DNA from: an uncultured delta proteobacterium
GTDB taxonomy: Bacteria; Desulfobacterota; Binatia; Binatales; Binataceae
Length of the DNA: 64,000 nucleotides
Direction: 5' to 3'
Assembly: GCA_963765675.1 (NCBI GenBank)
Contig: CAVXXK010000001.1
Location: 768,001-832,000, forward strand
In this document: piece by piece, positions 1 through 64,000 of the stretch
How positions within the stretch are numbered: position 1 is the first letter of the stretch
How the letters are laid out: each line of letters begins with the position of its first letter
Made by a program: the position numbers and the translations under genes
The notes under the pieces: generated by a model
The model's database searches: none
The model's input: only the letters and a program-made list of their open reading frames with translations
What the model was told of the DNA's origin: nothing

Positions 1-147
1 GTGAACGGCGCCTGATAGCGAGGGTTTGCGCCGAATTCGACATAGGCGGGCAATTCTCTTTCAGACAATCGCGTTCTCCTGTCCGGTGCTCCGGATCGGG
101 CGGTCCGCGCTTGTTTCAAGCGCGTGAATGAGCGAACTCAACGGAAC

Positions 148-3100
148 CTACAACCTGAGCGACGCTAAAAGCGCCTTGGCATCTTTCAGATCCCTGGTAT
201 CGAAGCCTTCGGTGAACCAGTTGTAAACCTCTGATAGTAGCTCGTGAGCTTCGCCGTTCTTGCCCTGGGCCTTCCGCAGACGAGTCAGGCTCATCGCTGC
301 CCGCAGCTCCCAGGACTTGGCTTGCTGACGCCGAGCGATGTCAATCGCTTTGAGAAAGTCGGCCTCGGCTTCGGTCTGCGAGTTAGCAGTTGGGAGGCGC
401 GGACCATTATTTTGAATCGCGCCGGACTCGATGAACGTGATTTCGCCGCGGAGCCGATGTAGCTCTGCCTCGTAGCATCGCTCTTCGGTTTTGGTCATCG
501 CACCAAGAGCCGTATTCAGGGTGTCGAGGCCGACGCTACGGTCACCTGCCCTGCAAGCCGTCTCACTAACTAGCGCCAGGAGCCATGTGCGCCCAACCCT
601 CGACCCTATTTCCTGGTACATCCGCACTCCCTGATTGGCCATCGTGAGCGCTTCCTCGGGTTTTTCTTGCCGTGCCCATCCCCTCATCAGCATTCCCACC
701 GCTTCCCAGAACTGAAATCCCTGCTCCGCCGATAACACCCGCGCCCGTTCGGCGCGTTCGTCGGTCACTCCTACTTCGCCGCGAAGTTGATGGAGCATCG
801 AAGTAAGTCCCAGCGCAAAGGCCTCATCATAGGGATGCGCAATTTCTCGCGCTCGAGCCACTGCCCTGTCACCATGCGCCCGAGCCTGATCAGGAAAGCC
901 GCGCTGCCATAGAACAAAGGCCAGGTAGCAGAGGCAGCTAACCTCGGGATCTTGTCCATAGCGGATGCTGAGCGCCTGGTGCATCTTGGGCTCGTATAGT
1001 TCGAGACTCTGTGTGAGCTGCTGACTGGCCGACGTCAACTCGCCCATCCAGAACAGACTACAGCCCAGCGCCCAATGGGCCTCGATTAGCAAGACGGCAT
1101 CCTGTGAGCCGCGCGCGAGGTCCAGAAGCTGTTTGCCGATCTCACGAGATTTTTCCAGTTGCGCCTCGACCAGGTAGAACGACCAGAGGCCATACAGCAC
1201 TGAGAATCGCGTTGAATTGTCTTCCAGTTGGTCGCATAGGTCGAGCGCGCGCGTGTAGGCGTGCTCAAATTCGACCGCGGCGTAACCTCTGAGAGCCATT
1301 AGCGCGGGACCGAGGGCCAACTGAACGCCTAATTCCCGTTGGACGCGCTCTGGACTGTCCGGGAATTTCTTTATCAGTTCGATAGCCGCGGTAAGACGAA
1401 CGATCGCGTCAGCATAGGCCGAGCGCTGCAACGCCTGCTGCCCGGCGCGCTCCAGGTACTCCGCAGCCTTGGCGTCGTTATTGCTGCCGCTGTAATGATG
1501 CGCCAACTGTTCAAAATGGCGTTCGAGTTGTCCGGCGAACATCGCCTCGAGCGCTTCTCCGGCGCGCTCGTGCAGATGCTTGCGCCGCTCGATCAGGAGC
1601 GAGTTGTAAGCCACCTCCTGCGTCAAGGCATGCTTGAAGGTGTATTCAACGTCGCCGGGGGCCGGTTGCTCGTAGATGAACTCGGCCGTCTGTAAGTCGC
1701 CGAGCATATGTTCCAGCTCGTCATCGTTCATGGCGTCGACCATCCGCCTGACCAGAGATAAGCCGAAGTCCTTGCCAATCACGGCGAGCGTCTGAAGCAG
1801 CTCCTTCTCGCCCACGGGCAACCGGTCAATGCGCGCGGCCAGGATCGCGCGCACAGTCGGCGGGATCTTCAGCTCGCCCAGCGGCCGGTTGAGTCTGGTC
1901 ACCAAGCCTTCACGGACCAACGCGCCATCGTCGCACAGCACCTGCACCGTCTCCTCCATGAAGAACGGATTGCCGCCGGTCTTCTCGACGATCAGCCGCT
2001 TGAGCGGCGCCAGCGCCGCGCCGTCGCCGAGCAAGCCGGTTAACATCTCATCGGCGGATTCCATACCCAGCGGATCGAGGCGCAACTGCGTGTAATAGGT
2101 CTTGCTGCTCCAATCGTGCGAATACTCGGGTCGATAATTCGTCAGCAGCATGATCCTGGCGTTGCCGATCGAGTCGGCAAGGAGATTGAGTAACCCCTGC
2201 GTTTCCTCGTCGATCCAGTGCAGATCCTCGAAGATCAGCATCAAGGGCTGGTTGAGCGATTCGCGCACCAATATCCGCTTGATCGCATCGAGGGTGCGCC
2301 GCTTGCGCACCTGCGCGTCCATCCCCGCCAGCGGATCGTTTCCCTCTGCGATCCCGAGCAATCCCAGCAGATACGGCAAAGTATCCTCGAGCGCACGGTC
2401 GAGGACCGCAATCCGGCCCGAGACTTTTTCCCGCCGTTTACGAGGGTCGTCGCCTCCCTCGATATCGAAATAGCCAAGCAGCATCTGCATCACCGGCAGA
2501 TAAGCCGATGCCTTGCCATGTGAGACCGAGAAAGTTTCGAGGACCATCCATTCTGACTGATTCCTGGCCCTGAACTCGAAGAAGAGCCGCGACTTGCCGG
2601 TGCCCGCTTCGGCGACCGCCGCCACGATTTGCCCGCGTCCGGCCCGGGCCTGCTCGGCCGTATGTTTGAGTGCCTCCATATCGCGCTCGCGCCCGACGAA
2701 TTTAGTCAGCCCGCGGCTGGCCGAGCGTTGCAGCCGCGTACGCAGCGGCCCGAGTCCGGTGACTTCGTAAACGTTGACCGGTTCGTTGACGCCTTTGACC
2801 TTGGTCGGGCCGAGTGGATTGAGCGCGAAGTAGCCTTCGACCAATTTTCGCGTCTGCTCGCTGATTGCGATCGAACCGGTCGGCGCCAGCGCCTGCATCC
2901 GCGAGGCCAGATTGGTCGTGTGCCCAATTGGCGTGTATTCGGTGTGTCCATCGCCGGTTGCGATCGAACGAACGACAACCTCGCCCGTGTTTACGCCGAC
3001 GCGCGCTTCGATCGGCAGGTTCCCCGCTTCGCGCAATCTCGCCGAATAGCGGGTCAGCTCTTCCTGCATCCGGAGTGCGGCATACAACGCGCGCTGCGGA

Positions 3101-3558
3101 TGATCCTCGTGCGCGACGGGAGCACCGAACAGAGCGAAGATGCCGTCGCCGGTGCTCTGCACGACATAGCCGTCGTAACGACGCACCGCGTCGATCATCC
3201 GCTTCAGCGCCGGATCGATGATCGCGCGCGCTTCCTCAGGATCGAGGTCCTGCTCAAGCTCGGTCGAGCCTTTAATATCCGCGAACAGCGCGGTCACCGT
3301 CTTGCGTTCGCCCTCGATTGAGGACGCGTCGGCTTGTTCCTGCGCCTGGACGCGAATCCGGGGCACATCGCGCGGGAGCGCTGGTGGTCGCCCGGTGACA
3401 TCGCCTGCCGCGAGCGCGGCTCCGCAATCACCGCAGAATCGCTTCTCAACCGGATTGTCCACTCCGCATTTCGGACAGACATTTCCCAATGGCGCCCCGC
3501 AATCGCCGCAGAACTTCTTGTTTACTGGGTTATCACTCCGGCAATTCGAGCAGCGCAT
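148..3558 (-). CDS. Double zinc ribbon + class III nucleotide cyclase + AAA (STAND-like) ATPase + TPR-like protein
   Basis: N-terminal CxxC pairs (CSNC, CGDC, CPKC, CGDC); cyclase motifs LFADIKGST, TGDG, NLASRMQ; Walker A AEAGTGKS, Walker B LIFEDLHW, GNPFF, FKHALTQEVAY; helical C-terminus with WELRAA. Confidence 0.92.
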   Translation of the reverse strand: MRCSNCRSDNPVNKKFCGDCGAPLGNVCPKCGVDNPVEKRFCGDCGAALAAGDVTGRPPALPRDVPRIRVQAQEQADASSIEGERKTVTALFADIKGSTELEQDLDPEEARAIIDPALKRMIDAVRRYDGYVVQSTGDGIFALFGAPVAHEDHPQRALYAALRMQEELTRYSARLREAGNLPIEARVGVNTGEVVVRSIATGDGHTEYTPIGHTTNLASRMQALAPTGSIAISEQTRKLVEGYFALNPLGPTKVKGVNEPVNVYEVTGLGPLRTRLQRSASRGLTKFVGRERDMEALKHTAEQARAGRGQIVAAVAEAGTGKSRLFFEFRARNQSEWMVLETFSVSHGKASAYLPVMQMLLGYFDIEGGDDPRKRREKVSGRIAVLDRALEDTLPYLLGLLGIAEGNDPLAGMDAQVRKRRTLDAIKRILVRESLNQPLMLIFEDLHWIDEETQGLLNLLADSIGNARIMLLTNYRPEYSHDWSSKTYYTQLRLDPLGMESADEMLTGLLGDGAALAPLKRLIVEKTGGNPFFMEETVQVLCDDGALVREGLVTRLNRPLGELKIPPTVRAILAARIDRLPVGEKELLQTLAVIGKDFGLSLVRRMVDAMNDDELEHMLGDLQTAEFIYEQPAPGDVEYTFKHALTQEVAYNSLLIERRKHLHERAGEALEAMFAGQLERHFEQLAHHYSGSNNDAKAAEYLERAGQQALQRSAYADAIVRLTAAIELIKKFPDSPERVQRELGVQLALGPALMALRGYAAVEFEHAYTRALDLCDQLEDNSTRFSVLYGLWSFYLVEAQLEKSREIGKQLLDLARGSQDAVLLIEAHWALGCSLFWMGELTSASQQLTQSLELYEPKMHQALSIRYGQDPEVSCLCYLAFVLWQRGFPDQARAHGDRAVARAREIAHPYDEAFALGLTSMLHQLRGEVGVTDERAERARVLSAEQGFQFWEAVGMLMRGWARQEKPEEALTMANQGVRMYQEIGSRVGRTWLLALVSETACRAGDRSVGLDTLNTALGAMTKTEERCYEAELHRLRGEITFIESGAIQNNGPRLPTANSQTEAEADFLKAIDIARRQQAKSWELRAAMSLTRLRKAQGKNGEAHELLSEVYNWFTEGFDTRDLKDAKALLASLRL

Positions 3559-3667
3559 GGATTCACCAAGAGAAGGGCGACAGGCTCCGCCCTTCTATCA
3601 TCAACCGGCGGGGAGGCTCCAGCGGGCTCTGCCCGCCAAGCCGTTCCGCGCGTGACGTGTAAGTAAG

Positions 3668-5267
3668 TTAATGCTCCGCGACGGGCAGGTTGCGGCGGTC
3701 GCGCTGGAGGAACAGGAACGTCGGCACCAGGATGATCATCAGGCCCGCCAGCATCCGGTAGATGTCGTTGAACGAGAGCATCATCGCCTGCCGCTGCAAC
3801 ATCCCGTAAATCATCGCCATCCCGCGATGCTGGCCCATCGCTAATTGATGCATCAGATCCATGCCTTGCGCGCCGGGCACCCGCAGATGCGGCAGCGTGA
3901 AAACCGAGACGTGCTCGACAAGGTAGCTTTGCCGGACCTGCTGGCGATGGATTAGCAGAGTCGTCAGATATGAGGTTCCAAGCGCTGCGCCCAGGTTGCG
4001 CGTGACGGCATACAGGCTCGCCGCGCGCTGCATCTTGAATTTCTCCATTGACGACAGCGCGGCCGCCGACAACCCCGGAAATATCAATCCAGTGCCCACA
4101 CCCTGGATCACCGTCGGCCATACGATTCGCGTGATATCGGATTGCAGGTTGAGTCCCGCCATCGACCACATCGCGAAGCCAACCAAAACGAACCCAATTC
4201 CGACCAGCGGACGGATATCGACTCCGCGTCGGGCCAACGCGCCCAGGATGATCATCGCGAACATCGTGCCGATTCCGCGCGGCGCCATCACCAGCCCCGC
4301 CTTCGAGGCGGTATATCCAAGGAGTTCCTGCAAGAAAACCGGATTCAAAATTGCGGTGCCATAGAGGGTGAAGGTCAGGAAGATCACCAGCGTGACCGGC
4401 AGCGTGAATCGCCGATCCTTCAGGATTCTCAGATCGACGACCGGATCTTCCGTGCGCAGCTCGTGATAGATGAACACGACCAGCGCGACGACGCAGGCGA
4501 TAGTCGAGTACACCACCCACGGACTCTGGAACCAGTCGGCGCGCTCACCGCGGTCGAGCACGATTTCGCCCAGACCCAGCGTGACGAACAGACAGAGGAT
4601 TCCCAGGAAATCGATTCGGCCAGTCCGGCGATTCTTCATGTACGCGGGGTCGTCGACGAAGCGCCAGACCATGAACGCGGCGGCGGTGCCGATCGGAACG
4701 TTGATATAGAAGTTCCAGCGCCAGCTCCACGCGTCGGTGATATAGCCGCCGACGGTGGGACCCATGATCGGCGCGACCATCATTCCGATTCCCCACACCG
4801 CCATCGCCAGCGCCTGCTCGCGCGGCGGAAAGGTCTCCATCAGGATCGCCTGCGACAGCGGCATCATCGCGGCGCCGGCCGCGCCCTGCGCGAGGCGGAA
4901 CAGGACGATCTGGTTGAGCGATTGCGCGACGCCGCACAGCGCCGACGCGACCACGAACATCGTGATCGAGATGACGAAGTAGCGCTTGCGGCCGAAGCGC
5001 TCGGCGATCCAGCCGGTCATTGGGATCATGATTCCGGCCGCAACCAGGTAGCTCGTTACGACCCACGCGATTTCGTCCACGCTGGCCGAAAAGCTGCCCT
5101 GCATGTGCGGCAGCGAGACGTTGACGATCGAGCTGTCGAGCACCTCGAGGATAGTGCCGAGCATGACCGAGACCGCGATAATCCATTTGCGCGCGCTCGA
5201 GAACTCGTGCGCTTCGGGCGTCTGCTGATCGATCGCGTCCGTTTGCGGTGTCTGGCGTAGCGCTCAT
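3668..5267 (-). CDS. DHA2 (EmrB/QacA) family MFS efflux permease, apparent frameshift just after the start
   Basis: LDSSIVNVSLP, WVVTSYLVA, RFGRKR, WRWNFYINVP motifs. The frame of ORF 3668-5164 stays open upstream (ARKWIIAVSVM) to about 5263, but the nearest upstream ATG (5267) is in an adjacent frame. Confidence 0.85.
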
Positions 5268-5451
5268 GGGCCGATAGCTGGCGGTAAGCTACCTGAGACT
5301 CACGAGTTGTCGCAAAAGACTGCCGCGCGGGATGCAGTCAGCGTGCCCGATCGCAGCGGTTTGACTCGATGAAGCGCCCTAACGTATGTTAGGCGATAGC
5401 AGACGACGGCGCATCAAGCGCAGGCGCGCGTCCAGCAGAGGTCACCCGATC

Positions 5452-6528
5452 ATGTCTCATGAATCCAGGCTCTCCTTCAGCGAAGCGGAAATTCTTTCCA
5501 ATCCTCCGGTCAAAGAACGGCTGATCGTAAAGGGCGTGAAATGCCACGGCGGCTTCGATGCCGAGGGCAAGTACGTCTCGCCGCGAACGCTGTGGCGCGT
5601 GCCCGCAATCAAGGCGTGGCAGGAGCAACATCTGGCGACCTCGGGGATGCCGCTGGTCGAAATTCCCGCCGACACCGTTTCTCCGCGGCTGCCCAATGTC
5701 GCGCAGGCGAAATATCTTCTGCGCAACGGCGTGCGCGAGCCGATGATCCGATCGCTGACCGAGATTGCGATTATCGAGGGATTCGGCGCGCAGATCCGCG
5801 ACCTGCCGGTCCCTCCTCTTAAGAGCTTCATCAAGGAAAGCACCGAGGGCACCGCGCTGGCGCATCTAACCAGCGGCTTGTTCGAGGCGCACGCGCGCGA
5901 CGAAGCCGGATGGAGCGAAGAGGGCGGCCATCGCCAGATGTGGGAAGCGGCGCGCGACGCTGCGCTCTCGAATCCGGAGATTTCGCCTGAAATTTTCGCC
6001 GCGATTATCGCGCGCCGTACCGGTGAGCCTCCCGCGCTCTTTCCCGAGCTGGGCGCGCCGGTCGAGCGCCTGCTCCGCTTCATGGTAAACGTCCTCGCGA
6101 TAGAGGTCTTTGCCGCGTCGACTTTCCAATGGGCCGAGGAAATTCTCTCCGACCCCGAGGTCTCTGATGCGCCCGTAGCCGCAGCCGACCTGGTGCGCTT
6201 CATCCGCTCGGACGAATCGCCTCACGTCGAATATCTGCGCACGGCATTATCGGAAATCTCGGCGCGGACCCTGCTCACAGAAGACGGCAAGGAAATTCCG
6301 GGCAAACGCGCGGTCGACACGCTGATCGAGCGCTCGCTGCGCGCGATGCTGCGGCAGCGGATCGTCGATCAACCGCCGATGGTGCGCGAGATGATCCGGA
6401 AGACAGCGAAGGTGCGCGATATCGAAGAACTGTTCGCCGGCTTCGACGCTCTCGCGACGCCGTGGATACCTCCCGCACGCTACGCGGACCTCGCGCCTGT
6501 CGGGGCTGGAGCCGCGCAGGGCTATTAG
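5452..6528 (+). CDS. Ferritin-like (probable di-iron carboxylate) protein of unknown function
   Basis: ATG at 5452 after GAGG; pattern IIEGFG ... RDEAGWSEEGGH ... AIEVFA ... SDESPH fits E / ExxH-like / E / ExxH ligand spacing. Confidence 0.6.
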   Translation: MSHESRLSFSEAEILSNPPVKERLIVKGVKCHGGFDAEGKYVSPRTLWRVPAIKAWQEQHLATSGMPLVEIPADTVSPRLPNVAQAKYLLRNGVREPMIRSLTEIAIIEGFGAQIRDLPVPPLKSFIKESTEGTALAHLTSGLFEAHARDEAGWSEEGGHRQMWEAARDAALSNPEISPEIFAAIIARRTGEPPALFPELGAPVERLLRFMVNVLAIEVFAASTFQWAEEILSDPEVSDAPVAAADLVRFIRSDESPHVEYLRTALSEISARTLLTEDGKEIPGKRAVDTLIERSLRAMLRQRIVDQPPMVREMIRKTAKVRDIEELFAGFDALATPWIPPARYADLAPVGAGAAQGY

Positions 6529-6534
6529 TGAAGA

Positions 6535-6684
6535 GCAGAAAAACACCAAGGCACTCAGCCACAAAGACACCAAGACACTAAGAAAAACAGGCGGGTCTTT
6601 CCTACGGGAAAGGCCCGCCTCTTCTTTGTGTCTTCGTGTCTTTGTGGCTGATTCTTTTTCCTTCGTGCCTTGGTGTTTCTCTGC
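6535..6684. repeat. Nested 150-bp inverted repeat between convergent genes (REP-like, probable bidirectional terminator)
   Basis: 6535-6554 pairs with 6665-6684 (1 mismatch); 6555-6584 pairs with 6622-6651 (2 mismatches); inner stem AGGCGGGTCTTTCC/GGAAAGGCCCGCCT closed by a C(TACG)G tetraloop. Confidence 0.88.
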
Positions 6685-6692
6685 CGCTATGG

Positions 6693-7991
6693 CTACGGTT
6701 CGAGGCGTTCCATCATCCGGGGGAACGGGATGCATTCGCGGATGTGATGAATTCCGCAGAGCCATCCGGTCATCCGCTCGATTCCCATCCCGAAGCCCGC
6801 GTGCGGCACCGAGCCGTAGCGGCGCAAATCGAGGTACCATTCAAACGGCTCCAGTGGCAGTTCGTGCGCGAGAATCTTGCCCTTGAGCGTTTCGAAATCG
6901 TCTTCGCGCTGTCCGCCGCCGATAATCTCGCCGTGACCCTCGGGCGCAAGCATATCGACGCAGAGCGCGACTTCCGGTCGGGCTGGATCCTGTTTCATGT
7001 AGAACGCTTTGCACACGGTCGGGTAGCGATGCACCATCACGGGGCGATCGAACTCGCTCGACAGAAGCGTCTCTTCGTCGCCGCCAAAATCGTCGCCCCA
7101 GTTGACGCTCGCGCCCTTGGCTTTCAGGCGCTCGATCGCCTCGTCATAGGTGATTCGCGGATAAGGAGTTTTGGTCGAAGCTTCGAGCTGCGAGATATCG
7201 CGCTCGAGGGTCTTGAGCTCGGGAGCGCGGCGTTCGAGCACGCGGCGCACGATGTACGAGACGAAATCCTCGGCCAGCGCCATGTCGTCGTCCAAGTTGA
7301 AGTACGCGGCCTCCGGCTCGACCATCCAGAATTCCGTCAGATGCCGCCGCGTCTTGGACTTCTCCGCACGAAAAGTCGGGCCAAAGCAGTAGACCTTGCC
7401 GAGCGCGAGCGCGCCGGCTTCGGCATAGAGCTGTCCGCTCTGGGTCAGGTAGGCTTTGCGATCCTCAAAGTAATCGAGCTCGAAAAGATTGGTCGTGCCC
7501 TCGCACGAAGTCGGGGTCAGGATCGGCGCGTCGAACAGAACGAAGCCACGCTCGGCGAAGAAATCGCGGCACGCCTGCGCGACCTCGCTGCGGATTCGCA
7601 AAATCGCATGCTGCCGCGACGAACGAACCCAAAGATGGCGCTTGTCGAGCAGGAACGCGACGCCGTGCTCCTTGGGCGTGATCGGATAATCGGCCGACGG
7701 CGCGATTTGCCGCACGCTCACGACGGTCAGCTCAAAGCCACCGGGCGCGCGCTTGTCCTCGCGTACCGTGCCGGTCACTTCGAGCGAAGTCTCCTGCCCC
7801 ATGTGATCGGCGGCGGTGAAAGCTTCATCGCCGAGGTCGGCTTTCGAGGCGACGCACTGGCATAGCCCGGTCCCGTCGCGCACCAGAAGGAAATGGATTT
7901 TGCCGCTCGAGCGCTTGTTGTAGAGCCATCCGCGCAGCGTGACTTCTTCGCCGACGTGACGGGGCAGATCCTCGATATAGACCCACGACAT
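6693..7991 (-). CDS. asnS: Asparagine--tRNA ligase
   Basis: OB-fold [11 protein letters not shown]; class II motifs [55 protein letters not shown]. Confidence 0.96.
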
Positions 7992-8082
7992 GCGTCCTAT
8001 TTAAGCACATCAGGACGCGTCGCGGAGAAGCGCGCGCGCGTCGCAACCGGCGCTGCCTTCAGGTAGCCTCATCGCAACGCGG

Positions 8083-8670
8083 ATGAACGCATTCGACTTT
8101 GTGGTGATCGGCGTGGTGGTGGCGGGGGCGATTTACGGTCTGCGCCAGGGCTTGCTGCGGATGATCACCTCGGCAGTGGCGTTGCTCGCGGCGATCGTCG
8201 TCGCATCGGTCTACTACACGCGCGCCGGCGAGATCGCGCAGCACGAGTTCGGGGCCGGTGCGACGGCGGCCTCGATCATCGGATACGTGCTCGTGTTCAT
8301 CATAATTTTCTCGGCGATCGAGTTGGTCGGTACCACCGCGATTCGCTTGATCCAGGTGGTGCACCTGAGTTGGGCTGATCGGCTGGCTGGAAGCGTTCTG
8401 GGTGCGGCGCTGATCAGTGTCGTGATGGGGATCGCGGTGATGCTGCTGGCGGCGGTGCTGCCGGCGGACGCCTCAATCCTGCGCGATTCGAAGCTGGCGC
8501 CGATGCTGGTGGAGTACAACGACACGCTCGTGCGCTACATCCCGGACCAGGCCCGGCAGGCGTACGAGAACAATCGCGAGAATCTGATGCGTTACTGGAT
8601 CGCGGAGGCCGAAAAAACAGTGACGCACGCGGGAGCAAGTCCCGCGGCGTCACCGTCTGCTTCGAAATGA
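8083..8670 (+). CDS. cvpA: CvpA family membrane protein
   Basis: MNAFDFVV...GLRQGLLR start, four hydrophobic segments, DRLAGSVLG and SKLAP motifs. Confidence 0.85.
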   Translation: MNAFDFVVIGVVVAGAIYGLRQGLLRMITSAVALLAAIVVASVYYTRAGEIAQHEFGAGATAASIIGYVLVFIIIFSAIELVGTTAIRLIQVVHLSWADRLAGSVLGAALISVVMGIAVMLLAAVLPADASILRDSKLAPMLVEYNDTLVRYIPDQARQAYENNRENLMRYWIAEAEKTVTHAGASPAASPSASK

Positions 8671-8687
8671 ATAATTGGCGGCGTGCG

Positions 8688-8764
8688 CCCTCACCCACGC
8701 GTCACGATGCTTGCGAAAAAACCGCAAGCATCGCGCCACGTCGCCCTCTCCCGGAGGGAGAGGG
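8688..8764. repeat. REP-like element of the CCCTCACCC...CCCTCTCCC-GGGAGAGGG type with an internal hairpin
   Basis: CCCTCACCC 8688-8696; CGATGCTTGCG/CGCAAGCATCG perfect stem 8705-8733; CCCTCTCCC-GGA-GGGAGAGGG 8744-8764; lies between convergent cvpA and trxA. Confidence 0.75.
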
Positions 8765-8786
8765 TTTTGCGGTAGGTTCACAACTC

Positions 8787-9122
8787 TTAGGCCTCTAGCG
8801 CGTGATCGACCGCTTTTACCAGATGGGCGCGCGGAACCGCGCCGACGATCTGCTCCTTCACCTGTCCGCCCTTGATAATGATCAGGTTGGGAATTCCGCG
8901 GATTCCGTAGCGCGCCGGGACATCCTGGTTGTCGTCGACATTCATCTTGACGACCTTCAGGCGGCCTTCGTACTGAGTCGCGAGTTCGTCAACAATCGGC
9001 GCAATTGCCTTGCAGGGGCCGCACCACGGCGCCCAAAAATCTATCAGCACGGGAGTCGAGGATTTGAGGACTTCCTGCTCGAAATTACCGTCGGTAACAT
9101 GAACAATCTTGTCGCTGGACAT
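8787..9122 (-). CDS. trxA: Thioredoxin
   Basis: DFWAPWCGPCK active site, IRGIP cis-Pro; GAGGAG upstream of ATG 9122. Confidence 0.96.
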   Translation of the reverse strand: MSSDKIVHVTDGNFEQEVLKSSTPVLIDFWAPWCGPCKAIAPIVDELATQYEGRLKVVKMNVDDNQDVPARYGIRGIPNLIIIKGGQVKEQIVGAVPRAHLVKAVDHALEA

Positions 9123-9233
9123 TGAAAACACTCTCCTCGCCGAAGCGCGTTGCTAACCAGAACATAAGGACGCCGGATCGCGCAGTCAAGGAAGCCTCAC
9201 CGCAAACGCCCTCTTGCTTCGCGTGTCGGCTGC

Positions 9234-10235
9234 TTAACGCGGAGGAGCGGCCGAATGCTGCCGCGCGCTGCGATCGGTCATCAGCGCGGCGGCGGTTTTG
9301 AACGCGGCTTCGGTCTCGCGTATCAGGTCGGCGAAAACCTCTGCCGCAGGCTTGATCTCTTTGATCAGTCCCGCGCCCTGGCCGGTCGGCATGAAGGTGC
9401 GCTCGGGATCGGCTTCGCCGCGGCGGGTTCCGGTGTAGTTCATCACGCCGTTGCGCTGCGAGATCATCGATTGTTCGGGAAATGGCTTGATCTTCGACGG
9501 ATCGCGCTCCCATTCGAGCGCGTACGGCGTGCGAATCACGCGGCACGGCTTGCCGGTGTAGCATCGGGTGCGGATCGTGGTGTCCTCGTGCGCGTTCAGA
9601 ATCGCTTGCCGATAGACGTCTGCGGCCTGCGCCTCGGGCGTCGCGATAAAGCGCGTGCCGATAACCACGCCCTGCGCGCCGAGCGTCAATGCGGCCGCGA
9701 TCTGGCGTCCGTCGGCAATTCCACCCGCCGCGAGCACCGGCAATTTGATCGCGTCGATCATTTGCGGCACCAGCGACAGCATCCCGATCTCTCCCGTATG
9801 TCCGCCCGCCTCGGTGCCCTGCGCGACGACTACATCGACGCCCGCGGCTTGCGCCTTCTCGCCGTGATGAACTTTGCCGCACATCGCGACGACTTTCATC
9901 CCATGCTCGTGCATCGTCTTGATAAACTCGGTCGGCACTGCGAGGCCGGCGACGAAGATGCGAACCTTCTCTTCGATCAGCACCGGCATATGCGGGCGCA
10001 TCATGTCGGGAATCGGCGCGAGCAGATCGACGGCGAAGGGCTTGTCGGTAAGCTCGCGGGTCTTGCGGATTTCGGCGCGCATCTCGTCGGGCGTAAGCGA
10101 CGCCGCTCCGATCACGCCCAGGCCTCCGGCGTTGGAGACCGCCGCGACCAGCTTATGCATCGCCACGCCGCCCATTCCGGCCAGCAGAATCGGGTACTTG
10201 ATTCCGAAATAATCGCAAATCGGGGTTTCTAGCAT
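9234..10235 (-). CDS. Nitronate monooxygenase / FabK-like FMN oxidoreductase
   Basis: PILLAGMGG, AVSNAGGLG, QGTEAGGHTG, AAGGIADG, GTRF; AGGAG upstream of ATG 10235. Confidence 0.9.
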   Translation of the reverse strand: MLETPICDYFGIKYPILLAGMGGVAMHKLVAAVSNAGGLGVIGAASLTPDEMRAEIRKTRELTDKPFAVDLLAPIPDMMRPHMPVLIEEKVRIFVAGLAVPTEFIKTMHEHGMKVVAMCGKVHHGEKAQAAGVDVVVAQGTEAGGHTGEIGMLSLVPQMIDAIKLPVLAAGGIADGRQIAAALTLGAQGVVIGTRFIATPEAQAADVYRQAILNAHEDTTIRTRCYTGKPCRVIRTPYALEWERDPSKIKPFPEQSMISQRNGVMNYTGTRRGEADPERTFMPTGQGAGLIKEIKPAAEVFADLIRETEAAFKTAAALMTDRSARQHSAAPPR

Positions 10236-10398
10236 CGCTCTATTACTCCTGGTGGTGAGCGGCGTAAGGGCTCGCTCCTGACCGACCCTATACTGTGGCG
10301 CGGCGCGATCAATCAAGCCAATCGAAGCCACGCGCGCAGCGGCGTCGAAAGGAAGTGGCGCGGAGCTTTGCCGCGATGGCATAATCGCGGTTTCGAGC

Positions 10399-10490
10399 GG
10401 AGAGGTGGCCGAGCCCGGTTTAAGGCGCACGCCTGGAACGCGTGTAAACTCGAAAGGGTTTCGGGGGTTCGAATCCCCCCCTCTCCGCCA
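10399..10490 (+). tRNA. tRNA-Ser(GGA)
   Basis: Acceptor GGAGAGG/CCTCTCC followed by GCCA; anticodon arm CACGC-CT-GGA-AC-GCGTG; long variable arm; T arm GGGGG-TTCGAAT-CCCCC; TGGCATAAT extended -10-like motif at 10377-10385. Confidence 0.97.
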
Positions 10491-10671
10491 CCGAGGCCTA
10501 TCTCCCGCGACTCAACGAATCAAACCTGGGGTACTGGACGTGGCTTCGTTTCTCTACGCGGACAGTATTTTCGATCAACTCCCACTGCGAAATAAGAGTG
10601 TCGCCGAGGTTGATTATTCAGCGCATGCTCCTCATCGTTCAGTCGATCACGTCAATCCGTGGCGCACGAAT

Positions 10672-10704
10672 CAAAGCGGGAGCGGATTCGCCGCTCCCGC
10701 TTTG
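10672..10704. terminator. Probable bidirectional intrinsic terminator
   Basis: CAAAGCGGGAGCGG-ATTCG-CCGCTCCCGCTTTG perfect 14-bp stem just past the stop of the minus-strand deacylase. Confidence 0.75.
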
Positions 10705-10726
10705 GATTCAGAATGGCCGTCCAATA

Positions 10727-12454
10727 TCAGGCGTGTCCGTGACGTAGCAGTTTGCCAGAGGTCGCTCCGGTACACTTGTCGTTGGCGAAGGTCTCGACGC
10801 CGTTGACGATAATCGAACGATAGCCCTTCGCATGCTGCACACGGCGCCATTCGCCGCCGGGCAGATCCTGGGCCACTTCACCAATCCAATCCGGCGCGAT
10901 GTCCAAGCCGTTCAGATCGTAGACCACGACATCGGCCCACGCGCCTTCGCGCAGCGTTCCTCGATCGCGGAAACCGGCCGCGTGTGCAGGCAGGGCGGAA
11001 AGGCGGTAGTGCGCCTCTTCGAGCGTCACCCGCTGCTCGTCCCGAACCATCCAGCGGAGAAAGTCGGTAGTGAAGGAGCCACCGGTAAAGAACTTCGTAT
11101 GCGCACCGCCGTCGGAAACGCCCGGGAAGGTGTACATCGATCCATTGATGATCTCAGCGTTGAACTCCGCGTTGAACTGCGGCTCGGCTTGGAGGAATTC
11201 AGCCTTTAAATCGGTTGCAAGCGACAGATCGATCATCACGTCAACCGGATGCCGCCCTTCTTCCTGGCCGATTTGCCCGAGCGATTTGCCGACGTACTTT
11301 TCGAGCTCAGGCTTGTTCTCGACCCATGAGACGATTAGCTTCACCAGCCGCCCGCCGATTCCTGGGGCGTTCTTGTCCAGCGCCGCCATCGAGCGTTCGC
11401 TCTTAACTGCCTCTCGGATCGCCGGATCCTTCATCTTCGCGATCTTCTCTTCCCTGGAACCGGTCGTCATGTCACGCCACGGAGGCGCCATGTCGTAGAG
11501 ATTCCAATGCTCGAGCGTAAACGCAAAGCCGCTGCGAACGGTGCCGCCCTGGCCGAAGATCGGCAGACCCTTGGCGCGCGCATTATGCAGCCAGTTAAGA
11601 CTCTTGCGATGGATCTCGGGGTTGCGGGTGCTTGCCGTGATCGCCTGGAACAAGATAGGACGTTGCGCCTCGCCGGCGAGTTTCTCGACAAACGCCAGAT
11701 CTTCCTTGATATGCCCGGTAGCCTGCGTGATCTCGATGAAACCCTCGTCGCGCGCGCGCAAAACGCCTGCGAGATTCAGGATGTCCTCGTCGCACATCGT
11801 GTCGGTCACCATCGGCGAGCCGTCGAAGTCGGCTTGCGCGGAATGCTTGCCGAGGCGCTGTATCGAGAAGCCGCAGAGGCCGGCATCCATGCCTTCATTG
11901 AGGAGCCGTCTCATCTCGGCCCGTTCAGCATCGGTTGCCGGGCGGGTTTTCGCGGCGTCCAGCCCCATGACGTAGGTCATTAACGATGCGGTCGGCATGT
12001 ACTGAATGCAATTGACGCCCTTTGGCGCGCGATCGAGCGAATCGAGGTACTGGGGAATGGTTTCCCAATCCCAGCTCATGCCTGCTTTCATCGATTCGTA
12101 AGGAATCGCCTCGGTGCGCGTCATTGTGAGCATCGAACGATCGCGGAAGTCGGGCTTAACCGGAGCGAAGCCAAAACCGCAGTTGCCGAGCACCACTGAG
12201 GTCACGCCGTGCCAACCGGAAATAGTGCACCAGGGATCCCACCTGATCTGCGCGTCATAGTGGGTGTGCAGGTCGACGAATCCGGGAGCGACGATCAGAC
12301 CATCAGCGTCGATGACTTTCTTCGCAAAGCCGGGGGCGCGGCCGCCGATCTGGGCGATTCTGCCATCCTTGATCCAGATATCGCCGCGAAAACCTGGCAC
12401 GCGTGTTCCATCAACTATGGTGCCGCCTTTGATGTGTAGATCGAATTCCGCCAT
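10727..12454 (-). CDS. N-acyl-D-amino-acid deacylase family amidohydrolase
   Basis: PGFVDLHTHYDAQ, GNCGFGFAP, SDGGAH, DRGTLREG; GAGGAGG upstream of ATG 12454. Confidence 0.9.
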   Translation of the reverse strand: MAEFDLHIKGGTIVDGTRVPGFRGDIWIKDGRIAQIGGRAPGFAKKVIDADGLIVAPGFVDLHTHYDAQIRWDPWCTISGWHGVTSVVLGNCGFGFAPVKPDFRDRSMLTMTRTEAIPYESMKAGMSWDWETIPQYLDSLDRAPKGVNCIQYMPTASLMTYVMGLDAAKTRPATDAERAEMRRLLNEGMDAGLCGFSIQRLGKHSAQADFDGSPMVTDTMCDEDILNLAGVLRARDEGFIEITQATGHIKEDLAFVEKLAGEAQRPILFQAITASTRNPEIHRKSLNWLHNARAKGLPIFGQGGTVRSGFAFTLEHWNLYDMAPPWRDMTTGSREEKIAKMKDPAIREAVKSERSMAALDKNAPGIGGRLVKLIVSWVENKPELEKYVGKSLGQIGQEEGRHPVDVMIDLSLATDLKAEFLQAEPQFNAEFNAEIINGSMYTFPGVSDGGAHTKFFTGGSFTTDFLRWMVRDEQRVTLEEAHYRLSALPAHAAGFRDRGTLREGAWADVVVYDLNGLDIAPDWIGEVAQDLPGGEWRRVQHAKGYRSIIVNGVETFANDKCTGATSGKLLRHGHA

Positions 12455-13178
12455 TGTTCCCTCCTCGTGTGGTAAGGACAATTCGAACTTTTGTGCGGTC
12501 TCGCGCGGAAGCGCGCTTATCCCAAGCAAGACAGATCCTTATGCAAGTGGCGGCGAAAATTCAAACTCAAACTCGCCGACCAATTTCCTCACGTGCTGCG
12601 CGCGTGGACTCGCGAAGCGGGGTTGCACCCAGGTTATCGACGGGCTGCAACGCGCTGGTTTTCGCGGCGGCTGCCTATCCCGAATGACGTGGGATCCAGC
12701 TTTTGCTTTCAAGTTTCTGCGTTCAATCATTTTTTGATGACGAAGGTCCACTCTCGTCGTAAAATCGGGATAGAAGCATTTAGACTAAGAGGCTCGCCCC
12801 CCGGTGTCTCGCCGCATTAACGGGCTATTCGGATACCAAGATGAAGATAGTCACTCCCCTGAAAATGTCGTTGTTTGGAATAGTTGAGTTGCTGGCCCGC
12901 CATAACGGTAGGAAGGAGTTTATTCCGACACATCAGAGATATTGTATCTGTGGCTGCCCCAAGGAAGAGGTTAGAAACCGCGAACGCGATCCTTACCTAA
13001 AGAAGCAGATGGCGAACTTCCCGGGAAACTTCGCTGCGCCAGGGACCCTTGGATCGATACGGCCAAAGCGCTGAGAAATCCAACATACCGATCGGTTTGT
13101 GTTTTACCGCTGGATAGATCGATACTCGGGGTGAATATCGTTTAGGCGCGCGTCAATCTTCTAAAGAGAGGTGTCGTC

Positions 13179-14885
13179 ATGGCGGATTTCGACTTGGTCG
13201 TAAAAAACGGCATGGTGGTCGACGGTACCCGTGCACCACGTTTTCGCAGCGATATCGGAATCAAAAACGGCAGGATCTCTAAAATTGGCCGTATCTCTGC
13301 GCACCAGGGGGTGAGGGTAGTCGATGCCGACGGACAGATTGTTGCCCCGGGTTTCATCGATCTGCACACCCACTATGACGCGCAGATCTTCTGGGATCCC
13401 TACCTCACGATCTCCGGCTATCACGGCATCACTTCGGTCGTGATCGGCAACTGCGGATTTGGCTTCGCTCCGGTGCGCCCCAAGGAAGCCGAACGCGCGA
13501 TGCTCACGATGGTCCGCACCGAGGCGATTCCGCTGCGCGCGATGCAGGCCGCGATGCCGTTCGACTGGGAAACCTATCCTCAATTCATGGACAAGCTCGA
13601 CCGTCTGCCCAAGGGCGTGAACCTGCTGCCTTACGTTCCGATGAATCCGGTGCTGGGCTACGTCATGGGAATCGAGGAGTCCAAGACGGGCCGCATGCCG
13701 TCGGACGACGAGCACGCCACGATGCGCCGCATTCTGCACGAAGCAATGGATGCGGGCGCGTGCGGATGGTCGGCGCAACGGCTTCTTCCGGGCGGACCGA
13801 GCGCGGTTCAGCGCGACTTCGACGGCTCTCCGATGAATACCGACGTGATGCATGACGAGACCTGCCTCGAAATGGCGCGAGTACTCGGCGAGCGTGGCGA
13901 AGGCTTTCAGGAACTGACGCTGGCGAGTTGGGATCCGAGGAAGGACGCGGAGCACTTCGAGAAGATCGCCGAGGTCAGCGGGCGTCCGATAATGTACGAA
14001 GCACTGGTGACGAACGATCGCTTCCCGCATCGCCATCGCAATACGATGAGGTGGCTCGAACGATGCCGTCAGAAGGGTCTGCCGGTCTATGGCCAGGGAA
14101 CAACCACCGATGCCGGTCTCACGTTCACGTTCGAGGACTGGAACTTGTTCGACGACTCCGACGCCTGGCGCGAGGCAACCACCGGCACCGTGGCCGAGCG
14201 CACCGAGAAACTCGCTGATCCTCGCCGCCGCGATGCGCTCAAGGCACAGATGCCGCGCGAGAGCCTGATCACCAACTATTTCGACGAGATAATCATCACG
14301 GAATGCCAATCCCCCGAGAACAAGAAGTTCGAGGGCATGACCCTGCGCCTCGCGGCGAAAGAGACGGGCAAGGACGCCGTCGACACCATGCTGGACATCG
14401 CAGTGTCGGAAAATCTCAAGACCGAGTTCTTCGCACCGGCGGTGAACTCGTCCGATCTGATGAAGGAACTGCTCGACTATCCATACATAACATTCGGCGT
14501 TTCCGACGGCGGCGCGCACACGAAGTTTCTCACCGCTGGCCGCTATCCCACCGAAGGACTCATCCGCTTTGTACGCGAGAAGCAGTGGTTGAGCCTCGAA
14601 GACATCCACTGGCGGATGTCGGGGCTTCCGGCCTTCTGCGCGGGATTCAAGGATCGCGGCTTTCTGCGCGAAGGCGCACCGGCCGATATCGTGATTTACA
14701 ACCTCGAGCGATTGAAGGTCCTACCGGTCGAGATTGCGCACGACTTGCCGGGCGACGAATGGCGCCGTGTGCAACGTGCCGAGGGCTATAGCCATGTGAT
14801 CGTGAACGGTCAGATTACGTGGGAGGGCGACCGCTTCACCGGCGCAACTCCGGGTAAGGTCCTGCGCCACGGAGTCTCGGCTTAA
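13179..14885 (+). CDS. N-acyl-D-amino-acid deacylase family amidohydrolase (divergent paralogue)
   Basis: PGFIDLHTHYDAQ, GNCGFGFAP, SDGGAH, DRGFLREG; GAGG RBS. Confidence 0.9.
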   Translation: MADFDLVVKNGMVVDGTRAPRFRSDIGIKNGRISKIGRISAHQGVRVVDADGQIVAPGFIDLHTHYDAQIFWDPYLTISGYHGITSVVIGNCGFGFAPVRPKEAERAMLTMVRTEAIPLRAMQAAMPFDWETYPQFMDKLDRLPKGVNLLPYVPMNPVLGYVMGIEESKTGRMPSDDEHATMRRILHEAMDAGACGWSAQRLLPGGPSAVQRDFDGSPMNTDVMHDETCLEMARVLGERGEGFQELTLASWDPRKDAEHFEKIAEVSGRPIMYEALVTNDRFPHRHRNTMRWLERCRQKGLPVYGQGTTTDAGLTFTFEDWNLFDDSDAWREATTGTVAERTEKLADPRRRDALKAQMPRESLITNYFDEIIITECQSPENKKFEGMTLRLAAKETGKDAVDTMLDIAVSENLKTEFFAPAVNSSDLMKELLDYPYITFGVSDGGAHTKFLTAGRYPTEGLIRFVREKQWLSLEDIHWRMSGLPAFCAGFKDRGFLREGAPADIVIYNLERLKVLPVEIAHDLPGDEWRRVQRAEGYSHVIVNGQITWEGDRFTGATPGKVLRHGVSA

Positions 14886-14913
14886 CGAAAGCGATCGCGC
14901 AGAGTTTTAAGCG

Positions 14914-14940
14914 AGCCGCCGCCGTCTTACGGCGGCGGCT
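14914..14940. terminator. GC-rich hairpin between convergent genes
   Basis: AGCCGCCGCCG-TCTTA-CGGCGGCGGCT perfect 11-bp stem; no U tract. Confidence 0.55.
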
Positions 14941-14956
14941 GGATCTCAGAGGCACT

Positions 14957-16646
14957 TCAGTCAGGGATTTTCTCTCCGATGCTTACGGCTTCAAGAGCCC
15001 GACCGTGAACATGGGTAGAACCTGACGAGAGATTGATTCCTTCGTAGCCCTTTTCCGCAACTTCGTTGATCTTGCTCACGTATTTCGGGGATCCGCCGTT
15101 GTAAACGAGGTACCGGATCTTGCCGTGCTCGTGGCCCGGGATGTTCGAGTTGTACCCGGTGAACCAGGACTTGGCCTTTCGCATGAGCATCGCCGAGTAC
15201 ATCTTTTTCACGTGGGCGGTCCAGTATTCCTGGGCTTCGAGGGTCGGATCAGCCCGAACGTAGCCATGCTCCCACATATACTCGAGCAATTTCGTACACC
15301 AGTTGACACCGGTTTCGATGCCGCGCGGATAGTTCGTCGAGGCCGAGCCGCTCTGCGGCCCGGACGGCATCAGGAAATTCGGGAACCCATGGACGAGCAT
15401 TCCCAGGAATGTCGACGGACCGTCGCTCCATCGCTCGCGTAATTTCGCGCCACCGACACCCTGAATGTCGATTCGGTCGAACGCGCCGGTGATCGCATCG
15501 AAGCCTGTGGCATACACGATTATGTCAAAGTCGTATTCGCGCTCGGTGGTGCGTATCCCCTTTTCGGTCACCTCGACGATCGGCGTCTCGCTGATGTCCA
15601 CCAGGTGCACGTTGTCGCGGTTGTAGGCTTCGAAATAATGCGTCTCCATCGGCACCCGCTGCACGCCGAAGCCATGATCACGGGGAATCAGCTTCTCGGC
15701 GACGGCCGGATCCTTCACCCGCCGGCGAATCCGGTCGGCGACGTACTCGGAGAACTCGGCGTTCGCTTTCTCATCCGTAAATATCTCGCGGAAGTTGCGC
15801 AGCCAGATCGCAAACCCGGGCATATCATAGAGCCGATCCCACAGCGCCACGCGCTCCTCACGCAGCGATGTCGTAGAAGCCGCGCCGGTCAGGCTCATGT
15901 TCGAAGCCGCCGGGCGTACGAGAGCAGGTCTTGAAGATCTCGTCATAACGCGATCGGATGTCGGCCATCTCCGCTTCGGAGATCGGCCCGTTGTTCAGAG
16001 GAGCGGACCAGTTGGGCCGGCGCTGGAAAACGGTCAGCTCGCCGACCTTGTCCGCGATCTCCCCGATAACCTGGATACCCGTGGCGCCGGTACCGATCAC
16101 GGCGACCTTCTTGCCGGCCATCGCGACCGGTTCGTGCGGCCAATGGAAAGTATGGAACGAGCGCCCCTTGAATTTCTCCATACCCTTGAACAGCGGAGGG
16201 GTGGGTATTGAAAGGAGGCCGACCGCCAAAATGATGAAGCGGCTTGTCAGCTCGCGACCGTCCTCGATCCTGAGCCGCCACAGGTCATTGGTCTCGTCGA
16301 AGTGCGCCGCCTCGACCTTGCAATTGAACTGCATGTATTTGCGCAGGTCGAACTTGTCCGCGACGTAGTTCAGATAGCGCAGGTTCTCAGGCTGACCTGA
16401 GAATCGTTCTTTCCAGTGCCATTCATTCAGCAGTTCCTTGGAAAATGAGTAACCGTAGGTGTAGCTTTCCGAGTCGAACCGGGCTCCCGGATAGCGGTTC
16501 CAGTACCAGGTCCCGCCAAGGTCGGGCGCGGCGTCGAGCACGGTGGCGTCCACTCCGAGATCGGCCAAAAGTTTGATCTGATAAATTCCGGCCACTCCAG
16601 CGCCGATGACAATAACCTCGTAGTGCGACTTTGTCCTGTCGATCAT
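14957..16646 (-). CDS. Type I Baeyer-Villiger monooxygenase (cyclohexanone/steroid monooxygenase-like), frameshifted near 15865
   Basis: GAGVAG, GGTWYWNRYPGARFD, fingerprint FKGRSFHTFHWP, GTGATG in 15858-16646; continues REERVALWDRLY...ATGFDA in 14957-15946. Confidence 0.88.
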
Positions 16647-16872
16647 AATCTGCTCCCATTATATTCGTCGGATAGCGCGCCCAACGGTCTCCAGCTCTTT
16701 CCACCATCGACGAACTTCGAAATCAGCGACATCGCGATTCGGTCGCCGTGGCATTAGTCTCGCAGGATTGTGGAAAAAGTCAAATCCTGATTAGAATTAG
16801 GCAATGCGCAAGACGCGTCGACTTTCGGCGCAAACGGAAACCGGCCGCTAGCTGATTTGGGAGACGACGACG

Positions 16873-17604
16873 ATGGGTACTCTTGATGGAAAGGTCGCGA
16901 TCGTTACCGGTGCCGCGCGCGGCCAGGGAGCGGCGGAGGCTCGGCTCTTCGTTGCAGAAGGCGCCAAGGTCATGTTGACCGACGTCTTACCGGAAGGCGG
17001 AGCCGTCGCCGAAGCGTTGGGCGACCTGGCGGCTTTTTCACGCCACGATGTAAGCAGCGGGGCGGACTGGGAACGGGTAGTCCGAGCCACCATACAGCGG
17101 TTCGGGCGCATGGATATTCTGGTGAACAACGCCGCCATCTACAAAATGCGATCGCTGCTCGACACTACCGACGACGAGTTCGACCAGATCACCCGGATCA
17201 ACCAGCGCGGCCCATTTTTGGGCATGCGGACGGCTGCGCCCGCGATGCGCGCATCGGGCGGCGGTTCGATCATCAATATCTCGTCGGGCGCGGGACTGAG
17301 AGGCGTGCGCAATATGCTCGCCTATGCCGCGACCAAATGGGCGCTGCGCGGAATGACCAAGTGTGCGGCGCTGGAACTTGCGGCCGATCGCATTCGCGTT
17401 AACTCGATACATCCGGGTGTAATCGAGACACCGATGCTGGATCACAATCCGGCGGCGTTTAACCAGGCGTTGGTGCGCGCAACTCCGATCGGGCGCATCG
17501 GCCAGCCCGACGATATCGCACGGATGGTGCTCTATCTTGCCTCCGATGCCGCCAGCTTCATTACCGGCGCCGAATTCGCGGTCGACGGCGGCGGAACGAT
17601 CTAG
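16873..17604 (+). CDS. SDR oxidoreductase (3-alpha,20-beta-HSD-like)
   Basis: TGAARGQG, NNAA, YAATK, NSIHPG. Confidence 0.92.
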   Translation: MGTLDGKVAIVTGAARGQGAAEARLFVAEGAKVMLTDVLPEGGAVAEALGDLAAFSRHDVSSGADWERVVRATIQRFGRMDILVNNAAIYKMRSLLDTTDDEFDQITRINQRGPFLGMRTAAPAMRASGGGSIINISSGAGLRGVRNMLAYAATKWALRGMTKCAALELAADRIRVNSIHPGVIETPMLDHNPAAFNQALVRATPIGRIGQPDDIARMVLYLASDAASFITGAEFAVDGGGTI

Positions 17605-18010
17605 AGATCGAAAATACCGCAGCGCATGCGGCAGCAGGCTCACAATCCGCGCATCGTCCGAAGTGAAAGAGATATACGAGAAGACCGGTCTTACCGGCAC
17701 GATGATCTTTATCGTCATCCGCTCGACGCTGATCAATTAGAGAGGCGAAGTAGTCGCACGCGTTGACCAGCGGATGATGAACCGCCGGCCGTAGGCAGGC
17801 GCTGTTCCGCTTTGTGCAGGGCTCTGAGGCGGATCACTGTCAGGAAAAGCGATGCTTTTAGGTGCTTCGCCCCAAGCCCAAAAACTCTGTCGAGAGCTGA
17901 TTTCGGAAGTCATGCCAAAGAGCGAACCGTATTCTACGACCGTCCTTATTCGTGGCTTATAGCTCCTGATTAACCGCTTCATGGGACGCCGGATGACATT
18001 TAGCGCGGCC

Positions 18011-18763
18011 TTAGTGTAAGCCGCCGGAAGCGCTGATTCGTTCGCCCGTCAGCCATGCGGCATCGTCTGAGGCGAGAAAAACAATGACTGGCGCGATTTC
18101 CTCCGGCTTGCCAAATCTCGCGGCCAGCGGGGTAGCCGCTGCGCCCGCTTCTCCCGCCGCACTGCCGACAAAGCCGCTGCTGCGATTGCCTTCTGTATCA
18201 ACGAGCCCTGGGGCGACGGTATTAACGCGGATGTTCCGGGGTCCGAGCTCTTTCGCCAGCGCCTTTGTAATCGTATCAATGGCGCCCTTGGTTGCTGAGT
18301 AGAGACACGAACTCGGAACCGGATTCTCGCTGGCGATGGAGCTGACATTGATGATGCTGCCGCCGCTGGACGGGAAATATCTCAGCGCTTCCTGCGTTGC
18401 GAGAATCGTCCCGAGCACATTGATGTCGAATTCGCGGTGGAACTCTCTTTCCGTGATCGCTTCGAGGGGTTCGAATTGAAAAACGCCGGCATTGTTCACC
18501 AGCACATTCACCGACCCGAAGACTTCCTTTGTCTTCTCGAACATGCGCTTTACGTCGGACGCTTTAGAAACGTCAGCCTGAATCGCGATGGCTTTACCGC
18601 CTTCGTGTGTTATCTGCGACACCAGACGCTCGGCGCCTTCTTTTCCTGAGGAGTAGATGACCGCAACTGCAGCTCCTTCAGCCGCGAGCGCCTTGGCCAC
18701 AGCAGCTCCAATTCCTTTGGATGCTCCGGTTACGATTGCCACCCTGCCAGCTAATTTTTTCAT
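18011..18763 (-). CDS. SDR oxidoreductase (FabG/glucose dehydrogenase-like)
   Basis: TGASKGIG, NNAG, YSATK. Confidence 0.92.
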   Translation of the reverse strand: MKKLAGRVAIVTGASKGIGAAVAKALAAEGAAVAVIYSSGKEGAERLVSQITHEGGKAIAIQADVSKASDVKRMFEKTKEVFGSVNVLVNNAGVFQFEPLEAITEREFHREFDINVLGTILATQEALRYFPSSGGSIINVSSIASENPVPSSCLYSATKGAIDTITKALAKELGPRNIRVNTVAPGLVDTEGNRSSGFVGSAAGEAGAAATPLAARFGKPEEIAPVIVFLASDDAAWLTGERISASGGLH

Positions 18764-18789
18764 ATCAATGTCCCTCTCGTTGCGACAGG

Positions 18790-19566
18790 CTAGCCTTTAG
18801 CTCGCCTTGATTTGATCAGATCGGCCGACGACGCCCCTTCGAGCGACAATCCATAGCCAACTTCGCGCACGATCCGCTCCTTCAACGGTTGAATAAAATG
18901 GATACGGGTGGCGCGGCGCGTCACTTCAGGGGCCTTCAAATATAGCTCCGCCAATGCCCGCGCCCGGCTGAGTGCAGTACCATTTGGTACAACTTCGGCA
19001 ACTACTCCCCACTCGTTTGCGGTACGCGCAGGCAGCGGCTGTGGGTTCAGCAGGAACGCCTCCGCTCGTCCTGCTCCAGCACGGTAACTCCAGGTGGTAA
19101 AGATGCCGTCACCTGGAGCAACGCCCGCGGCGAAGTGGGCTACATCCTCGAAGGTCGCACTCTCCGCGGCCACAATCACACTGGCAAGTAATGCGTAGTC
19201 TGAATGCACATGCGCGCGTCCCTCGATAGCCGCGATGACCGGCACGCGTATGTTGGCTATGTTTTCCAAAACCTGAAGACCTTCGTCGTGAACCTGGCTC
19301 CAGACGCCGGGATCCGTGACGTCACCGAAAGATGACCAATCGACATCACCAATAAACTGGCTGGCTGCGCCCGTCAGGATTACAATTTTGTTCGCTCGAT
19401 CTTGCCCAATCCGGTAGAAGGCATCGACAAATTCTGTGTGAGCTTGCGCGGTCATAATGAACGGTCCACCGTTGCTGTGGAATTGAGCAACCAGTACACC
19501 GTTGACTTCTCGCGTCAGCTTTAGGTTGTGATACCCAGCGAAGTAATCAGCTTGAATGGTTTGCAT
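18790..19566 (-). CDS. Crotonase-family protein, 6-oxocamphor (beta-diketone) hydrolase-like
   Basis: PVIAAIEG, HVHSD, HFAAGVAPGDG (His...Asp pair as in 6-oxocamphor hydrolase), GLSLEG. Confidence 0.75.
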   Translation of the reverse strand: MQTIQADYFAGYHNLKLTREVNGVLVAQFHSNGGPFIMTAQAHTEFVDAFYRIGQDRANKIVILTGAASQFIGDVDWSSFGDVTDPGVWSQVHDEGLQVLENIANIRVPVIAAIEGRAHVHSDYALLASVIVAAESATFEDVAHFAAGVAPGDGIFTTWSYRAGAGRAEAFLLNPQPLPARTANEWGVVAEVVPNGTALSRARALAELYLKAPEVTRRATRIHFIQPLKERIVREVGYGLSLEGASSADLIKSRRAKG

Positions 19567-19643
19567 AGGATTCTCCTCTCTGATTCATCTGCTCGGAGTC
19601 ACTCAATCTAATGAGATAATTCGTGGCTGACCCCCTCGAAGGT

Positions 19644-21032
19644 TCATCGCGCCGAAAGATTAGCCATTAACTGGCTCAACCCTTCGGACATTGTCGGATG
19701 AGTCAGGATTGGATCGCGGAAAACCGAGTAGGGTAGGTGACCAAGCATCGCAGTTTGCATCGCTACCATCAGCTCGCTCGCTTCGAATCCGAATGCGGTG
19801 AAGCCCAGAATCTCGTCGCTGTTTTTGGCGACGAGTACCTTCATAAAGCCGCGCGGCTCGGAAATTGTTTTAGTGCGTAGCACTTCGGCCATCGGCAACG
19901 TTGCCATGCGATATTCGATGCCGTCGCGACGCGCTTCGACTTCGTTCTTACCGACGCGCGCCAACTCCGGATCGGTGAACATGCAGAAGGGAATCAAGCG
20001 ATTGCGGTTGGTGCGATTGCCGCCGCTCAGGTTTGCGTGAACGATGTGGTAGTCGTCGAGACCGACGTGCGTGAATTGAGGACTGCCCGCGCAATCGCCC
20101 ATCGCCCAGACGTTTTCCGCGGTAGTTTCCAGCCGCTCATTAGTCTTGATGTAACCGTGCTCGTCGAGTTGAACGCCGGTCTTATCGAGACCGATTCCGT
20201 CGCTGTTTGCCTTGCGGCCGGTCGCGACGAGAAGATCGGTGCCCTCGATAGCACGATCTCCGCGTGAGTCATTGACGTACACGCGAATGCGATTGCCTGA
20301 ATGTCCTTCGACGCGGCGAGTCGTGGCATCCAGCACGACCTCGATTCCCTCATCGACGAACAAGTCCTTGAGCGCTGCCGCGACATCGGGATCTTCCCGG
20401 TTCGCCAGTTGCGCGGTGTGTTCGATCACCGTCACCTCCGAACCGAATCGACGAAACGCCTGCGATAGTTCGAGGCCGACGTACCCGCCGCCGAGCACGA
20501 TCAAATGCTTGGGCAAGCGATCAAGCTCCAGCGTTTCGACATGCGTCATCGGCGTAGCCTCGGCCAGGCCGGGCACTTGCGGAATTGCTGCGCGCGAACC
20601 GAGATCGAGAAAGACGCGGTCTCCCCGGATGGTTCTCGTACCGCCGTCTCGCAGCTCGATCTCCACCGTGCGGGGAGCGACGAAGCGCGCAATACCATAA
20701 ATCAATTCTGCGCCGCTGGCTTCGGTGAGTTCCTCGTGCGCTTTGCGCAGCTCTCGGACCATCGCGCGCTTGCGCCGCTGCACGGCCGCCATGTCGACGC
20801 TCAACGAATCAGTCTTGAGGCCGAACTCGATGCCGCGCCGGGCCAGGGAGATTACCTTGGCGGACCAGATGATGTTCTTGCTTGGCAGACAAGCGACGTT
20901 AGGACACGCGCCACCGAGCAGCCCGCGCTCGACGATTGCCATTCGACGACGGTCGTCGCGGGTCCATGCGGTAACCTTGCCAGCGATTCCGCTGCCGATG
21001 ATGAGGTCGTCATACTTCTCAACGTTGGCCAT
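19644..21032 (-). CDS. Class I pyridine nucleotide-disulfide oxidoreductase (RclA/YkgC/MerA-like)
   Basis: GSGIAG, GGACPNVACLPSK, GGGYVGLE, GDC, THPTMSE; no C-terminal CC pair. Confidence 0.88.
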   Translation of the reverse strand: MANVEKYDDLIIGSGIAGKVTAWTRDDRRRMAIVERGLLGGACPNVACLPSKNIIWSAKVISLARRGIEFGLKTDSLSVDMAAVQRRKRAMVRELRKAHEELTEASGAELIYGIARFVAPRTVEIELRDGGTRTIRGDRVFLDLGSRAAIPQVPGLAEATPMTHVETLELDRLPKHLIVLGGGYVGLELSQAFRRFGSEVTVIEHTAQLANREDPDVAAALKDLFVDEGIEVVLDATTRRVEGHSGNRIRVYVNDSRGDRAIEGTDLLVATGRKANSDGIGLDKTGVQLDEHGYIKTNERLETTAENVWAMGDCAGSPQFTHVGLDDYHIVHANLSGGNRTNRNRLIPFCMFTDPELARVGKNEVEARRDGIEYRMATLPMAEVLRTKTISEPRGFMKVLVAKNSDEILGFTAFGFEASELMVAMQTAMLGHLPYSVFRDPILTHPTMSEGLSQLMANLSAR

Positions 21033-21612
21033 TTGATTCGCCTCCTTGGCCCGACGTCTGGCGTGACTCTTGATGCGGAAAGTCGATTGGAACCCGCGCG
21101 ACGTGGCTCATGTAGTTCTCGAAAATGTTCAGTGCGACGTTGGCGACCGTCTCGACGATTTCACCGTCGCTCAAACCGCCGGTACGGGCGCGCGCGAGAT
21201 CCGCGTCCGTGAGTTCGCCACGCTGAACGACGATGCTGCGCGCGAGTTTGAGGATGGCATCTGTTCTCGCATCGTCCGCGCTTGCGCGAATCGCATCGTC
21301 GATTTCAGCTTGATTCAGTCCGATTTTTGCGGCGATAGCTGTGTGCCCGCTCAAGCAGTAAGCGCAAAGGTTGCTCTCGGCGATGGCGAGCGCGAGTTGC
21401 TCGCGAGTTTTTTCGTCGAGGGCTCCGCGGCCGAGCGCCGTGCTCAGATCCATGAGTCCTTCAAGCGCCGCCGGCGCATTCGCAAGAACGCGAAATAGAT
21501 TCGGCACCAGCGCGAATTTCGTGCGTATCTCTGCGAAGTGTCGTCTGATCGCGCCGGTTGCCCGATCGGGATCGACTGGCTTGATGCGATTCTGGTCTCG
21601 GTATCCGCTCAT
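21019..21612 (-). CDS. AhpD/CMD-like peroxidase-related protein
   Basis: VPNLFRVLANAP, EQLALAIAESNLCAYCLSGH (CxxC-xxxH); GAGG upstream of ATG 21612. Confidence 0.88.
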   Translation of the reverse strand: MSGYRDQNRIKPVDPDRATGAIRRHFAEIRTKFALVPNLFRVLANAPAALEGLMDLSTALGRGALDEKTREQLALAIAESNLCAYCLSGHTAIAAKIGLNQAEIDDAIRASADDARTDAILKLARSIVVQRGELTDADLARARTGGLSDGEIVETVANVALNIFENYMSHVARVPIDFPHQESRQTSGQGGESNGQR

Positions 21613-21646
21613 CGCCGCCTCTCGGCTGATTGCTCGGGATTCGAAA

Positions 21647-21663
21647 CACAGCTTTCGTGCCAA
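21647..21663 (-). promoter_or_regulatory. Candidate sigma54 (-24/-12) promoter for the AhpD operon
   Basis: Minus strand TTGGCACGAAAGCTGTG: perfect -24 TGGCACG, imperfect -12; 35 bp upstream of the start and opposite a GAFTGA activator. Confidence 0.6.
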
Positions 21664-21729
21664 GCAGCGGTTGCCGAAGAACGTTTGAGGGAACGGAGTT
21701 TTCCGGGTGATCAATGAAGCGCTGGACTA

Positions 21730-21757
21730 CGAAGAATCGTAAAATTACGATTGTTCG
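21730..21757. promoter_or_regulatory. Palindrome, candidate upstream activator site
   Basis: CGAAGAATCGTAA-AA-TTACGATTGTTCG (12/13 inverted match), 70-95 bp upstream of the sigma54 motif. Confidence 0.5.
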
Positions 21758-21817
21758 CAAGACTCGCAAGAATTCGCGATCGCCAACCGCCAGCTGCGAG
21801 AGTCAGGCGTTGATGCC

Positions 21818-23776
21818 ATGAAACCCTCACTCCCCGAGAACGAGGCTGAGCGCTTGAACGCGCTTCGGCGGTACCAAATCCTCGACACGCCGCCGGAACC
21901 GGCTTTCGACCGTATCGCTGAGATGGCGGCGAATTTCTTTCACGTGCCGATGGCTGGCGTAAGTCTGGTTGACGAGGATCGCGTCTGGTTCAAGTCTCGC
22001 GTCGGCATTGACTTCCATCAGACCGCGCGTGACGCCGGGTTATGTTCTTTGGCGATGCTCTCGCAAGGAGTCTACCACCTGAGCGACGCTGCCCATGACC
22101 AGAGCGCACTCCGCCATTCGTTCGTTGCAGATCTCGACATCCGCTTCTACGCGGCTGCTCCGCTGCGCAATCACGAGGGCTTCAATCTTGGAACCGTGTG
22201 GGTCCTCGACCAGAAGCCGCGCGAACTGGCATCGGGCGAGGCAGAAATGCTCCGGGCGTTGGCAGCGCTCGCCATGAATCAGATGGAACTGCGACTCTAC
22301 GCAGAGAAGGTCGCCCGGCTGGAACGCGCTGAAAGAACGATCGGCGAGCAACTGCATGAAGCAAACCAGCGCCTGGCCCAAAGCGAGGAACAGTTCCGTG
22401 ACCTTTTTGAGGAAGCACCCATCGCGTACGTCCATCAGGGTTTTGATACACGCATCTACCGGGCTAATCGCACGGCGATGAAAATCCTCGGCGTCAAACC
22501 GGGGGAAATCGAAGGGATGGAGGGAACCTCCTTTTGGTCCGATACGCCAGAGGCTCAACGCCGAGGCCGCGAGGCGCTTCCGTTGATGGCGGCCGGTACC
22601 GATGAAAAGGGGGTGGTCCTCGAACTGCGGCGTATGGACGACGGCAGACCGGTGTGGGTCAGATGGTGGTGCAGGCCGGAGCCCGGCGGCAGTTACACTC
22701 GTAGTATGTTCATCGACATCACCGAGCAAGTCCTGATGGAGCAGGAGAAGGCACGCCTCGAGGCCCAGAACGCATACCTGCTCGACGAAATCCGAACCGA
22801 ACAGAGGTTCGGCGGTATCATCGGCGGAAGTTCCAGATTGCGAAAAGTGATGCAGCGGGCTCAACTCGTTGCGCCGACCGATGCTACCGTCCTGATCACC
22901 GGGGAAAGCGGTACAGGAAAGGAGCTCGTCGCACGGGCCATCCACGAGCAGAGCTCGCGACGCGAACGCCCTCTGATCAAACTCAATTGCAGCGCGGTGC
23001 CTGAAGGTCTCTTCGAGAGCGAGTTCTTTGGGCACGTAAAAGGGGCTTTCACAGGCGCACTCAAGGACAAGCCGGGCCGTTTTGAACTGGCCGATGGCGG
23101 CACGTTATTCCTCGATGAAATCGGCGAAGTGCCGCTCGCGATGCAAGCCAAGCTGCTCCGCGTATTGCAGGAACAGGAGCTTGAACGGGTCGGTGACACC
23201 CGCACGCGCAAGGTTAATGTACGGGTCATCGCCGCATCCAATCGGAACCTAAAGAGGGAGGTCGACGAAGGTCGCTTTCGCCAGGACCTTTTCTACCGGC
23301 TCAGCGTTTTCCCGATCGAGATCCCGCCGCTCAGAGAGCGCCGCGATGACATTCCGCCGCTCGTCGCGCATTTCATCCGCCAAAGCGCGCGCCGGATGAA
23401 TCGTCCTGAGCCACAGCTCAGCAAGGCGGCACTAGATCGACTCGGCTCGTACGACTGGCCTGGTAATGTGCGTGAACTTCAAAACACGGTCGAGCGCGCT
23501 ATTATCCTGTGGCGGGAGGGTCCGCTCACCTTCGACCTACCCGCCTCGCCGACACGCGAAAATACTGAGCAGCGACCCAAACCAGCCGCGGACGGCGTGC
23601 TCCTTACCCGCGACGAATTAAAACGACAGGAGCGCGAGACGATTATAAACGCCCTAAAGCAGGCCAACGGAAAGGTCTCCGGACCAGGGGGTGCAGCGGA
23701 ATTGCTGGCAATGAAGCCCTCGACATTGGCATCGCGCATTTCTTCCCTGGGCATCAGTCGCAGAACACTGAGCTGA
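21818..23776 (+). CDS. GAF-PAS sigma54-dependent (Fis-family) enhancer-binding protein
   Basis: EAERLNALRRYQILDT GAF, PAS segment, GESGTGKE, ESEFFGH, GAFTGA, LFLDEIG, WPGNVREL, C-terminal HTH. Confidence 0.94.
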   Translation: MKPSLPENEAERLNALRRYQILDTPPEPAFDRIAEMAANFFHVPMAGVSLVDEDRVWFKSRVGIDFHQTARDAGLCSLAMLSQGVYHLSDAAHDQSALRHSFVADLDIRFYAAAPLRNHEGFNLGTVWVLDQKPRELASGEAEMLRALAALAMNQMELRLYAEKVARLERAERTIGEQLHEANQRLAQSEEQFRDLFEEAPIAYVHQGFDTRIYRANRTAMKILGVKPGEIEGMEGTSFWSDTPEAQRRGREALPLMAAGTDEKGVVLELRRMDDGRPVWVRWWCRPEPGGSYTRSMFIDITEQVLMEQEKARLEAQNAYLLDEIRTEQRFGGIIGGSSRLRKVMQRAQLVAPTDATVLITGESGTGKELVARAIHEQSSRRERPLIKLNCSAVPEGLFESEFFGHVKGAFTGALKDKPGRFELADGGTLFLDEIGEVPLAMQAKLLRVLQEQELERVGDTRTRKVNVRVIAASNRNLKREVDEGRFRQDLFYRLSVFPIEIPPLRERRDDIPPLVAHFIRQSARRMNRPEPQLSKAALDRLGSYDWPGNVRELQNTVERAIILWREGPLTFDLPASPTRENTEQRPKPAADGVLLTRDELKRQERETIINALKQANGKVSGPGGAAELLAMKPSTLASRISSLGISRRTLS

Positions 23777-23830
23777 GGGCACCTTGTTCTGATTACACAT
23801 GGTCGCCAAGCCCCAAACCAAATCGACAAA

Positions 23831-24691
23831 TCATCGAATGTTCGACCTCACAAAACCGCAACGCACTGCGCGTACATAGTCGTGGTCCGTTTTACCGGCG
23901 CTAAGCACATCGCCGTCGCCGAAGAGCACGCCCCACGCGAGCAGCGACCCGGGGGGCTTGACGATCGGGCTGGGGGCGTAGGTCGAACTTGACCAATAAT
24001 AGGCTTTCGATGGGCCGCCAGACTCGGTGCAACTGCACTCTTCGGTGTACCCGGCGCCATCCACAGTACAGCCAAATGTGCAGTTTTTGTTGAACGCCTC
24101 ATCAACCGGCGGGAGGTAGGTCTGGTAGTCCACGATGCTTTGCAGCTCCTTGACGTTGGGTATGCGCCAGTCGCAGTGGCGGGCGAAGCAGGGACGGGTG
24201 TTGAGCTGCGCAACCCACTGGAAGATCGTCATTCCGCCGCCTGAGACGTTGCACGTCCCACCGTCTGAGCAATCCGCGTCGGTGCCGCACACTGTGGTAG
24301 AGCTGTTCGAACACGTCCCCTCCCACGGGTAGGTGTTGTCCCAGTTGTGGAGGCCACCGATGGCCTGGTCCTTCTTCTCCCACATCAGCTTGGTGTTCCG
24401 GTCTGTGATGGTGCCGTCGCCGTTGTCCCGGAATCTGAGCGGCGCCCCGGCTCTGATCTCACCGTCATCGCCCGCAACGTATGCAGTCGTCTGCCCGGTT
24501 GCTGGGAAGCTCTGCGGTTCGAAAAAGGCTGGGCAGCCCTTAGCAGGTTGGCGAAATAGTGTCTTTGCCCCGCTCTCGACGGTCTGGGTAAATCCCGCTC
24601 CGATCCCATCCTGATCAGATTGAGCGTATCCAGCTCCCGTCCACAGCAGCGTGATACACACGGCAATAAGCGTCAGATTTGATTTTCTCAT
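23831..24691 (-). CDS. Secreted DUF1566 (Lcl C-terminal) domain protein with Cys-rich inserts
   Basis: Signal peptide MRKSNLTLIAV...GYA; FRDNGDGTITDRNTKLMWEK, DWRIPNVKELQSI, YYWSSS, VRAVR. Confidence 0.85.
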   Translation of the reverse strand: MRKSNLTLIAVCITLLWTGAGYAQSDQDGIGAGFTQTVESGAKTLFRQPAKGCPAFFEPQSFPATGQTTAYVAGDDGEIRAGAPLRFRDNGDGTITDRNTKLMWEKKDQAIGGLHNWDNTYPWEGTCSNSSTTVCGTDADCSDGGTCNVSGGGMTIFQWVAQLNTRPCFARHCDWRIPNVKELQSIVDYQTYLPPVDEAFNKNCTFGCTVDGAGYTEECSCTESGGPSKAYYWSSSTYAPSPIVKPPGSLLAWGVLFGDGDVLSAGKTDHDYVRAVRCGFVRSNIR

Positions 24692-24796
24692 AACGCTTGT
24701 TAACGTTCCTCTCATCAATGCGAACCCTGGGTGTAAGTGAACGATACACAAGTCTGCGGTTCAGAAGTGTTTTCTGCCGACTTTCTCAATACCGTG

Positions 24797-25714
24797 CTAG
24801 GCAGTCTGGAGCCACTCCAGCCGACGCGGTCGGAAGTTCAGCTCACGTTTGGCTTTCTCATTCGATGCACCTCGAAGCCTGGTCGCGTAATAGACGGAAT
24901 CGGCGCCGGAGGTGGCAAGCGCCTGCTGCTCCGTGATTTGAGGCGGTTGCGGTGCTCCGCACGCGCGAGCAAATGCGGGCAGCCATCGACGCTGCTCGCT
25001 CGGGTCATCGTCCACAATATTGTACACCCCCGGCGCGCATCGGAGCGCCGCCACGGTCGCCGCGGCGGCATCTTCTATGTGGATGAAACTCGACACGCCG
25101 TTGCCCTTGCCGATGATCGGGACACGCCGTTGGCGCACCTGCTCGCCCATATCGCCAGTGCTCGTGTACCACGTGCCCGGTCCATAGAAGAATCCGTAAC
25201 GCAGAGCGACGCATTGTATCGCCGGTGTTCCGAACGCGGCCGATTCCAGCTCAATATACGTACGCGCTCCGGCGGCGACCCCCGGAGACGCGTCAACCGC
25301 AAACGACTCCTTTTCAGTGGCGAGACCCGCGCCGGGGGCATACCAGAATCCCGATGATTGCAGGATGTAGCGGCGCACTCCGCCGTCATGCATCGCAGCC
25401 AGCAGACTGATATTCCCCCTGGTTCTGACTGTGCGATCACGATCCGCCGCCGCCTTCATTTCTTCCGGCGTGTAATGTCTGGGCAGCGAGGTCAACTCGT
25501 TGATGATGGCCTCTGGTCGAATCCGTTGGATCGCGGCCTTAACCGAGGCGGCATCGAGCGCATCGCCGGTCACAGCCTCCGCGCCCATCTTACTCAGGGC
25601 GCTTTCTGAATCAGACGAACGCACCAGTCCAAACACCGCGTGGCCGTTTTGCTTCAAATAATCAATCAGCGGCCGGCCGATAGCGCCAGTCGCTCCCGCA
25701 ACCAGAACTTTCAT
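24797..25714 (-). CDS. NAD-dependent epimerase/dehydratase (atypical SDR)
   Basis: MKVLVAGATGAIG, LRYGFFYGPG, SFIHIEDAA; AGGAGG RBS. Confidence 0.88.
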   Translation of the reverse strand: MKVLVAGATGAIGRPLIDYLKQNGHAVFGLVRSSDSESALSKMGAEAVTGDALDAASVKAAIQRIRPEAIINELTSLPRHYTPEEMKAAADRDRTVRTRGNISLLAAMHDGGVRRYILQSSGFWYAPGAGLATEKESFAVDASPGVAAGARTYIELESAAFGTPAIQCVALRYGFFYGPGTWYTSTGDMGEQVRQRRVPIIGKGNGVSSFIHIEDAAAATVAALRCAPGVYNIVDDDPSEQRRWLPAFARACGAPQPPQITEQQALATSGADSVYYATRLRGASNEKAKRELNFRPRRLEWLQTA

Positions 25715-25819
25715 TGCACACCTCCTGGAATGGCGTTGAGAAAAAAGGACGGAGTTAGAACGAGCTCCGTTCAACGTCGTGCCTGGAAACCGGAGGAACA
25801 GCTCCCTCGAGCGCCCTAA

Positions 25820-28800
25820 TCAATTGAGAGTGGACAGCAGCGCCGTCGCTTGCTTGAAATCGGTGCTCTCGTGGCCCTCACTGACGGTCGCGATAACCGG
25901 GGCAAGGATCGCTTTCGCCTCTTCCCGCCGATCGTGAAAGTGGAGGAAGGCGGCGAGGCTGGTCGCGCTGCGCAACTCCCAACAGCGCGCTTGCTGGCGG
26001 CGAGCGATCTCGATCGCCTGCTGAAAGCTGCGTTCTGTCTCATGAGGGTCGCCGCGATGCATCACGATCAATTCGCCGCGCAGACGCCATATCTCGGCTT
26101 CGTGCATGCGCTGGCCGCTGCTCGAGATCACCTTGAAGGCCTCGGCAACAACCGCGAGTCCCTTTTCAGGCTCGCGCGATCCCAGGTATGCCTCGGCTAG
26201 CAGGCTCAGCGCGTAACAGTAGATCAACTCGCCACCGTTCTCGATCAGCGCCGTCATTGCCGCGCGCATCCGAATGATCCCGGCGGCGTAATTGCCTTCG
26301 CCGACCAACACCCGCCCGATAATCATCGAGGCCACCGCCGACCAGTATGGAAAGCCGCCCTCGCGCGCGATTTCGATGAGCGATTCCGCCCGCGGCCGAA
26401 TGGTCGTGTGGTCGCCGCGAAAGTGCGCCAGCGCGATTGCGTACATCAGGGCGAACGCGATGCTGTAAGGGCTGCCGAGGCGGTTGGCGAGTTCCAGCGC
26501 CTCTTCGCCTCGCGCATTCGCCTGATCGGCGTAGCCCAGCATCCACAGCGCCCACGAAATCTGGCATCGCGACGGGACCACCGCGGCCATCGGCATCGGC
26601 AGGTAGCGAGGAATATCACGATCGTAGATCGCGATCGCCTGGTCGAAATGCTCGCGCGCGCCGCCGAATTCGCCGCGCCACAAGCACGCCGAGCCGAGGT
26701 TGGTGTGCGCGGCGGCTTCGCCGATCTCGTCGTTCACCAGGCGCGAGAGCTTGAGGGTTTTCTCCGCCAAACTCATGGCATCGTGCAGGCGATTGCGCGC
26801 CAGGTTGAAGATGCACAGCCTGTACATGACGCCGAACATCTCCGGCCCCTCGCCGATACGCTGGCACAACGCCATCCCGCGATTGAGGCTTTCGGCCAGC
26901 GCGGGACTGGCAAAGCCCTGGGTGGTCGCCAGGAGCGGTGACTGAATTCCCAGCAGGTTGAGCTCTTCGCGATCGCGCTCGCGCGTGTCCGGCAGCGAAG
27001 CCAAAAGCGTAAGCGCCTGGTTGACGTAGCGGATCCCGTCGTCGTATGCGGAACGCGCACGGGCCTGTTCCGCCGCCAGCTTCAAATAGCCCACCGCTTT
27101 GGAGGCATTGCCGCTGGAAGCGTAATGATGCGCCAGTTCACCGAGGTGATCGTCGACTTGGCCGGCGAAAAGCTGCTCCATCGCCTCCGCCGTGGATTCA
27201 TGGATCTCGCGGCGCCGTTCGATCAATACGGAATTGTAGGCGACCTCCTGCGTAAGCGCATGCTTGAAGGTGTATTCGCTTTCCGGAAAGGCCGGCTTTT
27301 CATAGATGAACTCGGCAAGCTGGAGCCGGGCCAGTTCCGAAGTGAGTTCCTCTTCAGGGCGCGCGGTTACGCGGCGCGCCAGCGCCAATGGAAACTCCTT
27401 GCCAATTACCGCGAGGGTCTGCAGCAATTCCTTGCCCGCCGGAGCAAGCTGATCGATGCGCGCGGCCAGAATGCCCTGCACCGTCGGCGGAATGAGGATC
27501 GCACCGAGTGGTTTCGCCAGGGTCACGCCGCCATTGTCCGCCAGCACCCCTTGATCGAACAGCGCCTGGACCATTTCCTCCACGAAGAAAGGATTGCCGT
27601 CGGTCTTGGCGATGATCAACTCTTTGAGCTCGCGCAACTGAGGATCGTCGCCCACCAACCCGGAAAGCATCTCGGCGGCGCTCTCACGTCCGAGCGGGTC
27701 GAGCCGCAATTGCGTGTAGTAGGTCTTGCCGCCCCATTGATGTCCGTATTCGGGCCGGTAGTTGACCATCATCAGGATCCGCGCGGTACCGATGCTGTCG
27801 GCAAGGAGATCGAGCAGAGCCTGGGTCTCGGTATCGACCCAGTGCAGGTCTTCGAAAATGAGCAGCAGCGGCTGATTGAGGCTCTCGCGATGGACCACGC
27901 TTTTGATCGCTTCGCGTGTCCGGCGGCGCCTGATAGCAGCGTCCATTTCGCGCAGCGGACTGGTGGGATCTTCGACCCGCAGCAGCGCGAAGAGATAGGG
28001 CAAGCAGTCTTCGAGCGCACGGTCGAGTGCGAGCACTTTGCCGGTAACCTTTTCGCGCCGTGCGCGATCGTCGTCCTGATCGGCGATGCGAAAGTAGCTC
28101 TTGAGCAGCTCGATCACCGGCAGGTAGGGCGAGGCCCTTCCGTGCGAGACGGAAAAGGCCTCCATCACAAAGGAGTCGCCCTGTGACATCGACCTGAATT
28201 CATGGAAGAGGCGCGACTTGCCGACTCCCGCTTCGGCAACGGCGGCAACGATTTGGCCATGACCGGCGCGGGCCAGCCCGAGCGCGCGGCGGAGTTGATC
28301 GATTTCATTGTGGCGGCCCACGAATTTTGACAATCCCCGCTGAGCGGAAATCTGCAGCCGCGTGCGCAGAGCACCCAGCCCAATCACTTCATAGACGTTT
28401 ACCGGCTCGCTTACCCCCTTGACGCGCGTGGGGCCGAGTGGCTTGAACTCGAAATAACCTGCCGCCGATTTCTGCACCGTTTCCGTAACCGCGATCGAGC
28501 CTGTAGGCGCCAGCGTTTGCATCCGCGCGGCGAGGCTGGTCGAGTGGCCGATCGGCGTGTATTCGGTATGCTCATCATCGGTGCGAATCGAGCGCACCAC
28601 CACTTCGCCCATGTTGAGGCCGATGCGGATTTCCAGCGGCGGATTACCGGCCTCGCGCAGGCGCGACGAATACTTGCGCATCTCGCTTTGCAGTCTGAGC
28701 GCCGCATACAGGCCGCGATGGACGTGGTCCTCGCGCGCGATCGGAGCGCCGAACAGAGCGAAAATCCCGTCGCCGGTTGATTGGACAATGTAGCCGTCGT

Positions 28801-29182
28801 AGTGATGGACCGCGTCGATCATCAAGCGCAATGCGGGATCAACCAGTGCGCGTGCCACTTCGGGGTCGAGCTCCTCCATCAGATCCATCGACCCTTTGAT
28901 ATCGGCGAACAGCGCGGTGACGGTCTTGCGTTCGCCGTCGAGCGCATCCGTGATCGCCGGCTCGGGTGCGACGCGAACCTCAGGCTTCGGCGCTGCGTTC
29001 AGAGGGGCAGCCGATGCCGCCGCGGCGGGGCGCAGAGAATTTCCGCATTGCCCGCAGAACTTGAAAGACGCGGGATTATCGAAGGCACACTTCGGGCATC
29101 GATTGTCGAGCGGCGTGGCGCAGTTGCCGCAAAACTTCATACCTTGCGGATTTTCAGTTCCGCAGCTTGAACACTTTGGCAC
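25820..29182 (-). CDS. Second zinc ribbon + class III cyclase + AAA ATPase + TPR-like protein
   Basis: Four CxxC, LFADIKGS, TGDG, AEAGVGKS, LIFEDLHW, FKHALTQEVAY; GTG start. Confidence 0.92.
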   Translation of the reverse strand: MPKCSSCGTENPQGMKFCGNCATPLDNRCPKCAFDNPASFKFCGQCGNSLRPAAAASAAPLNAAPKPEVRVAPEPAITDALDGERKTVTALFADIKGSMDLMEELDPEVARALVDPALRLMIDAVHHYDGYIVQSTGDGIFALFGAPIAREDHVHRGLYAALRLQSEMRKYSSRLREAGNPPLEIRIGLNMGEVVVRSIRTDDEHTEYTPIGHSTSLAARMQTLAPTGSIAVTETVQKSAAGYFEFKPLGPTRVKGVSEPVNVYEVIGLGALRTRLQISAQRGLSKFVGRHNEIDQLRRALGLARAGHGQIVAAVAEAGVGKSRLFHEFRSMSQGDSFVMEAFSVSHGRASPYLPVIELLKSYFRIADQDDDRARREKVTGKVLALDRALEDCLPYLFALLRVEDPTSPLREMDAAIRRRRTREAIKSVVHRESLNQPLLLIFEDLHWVDTETQALLDLLADSIGTARILMMVNYRPEYGHQWGGKTYYTQLRLDPLGRESAAEMLSGLVGDDPQLRELKELIIAKTDGNPFFVEEMVQALFDQGVLADNGGVTLAKPLGAILIPPTVQGILAARIDQLAPAGKELLQTLAVIGKEFPLALARRVTARPEEELTSELARLQLAEFIYEKPAFPESEYTFKHALTQEVAYNSVLIERRREIHESTAEAMEQLFAGQVDDHLGELAHHYASSGNASKAVGYLKLAAEQARARSAYDDGIRYVNQALTLLASLPDTRERDREELNLLGIQSPLLATTQGFASPALAESLNRGMALCQRIGEGPEMFGVMYRLCIFNLARNRLHDAMSLAEKTLKLSRLVNDEIGEAAAHTNLGSACLWRGEFGGAREHFDQAIAIYDRDIPRYLPMPMAAVVPSRCQISWALWMLGYADQANARGEEALELANRLGSPYSIAFALMYAIALAHFRGDHTTIRPRAESLIEIAREGGFPYWSAVASMIIGRVLVGEGNYAAGIIRMRAAMTALIENGGELIYCYALSLLAEAYLGSREPEKGLAVVAEAFKVISSSGQRMHEAEIWRLRGELIVMHRGDPHETERSFQQAIEIARRQQARCWELRSATSLAAFLHFHDRREEAKAILAPVIATVSEGHESTDFKQATALLSTLN

Positions 29183-29429
29183 GCGATAAATCTAGCTCGA
29201 TCGGCCCTCCCGACCAATGATCTTCGACTTCTTTATTTTGGTTCGCATCAGACTGCGTCATCCGCCAGCAAGCCCTGATGCCCCCGATATTCTCCATTCG
29301 AATCGCCCTATATAGCGCCGATGTGACGCCGATTTGCTCTCATCTGCGGAACGATTGTTCTTGCGAGCGCCGCGTACGCGGGTGGGTGTACAATCTCATT
29401 TGACGCTGCCGCGTGGTTCATTTGACGCC

Positions 29430-30743
29430 GTGAAAGAATCATCAACCGCCGATCTCCCGCACGTTGTAATCCTGGGCGGTGGCTTTGGCGGGCTCACCGC
29501 CGCCCAAAAGTTGGCGAAAACGCCGGTCCGGATCACTCTTATCGACCGCCGCAACCATCATCTGTTCCAGCCGCTGCTCTACCAGGTAGCGACCGCGGCC
29601 CTTAATCCCAGCGACATCGCGTCGCCGATTCGGAGAATTCTGCGCCGGCAAAAGAACGTGAGCGTGATTCTGGGCGACGCGGTCGCGATCGACACCACGA
29701 AAAAGATCGTCCAGCTCGCCGACGGCGAAGTCGCGTACGACTTTCTGGTGCTCGCGGCCGGCGCTACGCATTCGTATTTCGGGCACGACGACTGGATCGA
29801 CGCTGCGCCGGGGCTCAAGACTCTCGAGGACGCGGTCGAAATCCGCCGTCGCGTGCTGGTCGCATACGAAGCGGCTGAACGCGAAATCGACCAGCGCAGG
29901 ATCACCGAATGGATGACCTTTGTGATCATCGGCGCGGGACCGACCGGAGTCGAGATGGCCGGGGCGCTGGCGGAAATCGCGCGCCGGGTATTGGAGCGCG
30001 ATTTTCGCCACATCCAGCCGGGTCGGGCTCGAATTGTCCTGATCGAGGCGGGACCACGAGCATTGCCCGCCATGTCACCCGATTCGTCGGCGAGCGCAAT
30101 CCGGCAACTGGAGCGAATCGGCGTCGAAGTAATCACCGGCTCCGCCGTGACCGCCATCGACGGCAACGGAGTCACGCACGCAGGAGGAAGAATCGACGCG
30201 CGCACGGTCATCTGGGCGGCCGGCGTCGCGGCTTCACCGCTCGGCAAAGCGCTCGGCGCGCCGGTGGACCGCGCCGGACGGGTGCTGGTGAATCAGGATC
30301 TTTCGGTGCCGGGCACGGATTCAGTTTTCGTCATTGGCGATCTCGCCGCGATCAAATCTGACGGCAAACCGGTTCCAGGAGTATCACCGGCCGCGATCCA
30401 GGAAGGACGCCATGTCGCCGCGAACATCGCGCGAATCGTGCGCGGCGAATCGCCCACCGCCTTCCGCTACCGCGACAAGGGCACGCTCGCCACGATCGGT
30501 CGTGCAGCGGCCGTCGCCGACCTGGGCCGGGTGCATCTGCACGGCCTTGTCGCATGGCTGACGTGGCTATTGGTTCACATCTTTTACCTGATCGGCTTTC
30601 GCAACCGATTCCTGGTGATCAGCGAATGGGCCTGGATGTATCTCTGGAACGATCGCGGCGCGCGCCTGATAACAGGCGACGTCGAGCCGCTGCTCGAGCG
30701 CGGCAAACGCCCCGACGATCGCGACCGGATGCTCTCACCTTAG
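29430..30743 (+). CDS. ndh: Type II NADH dehydrogenase-like FAD oxidoreductase
   Basis: GGGFGG, HLFQPLLYQVAT, GAGPTGVEMAG, WAAGV, FRYRDKGTLATIG; start uncertain (GTG 29430 chosen). Confidence 0.9.
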   Translation: MKESSTADLPHVVILGGGFGGLTAAQKLAKTPVRITLIDRRNHHLFQPLLYQVATAALNPSDIASPIRRILRRQKNVSVILGDAVAIDTTKKIVQLADGEVAYDFLVLAAGATHSYFGHDDWIDAAPGLKTLEDAVEIRRRVLVAYEAAEREIDQRRITEWMTFVIIGAGPTGVEMAGALAEIARRVLERDFRHIQPGRARIVLIEAGPRALPAMSPDSSASAIRQLERIGVEVITGSAVTAIDGNGVTHAGGRIDARTVIWAAGVAASPLGKALGAPVDRAGRVLVNQDLSVPGTDSVFVIGDLAAIKSDGKPVPGVSPAAIQEGRHVAANIARIVRGESPTAFRYRDKGTLATIGRAAAVADLGRVHLHGLVAWLTWLLVHIFYLIGFRNRFLVISEWAWMYLWNDRGARLITGDVEPLLERGKRPDDRDRMLSP

Positions 30744-30759
30744 TTGATCCGCGCCGAGT

Positions 30760-30781
30760 ACTACGGTCAGGATTGCAGCGC
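30760..30781. repeat. Left copy of an imperfect 22-bp direct repeat (other copy 32715-32736)
   Basis: ACTACGGTCAGGATTGCAGCGC vs ACTACGGCCGGAATTGCAGCGC, 19/22 identical. Confidence 0.65.
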
Positions 30782-31043
30782 ACTGAAACGCGTGTGAACT
30801 GGCTTGCGCTTCGTCGTCAGCATGGTTCGCCTCGTTTCATCTATAGCTGTGGTCGTCCAGAAAGCCGCTCGCCTTGCCGGGGCTGCTCTCCGAGAGAAAC
30901 AAACACTCCTTTTGTCTCCGTGTGGCAATCGTCGGTACAGAATGTGGCTATCGATGCTGTTTCGATGGATAGCGCCTAGATCATTGATATTGTATGTATT
31001 TTGGCGGAAGTACTAACTGAACGACATTTTAGGGGGGATTTTG

Positions 31044-32639
31044 ATGGGATCACTCTATCTGAACGGATTAACTGCTGATAAGCGTAAGCATCTGGAGCAA
31101 CGACTTTGGGATCAGCAGAATGGAAAATGCTTCATCTCGGGGAAACCGATGGACTTGGAGATTGATGAGATTGATATAGATCACATCATTCCAACGCGCG
31201 ATAATGGTAAAGACGACCCCACCAATTTCGCACTGACGCTGGCCAGCTACAATCGCTCAAAGCAGGCTGCCGATTTGCGGGTTGCGCGAGTTCTTGCCCG
31301 CTTCGACCAAATCAAGGCGACTGCTGATAGCGATGACCGCGGAGCCAACCTCAATGACGTTTTGGAAGCCTACGGCGGAGCATCAGGTTCATTACGCGGC
31401 AAGATCGACGGCGTGCATATTACCTATATTGTCGAGGGCGACCGTAAGGTCACTGTGCCAGTGCATACTGATAAGCTGTCGGGGATTCGTTATTTCTTTG
31501 CCGTTCTTCCCATAGCGGCACTCTATCATGACGAAAAAATCAATCCGCGTCCTATAGGCTCCAATCTGCGGAGTCTCGTGGAGGAGTTCTTCAAGGGGCG
31601 TCCGCAATTGCATGTCGCGCTAGGCTGGATCAGCTCGGCAGCGCTCCCCGAGGCCCGGATCAATATCTTCGACGGGCAGCATAAGGCGGCCGCGCAAATC
31701 CTGCTTGGAGCGTTGACGCTTCCAGTCCGCATCTTCATTGATCCCGATTTCGAAATACTCCGAACTACCAACACTAATGCTGGCACGACGCTCAGACAGG
31801 TCGCTTTTGACAAGTCAGTGCAGCGGCGATTGGGCTCGGCGATGCTGCTCGATCGCATAGCGCGCTACCGGAAAGACAAAACTTTGCCGGGAGACGATGA
31901 AAACTTCTCAGAAAAGGCGCTGGTGGAGCATTTCCGGGGCGACCAGCGTGCGGTTGCTCGCTATGTACTCGATGGCGTTCGCAACGCCATTACCTACTCA
32001 CCCGACAACAAGCTGCGCGATTATATCGATAACGCTGGGAAGGCCCACGAAAAGCCCTTTTCGTATAGCACCATCGAAAAAACATTCTACTCCAAGTTTA
32101 TTGGTTCCAGCATGTTAGAGACGCCATGGAATTATCGCAGCGAACAGGGAGAAAATCCCAGGACTATAGAAGTAGCCCAGGTCGTGCGGCTAATGAGTCT
32201 CATTGCCGACAAAATCTGCGTGGGCAAATACGATGAGGAGATTGGCACATCGAAGCTTGAGAACAAAGTACAGAAGGGCGAAGATATACCGGAAAAGCAC
32301 CTACGCGCGTTCCGTATGGCAAAAGAGGAAATTCTCTATTGTTGGATCAACTATATTGGAAAAATTATAGAGAACCATTTTCTGATGTTGGGCCGCGTTG
32401 TTGATAATCAAAGGCTGTTTCAATATCCGTTCCCGGAGCAACTCTGGACTAATATTGGTAACTTCATCGATAATCTGGCCCGCTTGCCAATGTGGATAAA
32501 TCGAGATGCCTCGCTAACGATCTTCGGCGGTAAGCAAACCTATAGCTTCTGGCAGACAATCTTTGAATCGGGCGTCAGTCCAACGGGCCATAAAGCAATG
32601 CCAACGGGCATCAACATAATGGAAATGATCAAACCATGA
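31044..32639 (+). CDS. HNH endonuclease fused to a DGQHK (ParB/DGQHR-like) domain; candidate defence nuclease
   Basis: QNGKCFIS...DIDHIIP...GKDDPTNFALT...YNRSK at the N-terminus; INPR and IFDGQHKAAAQ centrally; AT-rich relative to neighbours; AGGGGG RBS. Confidence 0.8.
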   Translation: MGSLYLNGLTADKRKHLEQRLWDQQNGKCFISGKPMDLEIDEIDIDHIIPTRDNGKDDPTNFALTLASYNRSKQAADLRVARVLARFDQIKATADSDDRGANLNDVLEAYGGASGSLRGKIDGVHITYIVEGDRKVTVPVHTDKLSGIRYFFAVLPIAALYHDEKINPRPIGSNLRSLVEEFFKGRPQLHVALGWISSAALPEARINIFDGQHKAAAQILLGALTLPVRIFIDPDFEILRTTNTNAGTTLRQVAFDKSVQRRLGSAMLLDRIARYRKDKTLPGDDENFSEKALVEHFRGDQRAVARYVLDGVRNAITYSPDNKLRDYIDNAGKAHEKPFSYSTIEKTFYSKFIGSSMLETPWNYRSEQGENPRTIEVAQVVRLMSLIADKICVGKYDEEIGTSKLENKVQKGEDIPEKHLRAFRMAKEEILYCWINYIGKIIENHFLMLGRVVDNQRLFQYPFPEQLWTNIGNFIDNLARLPMWINRDASLTIFGGKQTYSFWQTIFESGVSPTGHKAMPTGINIMEMIKP

Positions 32640-32714
32640 AGCTATATGATGCAGACATAGTTATCTTCTTCATTTACGAATTGACGTGATTCTCTTTAAC
32701 AGACTGAATGGGGA

Positions 32715-32736
32715 ACTACGGCCGGAATTGCAGCGC
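32715..32736. repeat. Right copy of the 22-bp direct repeat, covering the last codons and stop of the carboxylase
   Basis: Reverse strand reads GCG CTG CAA TTC CGG CCG TAG (ALQFRP*). Confidence 0.65.
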
Positions 32737-35700
32737 TCTTGGAGTGAGCATCGATGGTTGGGAGATGATGCGATAGGCGTTCTCCGCCCATTCGCAGATC
32801 CATCGGCGGGTGTCGCGCGGGTCGATCATCTCTTCCATCTGGAACCGGTTTAGCGGGCCTATCGGACCACGCGCGCTTTCGATGCGCGCATTGATCTCCG
32901 CGCGCAAGGCGGCGGGGTCGGCGGCCTCGGCAAGCTGACGTTTGTAGGCGGCCTCGATGCCGCCCTCGGGCGGGATGCCGCCCACATCCGCAGCCGGCCA
33001 TACGACGCGAGCGCTGGCGCCGCTGCGCGGCGTTGCGTAGTTGTTGCCGGCCACTCCAAAGCTGCGGCGCATGATGACGGTGAAGATCGGGATTGCGACC
33101 TGCGCGAACGCGATCATCCATTCGCCGCCCTTGCGGATCGTGCCGGCGATTTCGTGCTCGAGGCCCACCGCGAAGCCCGGATTATCGATCAGGTTCAGCA
33201 CCGGCAGGTGGAACAAGTCGCATAGGTCGAGGTGGCGCTTGAGTTTGTCGCAGCCGTCGGCCGTCAGCGCGCCGCCATTGACGTGCCGGCAGTCGGATGC
33301 GATCACACCCATCGGATAGCCGCCAAAGCGAACGAAGCCAACGATCTGGTCGGTGCCCCAGAGCGGCCCGATCTCGAAGAACGAGCCCCGATCCGCCATC
33401 AACCGGATGGCCCGGCGCATATCGAACGTCATGATGCGCTTGCGGGGAATGATCGTGAACAGCTCTTCCTCCCGGCGATCGGCAGGATCGGCGGGGTCTG
33501 GCGCCAGGACCGGCGGTGCTTCGTAGACGCTCGAAGGAAGGTAGGAGAGGAACCGCTTCGTCATCGAAGTGGCCTCTTCCTCCGACTCCGCCAGATTGTC
33601 GACCGAGCCGTTCCGGCAATGAATCTGCCAGCCGCCTAATTCCTCCTTCGTGATGTCGTAACCCATCGCGTGGCTCACCACCGGCGGCCCCGCGACGAAG
33701 AGCTGCGCGATGTCGCGCACCATCACCGAGAAATGGCCGAGCACCGCCTTCGCGGCGCCGATACCCACCACGCTGCCGAGCAGCAGATTGACCACCGGCA
33801 CCTCGCTGAGTTGTTTTACGTACATGCTGCTGCCGAGATGGCCCGGCAGGAACGAGCCGCCTTCGCCGGATACGCGAGGACGTCCCGCCACTATCGCGCC
33901 GGAGCTCTCTCTCGCGCTGCTCTCCCCCGCCTTCTGCTGCTTCGGCACCATCGCGGCGATACTGCCGCCGCCCGAGGAGCCATCCAACAACCGTATCGAT
34001 GGGCAGCGAAAGTCGATCGACAGTCGATCGAGATGAGCGCTCTTCCCGCCGATCGCGCCGTCGGCATGCCCGCCGCGCGAGGTGAAATCGTCGGCACATA
34101 CCACGGCCGTTCGGCCGTCGATTTTGCCCCATCCTCCAACGTGGTTGGCGGGTGTGAAGCCCGAAACTCGTCCCTCATCGTCGTAGTCGGCGAAGCCCGC
34201 GAGGCTGCCGACCTCGCGAAAGCTGCCGGCGTCGAGCAGCAGGTCGATTCGTTCGCGGCAGGTCAGCTTGCCGCGATCACGCTGGCGGACTACTCCCGGA
34301 TCCTTCGAGCCGGGCGCGAAGCGGCGATGCGCGATCGCCAGCAACGCCTGCACATCGGCAAGCATCGGCGCCCAGGTGTCGTCGCCATAGCGGCGCGGCG
34401 AGGTTGCGTCACTGCCGCGCTCAGTTGGGGCGATAGTGGCGACAATCTGGCCCGCCGCGACGGCGGCGCCGACCTCCGCGGGACTGATACCTGTCACGAC
34501 GCCGGCGCAGGGCGCCGTGACCGCGGTTTCCATCTTCATGGCGCTGATGATCATGAGCGTCGCGCCCGCCCCGACCGTCGCGCCGCTCTCGACGGCAAGC
34601 TCGATTATGGAACCAGCCATAGGGCTCTCGACGCCCTCCTGACCGCTCGGAACCGGCAGGCCCGGCTGTGTGCCTGTCGGGATGACCGCGGCTTGGCCGC
34701 GATGGAGCGCCGTAGCCTGTTGTTCGAGCAGCACCAGAGGACGTGAGGCGGATGCCTGTGCGCCGATCGGGGTAGAGAGCTCAGGATACTCGGAGAACAG
34801 GGTGGTCCGAGCGTCGCCCGTCCGCAGCGCTGGATGCGAGAGCACCGTACGTAGCTGCTTAAGATTCGTCGTCAGACCGGCGACATGGAACTCATCGAGG
34901 GCGCGCACGGTGTGGTCAAGCGCCGAAGCGAACGAGTTCGTCGAGTTTGACTGGCAGATGAGCTTTGCGAACATCGGATCGAATTGCGGCGGCGGCGCAT
35001 AGCCCACATAGCCGCAGGAATCGACCCGCACTCCCGGGCCCGTCGGCTCTTTGTACGCGGTCAGCACGCCGGTGCCGCTCGCGACGATACGCGCCTCTAC
35101 GGCAAAGCCGAGGGGAGCTTTGATCGCGGCTTGATCCGCGAGGCCCAGCGCTTTCAGAGTCTCCCCGGCCGCGATACGGAACTGAGCCTCGACCAGATCA
35201 ATGTTCGTGACCTGCTCGGTCACGGTGTGCTCGACCTGGATGCGGGGATTGCACTCGATGAAAAAGTGTTCGCCACGCTCGGGGTTGACCAAAAACTCGA
35301 CCGTGCCCGCGTTCACATAACCGGCCGCACTGGCCAGACGGATTGCATCCTCAAGGATGCGTCGTCGAAGGCCGGCCTCCAAGCCAGGCGCCGGCGCGAT
35401 CTCGATGACCTTCTGGTTTCGGAGCTGCACAGAGCAATCGCGCTCGTAGAGGTGGACGATGTCGCCGTGGCTATCGGCCAGGACCTGGACCTCGATGTGA
35501 CGTGGCCGCGCGATCAGCTTCTCGACAAAGAGGGAGCCGTCGCCGAACGCCGCCATCGCTTCGCTCTGGCATCGGGTGAAGGCCGCCGACATCTCATCGG
35601 CGCCCGCAACTGCGCGCATGCCGCGGCCGCCGCCGCCCGCCACCGCTTTCAGCATGACCGGATAGCCAATCGTCTCGGCGACGGCCCTGGCGTCCTGAGC

Positions 35701-36183
35701 GCTCGCCAGGGACTGCGGGCTGCCCGGGATGATCGGGATGCGCAGTGAGCGGGCGAGATCGCGCGCTTTGGTCTTGTCGCCAAACAGCGCGAGCGTCTCG
35801 GGGCTCGGCCCGATGAAGGCGATGCCCTCTTCGCGGCATCGCTTTGCGAAGCCGCTATTCTCGGACAGGAACCCGTAACCAGGATGCACGCAATCGCAGC
35901 GGCTGGCCTTGGCGGCTTCGATCAACCCCTCGATGTCGAGATAGGCGCGCACGGGATCGCTCGACGACGCCCGCGACGTGCCGAGTGCGCGCGATTCAGT
36001 TGTGACGCGGGTATGAAGCGATAGCTTGTCCGCCGGAGCGTACACGCTGACTGACTCGACGCCGAGCGCCGACGCGGCGCGTGCGACACGGATAGCAATT
36101 TCACCTCGGTTGGCAATCAGTACTCGCTTGAACAAAGGTCCACTCCGGGAAGCTGAATAAGTCACAGACCCATCTTGTAGCAC
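32716..36183 (-). CDS. Single-chain biotin-dependent acyl-CoA carboxylase (BC-BCCP-CT fusion)
   Basis: ANRGEIA, HPGYGFLSEN, GGGGRGMR, ERDCSVQ, NPRIQVEH; biotin site SAMKM; CT motifs ADDFTSRGG, DNPGF, IDPRDTR. Confidence 0.92.
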   Translation of the reverse strand: MLQDGSVTYSASRSGPLFKRVLIANRGEIAIRVARAASALGVESVSVYAPADKLSLHTRVTTESRALGTSRASSSDPVRAYLDIEGLIEAAKASRCDCVHPGYGFLSENSGFAKRCREEGIAFIGPSPETLALFGDKTKARDLARSLRIPIIPGSPQSLASAQDARAVAETIGYPVMLKAVAGGGGRGMRAVAGADEMSAAFTRCQSEAMAAFGDGSLFVEKLIARPRHIEVQVLADSHGDIVHLYERDCSVQLRNQKVIEIAPAPGLEAGLRRRILEDAIRLASAAGYVNAGTVEFLVNPERGEHFFIECNPRIQVEHTVTEQVTNIDLVEAQFRIAAGETLKALGLADQAAIKAPLGFAVEARIVASGTGVLTAYKEPTGPGVRVDSCGYVGYAPPPQFDPMFAKLICQSNSTNSFASALDHTVRALDEFHVAGLTTNLKQLRTVLSHPALRTGDARTTLFSEYPELSTPIGAQASASRPLVLLEQQATALHRGQAAVIPTGTQPGLPVPSGQEGVESPMAGSIIELAVESGATVGAGATLMIISAMKMETAVTAPCAGVVTGISPAEVGAAVAAGQIVATIAPTERGSDATSPRRYGDDTWAPMLADVQALLAIAHRRFAPGSKDPGVVRQRDRGKLTCRERIDLLLDAGSFREVGSLAGFADYDDEGRVSGFTPANHVGGWGKIDGRTAVVCADDFTSRGGHADGAIGGKSAHLDRLSIDFRCPSIRLLDGSSGGGSIAAMVPKQQKAGESSARESSGAIVAGRPRVSGEGGSFLPGHLGSSMYVKQLSEVPVVNLLLGSVVGIGAAKAVLGHFSVMVRDIAQLFVAGPPVVSHAMGYDITKEELGGWQIHCRNGSVDNLAESEEEATSMTKRFLSYLPSSVYEAPPVLAPDPADPADRREEELFTIIPRKRIMTFDMRRAIRLMADRGSFFEIGPLWGTDQIVGFVRFGGYPMGVIASDCRHVNGGALTADGCDKLKRHLDLCDLFHLPVLNLIDNPGFAVGLEHEIAGTIRKGGEWMIAFAQVAIPIFTVIMRRSFGVAGNNYATPRSGASARVVWPAADVGGIPPEGGIEAAYKRQLAEAADPAALRAEINARIESARGPIGPLNRFQMEEMIDPRDTRRWICEWAENAYRIISQPSMLTPRALQFRP

Positions 36184-36445
36184 GGCTTTCCTTATTTTTT
36201 GTTCTTAGCTTCGCATAGCAGGTTGATCGCGCTCGTGTCGACGATTTGCGCGCGCCCGTTGCGTTGCGAGCGTGGCTTGCGTGCGCGTTCGATAAAAAAC
36301 TGTTGACAACTACGCCACGATTGCTAATCCATATTTATCCAACCCCTCTGAATGTTCGCGGCGCGCCTGCGGCCGCACACGCTCTGCGTTTGATGGGAAA
36401 CTATCGAGCTTGGACGATCGGGATTTCTTTTCTGAGGAGGTTTTG

Positions 36446-37757
36446 ATGCGAACACACAAATTTTTGATGGTATCGGGGTGGGGAACCGTCGCAATGGCGA
36501 CAACCCTGGCGCTGGTCATGGGGCTGGCGCCCTCGGCGGCTGCCCAAGTCAAACCTGGGGACTTTATAACTCCAGCGAATGCATCCAAGGTCAAGGATCT
36601 GCTCTCGCCGGGCGAATACTGGCGGGTCGAGAATGGAATGTCGATGAAGATCGTGCCGACTGGACGAATCGATTGGCCTCCCCCGTACAAGGAAGCCACC
36701 GAAAAATATTCGTCGCAGGTGCGTCTGGCCAAAAATGGGTTATCAATGGTCGGATATGTTGCCGGGACAGCCGTTCCCGATCATCGATGACAACGATCCC
36801 AACGCCGCGATCAAAATCATGTGGAATATGGATTTCCGGCCGATGTGGACCGACGACTTCGACGCTCGCTATTTCGGCTGCGTCGAGGTCTATGAGAAAC
36901 TCCATAACCCCTACAACGAAATCGACTTCCAGCTCATAGGACACTACGGGGTCTACAACGAGGTCGGCCGGACCGAGGTCGAGCCGTTACCGACGGACCC
37001 GGACTATCTCAAGTCCAATATCATGTTCCGCTGGCGCGCCTTTCCGTGGTTATCACCGGCGGCGGTCCGCGGCAGTGGCATCGTCGGCTACCGCTACGGC
37101 GATCCGATGAGGGCCGACGACTCGTGGAGCTACAACCCCGACGCGCGGCGCGTGCGCCGGCTTGACGAGGCGATCCGCGGCGACGCAACCGGCACGCTTC
37201 AGTTCAATCAGGATGACGCCGAGGGTTACAACCCCAAGATCGAGGACTACACCTACCGCTTCCTGGGCGAGAAGATGATGCTGGGCGCGCTGCACGTAGT
37301 GCAGGACCCCGGCAACGTCTGTCCGACAGACGGCGGCGGCAGCGTGTGTCCGGCAGAGTGGGAGATGCGCCGGGTCTATGTGATAGAGACCAGGGCCAAC
37401 CCCAAACGTCTAACCGGAGACCTTTATTCCAAGCACCTCGTTTACATCGACACCGAGGCCGACGTGGTGCTCTCGCACGACCAGTACGATCGCCAGGGCG
37501 AGTTGATGCTGAACTTCACCAACTGGCTGACCTATCGCGACCGGCCGGTGCCCGATGCGAAAATCGCGATCTATCCCTTCAAGCGCGTCTTCCAGGTCAA
37601 TGGCACCAGCACCAACGTCCAGACGGGGCTCTCAAGCTTCTGCGACCTGCCCACGCCTAACGCGCCCGAGCACGAGTGTTGGTACATCAACATGGGTGCT
37701 GTGAGCCGCGACGACGTCACGCCCGACGCGATGGTCAAGAACACCGCCGGCCGCTGA
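36446..37757 (+). CDS. DUF1329 family periplasmic protein, frameshifted near 36765
   Basis: GAGGAGG RBS, signal peptide, GDFITPAN, YVAG|QPFP junction across two frames, KIMWN, DDSWSYNPDARRVRR, YSKHLVYID. Confidence 0.8.
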
Positions 37758-37796
37758 GCGGTCGATATCGGCGAGACTGCCCGCCGCCCAAAAATC

Positions 37797-37833
37797 AAGG
37801 TCGGGAGCCGTCGCTCCGACTCCCGACCTTTTT
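37797..37833 (+). terminator. Intrinsic terminator after DUF1329 gene
   Basis: AAGGTCGGGAG...CTCCCGACCTT stem followed by T run. Confidence 0.7.
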
Positions 37834-37996
37834 CCCGTGAATCCGACAACCTTGCCGCTGGCTGCGATTGCGCCTCCAAAGAGATCGACCATCCGCACAC
37901 TTTGGGCAATCGAGTCTGACGCATCGAAGTGTTTGTGATATTTTTCAAAAAGATACCGGGTGAAATGTTTGCTGTCTGAACGATCCGAGGAGAGCT

Positions 37997-38395
37997 ATGG
38001 CCGACAAAATCAAGAAGAGCAACGACGAATGGCGAAAAGAGCTGACGCCGCTCCAATTCGCCGTGACGCGCGAGAAAGCTACCGAGGCGCCGTTTTCCGG
38101 CGAATACGAAACGGTGACGACACCCGGTCTCTATCGATGCGTCTGCTGCGGCGAGACGTTGTTCGAGTCTGATACGAAGTTCGACGCCGGATGCGGCTGG
38201 CCCAGCTTTACCAAACCCGTGGCTGAAGACCGGATCGCCGAAGAAGCGGATCGAAGCCACGGTATGGTCCGCACGGAAGTTATGTGCGCCAAATGCGACG
38301 CACATTTAGGGCACGTGTTCGAAGACGGACCTGAGCCGACGGGACTTCGCTACTGCATCAACTCAGCCTCGCTGAAACTTGATCCAAAAAAATAA
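37997..38395 (+). CDS. msrB: Peptide-methionine (R)-S-oxide reductase
   Basis: TEAPFSG, two CxxC, GCGWPSF, HLGHVF, RYCINS. Confidence 0.96.
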
Positions 38396-38431
38396 CCTCA
38401 CGAAACGAACCCAAACCGCAAAGAGTCTGCG

Positions 38432-39493
38432 ATGAGCAACGACCTGAAGGAACACCGCCTGGTTTCTGTCTCGCCTTCGCCGCGGAATATGCCCGCAGGA
38501 TGGACGCCGCCTGCGCCGGCGTGGGCGATGAGCTTCGCGCATCAAACGAAGCCAGTCGTCATGGCCTACTTCGGGACTCAGCTCGAATCGCGAGAACAGA
38601 ACCCGCTCGGCCCGCGAACGCATCAGTTCTTCGATTGCGCCGATGCGCCCGAGAACGTCGAGGACGCGAGGTTCCTCGATCGTGCGGGATGCCTAAATCT
38701 CATTACGGCTGCGTATTGGACTGATCCTGCCAGCTACGAAAGATGGGAAAAGAAATCTGGCTTCGTTTCCTGGTGGAGCGATCCGGCGCGGGTACGCGAT
38801 GGGCAAGGTCATTTTCGCGAGGTCCTCAGCGTTCCGCCCGATCGATTTGAGACGATCTTTTCGCACGGGATCGTTGTCGGGGTGGCGAAGACCGGCGGCG
38901 AGGTCGTGGGTCCAATCCGCGAGCATAACTACTGGGGCAGTATGCGCGACCGAATTCAGGCATCAGCCGAAGACGATTTGCGCAGCGGTTACGGCGATAG
39001 CCTTCCGCGGCTGGGCGCCACGGCAACTTTGGGCAGACGGCTTCGGGTCAAGGTCCCGGAGAATCTTGCCGTCATCAGGTCGGGTCAGGACTGGAACAAT
39101 TGCGCGGGCGCCGAATTGTCGGAATACGAAGGCTCTGTACAACCCGCGTTGGTCGAAGGAATGACTTTTCTGCGGGATAATCCCGACGCGACCGGCTGCT
39201 GCGATTTGCGCTTCGCTCAGGAGACGGATCGCGATGGCTCGCCGCTTAAGAAGACCTTCGGACTCGGCTACTTCCTGACCTTGGGCCATCTGGAAAAATG
39301 GGCGGCGAGTCATCCCACGCATCTTGCGATCTTTTCCAGATTCCTCACGATGGTGCGGCAGCACGGTGCGGACCTCAAACTGAGGCTCTGGCACGAGGTA
39401 TCCGTTCTGCCCGCGGCGGGTCAACTCTTCGAATACATCAATTGCCATCCCGGGACCGGCCTGCTGCCGTACTTCCCATCCGAAGAGTGCTAA
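38432..39493 (+). CDS. oxd: Aldoxime (phenylacetaldoxime) dehydratase, heme enzyme
   Basis: YWGSMRDRI, IRSGQDW, WAASHPTHLAIF, LWHEVSV, YINCHPGTG. Confidence 0.9.
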   Translation: MSNDLKEHRLVSVSPSPRNMPAGWTPPAPAWAMSFAHQTKPVVMAYFGTQLESREQNPLGPRTHQFFDCADAPENVEDARFLDRAGCLNLITAAYWTDPASYERWEKKSGFVSWWSDPARVRDGQGHFREVLSVPPDRFETIFSHGIVVGVAKTGGEVVGPIREHNYWGSMRDRIQASAEDDLRSGYGDSLPRLGATATLGRRLRVKVPENLAVIRSGQDWNNCAGAELSEYEGSVQPALVEGMTFLRDNPDATGCCDLRFAQETDRDGSPLKKTFGLGYFLTLGHLEKWAASHPTHLAIFSRFLTMVRQHGADLKLRLWHEVSVLPAAGQLFEYINCHPGTGLLPYFPSEEC

Positions 39494-39516
39494 ATATTTG
39501 AGCCGCTCGGTGGTTG

Positions 39517-40522
39517 ATGAGCTCAACTGCAAACCTTCCGATCATCGATATTGCGCCGCTTCGCAGCGGCGCCTCCGACATAGCCCGTATCGGCGCGGCA
39601 CTGGATCGGGCCTGCTGCGAGTTCGGATTTTTTTACGTGACCGGTCATGGAATCCGACCTGACTTGTCTCCGGATGATGACGCTCGCGCGCGAGTTCTTC
39701 TCGCTTCCGCTGGCGGAGAAGATGGGGATCGCGATGACACGCGGCGGGCGGGCATGGCGCGGCTACTTTCCCGTGGACGGCGAGTTGACCTCGGGCCGGC
39801 CCGATCGCAAGGAAGGAATCTACCTGGGTACCGAGCTGGGTCCGGACGACGCGCGTGTTCGAGCCGGCCTGCCACTGCATGGCATGAATCTCTATCCAGC
39901 GCTGCCGGGATTCCGCGAGACGCTCCTGACCTACATGGATGAGGTCACTGCCACGGGGCAGCTACTACTCAGTGGAATTGCCGTCGGCCTCGGCCTGGAG
40001 AAGGATTACTTCCTCGAGCGTTACACTCGCGATCCGACCGTACTCTTTCGCATCTTCAACTACCCGCCCGCTCACACAAGCGCCAACGACGATAAGCTCG
40101 GCGTGGGAGAGCACACTGACTATGGACTGCTGACGCTGCTGCGCCAGGACGACGTCGGGGGTCTGCAGATTTGGCATCAGGACCGGTGGCTGGCGGCAAC
40201 GCCGGTGCCCGACTCCTTCGTCTGCAATGTCGGCGATATGCTTGAGCGACTGACCGCCGGACGTTACGTATCGGCGCTGCATCGCGTCCGCAACGTCTCG
40301 ACGCGGGACCGTATCTCGATGCCGCTCTTTCTCGACCCGAACTTCGATGCGGAGCTAGCGGCGATCGAGGTCCTCGCGCCGGATCCTACGGCCGCCGGCC
40401 GGCGGCGTCATGGGCGTCGATGGGACGGCACAGACCTCGCGACAGTTAGCGGAAGCTATGGTGACTATCTACTAAGTAAAGTCTCGAAAGTATTTCCGCA
40501 ATTGAGAGCGAAAGTGCTCTAA
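39517..40522 (+). CDS. IPNS-like 2-oxoglutarate/Fe(II) dioxygenase, frameshifted near 39670
   Basis: LPIIDIAPL...ACCEFGFFYVTGHGI in frame 1; then WRGYFP, GEHTDYG, ALHRV, RIS (HxD...H, RxS) in frame 2. Confidence 0.85.
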
Positions 40523-40539
40523 GCGTTTGGCGGTACGGC

Positions 40540-42102
40540 ATGCGCGATTGGAGCAGGTGCCATAGCTACTTATTCGCCTTAATCCAGTTTCTCCTGCTCG
40601 GATCGGTTCTCGCAATCTCACTCGATGTACAGCGGAGTTATGCCGAAATGATCGCACCTGAAATCGCACGCCCAGGCCTTGAATGGTTCAACGTTGCCGC
40701 GCCGATCCCGATCGCGAGCTTGCGCGGCCGGGTGGTGGTTCTCGACTTCTGGACCGAGGGCTGCATCAATTGCATCCAGATAATCCCCACGTTGCGCCGA
40801 GTGGAAGAACGCTTCCCCGACAAAGTGGTGGTGATCGGGGTTCATTCGCCGAAATTCGCCAACGAGAAAAACGCGGCGAGCGTCAAGGACGCGATCCGCC
40901 GCTACGAGATCCGGCATCCGATCATTCACGATCCTCAGATGACGCTGTGGCGCGCGTATGGCGTGCAGGCGTGGCCGACGCTGGTCGTGATCGGAACCGA
41001 CGGCGACGTCGCCGGTTCGATTCCCGGCGAACCGGATCCGGATCGGTTGATCGCCGCGATCGACAACCTCGTCACAGCCTCGGCAAAAGCCGGCACGCTG
41101 AAGCCGGCGGCACTCGATCTGGAGCTGCTGCCGGAACCCAAGGGCCGTTTCCTGTTCCCGGGAAAACTGAAGCCGATGCCGGGACAGATCAAGCGATGGG
41201 CGTTGGCTGATGGTGGGCACAATCAGATCGTGCTGCTCGATGACAGCGGCAAGGAACTCGAGCGCTACGGCAGCGGCGAAGCGGGCCTGCTCGACGGCGC
41301 AAAGGACCAGGCGCGCTTCAATCATCCGCAGGGCCTGATTGCGTCGGCCGATGCGATTTTCGTCGCCGATACCGAGAGCCACGCGATTCGCCAAATCGAT
41401 CTCGCAAGCGGTGGCGTCACCACGCTGGCTGGGACCGGAAAACGCGGCATGCCGCTCGGCGCTCCCGAGCCCAGCCGAACGCGGGCGCTCGCTTCGCCCT
41501 GGGACCTCGAGAAGAAGGGCGACCAGCTATTTTTTGCGAACGCGGGAACTCATCAGATTGGCGTGCTCGACCTCAAGACTGGCACGGTCGCCGCGCTCGC
41601 GGGCACGGGCGAGGAAGGTTTGCGGGACGGGCCAGCCACGGCGGCATCACTGGCACAACCGAGCGGTCTCGCGCTCAGTGCAGATCAGAAAACGCTTTAT
41701 CTTGCCGACAGTGAAAGCTCATCCGTGCGGGCAATCACGCTCTCCGGCGATCCTCAGATACACACCCTCGTTGGCGCCGGACTATTCGATTTCGGCTGGG
41801 TCAACGGCGATTTCCACAACGCGCGTCTGCAGCATCCCCTCGGTCTCGCTATCGACGGCAAACAGCTATTGGTCGCGGATACTTACAACAGTGCAATCCG
41901 GGAACTGGAGTTGGCGACGCATCAGGTCGTGGACTTCGATGGTGGAAAATTCACCTGCGTTGATCCGGTATGCGTTCCCACGCGCGAGCCGGCCGGAATC
42001 GCAGTTGATACTCCGAATCGAATCCTGCTCGTCGATACCGGCAATCATCGAATAGATGAATACCTGCCCGAAGCGAAGACCTATCACACCTGGTCGAGAT
42101 AA
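40540..42102 (+). CDS. Thioredoxin-like + NHL repeat protein (NHLRC2/SOQ1-like) with N-terminal hydrophobic signal
   Basis: LDFWTEGCINC, GVHSPKF, AWPT; NHL repeats FNHPQGL, ASPWDL, AQPSGL, LQHPLGL, ADTYN. Confidence 0.9.
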   Translation: MRDWSRCHSYLFALIQFLLLGSVLAISLDVQRSYAEMIAPEIARPGLEWFNVAAPIPIASLRGRVVVLDFWTEGCINCIQIIPTLRRVEERFPDKVVVIGVHSPKFANEKNAASVKDAIRRYEIRHPIIHDPQMTLWRAYGVQAWPTLVVIGTDGDVAGSIPGEPDPDRLIAAIDNLVTASAKAGTLKPAALDLELLPEPKGRFLFPGKLKPMPGQIKRWALADGGHNQIVLLDDSGKELERYGSGEAGLLDGAKDQARFNHPQGLIASADAIFVADTESHAIRQIDLASGGVTTLAGTGKRGMPLGAPEPSRTRALASPWDLEKKGDQLFFANAGTHQIGVLDLKTGTVAALAGTGEEGLRDGPATAASLAQPSGLALSADQKTLYLADSESSSVRAITLSGDPQIHTLVGAGLFDFGWVNGDFHNARLQHPLGLAIDGKQLLVADTYNSAIRELELATHQVVDFDGGKFTCVDPVCVPTREPAGIAVDTPNRILLVDTGNHRIDEYLPEAKTYHTWSR

Positions 42103-42117
42103 CCTCTTGCAGCCTGA

Positions 42118-42255
42118 TTCAAACGTCTTGCCCGACTTGGCCCCGACCCATTTTCCTTCGATGAGAAGTTTCTTCGGCGAGCTTTCGAAAAACTGATGGT
42201 TGCCGGCGTTCGTATTCCGGTAAATCTGTCTTTCAAATGATGGAACTGTCCCCAT
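42118..42255 (-). pseudogene. 5' fragment of an aldehyde dehydrogenase
   Basis: FFESSPKKLLIEGKWVGAKSGKTFE is a typical ALDH N-terminus; similarity stops before the expected NPATGE and the frame runs into the antisense of the NHL gene. Confidence 0.65.
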
Positions 42256-42356
42256 GATTCCGGATCCGGTCGCCCAATTCGTCGGAATTTTATTGAGCTT
42301 GCGCTTCGGTTGGAAATCAGCGACTACCTAATGCTGATCGTATCGGGAGGTGGCAT

Positions 42357-43613
42357 ATGGCCGAGCCGCGGCGCGCGTCGTCTTATCGATGGGTGATTGA
42401 AATCCTCCTGTTGCTCGCGCTCGCGAGCCAGACGCTTACCTGGCTCGCTCCCGCGCCGATTCTGAGCGCGATTATATCCGACCTTAAGATTCATCTTGGC
42501 GACGCTGGCCTGATTATCTCCGTCATCGCGCTGTGTATCGCGATCTTCGCTCTGCTGGGTGCGATGGTCGCACAGAAGTTCGGTGCTTTGCGATCGTTCA
42601 TCGGCGGCGTGTGGTTGCTCGCGATCGGAGGAATCTTGAGCGGCTATGCGCCGAGCTTCGGCGCGCTGCTCGCGTGCCGCGTGCTCGAGGGGATCGGTTT
42701 CGGCGTGATGATCGCGCCGCCCGCGACGCTCGTGATGCAGTGGTTCGACGAATCGCAGTGGCCATACATGAACATGCTGAACGCGGTTGCACCGTTCGCC
42801 GGACTTACGATGGCGTTCGCGGTGACCGGTCCGGTGTTCAACGCGCTCGGCGGCAGATGGCGCGCCGCGCTGCTCGCGTATGGCATTGCGGTCGCAGCGA
42901 TCGCGATCGCATGGACAATACTCGGCCGCAACGCTCCCGGGCATGAGCGCGCAGGCGGGCACGTTAGCGAGGCCGGCGCGACGGCGCGAGTGCTCAGGAT
43001 GCCCGAAATCTGGACCATCGCGATCGCGCTGTTCGCAGGCATGTGGGTGTTTCAGTTGTTCAGCGCGTTCCTGCCGGAGTTTTATGAGACCGTGCGCGCG
43101 ATGCCGATGGACCGGGCCGGCAGCCTGACCGCGCTGGTTCCGTTCGCCGGGATGTTCGCCGCGGCGGGAGCTGGAATCCTGACCGGAGTAATCGGCCTTC
43201 GCCGTCCCTTCACATGGCCGATGCAGGTGCTGTTCGTGCTCGGATGCGTCGGCTCGGTGACGCTCACCAGTCCCGGGGCGCTCAGGCTCTCGCTGATTCT
43301 TATCGGAGTCGGATCGGCGGCGTTGCTGCCGACGCTCAGCACGATCGTGATGGAGTTGCCGGGAATGACCCCGACCAGCGCCGGTTCTGGACTCGGAGTC
43401 GTATGGTGTGCGGGCTACGCGGGTGCATTTCTTTCACCAGTCATCTGCGGCGCGCTGGCGGGGAGATTTGGCCTCGAGAACGTGATGGTCGGATCTCTGG
43501 TGTTCGGATTAGTCGCGATCGGCGGATTCTTCCTGGTGCCGGAAACCGGCCGCGGCCGCGCCGGCTCGCGAGTTACCTCAGTCGATCTTCCGACGCCCGG
43601 AACCGTCGTCTGA
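42357..43613 (+). CDS. MFS transporter (CynX-like)
   Basis: About 12 hydrophobic segments, CRVLEGIG motif, GGAGG RBS. Confidence 0.85.
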   Translation: MAEPRRASSYRWVIEILLLLALASQTLTWLAPAPILSAIISDLKIHLGDAGLIISVIALCIAIFALLGAMVAQKFGALRSFIGGVWLLAIGGILSGYAPSFGALLACRVLEGIGFGVMIAPPATLVMQWFDESQWPYMNMLNAVAPFAGLTMAFAVTGPVFNALGGRWRAALLAYGIAVAAIAIAWTILGRNAPGHERAGGHVSEAGATARVLRMPEIWTIAIALFAGMWVFQLFSAFLPEFYETVRAMPMDRAGSLTALVPFAGMFAAAGAGILTGVIGLRRPFTWPMQVLFVLGCVGSVTLTSPGALRLSLILIGVGSAALLPTLSTIVMELPGMTPTSAGSGLGVVWCAGYAGAFLSPVICGALAGRFGLENVMVGSLVFGLVAIGGFFLVPETGRGRAGSRVTSVDLPTPGTVV

Positions 43614-44510
43614 CTTCAGCGGCCATAGCCATGCCGCGCCCCGGACACCGCTCGAGTCGCCGTGGACGGGCGGCACAATCGGAGTATCAAACGCGTCCGA
43701 GAATACGTGAATCGGGATCAGCCGCGGCAGAGTTCGGTACAGCCGCTCGATATTGGAGAGGCCGCCGCCCAGGACGATCAGGTCCGGATCGAAGATGTTG
43801 ACGACGTGCGCCAGAGCGCGCGCGAGGCGCTCCTCGAACTTTTCGATAACCACGCGCGCCTGCTCGTCTCCTGCTTCCGCGTCGCGGGCGATCTCTCTCG
43901 CGCTCAGCTCGCGCGCGGTTGCTGTGCGAAACTGCCGGGCGATCGCGGGCCCCGAGAGGAACGTCTCGATGCAACCGCTTTGTCCGCAGTAGCATCGGCG
44001 GCCCGGACTCTCGTCGGGCTCTGGCCACGGCATCGGATTGTGACCCCACTCGCCTGCGATCCGGTTGCGTCCCACGACCACGCGCCGACGAACGATCAAT
44101 CCTCCGCCGACTCCCGTACCAAGGATCACGCCGAACACCGACTCGGCACCCTTTGCCGCGCCGTCGATCGCCTCGGACAGGGCGAAGCAGTTGGCGTCGT
44201 TCTCAATTCGAATCGGCCGCTTCAGGATGCGCGAGATATCGCGGTCCAGCGCCTTGCCGTTTAGCGCCGTGCTGTTTGAATTCCTGATCAATCCCGTCTT
44301 GAGCGAAAGCGACCCGGGTGTCGCTATACCCACGGAGCCGGGCATCTTAATCTCGCGCTCGACCGCGAATACCAACTCGGCAATTGCGCTCAACGTGCCG
44401 TCGTAATCGCCGGCGGGCGTGGCGATCCGGCGCCGGCAGAGAATAGCGCCCCTATCGTCAAGCGCGACGGCTTCGATTTTGGTACCACCCAGATCAACGC
44501 CGATACGCAT
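43578..44510 (-). CDS. mak: ROK family sugar kinase (fructokinase Mak-like)
   Basis: GVDLGGTKIE, ENDANCFALSE, GTGVGGG, GEWGH, CYCGQSGCIE, HGDSSGVRGAAWLW. Confidence 0.88.
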   Translation of the reverse strand: MRIGVDLGGTKIEAVALDDRGAILCRRRIATPAGDYDGTLSAIAELVFAVEREIKMPGSVGIATPGSLSLKTGLIRNSNSTALNGKALDRDISRILKRPIRIENDANCFALSEAIDGAAKGAESVFGVILGTGVGGGLIVRRRVVVGRNRIAGEWGHNPMPWPEPDESPGRRCYCGQSGCIETFLSGPAIARQFRTATARELSAREIARDAEAGDEQARVVIEKFEERLARALAHVVNIFDPDLIVLGGGLSNIERLYRTLPRLIPIHVFSDAFDTPIVPPVHGDSSGVRGAAWLWPLKSDDGSGRRKID

Positions 44511-44649
44511 ACTTCACACTCAAATGTTTCCAAGCGGAGCACGCAACCATACGCGATCTTGTTCTCAAAACCTCTCGCGAGGCGCAACCGGTTGGTGATT
44601 CGCGGTGCTATAGAGGAGAGGTAATCCAACAGGTCGCTGGGAGCCGGTC

Positions 44650-45873
44650 ATGAGCCAGAAAAAGCCGCCGCGGATCCTCGAGGGATATAAGGTCGTCGAT
44701 TTCACGCAGATAGTCGCGGGACCCACCTGCACCTTGATGCTGGCGGAGATGGGAGCCGAGGTGATCAAGGTCGAGATGGCGCCGGCGGGCGACCCTTCGC
44801 GAGGCGCGCCGTTTCTGCAAAACGGACGCAGCGGCTACTTCGTCCAGCACAATCGCGGCAAGAAAGGCATTTGCGTTGACGTGAAAAGTCTTGCGGGGTA
44901 CGAAATCGTCGCGGAGCTGATTCGCCGCGCCGATGTCCTGGTTGAGAACTTCGCGCCGGGCGCGATCGGACGCCTGGGTTTCGGCTACGAGAGCGCGAAG
45001 CAACTGAATCCGAAAATCGTGATGTGTTCCATTTCCGCATTCGGGCAAAGTGGCCTGCTTGCGCACGAGCCCGGGTTCGATTACCTGGGCGCCGCGTATG
45101 CGGGAATCGTTTCGATGGGCGGAGAGCCGAACGGAGCGCCCTATGTGATCATGTCGGCGATCGGCGACGTCAGCACCGGCGTCCATGCGATGGGCGCGAT
45201 CTGCGCCGCGCTGCTCTATCGCGAAAGACACGGTCTCGGCCAATTCCTCGATATCTCACTGCTCGATAGCTACTTCCATTATCACGAGGCGGCGGTCGAA
45301 ACCTTCAGCCTGAGCAAAGGCGAGATTAGTCCGACCCGCTCGGGGCTGCACTCCTGGTATTCCGTTCCTGCCGGACTCTTCAAGGCGAAAGATCGCTACA
45401 TAATTATCATCGCGCCGCTGCTGCATCAGTTCACTGGGTTGTGCCGCGCGATGGGCCGGCCGGAACTCGCCGAAGATCCACGCTTCAAACCCGAGAACCG
45501 CCTCGCGAATTTGAAAGAGCTGGTCGCGATCGTGGAAGCATGGCTCGCGTCGATGCCGAGCGATGAAGCCTCGATGGCGGCGATGAAGGAGCATCGCGTG
45601 CCGCATGCTCCGGTTCTGTCAGTGGCCGAGGCGGTGAATCATCCGCATCTGCGCCAGCGCGGAACGGTCCGCACGGTTCATGATCGGATTCTCGGCGACT
45701 TCGATGTCCCCGGATTCGCGCTCAGATTCTCGGACTTTCCAGAGAACCTGGAACTCGCGGCGCCGATGCTCGGTGAGCATAACGAAGAAGTGCTGACCAG
45801 GCACCTCGGGTACGCTCCGGCGCGCGTCAGAGATCTGGAACGCGACGGCGTCCTTCGCTCCGGACCTGCATGA
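44650..45873 (+). CDS. CaiB/BaiF family III CoA-transferase
   Basis: AGP, GAEVIKVE, NRGKK, DVLVENF, ISAFGQSG, PGFD, APMLGEH. Confidence 0.92.
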   Translation: MSQKKPPRILEGYKVVDFTQIVAGPTCTLMLAEMGAEVIKVEMAPAGDPSRGAPFLQNGRSGYFVQHNRGKKGICVDVKSLAGYEIVAELIRRADVLVENFAPGAIGRLGFGYESAKQLNPKIVMCSISAFGQSGLLAHEPGFDYLGAAYAGIVSMGGEPNGAPYVIMSAIGDVSTGVHAMGAICAALLYRERHGLGQFLDISLLDSYFHYHEAAVETFSLSKGEISPTRSGLHSWYSVPAGLFKAKDRYIIIIAPLLHQFTGLCRAMGRPELAEDPRFKPENRLANLKELVAIVEAWLASMPSDEASMAAMKEHRVPHAPVLSVAEAVNHPHLRQRGTVRTVHDRILGDFDVPGFALRFSDFPENLELAAPMLGEHNEEVLTRHLGYAPARVRDLERDGVLRSGPA

Positions 45874-45883
45874 CGCAATCTTT

Positions 45884-46204
45884 ATGACGTTTACGAAGCG
45901 ACTGCGCGCGCCGATCGCACGCGGCGAGATCACATGCAGCATAAGGATTTGGCGCAGTCCGCATGTTCGAGTCGGCGGACATTACCGATTGGACCCTGGC
46001 TTTATCCTGGTGACGTCGGTCAGACAGATCACACTTGCGGAGATCACGCCGGAGCTTGCGAAACGCAGCGGGTTTTCAGGTGTCGTCGACCTTCTGAAGG
46101 TGGCCAAGCACGGACCGGGTGAAAATTTCTATCTGATCGAATTCGAATACCATGTATCGCCAGACCGTGCGGGAGGTTTGCATCTGGATCGTAGTCGAAG
46201 ATAG
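45884..46204 (+). CDS. ASCH domain protein
   Basis: IARGEITCSIRIW, ITPELAKRSGF, YLIEFEY. Confidence 0.72.
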   Translation: MTFTKRLRAPIARGEITCSIRIWRSPHVRVGGHYRLDPGFILVTSVRQITLAEITPELAKRSGFSGVVDLLKVAKHGPGENFYLIEFEYHVSPDRAGGLHLDRSRR

Positions 46205-46497
46205 AGCCGCGCTAAACGGCGCGCGCATCCGTCTTCGTCCCATCCTGATGACTTCGTTTGCGTTCATCTTCGATCTGATGCCGCTGTTGTATGCCCTCGG
46301 CGCCGGTGCGGTTCCCGCGGGCCCATCGGCACCATCACGATCATGGGCATGGTGTTTTCGAGCGGGATCGCGATTTTCCTGGTGCCGCCGCTCTTCGTTC
46401 TGGTCGAGCGGTTGTCGCATCGGGTTCGCGGCGACGAGCCCAAGCCTGCTCCCCGAGAGCGAGTGGAGCGGGAGCTAGCCAAAGGTGGGCGCACTGA
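46195..46497 (+). pseudogene. 3' remnant of an AcrB-family RND transporter
   Basis: GARIRLRPILMTSFAFIFDLMPL...GAGA, then after a frameshift IGTITIMGMVFSSGIAIFLVPPLFVLVE; no upstream part of the gene. Confidence 0.8.
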
Positions 46498-46532
46498 CTA
46501 GCAGCACGCCCAACTCTCAGATTCGTGATCCG

Positions 46533-46937
46533 TCAATCAGCATCGCCGCCGTTCTGATTAACGTAGGCCTGAAACTTCTGCATCAAACTTGGGTCATTCT
46601 CCACGATCTGGATGACGTGGTTGTATTGATCAGGCTGCAAACCTGTCGAACGAACGGCGTCGAGTTTCTTTGATGCGTCGTGCTGCGGATTGCCTGCATT
46701 AGGATCGTTCGCAGTCTGCTTTTCATTGCGAACGATCTGCTTCACCTTGACGTAGGCCTTCGCGGCTTTCTGCAACGTCGCGTCGTCAACTGCGCCACCT
46801 GCCGCCGGCGCCGAAGTCGAATAACCGCCGTCACCGGTGGGACCGCTCTGAGCCATTACTGAGGAAATCGGTATCGCCAGGAGCATCGCCAAGGTTCCCG
46901 CGCCGGTCGCCGCCAATATTTTCCTCGATAGAGTCAT
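46533..46937 (-). CDS. DUF4168 domain exported protein
   Basis: Signal peptide; DDATLQKAAKAY...AVRSTGLQPDQYNHVIQIVENDPSL; GAGG upstream of ATG 46937. Confidence 0.72.
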   Translation of the reverse strand: MTLSRKILAATGAGTLAMLLAIPISSVMAQSGPTGDGGYSTSAPAAGGAVDDATLQKAAKAYVKVKQIVRNEKQTANDPNAGNPQHDASKKLDAVRSTGLQPDQYNHVIQIVENDPSLMQKFQAYVNQNGGDAD

Positions 46938-47245
46938 GCTTTTGACCTCACTTCCAGAAATGGATGTGATATCGAACGCAGCAAGTACCTCGCCAAACAT
47001 TTTATGCTGATGATATGAGGATTTTCGTACTATGCTCGCCTTAACCCGCTGGCGGCATCTTGCAGAATTTTCAGACGACATTCATGGTTGCCGAAAATCG
47101 CAGAGCCTCGCGGGGAAAAATCACGGTCACAACTGAAAGGCTCTGCAGGCAGTTTTTGCAAAACGATCGAAGCAATAGACGTTTTTAATTGGCACCTGCG
47201 ATCGAACTAGGGTATGCATCCAACAGCGACGATGTGAGGTTAGCT

Positions 47246-48151
47246 ATGTCCGAAAGCTCCCAGTTGGACGAACAACGCCGATCACTCGACGAAGGTATAC
47301 GCATCGCTCCGAAGGGGCGCGCGAAGCTCGTAACCCTTGCGCCGGACGCGCCTATCGAGGACGCCGTCAAATTGGTCGAAAGCGATGGCGGCGTCATCAT
47401 CCGCGATTTTCTCTCCCGCGATCTTCTGGACCGCTTGCGAGCCGAGCTGCGCCCTTTCGTCGAAGCCGGCACGCCGGGCAGCAAGGAACCCAACCAGCTC
47501 TGGAACGTGTTTCACGGCGCACGAACCAAGCGATTCTGCGGATTGGCCGCGAAGTCGCAGGCGTTCGTCGAATTGCTGATGAACCCCGCGCTGAAAGCGT
47601 ACGCGGATTATTTTCTGCTCCCGCGATGCGGCAGCTATTGGCTGAACACCGGTCAGATGATGGTGATCGGTCCGGGCGAACCGGCGCAGATGCTTCATCG
47701 CGACTCCGCCAACTGGCCGCATTTTCCGTGGCCCGCGCCAGAAGTGACGGTAAGTTGCATGTTCGCGCTCAACAACTTCGATCTCGAAAACGGCGCAACC
47801 CAAGTCGCACCGGGAAGCCATCGATGGAACGAACCCAACCGCGTGCCGGACGCGTCCGAGGTCACGCAGGCGGTGATGTCTGCCGGATCGGTGCTTCTCT
47901 ATAGTGGCAACGTGATTCACGCGGCGGGTGAAAATCGCACTGCTGATCGCTGGCGCTGGGGGATGCACTTGAGCTGGGTGCTCGGATGGCTCCGGCCCGA
48001 GGAATGCCACTACCTCGCGGTTCCGATCGATGTTGCGCGCAAGCTGCCCGAGCGCGCCCAGCAGATGCTCGGGTACCATTCCTATCATCCGTCGGGGTAC
48101 GGCGGCCGTCTGGGCTTGGTAGATTTCGAGGAAGCGCGTCGCCTGCTGTAG
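47246..48151 (+). CDS. Phytanoyl-CoA dioxygenase (PhyH) family protein
   Basis: DGGVII, IGPGEPAQMLHRD, NGATQVAPGSH, HAAGENRT, GWLRPEE. Confidence 0.9.
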   Translation: MSESSQLDEQRRSLDEGIRIAPKGRAKLVTLAPDAPIEDAVKLVESDGGVIIRDFLSRDLLDRLRAELRPFVEAGTPGSKEPNQLWNVFHGARTKRFCGLAAKSQAFVELLMNPALKAYADYFLLPRCGSYWLNTGQMMVIGPGEPAQMLHRDSANWPHFPWPAPEVTVSCMFALNNFDLENGATQVAPGSHRWNEPNRVPDASEVTQAVMSAGSVLLYSGNVIHAAGENRTADRWRWGMHLSWVLGWLRPEECHYLAVPIDVARKLPERAQQMLGYHSYHPSGYGGRLGLVDFEEARRLL

Positions 48152-48310
48152 CACGCGCCCGGCACCGGCGGACCGACTGTTCGCAACTGCAGAGCACGGC
48201 GCTTCCTCGCGGATGTTGCCGGTCATTCGCAGTCGGCCTCGTGCATGAGTGCTCAATCTTGATGGCTTTGTTTGTAGTTAAATGCATTGATGCACCGGGT
48301 TTGAAGGCCG

Positions 48311-49138
48311 TTGGCTAAAAGCAGTTCAGGGTCGAAGTCCGAGAGGTCGAGTGGCCAGCAGGAGGAAGCGACGACCGCCGACTCTGAGCAGACTGCTCGT
48401 AGCGGCGGCGCCGACAAACTCATCGAAGAGCTGCGGGAGGCGATCAAGGCCCGCGACGATTTCCTCGCTATCGCGACTCACGAACTCCGCAATCCACTGA
48501 CGCCAATCCTGCTCTGCCTGGAGCTCATTCGAGCTGCGGAAAAATCGAACGATCGCGCCAAGCTGCGCCATGAGATCGATCGCCTGGAGCGTCAGATTAA
48601 GCATTTTCTCGCCCGGATCAATGTCTTTCTCGAAGTCGCGCAAATTCGCTCGGGGAAGTCCAATCTCGATCTCTGCAAATTGAACTTGTCGCAGTTGATC
48701 TCGGGGATTGTGAACGACTACATGCCGCTGGTGGTGCGCAGCGGATCGGAGCTGACGATCAAGATCCAGAACGATGTTATGGCGTTCGTCGATCGGATGG
48801 CCGTATCGGAAATCGTAGAGAATTTACTTTCCAATGCGATCAAATATGGCCGGAGCAAACCGATCGAGATCGCTTTGACGGCTACAGCCGAAACCGCTCG
48901 GATAACCGTTCGCGACAACGGCATTGGCATTGACGAAAAAGATAAAGCACGCATATTTGAACGGTTTGAACGAGTGGCGAGCGGTCGGTTTCAATCCGGC
49001 TTTGGGATCGGACTGTGGCTCGCGCGGAATTTTGCAGAGTTGATGGGCGGCTCCATAACTGTATTCGGAAAATCGGGCGTCGGTTCACTTTTTACCGTGA
49101 CCTTGCCGACGGAAGAGGGGAGAATCCATGAGCAGTGA
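48311..49138 (+). CDS. Soluble histidine kinase without a sensor domain
   Basis: ATHELRNPL H box, NLLSNAIKY, DNGIG, IFERF, GFGIGL; start uncertain (TTG). Confidence 0.9.
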   Translation: MAKSSSGSKSERSSGQQEEATTADSEQTARSGGADKLIEELREAIKARDDFLAIATHELRNPLTPILLCLELIRAAEKSNDRAKLRHEIDRLERQIKHFLARINVFLEVAQIRSGKSNLDLCKLNLSQLISGIVNDYMPLVVRSGSELTIKIQNDVMAFVDRMAVSEIVENLLSNAIKYGRSKPIEIALTATAETARITVRDNGIGIDEKDKARIFERFERVASGRFQSGFGIGLWLARNFAELMGGSITVFGKSGVGSLFTVTLPTEEGRIHEQ

Positions 49139-50588
49139 CGTTCGACCGCTTACGCGCGTCCGCTCCGGCGTTAAAGGACTCGACGACATTCTCCGTGACG
49201 GCTTCTTCGGAGGTGGTCTGTATATCGTCGAGGGTCCGCCCGGGGTCGGCAAAACAATCCTGGGGAATCAAATTTGCTTCAATCAAGCAGCCGCCGGAAG
49301 CAGGGTTCTATACGTCACGCTGATCGCCGAAACGGTGGGTCGGATGCTGCTCAACATTAGAGGCCTGAGATTCTTTGACGAGGCCGTGGTCGGCAACGGC
49401 ATCTTCTATGTCAGCGGCTACAATGCGTTGAAGAAAGACGGCCTGTCGGGTTTGCTTCATTTACTGCGCAGAGAGGTCGCCGGCCGCAAAGCCACGACGC
49501 TGATCGTCGACGGCTTTGCTTCAACCTCCGATCACTCGCAATCGCGCGAGGAGTTGAAGCTGTTCGTGCAGCAGTTACAAACCCAGGCCGACGCCTCAGA
49601 CTGCACTGTCTTTTTGCTGACGAACCCAAGCGAGCAGAAGCCCTCGTCCGAAGAAACCATGGTTGACGGAATTATCAATCTCGGCACGACGGTCCACGAA
49701 TGGCGCTCGGCCCGCGAACTGTGCGTCCGAAAATTTCGCGGTAGTGCTTATCTTCAGGGTGTCCACTCGTATGACATCACCGAAGAAGGAATCACCGTCT
49801 ATCCGCGGCTCGAAACGCTGATCAGCTCGGGCACTGAGCTCAACGGGGAAACCAAGCGGGTTTTGTCCGGAAACCCGCGCCTGGATGCGATGCTCGGAGG
49901 CGGATTCCCCGCGCGCTCGTCGACTATGGTCATCGGGCCGTCCGGAACCGGGAAGAGCACTCTGGGTATGCAATTCCTGGCGCAATCAAACGCCGCAGAA
50001 CCGGGCCTGTTGTTCGGGTTTTACGAAAGACCCGAGCGAATCCGCGCCAAGGCAAAGACCATCTGTCCGCCGTTGCTGCAGCAACTCGATGCCGGCCACG
50101 TTCAGATTCTATGGCAACCGCCGACCGACCAGTTTCTCGACGAGCTCGCCGACCGGATGCTGCGCGATATCAAAAAGAGAAAGGTGAAGCGTCTGATGAT
50201 CGACGGTCTCGGCGGCTTCAAAAGAGCGCTCCGTTCGAGACCGATCGAGCCGTTTTTTTCCGCCCTGGTTCATGAATTGCGTGCGCAGGGAGTCACCTCG
50301 ATCTGTACGGCCGAAGTTATGGAGATCGTGGGACCGACTATCACCGTGCCGCTGCAGGGGTTGTCCGACGTGACCGACAATCACATCCTGCTGCGCTTTG
50401 TCGAATCAGGCGCGAGCCTGTACCGGGTGCTTTCGATACTCAAGGTGCGCGACAGCGCATTCGACTCTGATTTGCGGGAACTCCATTTCGCGGCTAGCGG
50501 ATTTGAACTCGCTGAAAACTCCGCGAGCGTCAAATCGATCCTGCCGCGGGTTGTTACGAAACCCCCAACCGAGGTGACTCAAGACTAA
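49128..50588 (+). CDS. KaiC-like double-domain RecA-fold ATPase
   Basis: SGVKGLDDIL...GPPGVGKT...RKFRG and SGNPRLDAML...GPSGTGKS...LKVR; overlaps the kinase stop. Confidence 0.9.
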   Translation: MSSDVRPLTRVRSGVKGLDDILRDGFFGGGLYIVEGPPGVGKTILGNQICFNQAAAGSRVLYVTLIAETVGRMLLNIRGLRFFDEAVVGNGIFYVSGYNALKKDGLSGLLHLLRREVAGRKATTLIVDGFASTSDHSQSREELKLFVQQLQTQADASDCTVFLLTNPSEQKPSSEETMVDGIINLGTTVHEWRSARELCVRKFRGSAYLQGVHSYDITEEGITVYPRLETLISSGTELNGETKRVLSGNPRLDAMLGGGFPARSSTMVIGPSGTGKSTLGMQFLAQSNAAEPGLLFGFYERPERIRAKAKTICPPLLQQLDAGHVQILWQPPTDQFLDELADRMLRDIKKRKVKRLMIDGLGGFKRALRSRPIEPFFSALVHELRAQGVTSICTAEVMEIVGPTITVPLQGLSDVTDNHILLRFVESGASLYRVLSILKVRDSAFDSDLRELHFAASGFELAENSASVKSILPRVVTKPPTEVTQD

Positions 50589-50605
50589 GAAATGAGTGGC
50601 GGCGG

Positions 50606-51028
50606 ATGGAGAAGAGCCAAAAGACCAGCCCGGCTGGCAAGACCATACTGATCGCTGATGATGAATTCGGTGTCCTCGAGGTCCTCGAATTCATCCTCAG
50701 CGATGCCGGCTACACCGTCGTGTCCGCAGTCAACGGACAGGACGCGCTGGTTCGTCTTGAAGAAACCACGCCGGACTTGGTCATTGTCGATTTCATGATG
50801 CCGATACTCGACGGCAACGGGGTCATCAAGGCGATTCGCTCGGACGACAAGCTGCGTGACATCCCTATAATTCTGGCGAGCGCGCTGCCCGAACAAACGA
50901 TCAGACGGCGCTGCGACGGCTACGATACGTTTTTGCGCAAACCCTACCGGACCGAGCAGCTGATGGAAGAAATCTCAAAATTGATTGCTCAATCCGATGG
51001 GCGTCCACCAAAACCCGGTCCGCGTTAA
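50606..51028 (+). CDS. Single-domain response regulator (REC)
   Basis: ADDE, VDFMMP, ASA, LRKP. Confidence 0.92.
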   Translation: MEKSQKTSPAGKTILIADDEFGVLEVLEFILSDAGYTVVSAVNGQDALVRLEETTPDLVIVDFMMPILDGNGVIKAIRSDDKLRDIPIILASALPEQTIRRRCDGYDTFLRKPYRTEQLMEEISKLIAQSDGRPPKPGPR

Positions 51029-51078
51029 CCCTGAAGTAAAGCGGTGGCCGGCCCGGATCCGCACCGTCTGGAACGAAG

Positions 51079-51113
51079 AAAAGGTGGCGCGAACAATCGT
51101 CGCGCCACCTTTT
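51079..51113. terminator. Bidirectional intrinsic terminator
   Basis: AAAAGGTGGCGCGA...TCGCGCCACCTTTT between convergent genes. Confidence 0.82.
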
Positions 51114-51139
51114 AGGTTGAAGTAGTAAAGTTGGGTTTG

Positions 51140-51703
51140 TTATTGCGAAACGGTGGGAGTGACGGTAGTTGGCGTAATATTGATCGTTCCGCCCTTGTCT
51201 CCTTTGAACTGCTTGCCGCAATCTGCCCATCTGTAATTCCCCAGGATCTGGCCGCCGCCCGCGGTCGTGCTCCTGAACCTGATGTGGCAGCTCCTCTTGT
51301 TGAATTGACCGCTCGCCAATTGGAAGTTCACCCGCTTGGACGTGGACCGGCCTTTGAAATCACCCAGAAACTCGGGCAGTGAAGTGAAAGTCGCAGTCCA
51401 TCCGCCGTTTAGTTTGCGCCTATTCTGGCTAAACGTGATCGTGAAGTTTCCAGCGCCCATAACGTCGTCGGTGATGGTCCCGCTCCATGGGCCACCGACG
51501 CTGATCGGCAGAGCATCTGGGGAATCGGTGTCGGCTCCGTCGCTCGCGTCCATTGCCGATGAATCAGCGGACGTCGAATCCTGAGTGCTGATCTCTTGGG
51601 CGTGGGCAGAAATGACGATTGCGGGCAACGTCATTGTCCCTATCCATAGCACCGCGCCGAATAACGCACTGACCACGGATATTTTCTTTACCGTAGAACT
51701 CAT
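51140..51703 (-). CDS. Hypothetical secreted protein, beta-rich, with acidic Ser/Asp linker
   Basis: GGAGGAGG RBS, signal peptide ending AHA, SADSSAMDASDGADTD linker, WSGTITD...FTITFSQ, two Cys. Confidence 0.7.
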   Translation of the reverse strand: MSSTVKKISVVSALFGAVLWIGTMTLPAIVISAHAQEISTQDSTSADSSAMDASDGADTDSPDALPISVGGPWSGTITDDVMGAGNFTITFSQNRRKLNGGWTATFTSLPEFLGDFKGRSTSKRVNFQLASGQFNKRSCHIRFRSTTAGGGQILGNYRWADCGKQFKGDKGGTINITPTTVTPTVSQ

Positions 51704-51754
51704 CGGAACATCCTCCTCCACCAAATAATGATGACTATCGATGCGGTCAGACCG

Positions 51755-51770
51755 AGCAAGCCGCGTGCCG
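51755..51770 (-). promoter_or_regulatory. Candidate sigma54 promoter
   Basis: Minus strand CGGCACGCGGCTTGCT matches YGGCACG-N4-TTGCW, 52 bp upstream of ATG 51703. Confidence 0.7.
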
Positions 51771-51952
51771 GGAATCAGACCTTGCTAACGCGTTAAAAAA
51801 GGTACCTTTTGCGAACTGACGCTGCAATATCAAAGAGAAACCGTGAAGAAATTCCGATCCTCAGGTCCTTCCGGCAGGTGCGAGCAGGAGTGCTTGACTT
51901 TTTATCGGTGACCGGCGTGTGATCCGCTTCGGAACCAGGGAGGACCTCGCCC

Positions 51953-53068
51953 ATGCCGAAAGTAATCGACTCTGACGGCCACGTGGTCGAGCCGCGAGCC
52001 GTCTGGACCGAATATATTGAGCCGGAATTTCGCGATGGCGTCATCCAGATCCGCCGCAATGACGACGGACTCGATCAGCTCTGGATCAATGGCGAGAACC
52101 GCAGCCGCGCGTCGCTGCCGGTGGCCGCGTCGATGATTCCCGGCGGTCTCAGGGATCTCGAACACGCGCGAACTCTTACCTGGGACGACGTGCCTCCCGG
52201 CGGATGGAATCCGCGCGAGCGCCTGAAGGTGATGGACGCCGAGGGTATCGATATCGCGGTGCTGTATCCGTCACTGTGGCTTCTGTACGGAGATCTAATC
52301 GAACCCAAACTGGCGGCTGCCGCCTGCCGGGCTTACAACAACTGGATGGCCGACTTCTGCAAGGAGTCTCCGACGCGCTTATATGGGGTCGCGCCGATGC
52401 CGCTGCAGGATGTCGACGAGGCGATCCGCGAGATGCGGCGCGTCGTGCGCGAGCTCGGATTCAAGGCCGTCTTCGTCCGGCCGAATCCATTTGCCGGCCG
52501 GCGCCTCAACGATCCGGCCTACGAGCGGTTCTGGCAGACCGCGCAGGAACTGAACGTCGCGGTCGCGGTCCATTCGAGCTTCGGCACCAAGATGCCGACA
52601 ATGGGTGCCGATCGCTATCGCGATCCGTTCTTCTTCCACATGGTCTGCCATCCGTTCGAGCAGCAGGGCGCCTGCATGGACGTGATCTGCGGCGGCGTCT
52701 TGCAGAAGTACCCGAAGCTGCGAGTCGGCTTCCTCGAGTCGGGGGTTGGATGGCTCGGCTACTGGCTCGACCGCATGGACGAGCACTTCGAAGGCATGCA
52801 CAGCTATGTTCCGTGGCTGCGGGAGCTGCCGAGCGACCAGTTTCGCGAGCACTGTTTCGTCACGCTCGATCCGCACGAGACGATGCTTCGGGCGACCACA
52901 GTGGATATGCGCATGGAGCGTAGCATTCTGTGGGGATCTGATTTTCCGCACTTCGATTGCACCTATCCGGGAATTGTCGGCGAGATCAAACAGGCGTGCG
53001 CGAAACTTCCGGAATCCGCGCGCCACGCGATCATCACCGAGAACGCGCTGCGCTTCTACGATCTCTGA
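51953..53068 (+). CDS. Amidohydrolase_2 family protein
   Basis: IDSDGH, MDAEGID, AYNNW, FLESG, WGSDFPH. Confidence 0.9.
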   Translation: MPKVIDSDGHVVEPRAVWTEYIEPEFRDGVIQIRRNDDGLDQLWINGENRSRASLPVAASMIPGGLRDLEHARTLTWDDVPPGGWNPRERLKVMDAEGIDIAVLYPSLWLLYGDLIEPKLAAAACRAYNNWMADFCKESPTRLYGVAPMPLQDVDEAIREMRRVVRELGFKAVFVRPNPFAGRRLNDPAYERFWQTAQELNVAVAVHSSFGTKMPTMGADRYRDPFFFHMVCHPFEQQGACMDVICGGVLQKYPKLRVGFLESGVGWLGYWLDRMDEHFEGMHSYVPWLRELPSDQFREHCFVTLDPHETMLRATTVDMRMERSILWGSDFPHFDCTYPGIVGEIKQACAKLPESARHAIITENALRFYDL

Positions 53069-53176
53069 GCGCGAATCTCGCCGCGCCGGACAGCCGGTGC
53101 CGCTGCTTTGGCGCATCCCCCGCGGCGCACGCTCGCCGGACTTCTGCTATTCTCGGCGGGCGAGGGTACATACCTG

Positions 53177-54730
53177 ATGGCGGCAGGTGCATTACGTGTG
53201 AGCGCTCAGAACGCGCCGGCGCCGGAGCGCATATCGCTGGCGCGGTATTCTCCCGCGTTGCTGCTTCTTTCCACGGTGCTGATGATCGCGTACCGATGGC
53301 CCGATCCGGACCTTTGGTGGCACATCTTCTCGGGCCGCGCGATCCTGGCGACGCATCACCTGGTCTTTCCCGATCCATACTCGTACACCTCCGCAGGCGC
53401 GCTCTCGCACACGCAGGAGTGGCTATCGGACGTGATCATGGCCGTGGTGTACAACCACCTCGGCGTGCTCGGGCTCAGATGGCTCAACTTTGCGGTTGCC
53501 GCTGCAACGATTTTTTTCCTCGCGATGATCGCGGCCGAAACCGCCGCCGGCCCGACGCTGCAATTTGCGGTCGTACTCAGCGCGGCGATCGCAATGGGGC
53601 CGTTGATGCAAATTCGGCCGCAGATGTTCGACTATGCGATGCTGTCGGCGATCCTGTGGATGCTCACGCGCGACAATTTTGGGTGCCGTGCACCGCTATG
53701 GATCACGATCCCGATTCTCGCGCTGTGGGCAAATCTGCACGGCAGCTACTTCCTGCCGGTCGCGATCCTATCGCTATATGCAGGAGTCGCCGGGGTTGTT
53801 GGCGTCTGGACCGGTGCCGGATTGGGACGCGCGATTCGCGCCGGCGCCGTCGCGATCGGCGCAGCGATCGCGACGCTGGCCACGCCGTTCGGCGTGAACT
53901 CGTGGATCACGGTCGCGCATACGATGACCAATCCGCTCAACTCTCACCTGAGTGAGTGGCGCCCATTCGTGACCGTGATGGCCACGGAATGGAGTCACGG
54001 CGGCTTCGGGGACTTCAATTACCTGATCGTGCTCGCGATGATGGGGGCTACCGCTGCCGCGATCATCGTCCGGCCGCGCGGCCGTGACCTGCCGATGCTG
54101 GCGATCGCGGCTTTGACCTGCGCCGGAGCGTTCATGGCGATACGCGCGGTCGCTTACGCGGTGCTCGCGATGGTCGAGCCGCTGGCGAATCATTTCGGGC
54201 TATGGGCGGGAACACCGCGGGAACATCCGCGGCGGCAGGCGCTCGGGTTCCAAACAGCGATCGTCGCGCTGTCGATCGCGGTAGGCGCGGGGACCGGATT
54301 ATTTTCGCGCTCGCTCGATGCGGGTGACGTGCCCAATGGCGCGGTCGCGTTCATGGGCACGCACGATCTCCGCGGTAACGTGCTCGCGCGCTTTGACTGG
54401 GGCTTCTACCTGCTCTGGCACAGATGGCCAAACGCGCGGGTGTTTATCGATAGCCGCTACGACCTGCTGTACCCGAACCGCGTGGCAACGGAATACCTCG
54501 CATTCGACGGCGGCGGTCCGGCAGGGTCACGCGTACTCGATGAGTACCCAACTGACTATGTGCTGATCGCGCCGGACGCGGCAGCATTCGGGACGATGAT
54601 GCATCAACCTGGATGGGTACTTGTCTATCGCGACTCGAGTGCGGCGCTTTTCGCGCGCGCGGGATCGGCGGCGGCGCGGATTCCGGGCGTGCCGATTATC
54701 GCGAAGCGGCCGATCGCACTATTCCCTTGA
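53177..54730 (+). CDS. Polytopic membrane protein, possible GT-C fold glycosyltransferase
   Basis: DPDLWWH, DPYSYT, EWL, RPQ, LWANLHG, EWRP, FIDSRYD motifs with many TM segments; function is inferred. Confidence 0.6.
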   Translation: MAAGALRVSAQNAPAPERISLARYSPALLLLSTVLMIAYRWPDPDLWWHIFSGRAILATHHLVFPDPYSYTSAGALSHTQEWLSDVIMAVVYNHLGVLGLRWLNFAVAAATIFFLAMIAAETAAGPTLQFAVVLSAAIAMGPLMQIRPQMFDYAMLSAILWMLTRDNFGCRAPLWITIPILALWANLHGSYFLPVAILSLYAGVAGVVGVWTGAGLGRAIRAGAVAIGAAIATLATPFGVNSWITVAHTMTNPLNSHLSEWRPFVTVMATEWSHGGFGDFNYLIVLAMMGATAAAIIVRPRGRDLPMLAIAALTCAGAFMAIRAVAYAVLAMVEPLANHFGLWAGTPREHPRRQALGFQTAIVALSIAVGAGTGLFSRSLDAGDVPNGAVAFMGTHDLRGNVLARFDWGFYLLWHRWPNARVFIDSRYDLLYPNRVATEYLAFDGGGPAGSRVLDEYPTDYVLIAPDAAAFGTMMHQPGWVLVYRDSSAALFARAGSAAARIPGVPIIAKRPIALFP

Positions 54731-54859
54731 AACCTTACGGCTCAAGTGCCGCGCACGGTTGGTGCAGCATTTGTCATCGGTGCCCGCGCGCTACCTCACA
54801 CCGACGATCTCAGCAGTCGAGCAGTGATACACCCATCGTGGGCGCCCCGAAGCACCAGA

Positions 54860-55642
54860 TCAAACCGACTGTCCTTCTGCGTGCGATATAGCGGCAGCTT
54901 GCCTTCCGCGTTCGTGCACAGGCAGTGGCCGCACGGCGTCTTTCCGCGGCAGTCTCGATAGCAGACGATATAATCTTTGCCGTCGCCCGGATGCTTGTAT
55001 GTCCCAACCCATGAAGGCGACGCTCCAGGCGGGCAATCGTGCGAACCGCCGCAGCACGAACAGAGCCATCCGATTCTCAGTTGTGATCATCATGGTGGCG
55101 GCTGGATCCGCCGGGACGCGCCTGGGTTTCTCGCCGGTCCATCGACGCCACAACCGTTTCAGCCCGCGCGCCAAGCGACGGAGCATTCGAGTCGAGGAGC
55201 CAGGCGATTGGAGCTCTGCGGGCGGCTCGCTGATCCTCGGACCAAACGCAGGGCACGGTCCTGCAGCGAAGGTCGCCGCGCGCAGCGAGCTTTCTGGCTC
55301 TGGCAGCGGGCGGCCGACATAATCGAGTGTAACGATCGAGCCCGGACGATCATTCACACGAAAGCACCACTTGCAGCGCACACATGTGTATAGATACGGC
55401 CGCGATTTCAAGCTTCCGGATCTCGGCACAGCCTCGATTGCAAAGCTGTGCCGAGCCTCGCGTGGTGCGAACGCATCGCGCGTCTTACGCGCGGCCGGCT
55501 TTTCGGATCTCTCCGTTCGCGGTTCGCTCTGATATTGGAATGGAGTGGGGACAAACTCGGTCAGTGGATAGACCCAAGAAAGCGGAATATCGCCCGCTTT
55601 CGTAACCGGCCACACGGCTCGAACTTCCCGACGCGGCTTCAT
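54860..55642 (-). CDS. Hypothetical protein with CxxCxxC...C motif
   Basis: 260-aa ORF filling an otherwise empty region; YTCVRCKWCF...GPCP; C-terminal extent doubtful. Confidence 0.45.
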   Translation of the reverse strand: MKPRREVRAVWPVTKAGDIPLSWVYPLTEFVPTPFQYQSEPRTERSEKPAARKTRDAFAPREARHSFAIEAVPRSGSLKSRPYLYTCVRCKWCFRVNDRPGSIVTLDYVGRPLPEPESSLRAATFAAGPCPAFGPRISEPPAELQSPGSSTRMLRRLARGLKRLWRRWTGEKPRRVPADPAATMMITTENRMALFVLRRFARLPAWSVAFMGWDIQASGRRQRLYRLLSRLPRKDAVRPLPVHERGRQAAAISHAEGQSV

Positions 55643-56076
55643 TTTTGCGCCTTCTCGTTGGTGAGGGACGTGACGGCCGGCACCACACCCGACTTAAACG
55701 CAAATACTGCGCCGGATGTCGGTCAGTATTCGCCGGCCACAGACCGGCATAAGCTTCGGCGGAAAATCTTCAATCAAATTGCGAGAATTACTTCCGACCC
55801 TGTCACCGGCGCCGGCTAATGCGGTTCTCCTGATTGGCAACCTTTTTCGGTTGAGCTGGGCGCGCAGCGCAGAATGAATTGCCGTGACGTTTCAGCTTGA
55901 ACGACTATGCGTGCTTCATCGCCAGGAAAGTCAGACAACTCCAGAGAAATCCGCCCGGCACAGGCGATGCTCTAGTCTCTTTTCATCGGCTGCTTTCCTC
56001 CGACTGGGGCCGATTTGAATTGGTCAGTTTGCAGAATACTCATACTCTTTTGTGCAGAAGGCTCGGTGATCATCAA

Positions 56077-56463
56077 ATGAAGAAAGTAGAAGCGATTCTG
56101 AGCCCGGACATTTTTGAAACGATCAGGGATATTCTCATCAGCCGCGGCTGCCGCGATTTCGTGGTCTCCGAGGTTAGAGGCGCGCCGGGCAATGGAGCGC
56201 AGCCAAAGCGTTTTCGCGGCATCGACTATACTCCTGATGAACCGAGACTGAAGCTCGAGACTGTTGTCGCCGACGAAGATGCGATGGCCACGGCGCACGT
56301 TATCCTGGCCGCATCGCATAGCGTCGAGGTATCAGGGCAAATGGTTACGGTGTGTGCGCTCGAGCGCGTCATTTCGATAGGTATATTAAATCTGGATGAC
56401 CAACCTATTGATTCTCGCGCCAGCTTCCGCAGAGAGTTACTGAGTAATGGAAGCCGTTCATAG
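56077..56463 (+). CDS. Divergent PII (GlnB/GlnK)-like protein
   Basis: MKKVEAIL, VSEVRG, FRGIDY (cf. YRGAEY), PRLKLETVV; lacks GDGKIF and RIRTGE. Confidence 0.78.
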   Translation: MKKVEAILSPDIFETIRDILISRGCRDFVVSEVRGAPGNGAQPKRFRGIDYTPDEPRLKLETVVADEDAMATAHVILAASHSVEVSGQMVTVCALERVISIGILNLDDQPIDSRASFRRELLSNGSRS

Positions 56464-56677
56464 TGAAATACGCTTAATCAGCTTCTGCTGAAGCCATCAG
56501 CGCGTGCTCGCAAACGCCGCAGCACATCAGTCTCCATAGCCCGTAGATTTCCTGTAAGTACAACGACTTTTCGCGAAGCACCGGTCTTGCAATCCGGTTT
56601 GGGTTCGCAACGCGTCGGCCCCCGTGGTCACCGCGTCTGCGTAGGCGACCCAAAACGGATTTAGAGGAATCAAGACT

Positions 56678-58489
56678 ATGTGGCTGCTTCCGATCTCGAT
56701 GCTTGTAACTACGACCCTGCTGGCCATTCCATTGAGCCGTTATCTCGCCTGGATCATGAATGGCGAATATCGTCCGCCGCGGTGGTTGCAATCGATCGAG
56801 ACTCGGCTTGATCTCGGTCAGCAGGACTGGAAGCAGTACACAGTCGCGTTGCTGATCTTCAACTTCCTGCTGTTCGTGTACACCTACGTGGTTTTGGCAG
56901 TGCAACCGCTGATGCCGTTGAACCAGCTCCATCGCGGAATGCTGGCGCCGACCACGATCGTCCATGCGGCGATCTCGTTGTGTACCAACACTGATCTGCA
57001 ACACTGGTCCGGAGATTCGCAGTTTTCCAATTTCAGCCAGATCTTCGCGATGATCGCGAATTTCTTCTTCTCCGCGTCAATAGGGTTTTGCGCGCTCACC
57101 GCGATCATTCGTGCGCTTCGTGATGGTCCTCGCAAGGTTGGCAGCTTTTTCCTGGATATGTGGCGGGTCATGATTTACATGTTCCTGCCGATCGGTTTCG
57201 TTCTCTCCATCGCCTTCCTGCAACAGGGCTCTCCTATGACTTTCCGGGCGGCTCAGATGGTGTCCACCGTTGAGCCGGCCTCGATGGGCACCACTGATAA
57301 CGGGCAGGCGAAGCAGCAGACGGTCGTGCTAGGTCCTCTCGCCGCATTCGTGCCGATGAAACAGCGCGGCACCAACGGCGGAGGGTTCTACGGCGCCAAC
57401 TCGGCGCATCCTTTCGAAAACCCCACGGCGTTCACAAATTTCCTGTCGAGCGTCGGAATGATGCTGTTCCCGTTCGCATTGGTGCTGATGTACGGCCGCA
57501 TGCTGCACAAGCAGCGCCATGCGTGGGTGATTTTCTCGGTGATGATGGTGTTGATGATCGGTACCGTCATCTGGTCCGTGTACTTCGATACCCATAAACC
57601 GAACCCCGGCCTCACCGCACACCCAGTCGAGCGGAAATTCGAGTTGGACACGGCAGGCGGAAAGAAAGCGATCGTTCTGCCTGCTGTCGCGGGACTGCCG
57701 GTCGATCAGCATCTGGGAAATCTGGAAAGCAAAGAGCTTCGTTTTGGAACTTCCGCCGGCGCAACTTTCGCGGCGATGACGGTCGACGTCACGTGCGGAG
57801 CGGTAAACTGCGCTCACGATAGTCTGAATCCTATTGCCGCGTTGTCCCCGATGGCTGGAATGTGGGTGAACTGCATATACGGCGGCAAGGGCGTGGGCAT
57901 GATCAACCTGCTCGTGTTCCTGATTATCGGAGTATTCGTAGCCGGCCAGATGGTCGGTCGAACACCCGAATATCTGGGCAAGAAGATCGGCGGACGCGAA
58001 ATGAAGCTGGCGATGATCGGTCTCCTGATTCACCCGATCATGATTCTCGGGCCTACCGGACTTTTCGCTGCAACTAGTTGGGGCCAAAAGGCCGAGTTCA
58101 ACCCGGGTGCTCACGGCTTCTCGGAAGTCATGTACGAGTTCTCCTCGGCGTCGGCCAATAACGGATCCGGTTTCGAGGGGTTGGGGGACACGTGGGGTCT
58201 CAACGACAACCCGAGTCCTGCGCCAACCAGCAGGGCGTGGGATTTCGCAACCGTCATCGTAATAACTATCAGTCGATTTATCCCGATAATCGCTCCCATC
58301 GCTCTAGCTGCAGGCATGGGTGCGAAGAAGACCGCCCCGTTCGGACTGGGTACGATGCGCGACGATACGGTTACATTCGCCCTACTGCTGATCGGAACGA
58401 TCGTGATTATCGGCGCGCTGCTGTTTCTTCCCGTAGCGGCTCTTGGACCGATTGCGGAGCATCTGGGGCCAATCCCCTTTGGCGGGTAG
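56678..58489 (+). CDS. kdpA: K+-transporting ATPase subunit A, copy 1 (variant filter motifs)
   Basis: TNTDLQ, GTNGGGF...NSAHPFENP, KELRFG, TCGAVN, GRTPEYLGKK, SANNGS, LGPIAEHL; GAGG RBS. Confidence 0.93.
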   Translation: MWLLPISMLVTTTLLAIPLSRYLAWIMNGEYRPPRWLQSIETRLDLGQQDWKQYTVALLIFNFLLFVYTYVVLAVQPLMPLNQLHRGMLAPTTIVHAAISLCTNTDLQHWSGDSQFSNFSQIFAMIANFFFSASIGFCALTAIIRALRDGPRKVGSFFLDMWRVMIYMFLPIGFVLSIAFLQQGSPMTFRAAQMVSTVEPASMGTTDNGQAKQQTVVLGPLAAFVPMKQRGTNGGGFYGANSAHPFENPTAFTNFLSSVGMMLFPFALVLMYGRMLHKQRHAWVIFSVMMVLMIGTVIWSVYFDTHKPNPGLTAHPVERKFELDTAGGKKAIVLPAVAGLPVDQHLGNLESKELRFGTSAGATFAAMTVDVTCGAVNCAHDSLNPIAALSPMAGMWVNCIYGGKGVGMINLLVFLIIGVFVAGQMVGRTPEYLGKKIGGREMKLAMIGLLIHPIMILGPTGLFAATSWGQKAEFNPGAHGFSEVMYEFSSASANNGSGFEGLGDTWGLNDNPSPAPTSRAWDFATVIVITISRFIPIIAPIALAAGMGAKKTAPFGLGTMRDDTVTFALLLIGTIVIIGALLFLPVAALGPIAEHLGPIPFGG

Positions 58490-58699
58490 GCTGCCGAGAA
58501 CGAGTAATGTTGCATACACCTTTCAAAATGAAATGTTCACGAGTGCAGAACTCATCGAGGGCAAGAGTCCAGAGGCGATTTTACCGACAATCCGTGGTTG
58601 CGGCTCAGTGGCATCGCTGTTGCTCAATTAGAATTTCTGAGGGTCTCTTCAAAACTGAATCCCTAAGAAAACAGATAGCGGCTCTGGAGAAATAGGACG

Positions 58700-58795
58700 A
58701 TGGACTTAATGATTTGGATCCCGATCACATTTTTTCTGGGCGTAGGAACGATGGTGCTCTGTTATGCCTTCCTGATCGCCTGCGAGAAAATCTGA
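58700..58795 (+). CDS. 31-aa hydrophobic peptide upstream of kdpF (not in the ORF track)
   Basis: MDLMIWIPITFFLGVGTMVLCYAFLIACEKI*, AGGA upstream, 11 bp before kdpF. Confidence 0.7.
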   Translation: MDLMIWIPITFFLGVGTMVLCYAFLIACEKI

Positions 58796-58806
58796 GGAAC
58801 CGCACC

Positions 58807-58887
58807 ATGATCTATCTTACCGCAATAGTCTGTGTGTTGTTATTTGTGTATCTGACTGTCGCGTTGGTTCGCCCCGAATGGTTCTAG
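58807..58887 (+). CDS. kdpF: K+-transporting ATPase subunit F (not in the ORF track)
   Basis: MIYLTAIVCVLLFVYLTVALVRPEWF* with YLxxALxxPExF signature; GAGGA RBS; directly before kdpA. Confidence 0.9.
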   Translation: MIYLTAIVCVLLFVYLTVALVRPEWF

Positions 58888-58906
58888 GCGTCCGGCTTTT
58901 GAGGTA

Positions 58907-60736
58907 ATGACGATGACTCAATATTGGCTTCTTCCGGCCGCGTTAATCGTGGTGGCCATCGCGGTTTCCATTCCATTGAGCAAATACGCAGCGTGGATAA
59001 TGGAAGGCCATTACCATCCGCCGCGGCTGTTCGCCTGGTTTGAGAAAAAGCTCGACAGCGGACCGCAGGGCTGGAAACAGTACACTGCGGCGCTGCTGAT
59101 CTTTAATCTCGTGCTGTTCGTCTGGGGTTACCTGGTGCTTGCGCTACAGCCATTCACGCCGCTCAACCCTCGGGGTTTGGGCATGTTGGCGCCAACAACC
59201 ATCTTCAATACCGTCACGTCATTCATGACGAATACCAACCTGCAGGATTATGCAGGCGATGTTAATTTCTCAAACTTTACCCAGATATTTTTTACAATCT
59301 CTAATCAGTATATTTCGGCGGCAGTCGGGTTTTGTGCACTTGCGGCGATAATCAGGGCTTTTCGCGGTGAATCGAAAGTCGGGAATTTCTTCGTCGATAT
59401 GTGGCGCGTCCTGATCTACATGTTCGTCCCCGCCGCGATTCTGGTGGGCGTGCTCTTCATTCAGCAAGGGATGCCGATGACATTTCAGAGCACTGTGCAG
59501 GCGACCACGGTCGAACCTGGAGCGATGGGTACCGACGACAAGGGAGCGGCGAAGCAGCAGACCATCGTAATGGGGCCGGTCGCCGCGATGATACCGATCA
59601 AACAGCTCGGCACCAATGGTGGCGGGTTTTTCGGCGCCAATTCCGCTCAGCCATATGAAAATCCCAGCGCATGGACGAACTTCCTCACCTGCCTAGCGAT
59701 GATGATTTTTCCGTTCACGCTGGTGCTGATGTTCGGCCGAATGCTCAGAAAAATGCTGCACGCTATCGTTATCTACGCGGTGATGTTGACCCTGATGGTG
59801 GGGATGATCGTGTGGGCGATTTACTTCGAGCTGAAGCCAAACCCAGGCCTGACAGCTCATCCGACCAGCGTGACTTATAAGATTCCCAGCGCTACCGCGG
59901 CTGGCGGATTCCGGGAGATCAAGATTCCAACCGTTGCCGGACTGCCGGTTGATCAGCACAGCGGGAACCTGGAGGGCAAGGAACTGCGTTTCGGTACTGT
60001 CGCAGGACCAACCTTTGCGGCGTTAACCACTGCGGTTACCTGCGGCGCCGTCGACTGCGCGCACGATAGCTTGAACCCGCTGACGGGACTCTCGCCGATG
60101 GTGGGCATGTGGCTGAACTGCGTATTCGGCGGCAAGGGTGTCGGAATGATTAATCTCCTGCTCTTCCTGATCATCGGCGTATTTATTGCGGGCCAGATGG
60201 TGGGGAGATCGCCCGAATACCTGGGCCGGAAAGTCGGCGCACGCGAGGTCAAGCTGGCGGTTATCGCGCTCTTGGTTCATCCACTGATGATCCTCGGGCC
60301 CACCGGAGTGTTCGCCGCTACCAACTGGGGAATCAAAGCGGAATTAAATCCCGCCGCGCATGGCTTCTCGGAGGTTATGTATCAATTCAGCTCGGCATCG
60401 GCGAACAACGGTTCGGGTTTCGAGGGACTTGGCGACACCTGGGGATTTAACGCCAACCCCAATCCAGCTCCGACCAGCCAGGCTTTGGACATAGCGGCAG
60501 GATTGGTCATGCTGTTCAGCCGATATCTACCCATCGTCGCGCCGATTGCGATGGCGGCTTTCCTCGGGATCAAGAAGGAGGCGCCGTATGGGCTCGGGAC
60601 CATGCGCGACGACACGTTGACATTTTATTTCCTGTTGCTCGGCACCATCGTGATTATCGGAGCGCTGCTGTTTCTGCCGGTCGCAGCGCTTGGTCCGTTA
60701 GCGGACCACCTGGGTCCGATACCGTTTGGTGGATGA
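58907..60736 (+). CDS. kdpA: K+-transporting ATPase subunit A, copy 2 (canonical)
   Basis: SFMTNTNLQ, IKQLGTNGGG, EGKELRFG, TTAVTCGAV, SANNGS. Confidence 0.95.
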   Translation: MTMTQYWLLPAALIVVAIAVSIPLSKYAAWIMEGHYHPPRLFAWFEKKLDSGPQGWKQYTAALLIFNLVLFVWGYLVLALQPFTPLNPRGLGMLAPTTIFNTVTSFMTNTNLQDYAGDVNFSNFTQIFFTISNQYISAAVGFCALAAIIRAFRGESKVGNFFVDMWRVLIYMFVPAAILVGVLFIQQGMPMTFQSTVQATTVEPGAMGTDDKGAAKQQTIVMGPVAAMIPIKQLGTNGGGFFGANSAQPYENPSAWTNFLTCLAMMIFPFTLVLMFGRMLRKMLHAIVIYAVMLTLMVGMIVWAIYFELKPNPGLTAHPTSVTYKIPSATAAGGFREIKIPTVAGLPVDQHSGNLEGKELRFGTVAGPTFAALTTAVTCGAVDCAHDSLNPLTGLSPMVGMWLNCVFGGKGVGMINLLLFLIIGVFIAGQMVGRSPEYLGRKVGAREVKLAVIALLVHPLMILGPTGVFAATNWGIKAELNPAAHGFSEVMYQFSSASANNGSGFEGLGDTWGFNANPNPAPTSQALDIAAGLVMLFSRYLPIVAPIAMAAFLGIKKEAPYGLGTMRDDTLTFYFLLLGTIVIIGALLFLPVAALGPLADHLGPIPFGG

Positions 60737-60786
60737 GTAACTAAGTAACGAAGAGCCACAGGACTTTTTCGACGGAGCAATCGAAA

Positions 60787-62950
60787 ATGGAAGCACTTAA
60801 AGACGCGCCGATACCGGAACTGAACATCGATCCGCCGCTACCTGCACCACCGCGACGCTCGCGTGCGCAGGCGCTGTTCGCGCCGGAGCTCGTGCGCCCG
60901 GCGATCAAGGAAGCATTCTTGATGCTTCGTCCCGAGGTTCAATGGCGCAACCCGGTGATGTTCGTGGTCGAAATTGGCGCCGTGCTCACGGCTCTGTTTA
61001 TCATCCAGGCGGCGCTGGGGGCCTCATCCAGCCAGGTATCAGTCAACTATTTCATTGCCCTCGATTTCTGGTTGTGGCTGACAGTACTATTCGCGAACTT
61101 TGCGACCGCGCTGGCGGAGGCCCGCGGCCGCGCGCAAACTGAATCGCTGCGCCGGGCCCGCACCGATACGCCGGCGTACCGTCTCAAGGGCGCGGACATC
61201 ATCGAAGAGATTCTGGCTTCCGACCTTCATCCGGGCGACCGGGTGGTCGTGAAGGCTGGCCAGGTAATTCCGGGTGACGGCGAAATCATCGAGGGGATCG
61301 CTTCGGTGGACGAGTCGGCAATCACCGGCGAATCCGCTCCAGTGATCCGCGAGTCGGGGGGTGATCGGTCAGGAGTGACAGGGGGCACTCGAGTGATCTC
61401 AGACAGTATAGTTGTGAGAATCACCGCGGCGGCCGGGGAATCATTTCTCGATCGAATGATCGCGCTGGTCGAGGGCGCGGTTCGTCAGCGCACGCCTAAT
61501 GAAATTGCGCTCAGCCTGGTGCTGACGGCGTTCACGCTCATCTTTCTGATCGTCGTCGTTCCGCTGTGGCCGATGGCGTTGAATGCGGAAATATACATGA
61601 TGAGCTATCTCGGCATCACCGAGCCGCTCAAGAGTCTCGGAACCGATGTTCCAACCCTTGTCGCACTTCTAGTCTGTCTGATTCCTACTACAATTGGCGC
61701 CTTGCTCGCGGCGATCGGCATCGCGGGCATGGATCGAGCCCTGCAGGCCAATATCCTCGCTAAGAGCGGCAAGGCGGTCGAGACGGCGGGCGATATCGAC
61801 ACCGTGTTACTCGACAAGACTGGCACGATCACGATGGGCAATAGGCATGCGACTGAGTTTGTTCCAGTTGGAAGGTATACTGCGCTCGAGCTCGGCCGGC
61901 TGGCTGCGATGGCTTCGATCGCGGATGAGACGCCCGAAGGCAAAACTATAGTCAAACTCTATTTCGAACGAGGCGGCGGAGCCGGCGATCTCAACGTTCC
62001 GAAAGGAGCAGAGTTCGTTCCGTTTTCCGCGCAAACGCGGATGAGTGGAGTCGACCTCCCGGGCGGCAGGACGATTCGCAAAGGCGCACCTGACGCTGTG
62101 CTTCGCTTTGTTGAACGTCAGTCGATGGCGGTGCCCGCAGATCTGCAGCCGACCGTGAACTCGATCGCATCACTGGGCGCGACGCCGCTGGTAGTTGCCG
62201 ACGGTGCGAGCATCGCGGGCGTTGTGGTGCTCTCAGACGTCCTCAAAGCCGGAATCAGCGAGCGCCTCGAGCGCCTGCGCAAGATGGGCGTGACGGAGCG
62301 TGATGATCACCGGAGACAACCCGCTTACCGCCGCGACGATCGCGAAACAGGCCGGGGTTGATGATTTCGTTGCCCAGTGCACGCCGGAGTCGAAGCTCGC
62401 CTACATCAGGAACGAACAGGCGGCGGGCAAGCTGGTTGCGATGGTCGGTGACGGCACCAACGACGCGCCCGCGCTCGCACAGGCCGATGTGGGCCTCGCA
62501 ATGAACTCGGGCACACAAGCCGCCAAGGAAGCAGGCAACATGGTGGACCTGGACAGCAATCCCACCAAGTTGCTCGAGGTCGTCGAGATTGGAAAGCAGC
62601 TACTCATGACGCGCGGCTCGTTGACCACGTTTTCGATTGCAAACGACGTTGCCAAATATTTCGCGATCGTGCCGGCGCTGTTCGCAGGGACGCTACCCTG
62701 GCTGAAGGCGATGGACGTGATGCATCTGCATTCGCCGATCTCGGCCATACTCTCGGCCGTGATCTTCAATGCGGTAATCATTCCATTACTCATTCCGATC
62801 GCTTTGCGTGGCGTTCAGTATCGCCCGCTGGGCGCCGATGCGTTGCTCAGGCGAAACCTGCTGGTCTGGGGGCTCGGCGGCGTTCTTCTGCCGTTCGTAG
62901 GAATAAAGCTGATCGACATGATCATGGTGGCCGGGCACTTGGTTGCCTGA
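60787..62950 (+). CDS. kdpB: K+-transporting ATPase subunit B, frameshifted near 62293
   Basis: NPVMFVV, TGES, CLIPTT, DKTGT, KGA; then [28 protein letters not shown]. Removing one A at 62293 gives [12 protein letters not shown]. Confidence 0.93.
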
Positions 62951-62978
62951 CGAAGACAGAATCCAGAGGAGCATTTCT

Positions 62979-63995
62979 ATGGGACGCTATTTTTCGAAGA
63001 GTTTTCTTCTCTTTCTCTTCGTGATTCCGACTGTCTGTATCGCATACCCGCTGTTTCTGTGGGTGATTGGCCAGGTATTCTTCCCATTCCAGGCCAACGG
63101 CAGCATCCTGCGGGACGCCCATGGCAATGCAATTGGCTCACTACTGATCGCTCAACCGTTCACCAAGGACGAGTACTTCCAGCCGCGTCCATCGGCGGCG
63201 TCCTACGACGCTTCGGCCTCGGCTCCCTCGAATCTCTCGGCCTCCAACTATGCGCTGCGGGATCGGGTCGCGCGCTCGCTCGGGCCAATCGTCAAATACG
63301 CCGACGGACCAAAGAAGGGTCAGCTCGTCGCACCTGACGTTGAAGCGTGGTTCCAGCAGGACAAGTTCGGCGGACAGCCGCACATCGTTGCCCAGTGGGC
63401 CGACGCTCACAACGAGCTCGCGACGGGTTGGGTGAACGCGGATCCGTCGCATGGCGCGTATGTGGACGATTGGTCCAAAAAACATCCAGGCGTCGTCGCA
63501 CAGTTCAAGAAAGACAATCCTGGAACGCCGGATCCAAAAGCTCCGGATCTCGCGGTGGTGTTTTTCGAGACTTTTTCGAAGGAAAATCCGGGCAAGTTTC
63601 CGTCTTCTGTTTCGCATCAGGGTGCAGACGGCAAGACTACGACTGCGATCGAGCCGGTGGCTGATGGCTCGGACATACAATCGATCTTCTTCGATATGTG
63701 GCGCCAGGAGCACGCTGACGTCCAGCTCGAGGATGTTCCCGGAGATATGGTTACGGCGTCAGGCTCCGGCCTTGATCCTGATATCAGCATGCAAAACGCT
63801 GAGTATCAGATCGACCGTGTTGCGCAGAAGTGGGCTTCGGACACCAAGCGTGATCCCAAACAGGTGCATGACGAGATCGAGCAGATATTGCGGGCGAACG
63901 CGCAGGCGCCATTTGGCGGATTGGCCGGCGAACAGTTCGTGAACGTGCTTCAGGTAAACCTGGGCTTGAAAGAGCGTTACGGCGAACCCAAGTGA
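62979..63995 (+). CDS. kdpC: K+-transporting ATPase subunit C with large internal insertion
   Basis: GAGGAG RBS; YP...FPFQANGS, GSLLIAQPF, YFQPRPSA, VPGDMVTASGSGLDPDIS, VNVLQVN; 338 aa. Confidence 0.9.
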   Translation: MGRYFSKSFLLFLFVIPTVCIAYPLFLWVIGQVFFPFQANGSILRDAHGNAIGSLLIAQPFTKDEYFQPRPSAASYDASASAPSNLSASNYALRDRVARSLGPIVKYADGPKKGQLVAPDVEAWFQQDKFGGQPHIVAQWADAHNELATGWVNADPSHGAYVDDWSKKHPGVVAQFKKDNPGTPDPKAPDLAVVFFETFSKENPGKFPSSVSHQGADGKTTTAIEPVADGSDIQSIFFDMWRQEHADVQLEDVPGDMVTASGSGLDPDISMQNAEYQIDRVAQKWASDTKRDPKQVHDEIEQILRANAQAPFGGLAGEQFVNVLQVNLGLKERYGEPK

Positions 63996-64000
63996 CTCGG

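Follow-up and report, generated by a model that had tools for sequence, protein, structure and literature searches.

What function could account for a solitary, AT-rich gene that is set among metabolic genes and codes for a protein combining an HNH nuclease domain with a ParB-like DGQHK motif? The gene lies in the window (the whole stretch of 64,000 nucleotides analyzed here), and a preliminary description had proposed that its product is a single-gene antiphage nuclease, gated by nucleotides or dependent on DNA modification. Our analysis favors its interpretation as a self-contained, horizontally acquired endonuclease that would constitute a one-gene restriction-like system directed against foreign DNA, i.e., that of phages or mobile elements, and we put the probability of this reading at about one half.

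A low-GC gene among metabolic neighbors

The standalone HNH + DGQHK gene is as the preliminary description had it, an intact open reading frame (31041/31044 to 32639, plus strand) that codes for 531 aa from the ATG at position 31044. The motifs named there were also correctly placed, with CFIS at aa 29 to 32, DIDH at aa 44 to 47, and LASYN at aa 66 to 70 in the N-terminal part and INPR at aa 166 to 169 and FDGQHK at aa 209 to 214 in the center. The choice of this ATG as the start is supported by the alignment of homologues from residue 1; homologues of the 531-aa protein show 84 to 88% identity over full-length alignments, and the database's own call for the gene (P0002) is a protein of 496 aa that starts 35 codons further in. 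The features of the locus are the following:

30760 to 30784 (no strand assigned), direct-repeat copy A (25 nt), a decayed duplicate of the carboxylase gene's 3' end that bounds the low-GC insert on the left
31031 to 31038 (plus strand), Shine-Dalgarno-like G-rich run AGGGGGGA, 5 nt upstream of the ATG, read from the sequence
31044 to 32639 (plus strand), coding sequence of the 531-aa HNH/ParB-fold/alpha-domain protein, with the stop codon at 32637 to 32639
31044 to 31274 (plus strand), HNH (beta-beta-alpha-metal) nuclease domain, aa 1 to 77, from local Pfam, NCBIfam, and PADLOC matches and Foldseek
31275 to 31487 (plus strand), helical linker (aa 78 to 115) and three-stranded beta unit (aa 116 to 148), from AlphaFold2 secondary structure
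31488 to 31805 (plus strand), ParB/sulfiredoxin-fold core, aa 149 to 254, from Foldseek, BFVD, Atlas leads, and motifs
31806 to 32636 (plus strand), predicted all-alpha C-terminal domain, aa 255 to 531, of no recognized family
32715 to 32739 (no strand assigned), direct-repeat copy B; functional 3' end of the carboxylase gene (last 7 codons and stop, minus strand), at the right edge of the insert

The gene is AT-rich among metabolic genes, as had been claimed: positions 32341 to 32400 hold 23 G+C in 60 nucleotides, and at 50.4% GC versus 59.6% for the window, the gene is the window's lowest-GC 1.6-kb stretch (minimum at 31101; mean, 0.597; standard deviation, 0.029). Its neighbors are an NDH-2 gene and a gene for a fused biotin carboxylase/carboxyltransferase, and no methyltransferase or defense gene is found within about 10 kb of it. 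A promoter and terminator scan of the sequence against shuffles returned one promoter-like site (2.5 expected) and no terminators. The only hit in an Rfam scan of the window was a single tRNA (10399 to 10487), which is unrelated to this gene.

Domain architecture of the protein

Conservation was counted in 137 full-length relatives, and matches to domain models were counted in 25 diverse members. The N-terminal domain retains all of the catalytic residues (D46, H47, N61, and N70), in keeping with the DH...N...N pattern noted in the preliminary description, and DHNN occupies these positions in 133 of the 137 relatives. In the AlphaFold2 model, strands at aa 43 to 47 and 62 to 66 followed by a helix at aa 67 to 71 form the beta-beta-alpha core typical of HNH domains. 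Over aa 37 to 74, the window protein scores 20.9 bits with Pfam HNH_4 (cutoff, 22 bits) and 19.7 bits with HNH (cutoff, 21.4 bits); PF01844 matches 23/25 diverse relatives at an E value of ≤1 (best, 1.3e-11). Its aa 11 to 74 are matched by NCBIfam and PADLOC Cas9 models with E values of 1e-8 to 1e-10. A whole-family profile run against PDB sequences retrieved HNH domains only, among them those of a group II intron maturase (E value, 1e-10) and Cas9 (E value, 8e-8), and Foldseek matched the N-terminal domain to Cas9 HNH with a probability of 1.0. Sequence comparison thus assigns the domain to the HNH nucleases of the Cas9/IscB/group II intron type, with a putative cleavage activity. The best sequence and fold matches (aa 11 to 85) are the HNH domains of Cas9, IscB, group II intron maturases, and Septu PtuB, a likeness confined to this one domain: the RuvC domain, RNA guide, reverse transcriptase, and PtuA ATPase partner of those systems are all absent. 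A Septu-like or Cas9-like system was accordingly rejected, as the PtuB and Cas9 matches are limited to aa 11 to 92 and neither a PtuA nor a Cas partner is encoded nearby.

Many HNH proteins have a CCHC zinc site, and Cas9 is without one. The corresponding positions in the window protein are C29, S32, L66, and Y69, so that three of the four ligands are lost, a variant (CxxS, zinc-less) that resembles the Cas9 HNH domain. The preliminary description had called these ligands eroded; the loss itself stands, but its reading as decay does not, since the CSLY state is conserved in 57/137 relatives, the same number that display CCHC. Hence, the loss of zinc ligands is a conserved subfamily trait common to about half of the sampled family.

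The linker and beta unit (aa 78 to 148), where conservation is lowest, lead into the best conserved domain, which surpasses even the HNH domain in this respect. The preliminary description had made its case depend on this central domain adopting the ParB/sulfiredoxin fold. For aa ~149 to 254 of the AlphaFold2 model (pLDDT, 89), Foldseek returned probabilities of 0.99 to 1.0 to pNOB8 ParB-N, Noc, ParB, PadC, and sulfiredoxin (PDB 5k5a, 7ol9, 6ryk, 7bm8, 1xw4, and 3cyi), with TM scores normalized to sulfiredoxin of 0.61 to 0.63, 85 to 106 aligned columns, and modest E values (1e-3 to 0.1). In BFVD, the fold matches were to ParB/sulfiredoxin and DndB-type proteins, including some labeled "DNA-sulfur modification-associated," and the Atlas leads were to GmrSD_N, ParB_N, and DUF6551 clusters, with GmrSD_N annotated on 51% of the members of one of them. 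None of the 37 Foldseek matches listed is a GmrSD-type solved structure. The Pfam models for ParB, DndB (PF14072), and DUF262/GmrSD_N (PF03235; E value of ≤1) matched 0/25 diverse members, and TIGR03187 (DGQHR) matched 2/25 (best E value, 0.0038), the window protein not being among them. The structural model indicates that the central domain folds as ParB/sulfiredoxin.

Three motifs characterize this core: H162-D163...I-N-P-R169, F-D-G-Q-H-K214, and L239xxxN243. The P168-R169 pair is present in 137/137 relatives, L239 in 129/137, and N243 in 135/137; the pentapeptide is DGQHK in 136/137 and NAQHR in the remaining one. In the AlphaFold2 model, FDGQHK forms a strand followed by GxxK at the N terminus of a helix, and this places K214 of G211-Q-H-K214 at the position of the arginine in the Box II GxxR motif, with lysine found there in 136/137 relatives. 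In the accessible part of a 2025 survey (PMC12704722), ParB-CTPase-fold proteins are described as able to bind CTP, ATP, or GTP, with a specificity that is not predictable from sequence or AlphaFold3, and replacement of the Box II arginine with alanine is reported to abolish NTP binding in the proteins tested. By analogy, the ParB-fold core of the window protein would bind a nucleotide, and its lysine in place of an otherwise essential arginine offers a direct test case for nucleotide binding by this fold.

The long C-terminal region was unassigned in the preliminary description, and it remains so: Pfam and NCBIfam gave no match to aa 255 to 531, and Foldseek with this domain alone against the PDB found none either (best E value, 1.9; probability, 0.08). 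The predicted all-alpha domain is modeled with a pLDDT of 83 and a pTM of 0.83, and E290, R373, E376, R424, and W484 are nearly invariant in it. As about half of the protein is thus a confidently predicted fold with no solved relative, we propose this half as a candidate for a new DNA-recognition module. A prediction of aa 100 to 531 as a two-copy homodimer scored 0.23 (mark, 0.42), which speaks neither for nor against dimerization.

Distribution, gene neighborhoods, and insert edges

The family is large, with 2,585 clusters at 90% identity (E value of ≤1e-3), is annotated as "HNH endonuclease" and nothing more, and has, as far as we could find in the literature, no experimentally studied member. 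Its distribution is patchy and scattered across phyla, with relatives at 43 to 45% identity in Spirochaetia, Saccharibacteria, and Phascolarctobacterium, in addition to Alphaproteobacteria. The GC content of the gene is 5 to 22 points below that of the rest of the locus in 14/14 loci, and comparison of the window gene with five relatives yielded pN values of 0.10 to 0.19 and (saturated) pS values of 0.79 to 0.85. These sequence-level signals point to a gene that was acquired by horizontal transfer and is under purifying selection. Decayed copies occur among 15 loci as two pseudogenes (L006 and L015) and a C-terminal fragment (L013). Collections of 72,556 plasmids and 50,697 phage genomes gave no match in tblastn searches with two family members, P0001 and the divergent P0160, an absence that is unusual for a mobile defense gene.

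Gene neighborhoods were drawn from 15 related loci recovered in one genome scan, with 108 neighboring open reading frames scanned against Pfam. That homologues should lie near defense genes was an expectation of the preliminary description, and 5/15 loci do adjoin restriction-modification (RM) or defense helicase genes, a count with no background rate and from too few loci for an enrichment statistic; in 9/15 loci and in the window itself, the neighbors are only housekeeping or unassigned genes. In locus L002, a type IIG/DrmMI-like methylase, the family gene, and an HKD+SNF2 helicase follow one another in a single orientation, separated by 24 and 7 nt. In L005, a type IIG enzyme is encoded directly downstream of the family gene, and in L003, an integrase and a type I RM system are found near it. 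PLD-SNF2 helicases are also present in L013, where the gene remnant is followed by DUF932 and an HKD+SNF2 protein 60% identical to that of L002, and in the firmicute locus L014, where a PLD-helicase (E value of 1e-153 with the PADLOC PLD_Helicase model) is encoded 92 nt upstream in the same orientation. The earlier statement that the gene has no methyltransferase or partner is therefore true of the window and not of the family, as some relatives adjoin methylases and an HKD-SNF2 helicase.

The tight, co-oriented arrangement in L002, together with its echoes in L013 and L014, raises the alternative that the protein belongs to a multigene, DISARM- or Hma-like system in which it works with a type IIG/DrmMI-like methylase and an HKD(PLD)-SNF2 helicase-nuclease; the window copy would then be an orphan with a minor independent function or none. 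We regard this as unlikely: the arrangement is seen in only 3/15 loci, two of which share ancestry, and the helicases of L014 and L002 share only 24% identity across 289 residues. Moreover, 12 copies are intact and solitary or otherwise placed, and strong purifying selection acts on the five of these that were compared with the window gene. Longer fused forms of aa 100 to 531 were absent from 5,794 candidates, which is weak evidence in the same direction. Finally, genes embedded in RM-like systems are reported to be usually autonomous and, in support of the reading that we favor, to be frequently defense genes (10.1101/2024.01.29.577857). As the preliminary description anticipated, the protein matches no named system in PADLOC-DB 2.0.0: the models that hit the window protein and 25 relatives (Cas9, PtuB, and HNH_I-A) do so locally, in the HNH domain, with no full-length system match.

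The edges of the insert bear on a different alternative, in which the gene is a selfish, homing-endonuclease-like element whose HNH domain cuts a chromosomal site and so promotes the insertion or retention of the gene itself, without the host gaining anything. An AT-rich single-gene insert that recurs in unrelated chromosomal contexts with no integrase, and an HNH domain of the type found in group II intron maturases, would fit this picture. In the window, direct-repeat copies A and B are identical at 21 of 25 positions (local-alignment z = 4.2; 100 shuffles); the reverse complement of copy A, read from the sequence, holds an in-frame stop, and the carboxylase frame ends at 32716. In L010 (z = 21.9), as in the window, an insert of about 2 kb lies between imperfect direct repeats, which are duplicates of a host gene's 3' end. 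We nevertheless rejected flanking direct repeats as a family-wide feature, as they are significant in only 2/14 loci (the window and L010). In six close relatives, similarity in the flanks ends at the start and stop codons, both upstream and downstream, and hence there is no shared cassette boundary, attachment site, or target site. With a strongly constrained ParB-fold and helical region of 450 aa that is atypical of homing endonucleases, and with the gene absent from the phage collection, we find the selfish origin quite improbable.

In a third alternative, the protein is not an immune nuclease but binds DNA in a housekeeping or regulatory capacity, for example, as a repair nickase or as an NTP-dependent repressor of the DndB kind. 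The excess conservation of the ParB core over the HNH domain fits such a role, as does the loss of the catalytic histidine with retention of DGQHK in 3/25 diverse members, which suggests that DNA cleavage may not be central in every member; moreover, a regulatory role has been described for DndB, the nearest relative by motif. Set against these points are the retention of DHNN in the great majority of members noted above, the cross-phylum scatter, the foreign composition at every locus compared, and the pseudogenes. Nor is there a conserved neighbor to regulate in the 15 loci, and none of the neighboring open reading frames, including those in the window, has a Pfam family that we recognize as being of the dnd/ssp type. 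A regulatory role thus strikes us as very unlikely.

Relationship to known ParB-fold systems and a possible mechanism

The closest parallels to the single-gene endonuclease that we favor are GmrSD, BrxU, SspE, DndI, and HEC-06, effectors of type IV restriction and phosphorothioate sensing (DUF262 ParB-like NTPase plus DUF1524 HNH), which likewise combine, in a single chain, a ParB/sulfiredoxin fold bearing a D-G-Q-x-basic loop with a His-Me-finger nuclease. In both the GmrSD-type enzymes and the window family, the loop is at a strand-helix junction and a helical segment adjoins the ParB domain, and the genes of both frequently stand alone or within RM-like systems. In contrast, the order of domains is reversed, as the preliminary description had noticed: HNH (aa 1 to 77) precedes the ParB fold (aa ~149 to 254) in the window protein, whereas the ParB-like domain comes first in GmrSD and SspE. 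Further, the HNH domains are of PF13395/PF01844 in the window family and of DUF1524/GmrSD_C (PF07510) in the GmrSD type, the latter model matching 1/25 members (E value, 0.1), and the motif is DGQHK in the former and DGQQR in the latter. The solved structures are presumably PDB entries 7DRS (SspE), 7P9K (BrxU), and 9JFL (DndI). The helical domain of the window protein has no PDB match even though the literature cites solved structures for SspE, BrxU, and DndI. In DndI, BrxU, and HEC-06, both the DGQQR motif and the HNH domain are reported to be required for defense (PMC11662687, 10.1101/2024.01.29.577857).

On the strength of this analogy, the protein is best read as an independently assembled, reverse-order counterpart of GmrSD/BrxU/SspE/DndI, i.e., an NTP-regulated nuclease acting against foreign DNA; we infer its NTP binding, its nuclease activity, the coupling of the two, its target, and its role in defense. 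The ParB/sulfiredoxin module and the all-alpha domain would bind DNA, and an NTP via the FDGQHK loop, and would together serve as a sensor or switch, the state of which would license DNA nicking or cutting by the N-terminal HNH domain of the Cas9/IscB type. This would be the logic of the GmrSD-like enzymes, a ParB-like NTPase coupled to HNH, built independently from other domain families in the opposite order. As a linked methylase is missing from most copies, including that of the window, the host probably escapes damage to its own genome through the requirement for a feature of foreign DNA, such as modification (type IV-like), or for an infection-dependent nucleotide signal.

A bolder and more tentative version would have the family be a widespread, unnamed group of one-gene immune nucleases of an origin independent of GmrSD, in which a lysine-based GxxK ParB switch and a helical DNA reader of a new fold scan DNA, possibly as a ParB-like NTP-closed clamp, and license a Cas9-type HNH domain in response to a DNA feature or nucleotide signal unlike those of known type IV enzymes. 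In this version, the family could also supply a compact NTP-controlled HNH module. If the family is indeed one of defense nucleases, thousands of genes labeled "HNH endonuclease" would gain a role, and its pairing of a ParB-fold switch with HNH would be a second, independent one and would support a general design for immune nucleases.

The motif trio of the window family parallels that of the DGQHR/DUF262 domains, given as QR...DGQHR...FxxxN in two reports (PMC4619093; PMC12065111): the spacing is similar, and each motif departs by a single residue, with PR for QR, DGQHK for DGQHR, and LxxxN for FxxxN. The window protein has no significant match to the models of the DndB/DGQHR proteins (TIGR03187 and PF14072), and it differs from DndB in having a lysine for the arginine, a fused HNH domain, and no dnd-type genes seen nearby. 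Fusions of the ParB-CTPase fold to HNH are listed as novel and of unknown role in the 2025 survey (PMC12704722); like the window protein, they are bacterial combinations of the two domains. Since no Pfam ParB model matches the diverse members, the survey may have missed the family. A last parallel is NsnA of the Menshen system, in which, according to the accessible portion of its description (PMC12065111), a ParB-DUF262 domain, sometimes preceded by extra N-terminal domains, is followed by an all-alpha domain, ParBDB, proposed to bind DNA. The window protein similarly has a ParB-fold domain followed by an all-alpha domain, with no detectable similarity between the latter and ParBDB; in contrast to Menshen, no NsnB ATPase or NsnC effector is seen among its neighbors, and it carries its effector in cis.

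A solitary, low-G+C gene among metabolic genes

The gene under study lies between two metabolic genes and inside an imperfect direct repeat:

29334-30743, plus strand: type II NADH dehydrogenase gene
30760-30784: left copy of the 25-nt repeat (21/25 identical; z = 4.2 versus shuffles)
31044-32639, plus strand: HNH/ParB-fold gene, one intact ORF of 531 codons (ORF scan)
32715-32739: right copy of the repeat
32716-36183, minus strand: gene for a 1,155-aa polypeptide fusing biotin carboxylase, biotinyl carrier (BCCP) and carboxyltransferase domains

The preliminary description of a standalone gene combining HNH and DGQHK motifs in a metabolic setting is borne out by the ORF, its composition, and its neighbors. 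A G-rich, ribosome-binding-like run stands 5 nt before the ATG at 31044, which is the correct start because homologs align from residue 1; the public gene call, P0002, opens 35 codons late, at Met36; at 496 aa it lacks the HNH domain's first zinc-ligand/helix part, and the homologs favor the 531-aa form. With a G+C content of 50.4%, against 59.6% for the window, the gene is the lowest-GC 1.6-kb stretch in the full 64 kb, and a recount of positions 32341-32400 returned exactly the 23/60 G+C reported earlier. A Pfam scan of 46 window ORFs recovered no integrase, transposase, phage, methylase, or defense gene, in agreement with the earlier remark that no methyltransferase accompanies the gene. 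PADLOC searches of 15 of these ORFs (19.6-45.9 kb) gave generic domain matches only, namely, an RtcR-type AAA domain for a sigma-54 activator and a PycC-type cyclase for a cyclase-AAA-TPR protein.

The carboxylase gene has its functional 3' end in the right copy of the repeat; the left one is a duplicate that has decayed. A clearer case of the same pattern is found in L010, one of 15 loci with relatives of the gene:

L010, 9615-9679 and 11627-11688: direct repeat of ~65 nt (z = 21.9), copying an amidase gene's 3' end

In both instances the repeats copy the end of the neighboring host gene and enclose a single-gene insert of ~2 kb, which suggests an element that inserts at gene 3' ends, supplying or displacing a copy of the gene end. 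No bracketing repeats were found in the other 12 of 14 loci. Among close relatives, similarity of the flanks is lost precisely at the start and stop codons, which leaves no element end in common; we read the repeats, case by case, as traces of separate insertion events. The single-gene inserts on one side and the missing common end on the other bear on the alternative that the gene is a selfish homing-type nuclease, which we regard as improbable.

Domain architecture and conserved motifs

Residues 37 to 74 match the Pfam HNH_4 and HNH models slightly below their cutoffs, and local matches over residues 11 to 92 were obtained with the NCBIfam Cas9, Cas9d, and IscB models and the PADLOC Cas9 and PtuB models. 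A profile of 25 diverse relatives retrieved from the PDB the HNH domain of a group II intron maturase (E = 1e-10) and those of several Cas9 proteins, and Foldseek aligned the window-protein model to Cas9 HNH domains with a probability of 1.0. The catalytic set D46-H47-N61-N70 is conserved as DHNN in 133 of 137 full-length relatives. The zinc site, earlier termed eroded, is indeed lost in the window protein, whose four ligand positions read C-S-L-Y, but, with C-S-L-Y common to 57 of the 137 relatives (CCHC occurs in another 57), the loss marks a subfamily and is stable under selection rather than a sign of decay. The C..YSG pattern of this domain recurs in the Neisseria Cas9 HNH in the profile-PDB alignment. 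Cas9 HNH domains are not known to need a zinc site.

A helical linker and a small β unit precede the central domain (~aa 149-254), the best-conserved part of the protein, which retrieved no Pfam or PDB sequence-model matches. The AlphaFold2 model (pLDDT 89 from 25 sequences) is confident inside the domains, while a pTM of 0.56 leaves their relative placement uncertain. Foldseek groups the modeled domain with pNOB8 ParB-N, Noc, ParB, PadC, and human sulfiredoxin at probabilities of 0.99-1.0, with TM scores normalized to sulfiredoxin of 0.61-0.63 and E-values of only 1e-3 to 0.1; the predicted structure thus agrees with the ParB/Srx fold first proposed for it. Matches in a viral structure library comprised ParB/Srx proteins and "DNA-sulfur modification-associated" (DndB-type) proteins; leads from a language-model atlas were GmrSD_N, ParB_N, and DUF6551 clusters, and TIGR03187 (DGQHR domain) weakly matched 2 of the 25 diverse members.

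Three motifs of this domain are nearly invariant: H162-D163...I-N-P-R169 (R169 in 137/137 relatives), F-D-G-Q-H-K214 (136/137), which is located at a strand-to-helix junction in the model, and L239xxxN243. In order and spacing they resemble the QR / DGQHR (DGxQR) / FxxxN trio that two papers report in DGQHR and DUF262 domains (PMC4619093, PMC12065111). According to a 2025 survey, none of the ParB-fold proteins it tested still bound NTP once the arginine of the Box II GxxR motif was changed to alanine (PMC12704722); in the present family, which has the fold in common with ParB/Srx proteins, this arginine is absent, being replaced by lysine. In P0134, P0154, and P0255, three of the 25 diverse members (alignment A1, positions 46-47), the catalytic histidine is lost and DGQHK retained, so that, as judged from sequence, the ParB-fold part may act without the nuclease in these lineages. 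Such members are the relevant ones for a DndB-like regulator or repair protein; set beside the DHNN conservation across the family, we consider that role very unlikely for the window protein.

The C-terminal region (aa 255-531), when modeled separately, is all-α (pLDDT 83; pTM 0.83), with E290, R373, E376, R424, and W484 nearly invariant. A Foldseek search of the PDB gave nothing better for it than E = 1.9 at a probability of 0.08, and no Pfam or NCBIfam model matched. A helical DNA-binding "ParBDB" region follows the ParB domain in NsnA, DndB, GmrSD, and SspE, according to the available text of PMC12065111; by position, the all-α domain could correspond to it, although structure and model searches detected no likeness.

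Family spread and genomic neighborhoods

A word-indexed search returned 2,585 cluster representatives at E ≤ 1e-3; among the 120 matches listed, most are 530-545 aa, some are shorter, and none is named more specifically than "HNH endonuclease." An exhaustive search gave 683 representatives at 50% identity, 97 of them at E ≤ 1e-30; the set includes many fragments, and the weakest are probably HNH-only. The 15 loci come from a single genome scan: alphaproteobacterial members show 53-84% identity, and one Spirochaetia bacterium, one Saccharibacteria MAG, and one Phascolarctobacterium MAG show 43-45%. No relatives were found in plasmid and phage collections with two different queries. In each of the 14 loci where the gene is whole, one of them the window, its G+C content is 5-22 points lower than that of the remaining locus. 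Comparison with five relatives gives a pN of 0.10-0.19 and a saturated pS (0.79-0.85). Pseudogenes occur in two loci, L006 (one stop) and L015 (frameshifts), and only a C-terminal fragment remains in L013.

For every one of the 15 loci, as many as four ORFs of 90 aa or longer were collected from each flank of the gene; the resulting 108 ORFs were all scanned with Pfam, and 57 of them, those lacking an evident housekeeping family, with PADLOC as well. Restriction or defense-type genes adjoin the gene in five loci (L002, L003, L005, L013, and L014), three of which have helicases:

L002, 5951-15002, all on one strand: type IIG/DrmMI-like methylase (1,342 aa), HNH/ParB-fold gene, HKD+SNF2 helicase (1,133 aa)
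L013, 9887-18543: C-terminal gene remnant, DUF932 gene, HKD+SNF2 gene, MkoA-like helicase
L014 (Phascolarctobacterium), 66-2985: PLD-helicase 92 nt upstream of the gene

The L002 trio is separated by gaps of only 24 and 7 nt and is followed by a convergent pair of genes for a UvrD-like helicase and a PD-(D/E)XK nuclease; this is possibly a DISARM/Hma-like system holding an embedded gene. Its layout matches the pattern reported, in the accessible text of a preprint, for GmrSD-like defense genes that are nested inside Hma, BREX, DISARM, and type I RM systems (bioRxiv 10.1101/2024.01.29.577857). The HKD+SNF2 protein of L002 shares 60% identity with that of L013, and the L014 counterpart, which matches the PADLOC PLD_Helicase model at E = 1e-153, is only distantly related. 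In L003, an integrase and a type I RM system lie beside the gene; in L005, it is preceded by an antitoxin-like gene and followed, after 60 nt, by a type IIG enzyme. The L001 copy is placed in a tRNA-associated island because a VapE-type gene upstream and two tRNA-like repeats directly downstream (11707-11754 and 11844-11891) flank it. In the other nine loci, as in the window, neighbors are metabolic or without family. The expected proximity of homologs to defense genes thus holds for five loci and fails for those nine; in so small a sample, without a background rate, the association is suggestive rather than statistical. The helicase-linked loci, three of the 15, bear on whether the window gene is an orphaned component of an HKD-SNF2/methylase system, which we think unlikely.

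Proposed mechanism and comparison with known systems

One solitary, mobile, foreign-looking gene thus combines an HNH domain whose catalytic residues are in place with a ParB/Srx-fold domain that is under constraint and has a phosphate-loop-like motif. In GmrSD, BrxU, SspE, DndI, and HEC-06, DNA and nucleotide are sensed by a ParB-like NTPase domain that governs an HNH nuclease, and defense requires both motifs (bioRxiv 10.1101/2024.01.29.577857; PMC11662687; PMC12065111). By analogy, we put at about one in two the probability that the window protein works likewise: the ParB-fold and helical domains would form the sensor or switch and the N-terminal HNH the effector, and the host would be spared because the enzyme depends on some trait of foreign DNA or on a nucleotide state tied to infection.

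Though GmrSD-like in this proposed working, the protein falls outside the GmrSD family: the DUF262 and DUF1524 models fail on its relatives, the nucleotide motif differs, the HNH belongs to another branch, and, as previously noticed, the domain order is reversed, with the HNH N terminal. DGQHR/DndB domains are closest in motif, but all but 2 of the 25 diverse members fail their models. Literature searches for DGQHK, DGQHR or DndB-like plus HNH, and anti-phage ParB-like plus HNH proteins found no description of the family; the accessible text of the 2025 survey calls ParB-fold/HNH fusions novel and uncharacterized and may include it (PMC12704722). The family is large and unnamed, and an immune role for it is plausible and readily testable; its lysine phosphate loop is unusual, and its helical domain has no solved relative.

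Other features of the window are as follows:

151-3558 and 25820-29182, minus strand: two paralogs (~1,120-1,136 aa) that combine, in a shared arrangement, a double zinc ribbon, an adenylate/guanylate cyclase, an AAA_16 ATPase, and TPR repeats; PADLOC gives generic PycC matches for the cyclase region
48311-51025, plus strand: row of histidine kinase, KaiC-like double-domain ATPase, and response regulator genes
56678-58486 and 58907-60733, plus strand: two tandem full-length KdpA genes, followed by KdpB-like and KdpC-like ORFs
60787-62358 and 62300-62947: KdpB region, apparently split in two ORFs, which may reflect a frameshift

Follow-up and report, generated by a model that had tools for sequence, protein, structure and literature searches.

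A non-canonical kdp locus with two kdpA genes and a PII-like gene in an uncultured member of the Binataceae

The window examined in this study is a stretch of 64,000 nucleotides from an uncultured soil bacterium of the family Binataceae. Near its end, seven genes are located on the plus strand in the same orientation, in the order PII-like gene, kdpA1, a 31-aa ORF (hereafter p31), kdpF, kdpA2, kdpB and kdpC. These genes, together with two candidate promoters, are as follows.

55956..55970, plus strand: candidate sigma-54 promoter P1, CGGCAC-N5-ATGC (pattern match with 2 mismatches; GG and GC 10 bases apart)
56077-56463, plus strand: PII-like gene, 128 aa (PF00543, 36.7 bits against a cut-off of 25)
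56678-58489, plus strand: kdpA1, 603 aa (PF03814, 588.5 bits against a cut-off of 22.6; TIGR00680, 477.1 against 387.7)
58609..58623, plus strand: candidate sigma-54 promoter P2, TGGCATCGCTGTTGC (1 mismatch to TGGCAC-N5-TTGC)
58700-58795, plus strand: 31-aa ORF (p31), matching no Pfam or NCBIfam family
58807-58887, plus strand: kdpF, 26 aa (PF09604, 24.9 bits against 21.2)
58907-60736, plus strand: kdpA2, 609 aa (PF03814, 602.9 bits against the same cut-off; TIGR00680, 478.4 against 387.7)
60787-62950, plus strand: kdpB, about 720 aa if read through; in two frames in the window
62943 (TTG) or 62979 (ATG) to 63995, plus strand: kdpC, long form, 350 or 338 aa

The original prediction, made from the sequence letters, had proposed a layout with a PII-like gene, two kdpA genes, two micro-peptides, one kdpB and an enlarged kdpC. 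All of these genes were found where they had been placed, except that kdpB had been read as an unbroken gene and an extra A at position 62293 had been overlooked. The continuation of the operon beyond the window end, with a gene for a PAS histidine kinase and then one for a sigma-54-dependent response regulator, had also escaped notice. The layout is a non-canonical variant of the known Kdp system and, in keeping with the earlier statement that no characterised system of this kind was known, none is described in the literature that we searched.

The break in the kdpB frame is due to the single extra A. The piece at 60787-62361 matches TIGR01497 from position 3 to 464 of 675 (571.5 bits against 527.9), and the piece at 62300-62950 matches positions 466-674 (394.7 bits). 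Apart from the extra base, the gene is thus undamaged across profile positions 3-674, and the TGES, DKTGT and GDGTND motifs are present in its translations. Short-read contigs from two runs (X1 and X2), both of which bridge the site at the low depths of 3.6 and 4.4, have one base fewer at 62293/62294, and the contig from run X1, which possibly represents the sample of origin, is otherwise identical to the window over its 281 nt. Given that the extra A is missing from both bridging contigs and from all four relatives compared, an error of assembly is its most likely origin. The same genome does carry a complete canonical kdpABC set with a KdpD-sensor gene, a kinase and a regulator (G000:C1:1,061,700-1,070,760), and a reader who takes the two frames of kdpB at face value might regard the present locus as dead and the canonical one as the working system. 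However, the evidence from the short reads and the relatives, along with the lack of any further damage to kdpB, speaks against a true frameshift, and we consider this explanation extremely improbable.

PMC6255902 describes KdpFABC as a four-subunit complex, and the window locus encodes the same four subunit families as the E. coli pump (5MRW, 6HRA, 7BGY) in the same kdpF-A-B-C order. The four KdpA filter motifs, the TGES, DKTGT and D-x-x-K motifs of KdpB and the core of KdpC are kept as well. Unlike the E. coli locus, that of the window has a conserved gene for a 31-aa peptide before kdpF, a KdpA that is approximately 50 residues longer, with three insertions next to the filter motifs, and that has no counterpart of E. 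coli Glu370 in a phmmer alignment, a large insertion in KdpC, and a second kdpA and a PII-like gene, while a PAS kinase and a sigma-54 regulator replace KdpD and KdpE.

Much of this departure from the E. coli arrangement is shared with many other operons. A core consisting of the 31-aa peptide, KdpF, a KdpA of about 605 aa, KdpB and a KdpC of about 340 aa, which we call long-type and which is unnamed in the protein-family libraries and literature searched, recurs in the record titles of nine phyla. This type of operon was the norm among 80 loci fetched using the long KdpC, with 322 of 346 candidate stretches proving to be relatives. The p31 peptide is invariably 31 aa in length and terminates with ACE-x-I, and five columns are invariant among 34 ungapped sequences. 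It adjoins 60 of 68 long kdpA genes (no more than 450 nt upstream of 54 and directly downstream of six), and a profile search yielded 404 cluster representatives at E<=1e-3. Although annotated as 'hypothetical protein' in the sources, with no NCBIfam match, only a sub-cut-off Pfam match to MCU (18.3 against 30.8), and unnamed 31-aa proteins but no named cluster among its closest ESM Atlas clusters, p31 is a conserved single-helix membrane peptide that we regard as a candidate extra Kdp subunit. The adjacent KdpF passes the PF09604 cut-off and falls slightly under that of TIGR02115 (26.2 against 26.85).

The long KdpC matches PF02669 (179.4 bits against 24.1) in two stretches, with a break near profile position 100 that corresponds to an insertion of approximately 133 residues (about 117-251). 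Because the insertion splits the match, the protein scores below the NCBIfam equivalog cut-offs (NF001454, 164.1 against 178; TIGR00681, 142.2 against 152.55). An AF2 model has a mean pLDDT of 83.4, with blocks of 84-97 inside the insertion, and the PDB structure that it matches best is KdpC of E. coli (7bgy_C; Z 13.7, rmsd 3.3, 181 of 190 residues aligned). Searches with the insertion alone gave no Pfam match and no PDB sequence match. For comparison, KdpC from the canonical locus of this genome is 196 aa long. Extra genes for small hydrophobic peptides in kdp operons have precedents in cyanobacterial kdpG and in kdpZ/kdpY/kdpX of Clostridium acetobutylicum, and these systems also provide precedents for two kdp operons per genome. 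To our knowledge, none of them has two kdpA genes per operon or a PII-like gene, and p31, which matches no named family, is set beside their peptides by description only.

The two KdpA proteins share 66% identity (66.7% over aligned codons) with dS of about 2.2, and the tandem is present in three other assemblies, which upholds the earlier argument that the pair is not an assembly duplicate. When aligned to E. coli 6hra_A, both keep the four selectivity-filter motifs TNT[DN]LQ, GTNGGG, TCGAV and NNGS, and the Gly of E. coli position 232 is among the residues retained. The roles of these motifs in KdpA are taken from PMC12629597 and from general background. In a careful KdpA tree of 53 rows, A1 falls within a 17-row clade (99/99) and A2 in another, with support for the A1 clade of 100/100. 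Monophyly of A1 and A2 is rejected (p-AU 0.0017 for this tree; p 0.0005 with the N-terminal part), and therefore the phylogeny proposed as a check at the outset places the two in separate long-KdpA clades. This placement does not support a simple tandem duplication, and kdpA1 is not a fresh copy of kdpA2.

For A1, dN/dS is 0.039-0.052 across deep pairs and 0.166 against genome G003; for A2 it is 0.041-0.073 in 26 of 28 pairs, 0 against G003 and 0.149 for the pair L029-L027. The original prediction had named a dN/dS near 1 as a sign of decay in kdpA1, and the values of 0.04-0.17 give no such sign; the gene is intact and, judging from these codon comparisons, under purifying selection. KdpA2 is 100% identical in G003 (dN 0, dS 0.058), and the most recent branch carries 15 residue changes in A1 and none in A2 (dN/dS 0.166 versus 0), which fits some relaxed constraint on A1. 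A total of 60 fixed residue differences separate the A1 and A2 clades. Two of these, involving charged residues, adjoin the first filter motif at E. coli positions 114 and 117, where A1 has Asp and His and A2 has Asn and Asp. Given that the Asp and Asn filter variants are each also found in single-copy operons, this difference need not signal specialisation. For E. coli KdpA, PMC12629597 reports that charge at the filter mouth influences apparent affinity, and that the Q116H change confers a pH-dependent Km.

Among 165 genomes of the family, 68 have a long kdpA and seven have an A1-type gene (at least 84% identity). The A1/A2 tandem is present in four genomes (G000, G003, G042 and G125), three of them in addition to the window's own, and so tandem kdpA genes do occur elsewhere, as had been suggested. 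Three genomes (G023, G056 and G065) have the order PII-A1-p31-kdpF-kdpB-kdpC and possess no long kdpA other than the A1-type gene. At four loci (G001, G009, G014 and L027) A2 alone has been retained, and in G001 and G014 remnants of A1 are located upstream of p31. Since A1 has been lost repeatedly, in two cases with only remnants left, it is dispensable in many lineages. The KdpB proteins of tandem, A2-only and A1-only loci form a single 10-row clade (SH-aLRT 100), in which the A1-only loci are represented by L028 alone (one of three), and the related genomes count as non-independent observations. Because all three kinds of locus share this KdpB lineage, either KdpA seems to serve one pump. 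The proposal that a single ATPase may use either channel subunit therefore agrees with the tandem (4), A1-only (3) and A2-only (4) loci and with the shared KdpB clade.

Whole long-type operons are found in tandem in seven family genomes and at several fetched loci, and the KdpA and KdpB trees conflict over partners, indicating that kdpA genes have been swapped between operons. Such neighbouring operons could have provided the raw material for recombination that left kdpA1 as a redundant remainder, in which case the tandem would be a slow intermediate of kdpA replacement that is resolved by chance loss. The swapping itself, the losses in both directions at the loci just listed and the greater recent amino-acid change in A1 than in A2 would all be accounted for. 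However, a purely redundant copy is expected to decay faster than this one has. The tandem spans three genus codes (g1, g32 and g39) and has persisted while lineages diverged to dS values exceeding 1.4, and both of its copies keep a dN/dS of about 0.05. The fixed differences between the clades, including the charged pair beside the filter, likewise count against redundancy. We thus consider a recombination leftover to be a possible but rather unlikely explanation.

The product of the first gene scores far under the GlnB and GlnK equivalog cut-offs (NF008111, 36.7 against 202; NF007946, 33.5 against 181). Its AF2 model (mean pLDDT 73.6) has a beta-alpha-beta-beta-alpha-beta core, and the best PDB matches reported by Foldseek are GlnB/GlnK structures (E about 2e-8, probability 1.00). 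On the basis of this predicted fold, the protein is a divergent PII-fold protein. The GDGKIF-type loop and the C-terminal Arg pair of GlnB and GlnK bind nucleotide. The window protein, unlike the canonical rows of the alignment, has neither: SGQMVTV takes the place of GDGKIF there, and S-I-G-I that of R-I-R-T. Transporter-linked PII proteins are exemplified by GlnK with AmtB and SbtB with SbtA. As in those systems, a small PII-fold gene adjoins a membrane transporter gene in the same direction, a resemblance known here from the genes; the putative partner in this case is a P-type pump complex or a kinase.

PII-like genes are located at the head of 17 of 63 long-type kdp operons, which links them to Kdp in general and answers the initial concern that such a gene might not accompany kdp in relatives. 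They also head operons with a single kdpA, and thus the suggestion that the PII-like protein regulates the choice between A1 and A2 does not hold as a general role. Within the A1/A2 clade, a PII-like gene is present at five of six loci with A1 and at one of four without it, and there the protein may have a local role that is tied to A1. The same association, combined with the location of the PII-like gene and kdpA1 in a unit of their own ahead of the promoter-like site before p31, could be taken to indicate that KdpA1 works without the pump, as a stand-alone K+ channel or transporter that the PII-like protein gates in the manner of GlnK-AmtB or SbtB-SbtA. We know of no stand-alone KdpA activity. 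Moreover, in the three A1-only genomes the A1-type gene shares its operon with kdpB and kdpC directly downstream, and PII-like genes accompany single-kdpA operons in other clades. In the solved structures treated in PMC6255902, the KdpA pore is sealed towards the cytoplasm. A pump-independent KdpA1, which the original prediction had offered as one option, is therefore highly improbable.

The two candidate promoters would divide the operon at this same boundary. P1 precedes the start codon of the PII-like gene by about 107 nt, and elements of its form with differing spacer letters occupy the matching place in the window and at four other loci (L024, L029, L028 and L007). P2 separates kdpA1 from the genes that follow, at a distance of 77 nt before the 31-aa ORF, and the same or near-identical elements are located 87-91 nt upstream of the peptide gene at five loci (L023, L024, L026, L029 and L030). 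Matches to the sigma-54 pattern are not enriched in the window (58 versus 62.5 expected from shuffles), and therefore both candidates are put forward solely on the basis of position and conservation. The regulator encoded downstream has receiver, sigma-54 AAA+ and HTH domains, and matches AtoC, ZraR and NtrC models below cut-off. The 25 best-listed NCBIfam matches of the kinase are PnpS-, WalK-, PhoR- and AtoS-type, all sub-cut-off, and include no NtrB model. Control of sigma-54 promoters by NtrB-NtrC-GlnB is well known, and the present locus likewise combines a cytoplasmic PAS kinase, a sigma-54 regulator, candidate GG-N10-GC sites and a PII-family protein, while differing from NtrB-NtrC in the kinase and regulator matches just described.

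Gene content, conservation, phylogeny, purifying selection and the patterns of loss are, in our judgement, best accommodated by a working long-type Kdp pump for which KdpA1 and KdpA2 are alternative subunits and the PII-like protein is an accessory, a joint reading to which we assign a probability of roughly 0.58. The pump would be composed of KdpB, KdpF and p31 together with a KdpA carrying three additional loops at the filter motifs and a KdpC enlarged by a domain of about 133 residues. Upstream, kdpA1 and the PII-like gene would constitute a second unit with its own candidate sigma-54 promoter, kdpA1 having probably been derived from another long-type kdp operon lineage and then kept intact. 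Either KdpA1 or KdpA2, as alternative potassium-selective subunits, would assemble with the common KdpB, KdpC, KdpF and p31. The outcome would be two pump isoforms that may differ in function, distinguished by the 60 fixed differences, including those in charged residues near the filter. The PII-like protein may be a regulatory accessory of long-type Kdp generally, acting, by analogy with known PII proteins, on the pump or the kinase.

A broader proposal is decidedly tentative. Long-type Kdp might be a distinct pump class of five or six components, in which KdpB and KdpF are joined by a KdpA with larger outer loops, a KdpC with a new domain of about 133 residues, a new 31-aa subunit of invariant length and, in many cases, a degenerate PII protein of its own. 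Gene transfer might have carried it among bacteria of many phyla in soil and peat. Some Binataceae might then switch, by means of separate sigma-54 promoters, between two channel subunits whose charges at the filter mouth differ, tuning K+ capture to pH or K+ supply.

In textbooks, KdpFABC exemplifies the functional fusion of a channel-like protein to a P-type ATPase, and almost all mechanistic work has been conducted on the complex of E. coli with its four subunits. Which parts of this machine may vary would be shown by a widespread variant that includes an additional conserved peptide, a much enlarged KdpC and extra loops of KdpA beside the filter, and structural studies would gain new material from long-type Kdp. 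Genomes that have A1, A2 or both amount to a natural subunit-swap experiment on apparently one KdpB/KdpC background, making it testable how far KdpA alone sets affinity, selectivity and pH dependence. Finally, the recurrence of PII-like genes at these operons suggests that PII-type signalling is linked to potassium uptake in a way that has not been described before.

The seven genes of the original prediction, running from 56077 to 63995 on the + strand, were confirmed in both identity and coordinates, and the locus yields matches to all four Kdp families (KdpA, KdpB, KdpC and KdpF). Two regulatory genes follow beyond the end of the window.

Genes of the locus, in order
First of the seven genes, + strand: PII-like gene, 128 aa
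56678-58489, + strand: kdpA1, 603 aa, after the PII-like gene
58700-58795, + strand: p31, an ORF for a conserved 31-aa membrane peptide, after kdpA1
After p31, + strand: kdpF, 26 aa
58907-60736, + strand: kdpA2, 609 aa, after kdpF
After kdpA2, + strand: kdpB, in two frames within the window
After kdpB, + strand: long kdpC, 350 aa from a TTG or 338 aa from an ATG at 62979
Past the window end, directly 3' of kdpC: kinase, 374 aa, PAS-HisKA-HATPase
Past the window end, after the kinase: response regulator, 444 aa, with receiver, sigma-54 AAA+ and HTH domains

The best 25 of 68 NCBIfam matches to the PAS kinase include no NtrB model, and all fall below cut-off. The GC content of the locus (0.54-0.61) is slightly lower than that of the genome (0.615), a deviation too weak to sustain an argument for transfer. 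Just upstream of the locus, ORFs of 540 aa (53108-54730, + strand) and 260 aa (54860-55642, − strand) match no Pfam family at E ≤ 0.001. Elsewhere in the window, 48311-50588 encodes two proteins unrelated to the kdp locus, a 275-aa HisKA/HATPase kinase and, after it, a 486-aa KaiC-like double ATPase.

The original prediction overlooked that kdpB is split between two frames, with 60787-62361 corresponding to positions 3-464 of TIGR01497 and 62300-62950 to positions 466-674. The split is caused by one surplus A at 62293 (GTG-A-CGG), which is absent from all four aligned relatives. Two contigs from public short-read sequencing runs (X1 and X2; depth 3.6 and 4.4) bridge this position, and both are one base shorter there; the X1 contig shows no other difference from the window over 281 nt, and X1 is possibly the sample of origin. 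A contig from run X4 ends at 62293, short of 62294, and has no bearing on the frameshift. Contigs from runs X1-X4 leave gaps in the locus (17 to 26 of 30 bins covered), and none of them reaches from kdpA1 to kdpA2. The source assembly comprises 16 contigs, one of 2.4 Mb, and tblastn reveals similar frame breaks in other few-contig genomes of the family, namely in kdpC of G009 (loci L018/L030) and in kdpB and kdpC of G065 (locus L106), which fits indel errors as a general trait of such assemblies. We read kdpB as intact, the extra A being very probably a consensus error.

The core genes belong to a widespread Kdp variant without a name of its own, here termed long-type. A search for long KdpC, the form of ~340 aa with an insertion, using one genome per species, returned 346 candidate stretches, 322 of them encoding relatives. 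The best 80 were fetched, and their usual gene order is p31, kdpF, kdpA (~605 aa), kdpB and kdpC (~340 aa). By record title, these 80 loci are assigned to Pseudomonadota (14), Binatota (13), Thermodesulfobacteriota (10), Myxococcota (8), Verrucomicrobiota (7), Margulisiibacteriota (3), Planctomycetota (2), Spirochaetota (2), Chlamydiota (1) and 'uncultured delta proteobacterium' (20), and cultured hosts among them include Roseiarcus fermentans, Paraburkholderia elongata and Paraherbaspirillum soli. Across these phyla, long KdpC proteins share 60-70% identity, a level indicative of gene transfer. The words bog, fen, palsa or SPRUCE appear in several isolate names, which provides only a hint of habitat. 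Full-text literature searches, judged from listings and abstracts, turned up no account of tandem kdpA genes, a PII gene at kdp, a long KdpC or Kdp in Binatota.

Three protein features distinguish long-type loci. The p31 ORF lies within 450 nt upstream of 54 of the 68 long kdpA genes that have sufficient upstream DNA, and directly downstream of six more. Its product is invariably 31 residues long, with the consensus M-x-L-x-x-W-L-P-A-M-F-x-L-G-L-x-x-M-G-L-C-Y-A-F-L-x-A-C-E-K-I and five invariant columns in an alignment of 34 ungapped sequences. When searched against 1.84 billion cluster representatives, the p31 profile gave 404 matches at E ≤ 1e-3 and 83 at 1e-10, and in almost all of the 150 matches listed the aligned region is the C-terminal 31 residues of the protein. 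No family in Pfam or NCBIfam corresponds to p31, the nearest Atlas clusters are unnamed, and the named members examined (all in two relatives' clusters and one of the window peptide's own) are labelled hypothetical or uncharacterised. Small extra ORFs are known from cyanobacterial and clostridial kdp operons.

The KdpC insertion (approximately residues 117-251) is strongly conserved, and mean column identity for the whole-protein alignment is 70%. The predicted model has a mean pLDDT of 83.4, with insertion blocks at 84-97, and its core matches E. coli KdpC with a Z score of 13.7 in a fold search. No Pfam family, PDB sequence match or usable Atlas match was found for the insertion. KdpC was the only match to the whole model, a search that barely probes the parts outside the core, and so we do not claim a new fold. 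Compared with E. coli KdpA, long KdpA carries three insertions, each adjoining a selectivity-filter motif. PMC6255902 describes KdpC as periplasmically oriented, and these insertions together with the enlarged KdpC would therefore be expected to give the variant an enlarged outer face. By phmmer, E. coli Glu370, which published work describes as pulling ions into the tunnel, falls on a one-residue gap in KdpA1 (window 57690-57720, about residue 395) and likewise in KdpA2, in an alignment that may be ambiguous here.

The source genome also has a canonical kdp locus, ~240 kb away at positions 1,061,700-1,070,760 of the same contig (L005:1696-10757, − strand).

Genes of the canonical locus
− strand: kdpA, 577 aa (PF03814, 827 bits)
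− strand: kdpB, 680 aa
− strand: kdpC, 196 aa
− strand: stand-alone KdpD-sensor/Usp protein, 391 aa
− strand: PAS kinase, 595 aa
− strand: sigma-54 regulator, 448 aa

This gene set implies that the sensor and kinase parts of KdpD are separate proteins, with an NtrC-type activator in the place of KdpE. The KdpA proteins of the window are merely 34-39% identical to the canonical KdpA in the searches made.

Paired kdp operons occur in several lineages, which thereby build 'kdp islands'. Two full long-type operons stand head to tail, ~5.6 kb apart, in seven of the 165 Binataceae family genomes (G084, G087, G067, G072, G074, G079 and G082), and complete head-to-tail pairs are also present in fetched loci L032, L049, L060, L080, L081 and L102. 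L028, L077, L105 and L106 have canonical kdpABC immediately downstream of a long-type operon. Downstream of a complete long-type operon in the Myxococcota-labelled L040 (10103-11923), an extra full-length long kdpA stands alone after the response regulator gene. Two other operon heads, p31-kdpA-p31-kdpF-kdpB with a degenerate first p31 (L073:5466-7758) and p31-kdpF-kdpA-kdpF-kdpB with that kdpA broken in the assembly (L094:5502-7793), suggest that the small genes and kdpA have undergone unequal recombination with one another repeatedly.

Within the family, long kdpA was found in 68 of 165 genomes (E ≤ 1e-150), and the A1 type (at least 84% identity) in only seven. Four of the latter (the source genome, G003, G042 and G125) have the tandem order A1-p31-kdpF-A2-kdpB-kdpC, and three (G023, G056 and G065) have A1-p31-kdpF-kdpB-kdpC without A2. 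The Ca. Binatus soli record and genomes G001, G009 and G014 have A2 alone. In two of these, short vestiges of A1 precede p31: 47 residues in G001, close to stop codons, and 31 residues in G014.

The two copies have separate histories. In a careful tree of 53 KdpA proteins, A1 and five relatives, all six encoded upstream of p31, form a clade (100/100). This lies within a larger clade of 17 rows (99/99), which also takes in Verrucomicrobiota, Margulisiibacteriota and other Binatia forms. A2 belongs to a separate clade (100/100) that groups with Myxococcota and Pseudomonadota forms in a larger tree. Constraining A1 and A2 to be monophyletic lowers the log-likelihood by 85.8 units (p-AU 0.0017), which rules out a fresh tandem duplication and indicates that A1 derives from another long-type operon lineage. 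It is plausible that kdpA1 is what remains of the first operon of a head-to-tail long-type pair after loss of its kdpB and kdpC. Over the C-terminal columns (A1 residues 473-603), a grouping chosen only once shared motifs had been noticed, the tree joins A1 with A2 (SH-aLRT 86), as a kdpA1 whose 3' end was converted by A2 would predict; placing A1 with its N-terminal sisters is not rejected for these columns (p-AU 0.40), and the mosaic was not upheld.

Both copies are kept by selection, and kdpA1 shows none of the decay that a dN/dS near 1 would signal. Its pairwise values range from 0.039-0.052 in deep pairs, where synonymous sites are saturated, to 0.166 against G003 (15 residue changes). 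For A2, 26 of 28 pairs give 0.041-0.073, and the others give 0 (against G003) and 0.149 (L029-L027). The strongest evidence that the two are interchangeable, as was originally proposed, comes from KdpB: the proteins from tandem loci, from loci with A2 alone and from one locus with A1 alone (L028) form one 10-row clade (SH-aLRT 100). This tree left out G023 and G065, whose KdpB is 84% identical to the window's N-terminal piece by tblastn, the same value as for L028. Thus, either KdpA seems able to serve the same pump, on the basis of kin genomes that represent few independent events, and the original interpretation as a whole is partly supported.

Of the 601 aligned KdpA columns, 322 hold a single invariant residue shared by the two clades. 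A further 60 show fixed differences between the clades, nine of them charge-changing. Two of these nine adjoin the first filter motif (T-N-T-D-L-Q-H in A1 versus T-N-T-N-L-Q-D in A2), at E. coli positions 114 and 117, either side of Gln116. According to PMC12629597, negative charge at the filter entrance of the E. coli protein raises apparent affinity, and His at 116 makes Km pH-dependent. By analogy, the two isoforms could plausibly differ in affinity or pH response. Single-copy operons also carry both variants of the motif.

Judged from gene neighbourhoods, the proposed link between PII-like genes and kdp is real and general. Iterated local searches near long-type operons found a co-oriented PII-like ORF no more than 3 kb upstream of 17 of the 63 operon heads that have at least 1.5 kb of upstream DNA. 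Given that there are two or three PII genes per genome, this frequency is far above chance, albeit among kin that are not independent. Within the A1/A2 clade, a PII gene accompanies five of six loci with A1 and one of four without it, and a special tie to A1 is possible. There are several PII-like subtypes, and that of the window shares 23-25% identity with those upstream of A1 in G042, G056 and G023 (rows L029, L028 and L007); G065 likewise has such a gene, left out of the alignment. A word-based search recovered only 12 related proteins, which says little about the range of the family. The one A1 locus of the clade without a PII gene is the tandem of G125, where Amt-like ammonium-transporter ORFs, in two frames, occupy its place (L026:1823-3076), and an Amt-PII-Kdp link may merit attention.

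The PII-like protein scores above the Pfam P-II cut-off and far below the GlnB/GlnK equivalog cut-offs, and its predicted model has the PII fold. Two further PII genes in the source genome encode products that are each ~30% identical to it. In canonical PII proteins, a GDGKIF-type loop and an R-x-R near the C-terminus serve nucleotide binding. Both are kept by canonical alignment rows and are absent here, and therefore the ligand may differ.

Two candidate sigma-54 sites were identified.

Candidate promoter elements
58609-58623: TGGCATCGCTGTTGC, between kdpA1 and p31, one mismatch to consensus
55956-55970: CGGCAC-N5-ATGC, weaker, ~107 nt upstream of the PII-like start

In L023, L024, L026, L029 and L030, p31 is preceded at a distance of 87-91 nt by an element identical or nearly identical to the first site. 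The weaker site has counterparts at the corresponding position in L024, L029, L028 and L007, with spacers that differ in sequence. The pattern (up to two mismatches) is not enriched in the window as a whole (58 found versus 62.5 expected from shuffles). Sigma-70-like sites in 55600-58950 number 0 versus 2.0 expected. Terminator-like sites occur about as often as expected by chance, and the interval from kdpA1 to p31 has none. Rfam gave no match in 55400-59000 at E ≤ 1, and hence no sign of a c-di-AMP riboswitch or any other known leader. The conserved sigma-54-like sites and the downstream sigma-54 activator suggest two co-regulated units, PII-kdpA1 and p31-kdpF-kdpA2-kdpB-kdpC-kinase-regulator.

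Relative to known Kdp, the additions comprise p31, the KdpC insertion, the KdpA loops, candidate sigma-54 control, PII-like genes and a second kdpA. The tandem kdpA arrangement is a rare state (four of 165 family genomes) within the broader and more interesting long-type Kdp variant.
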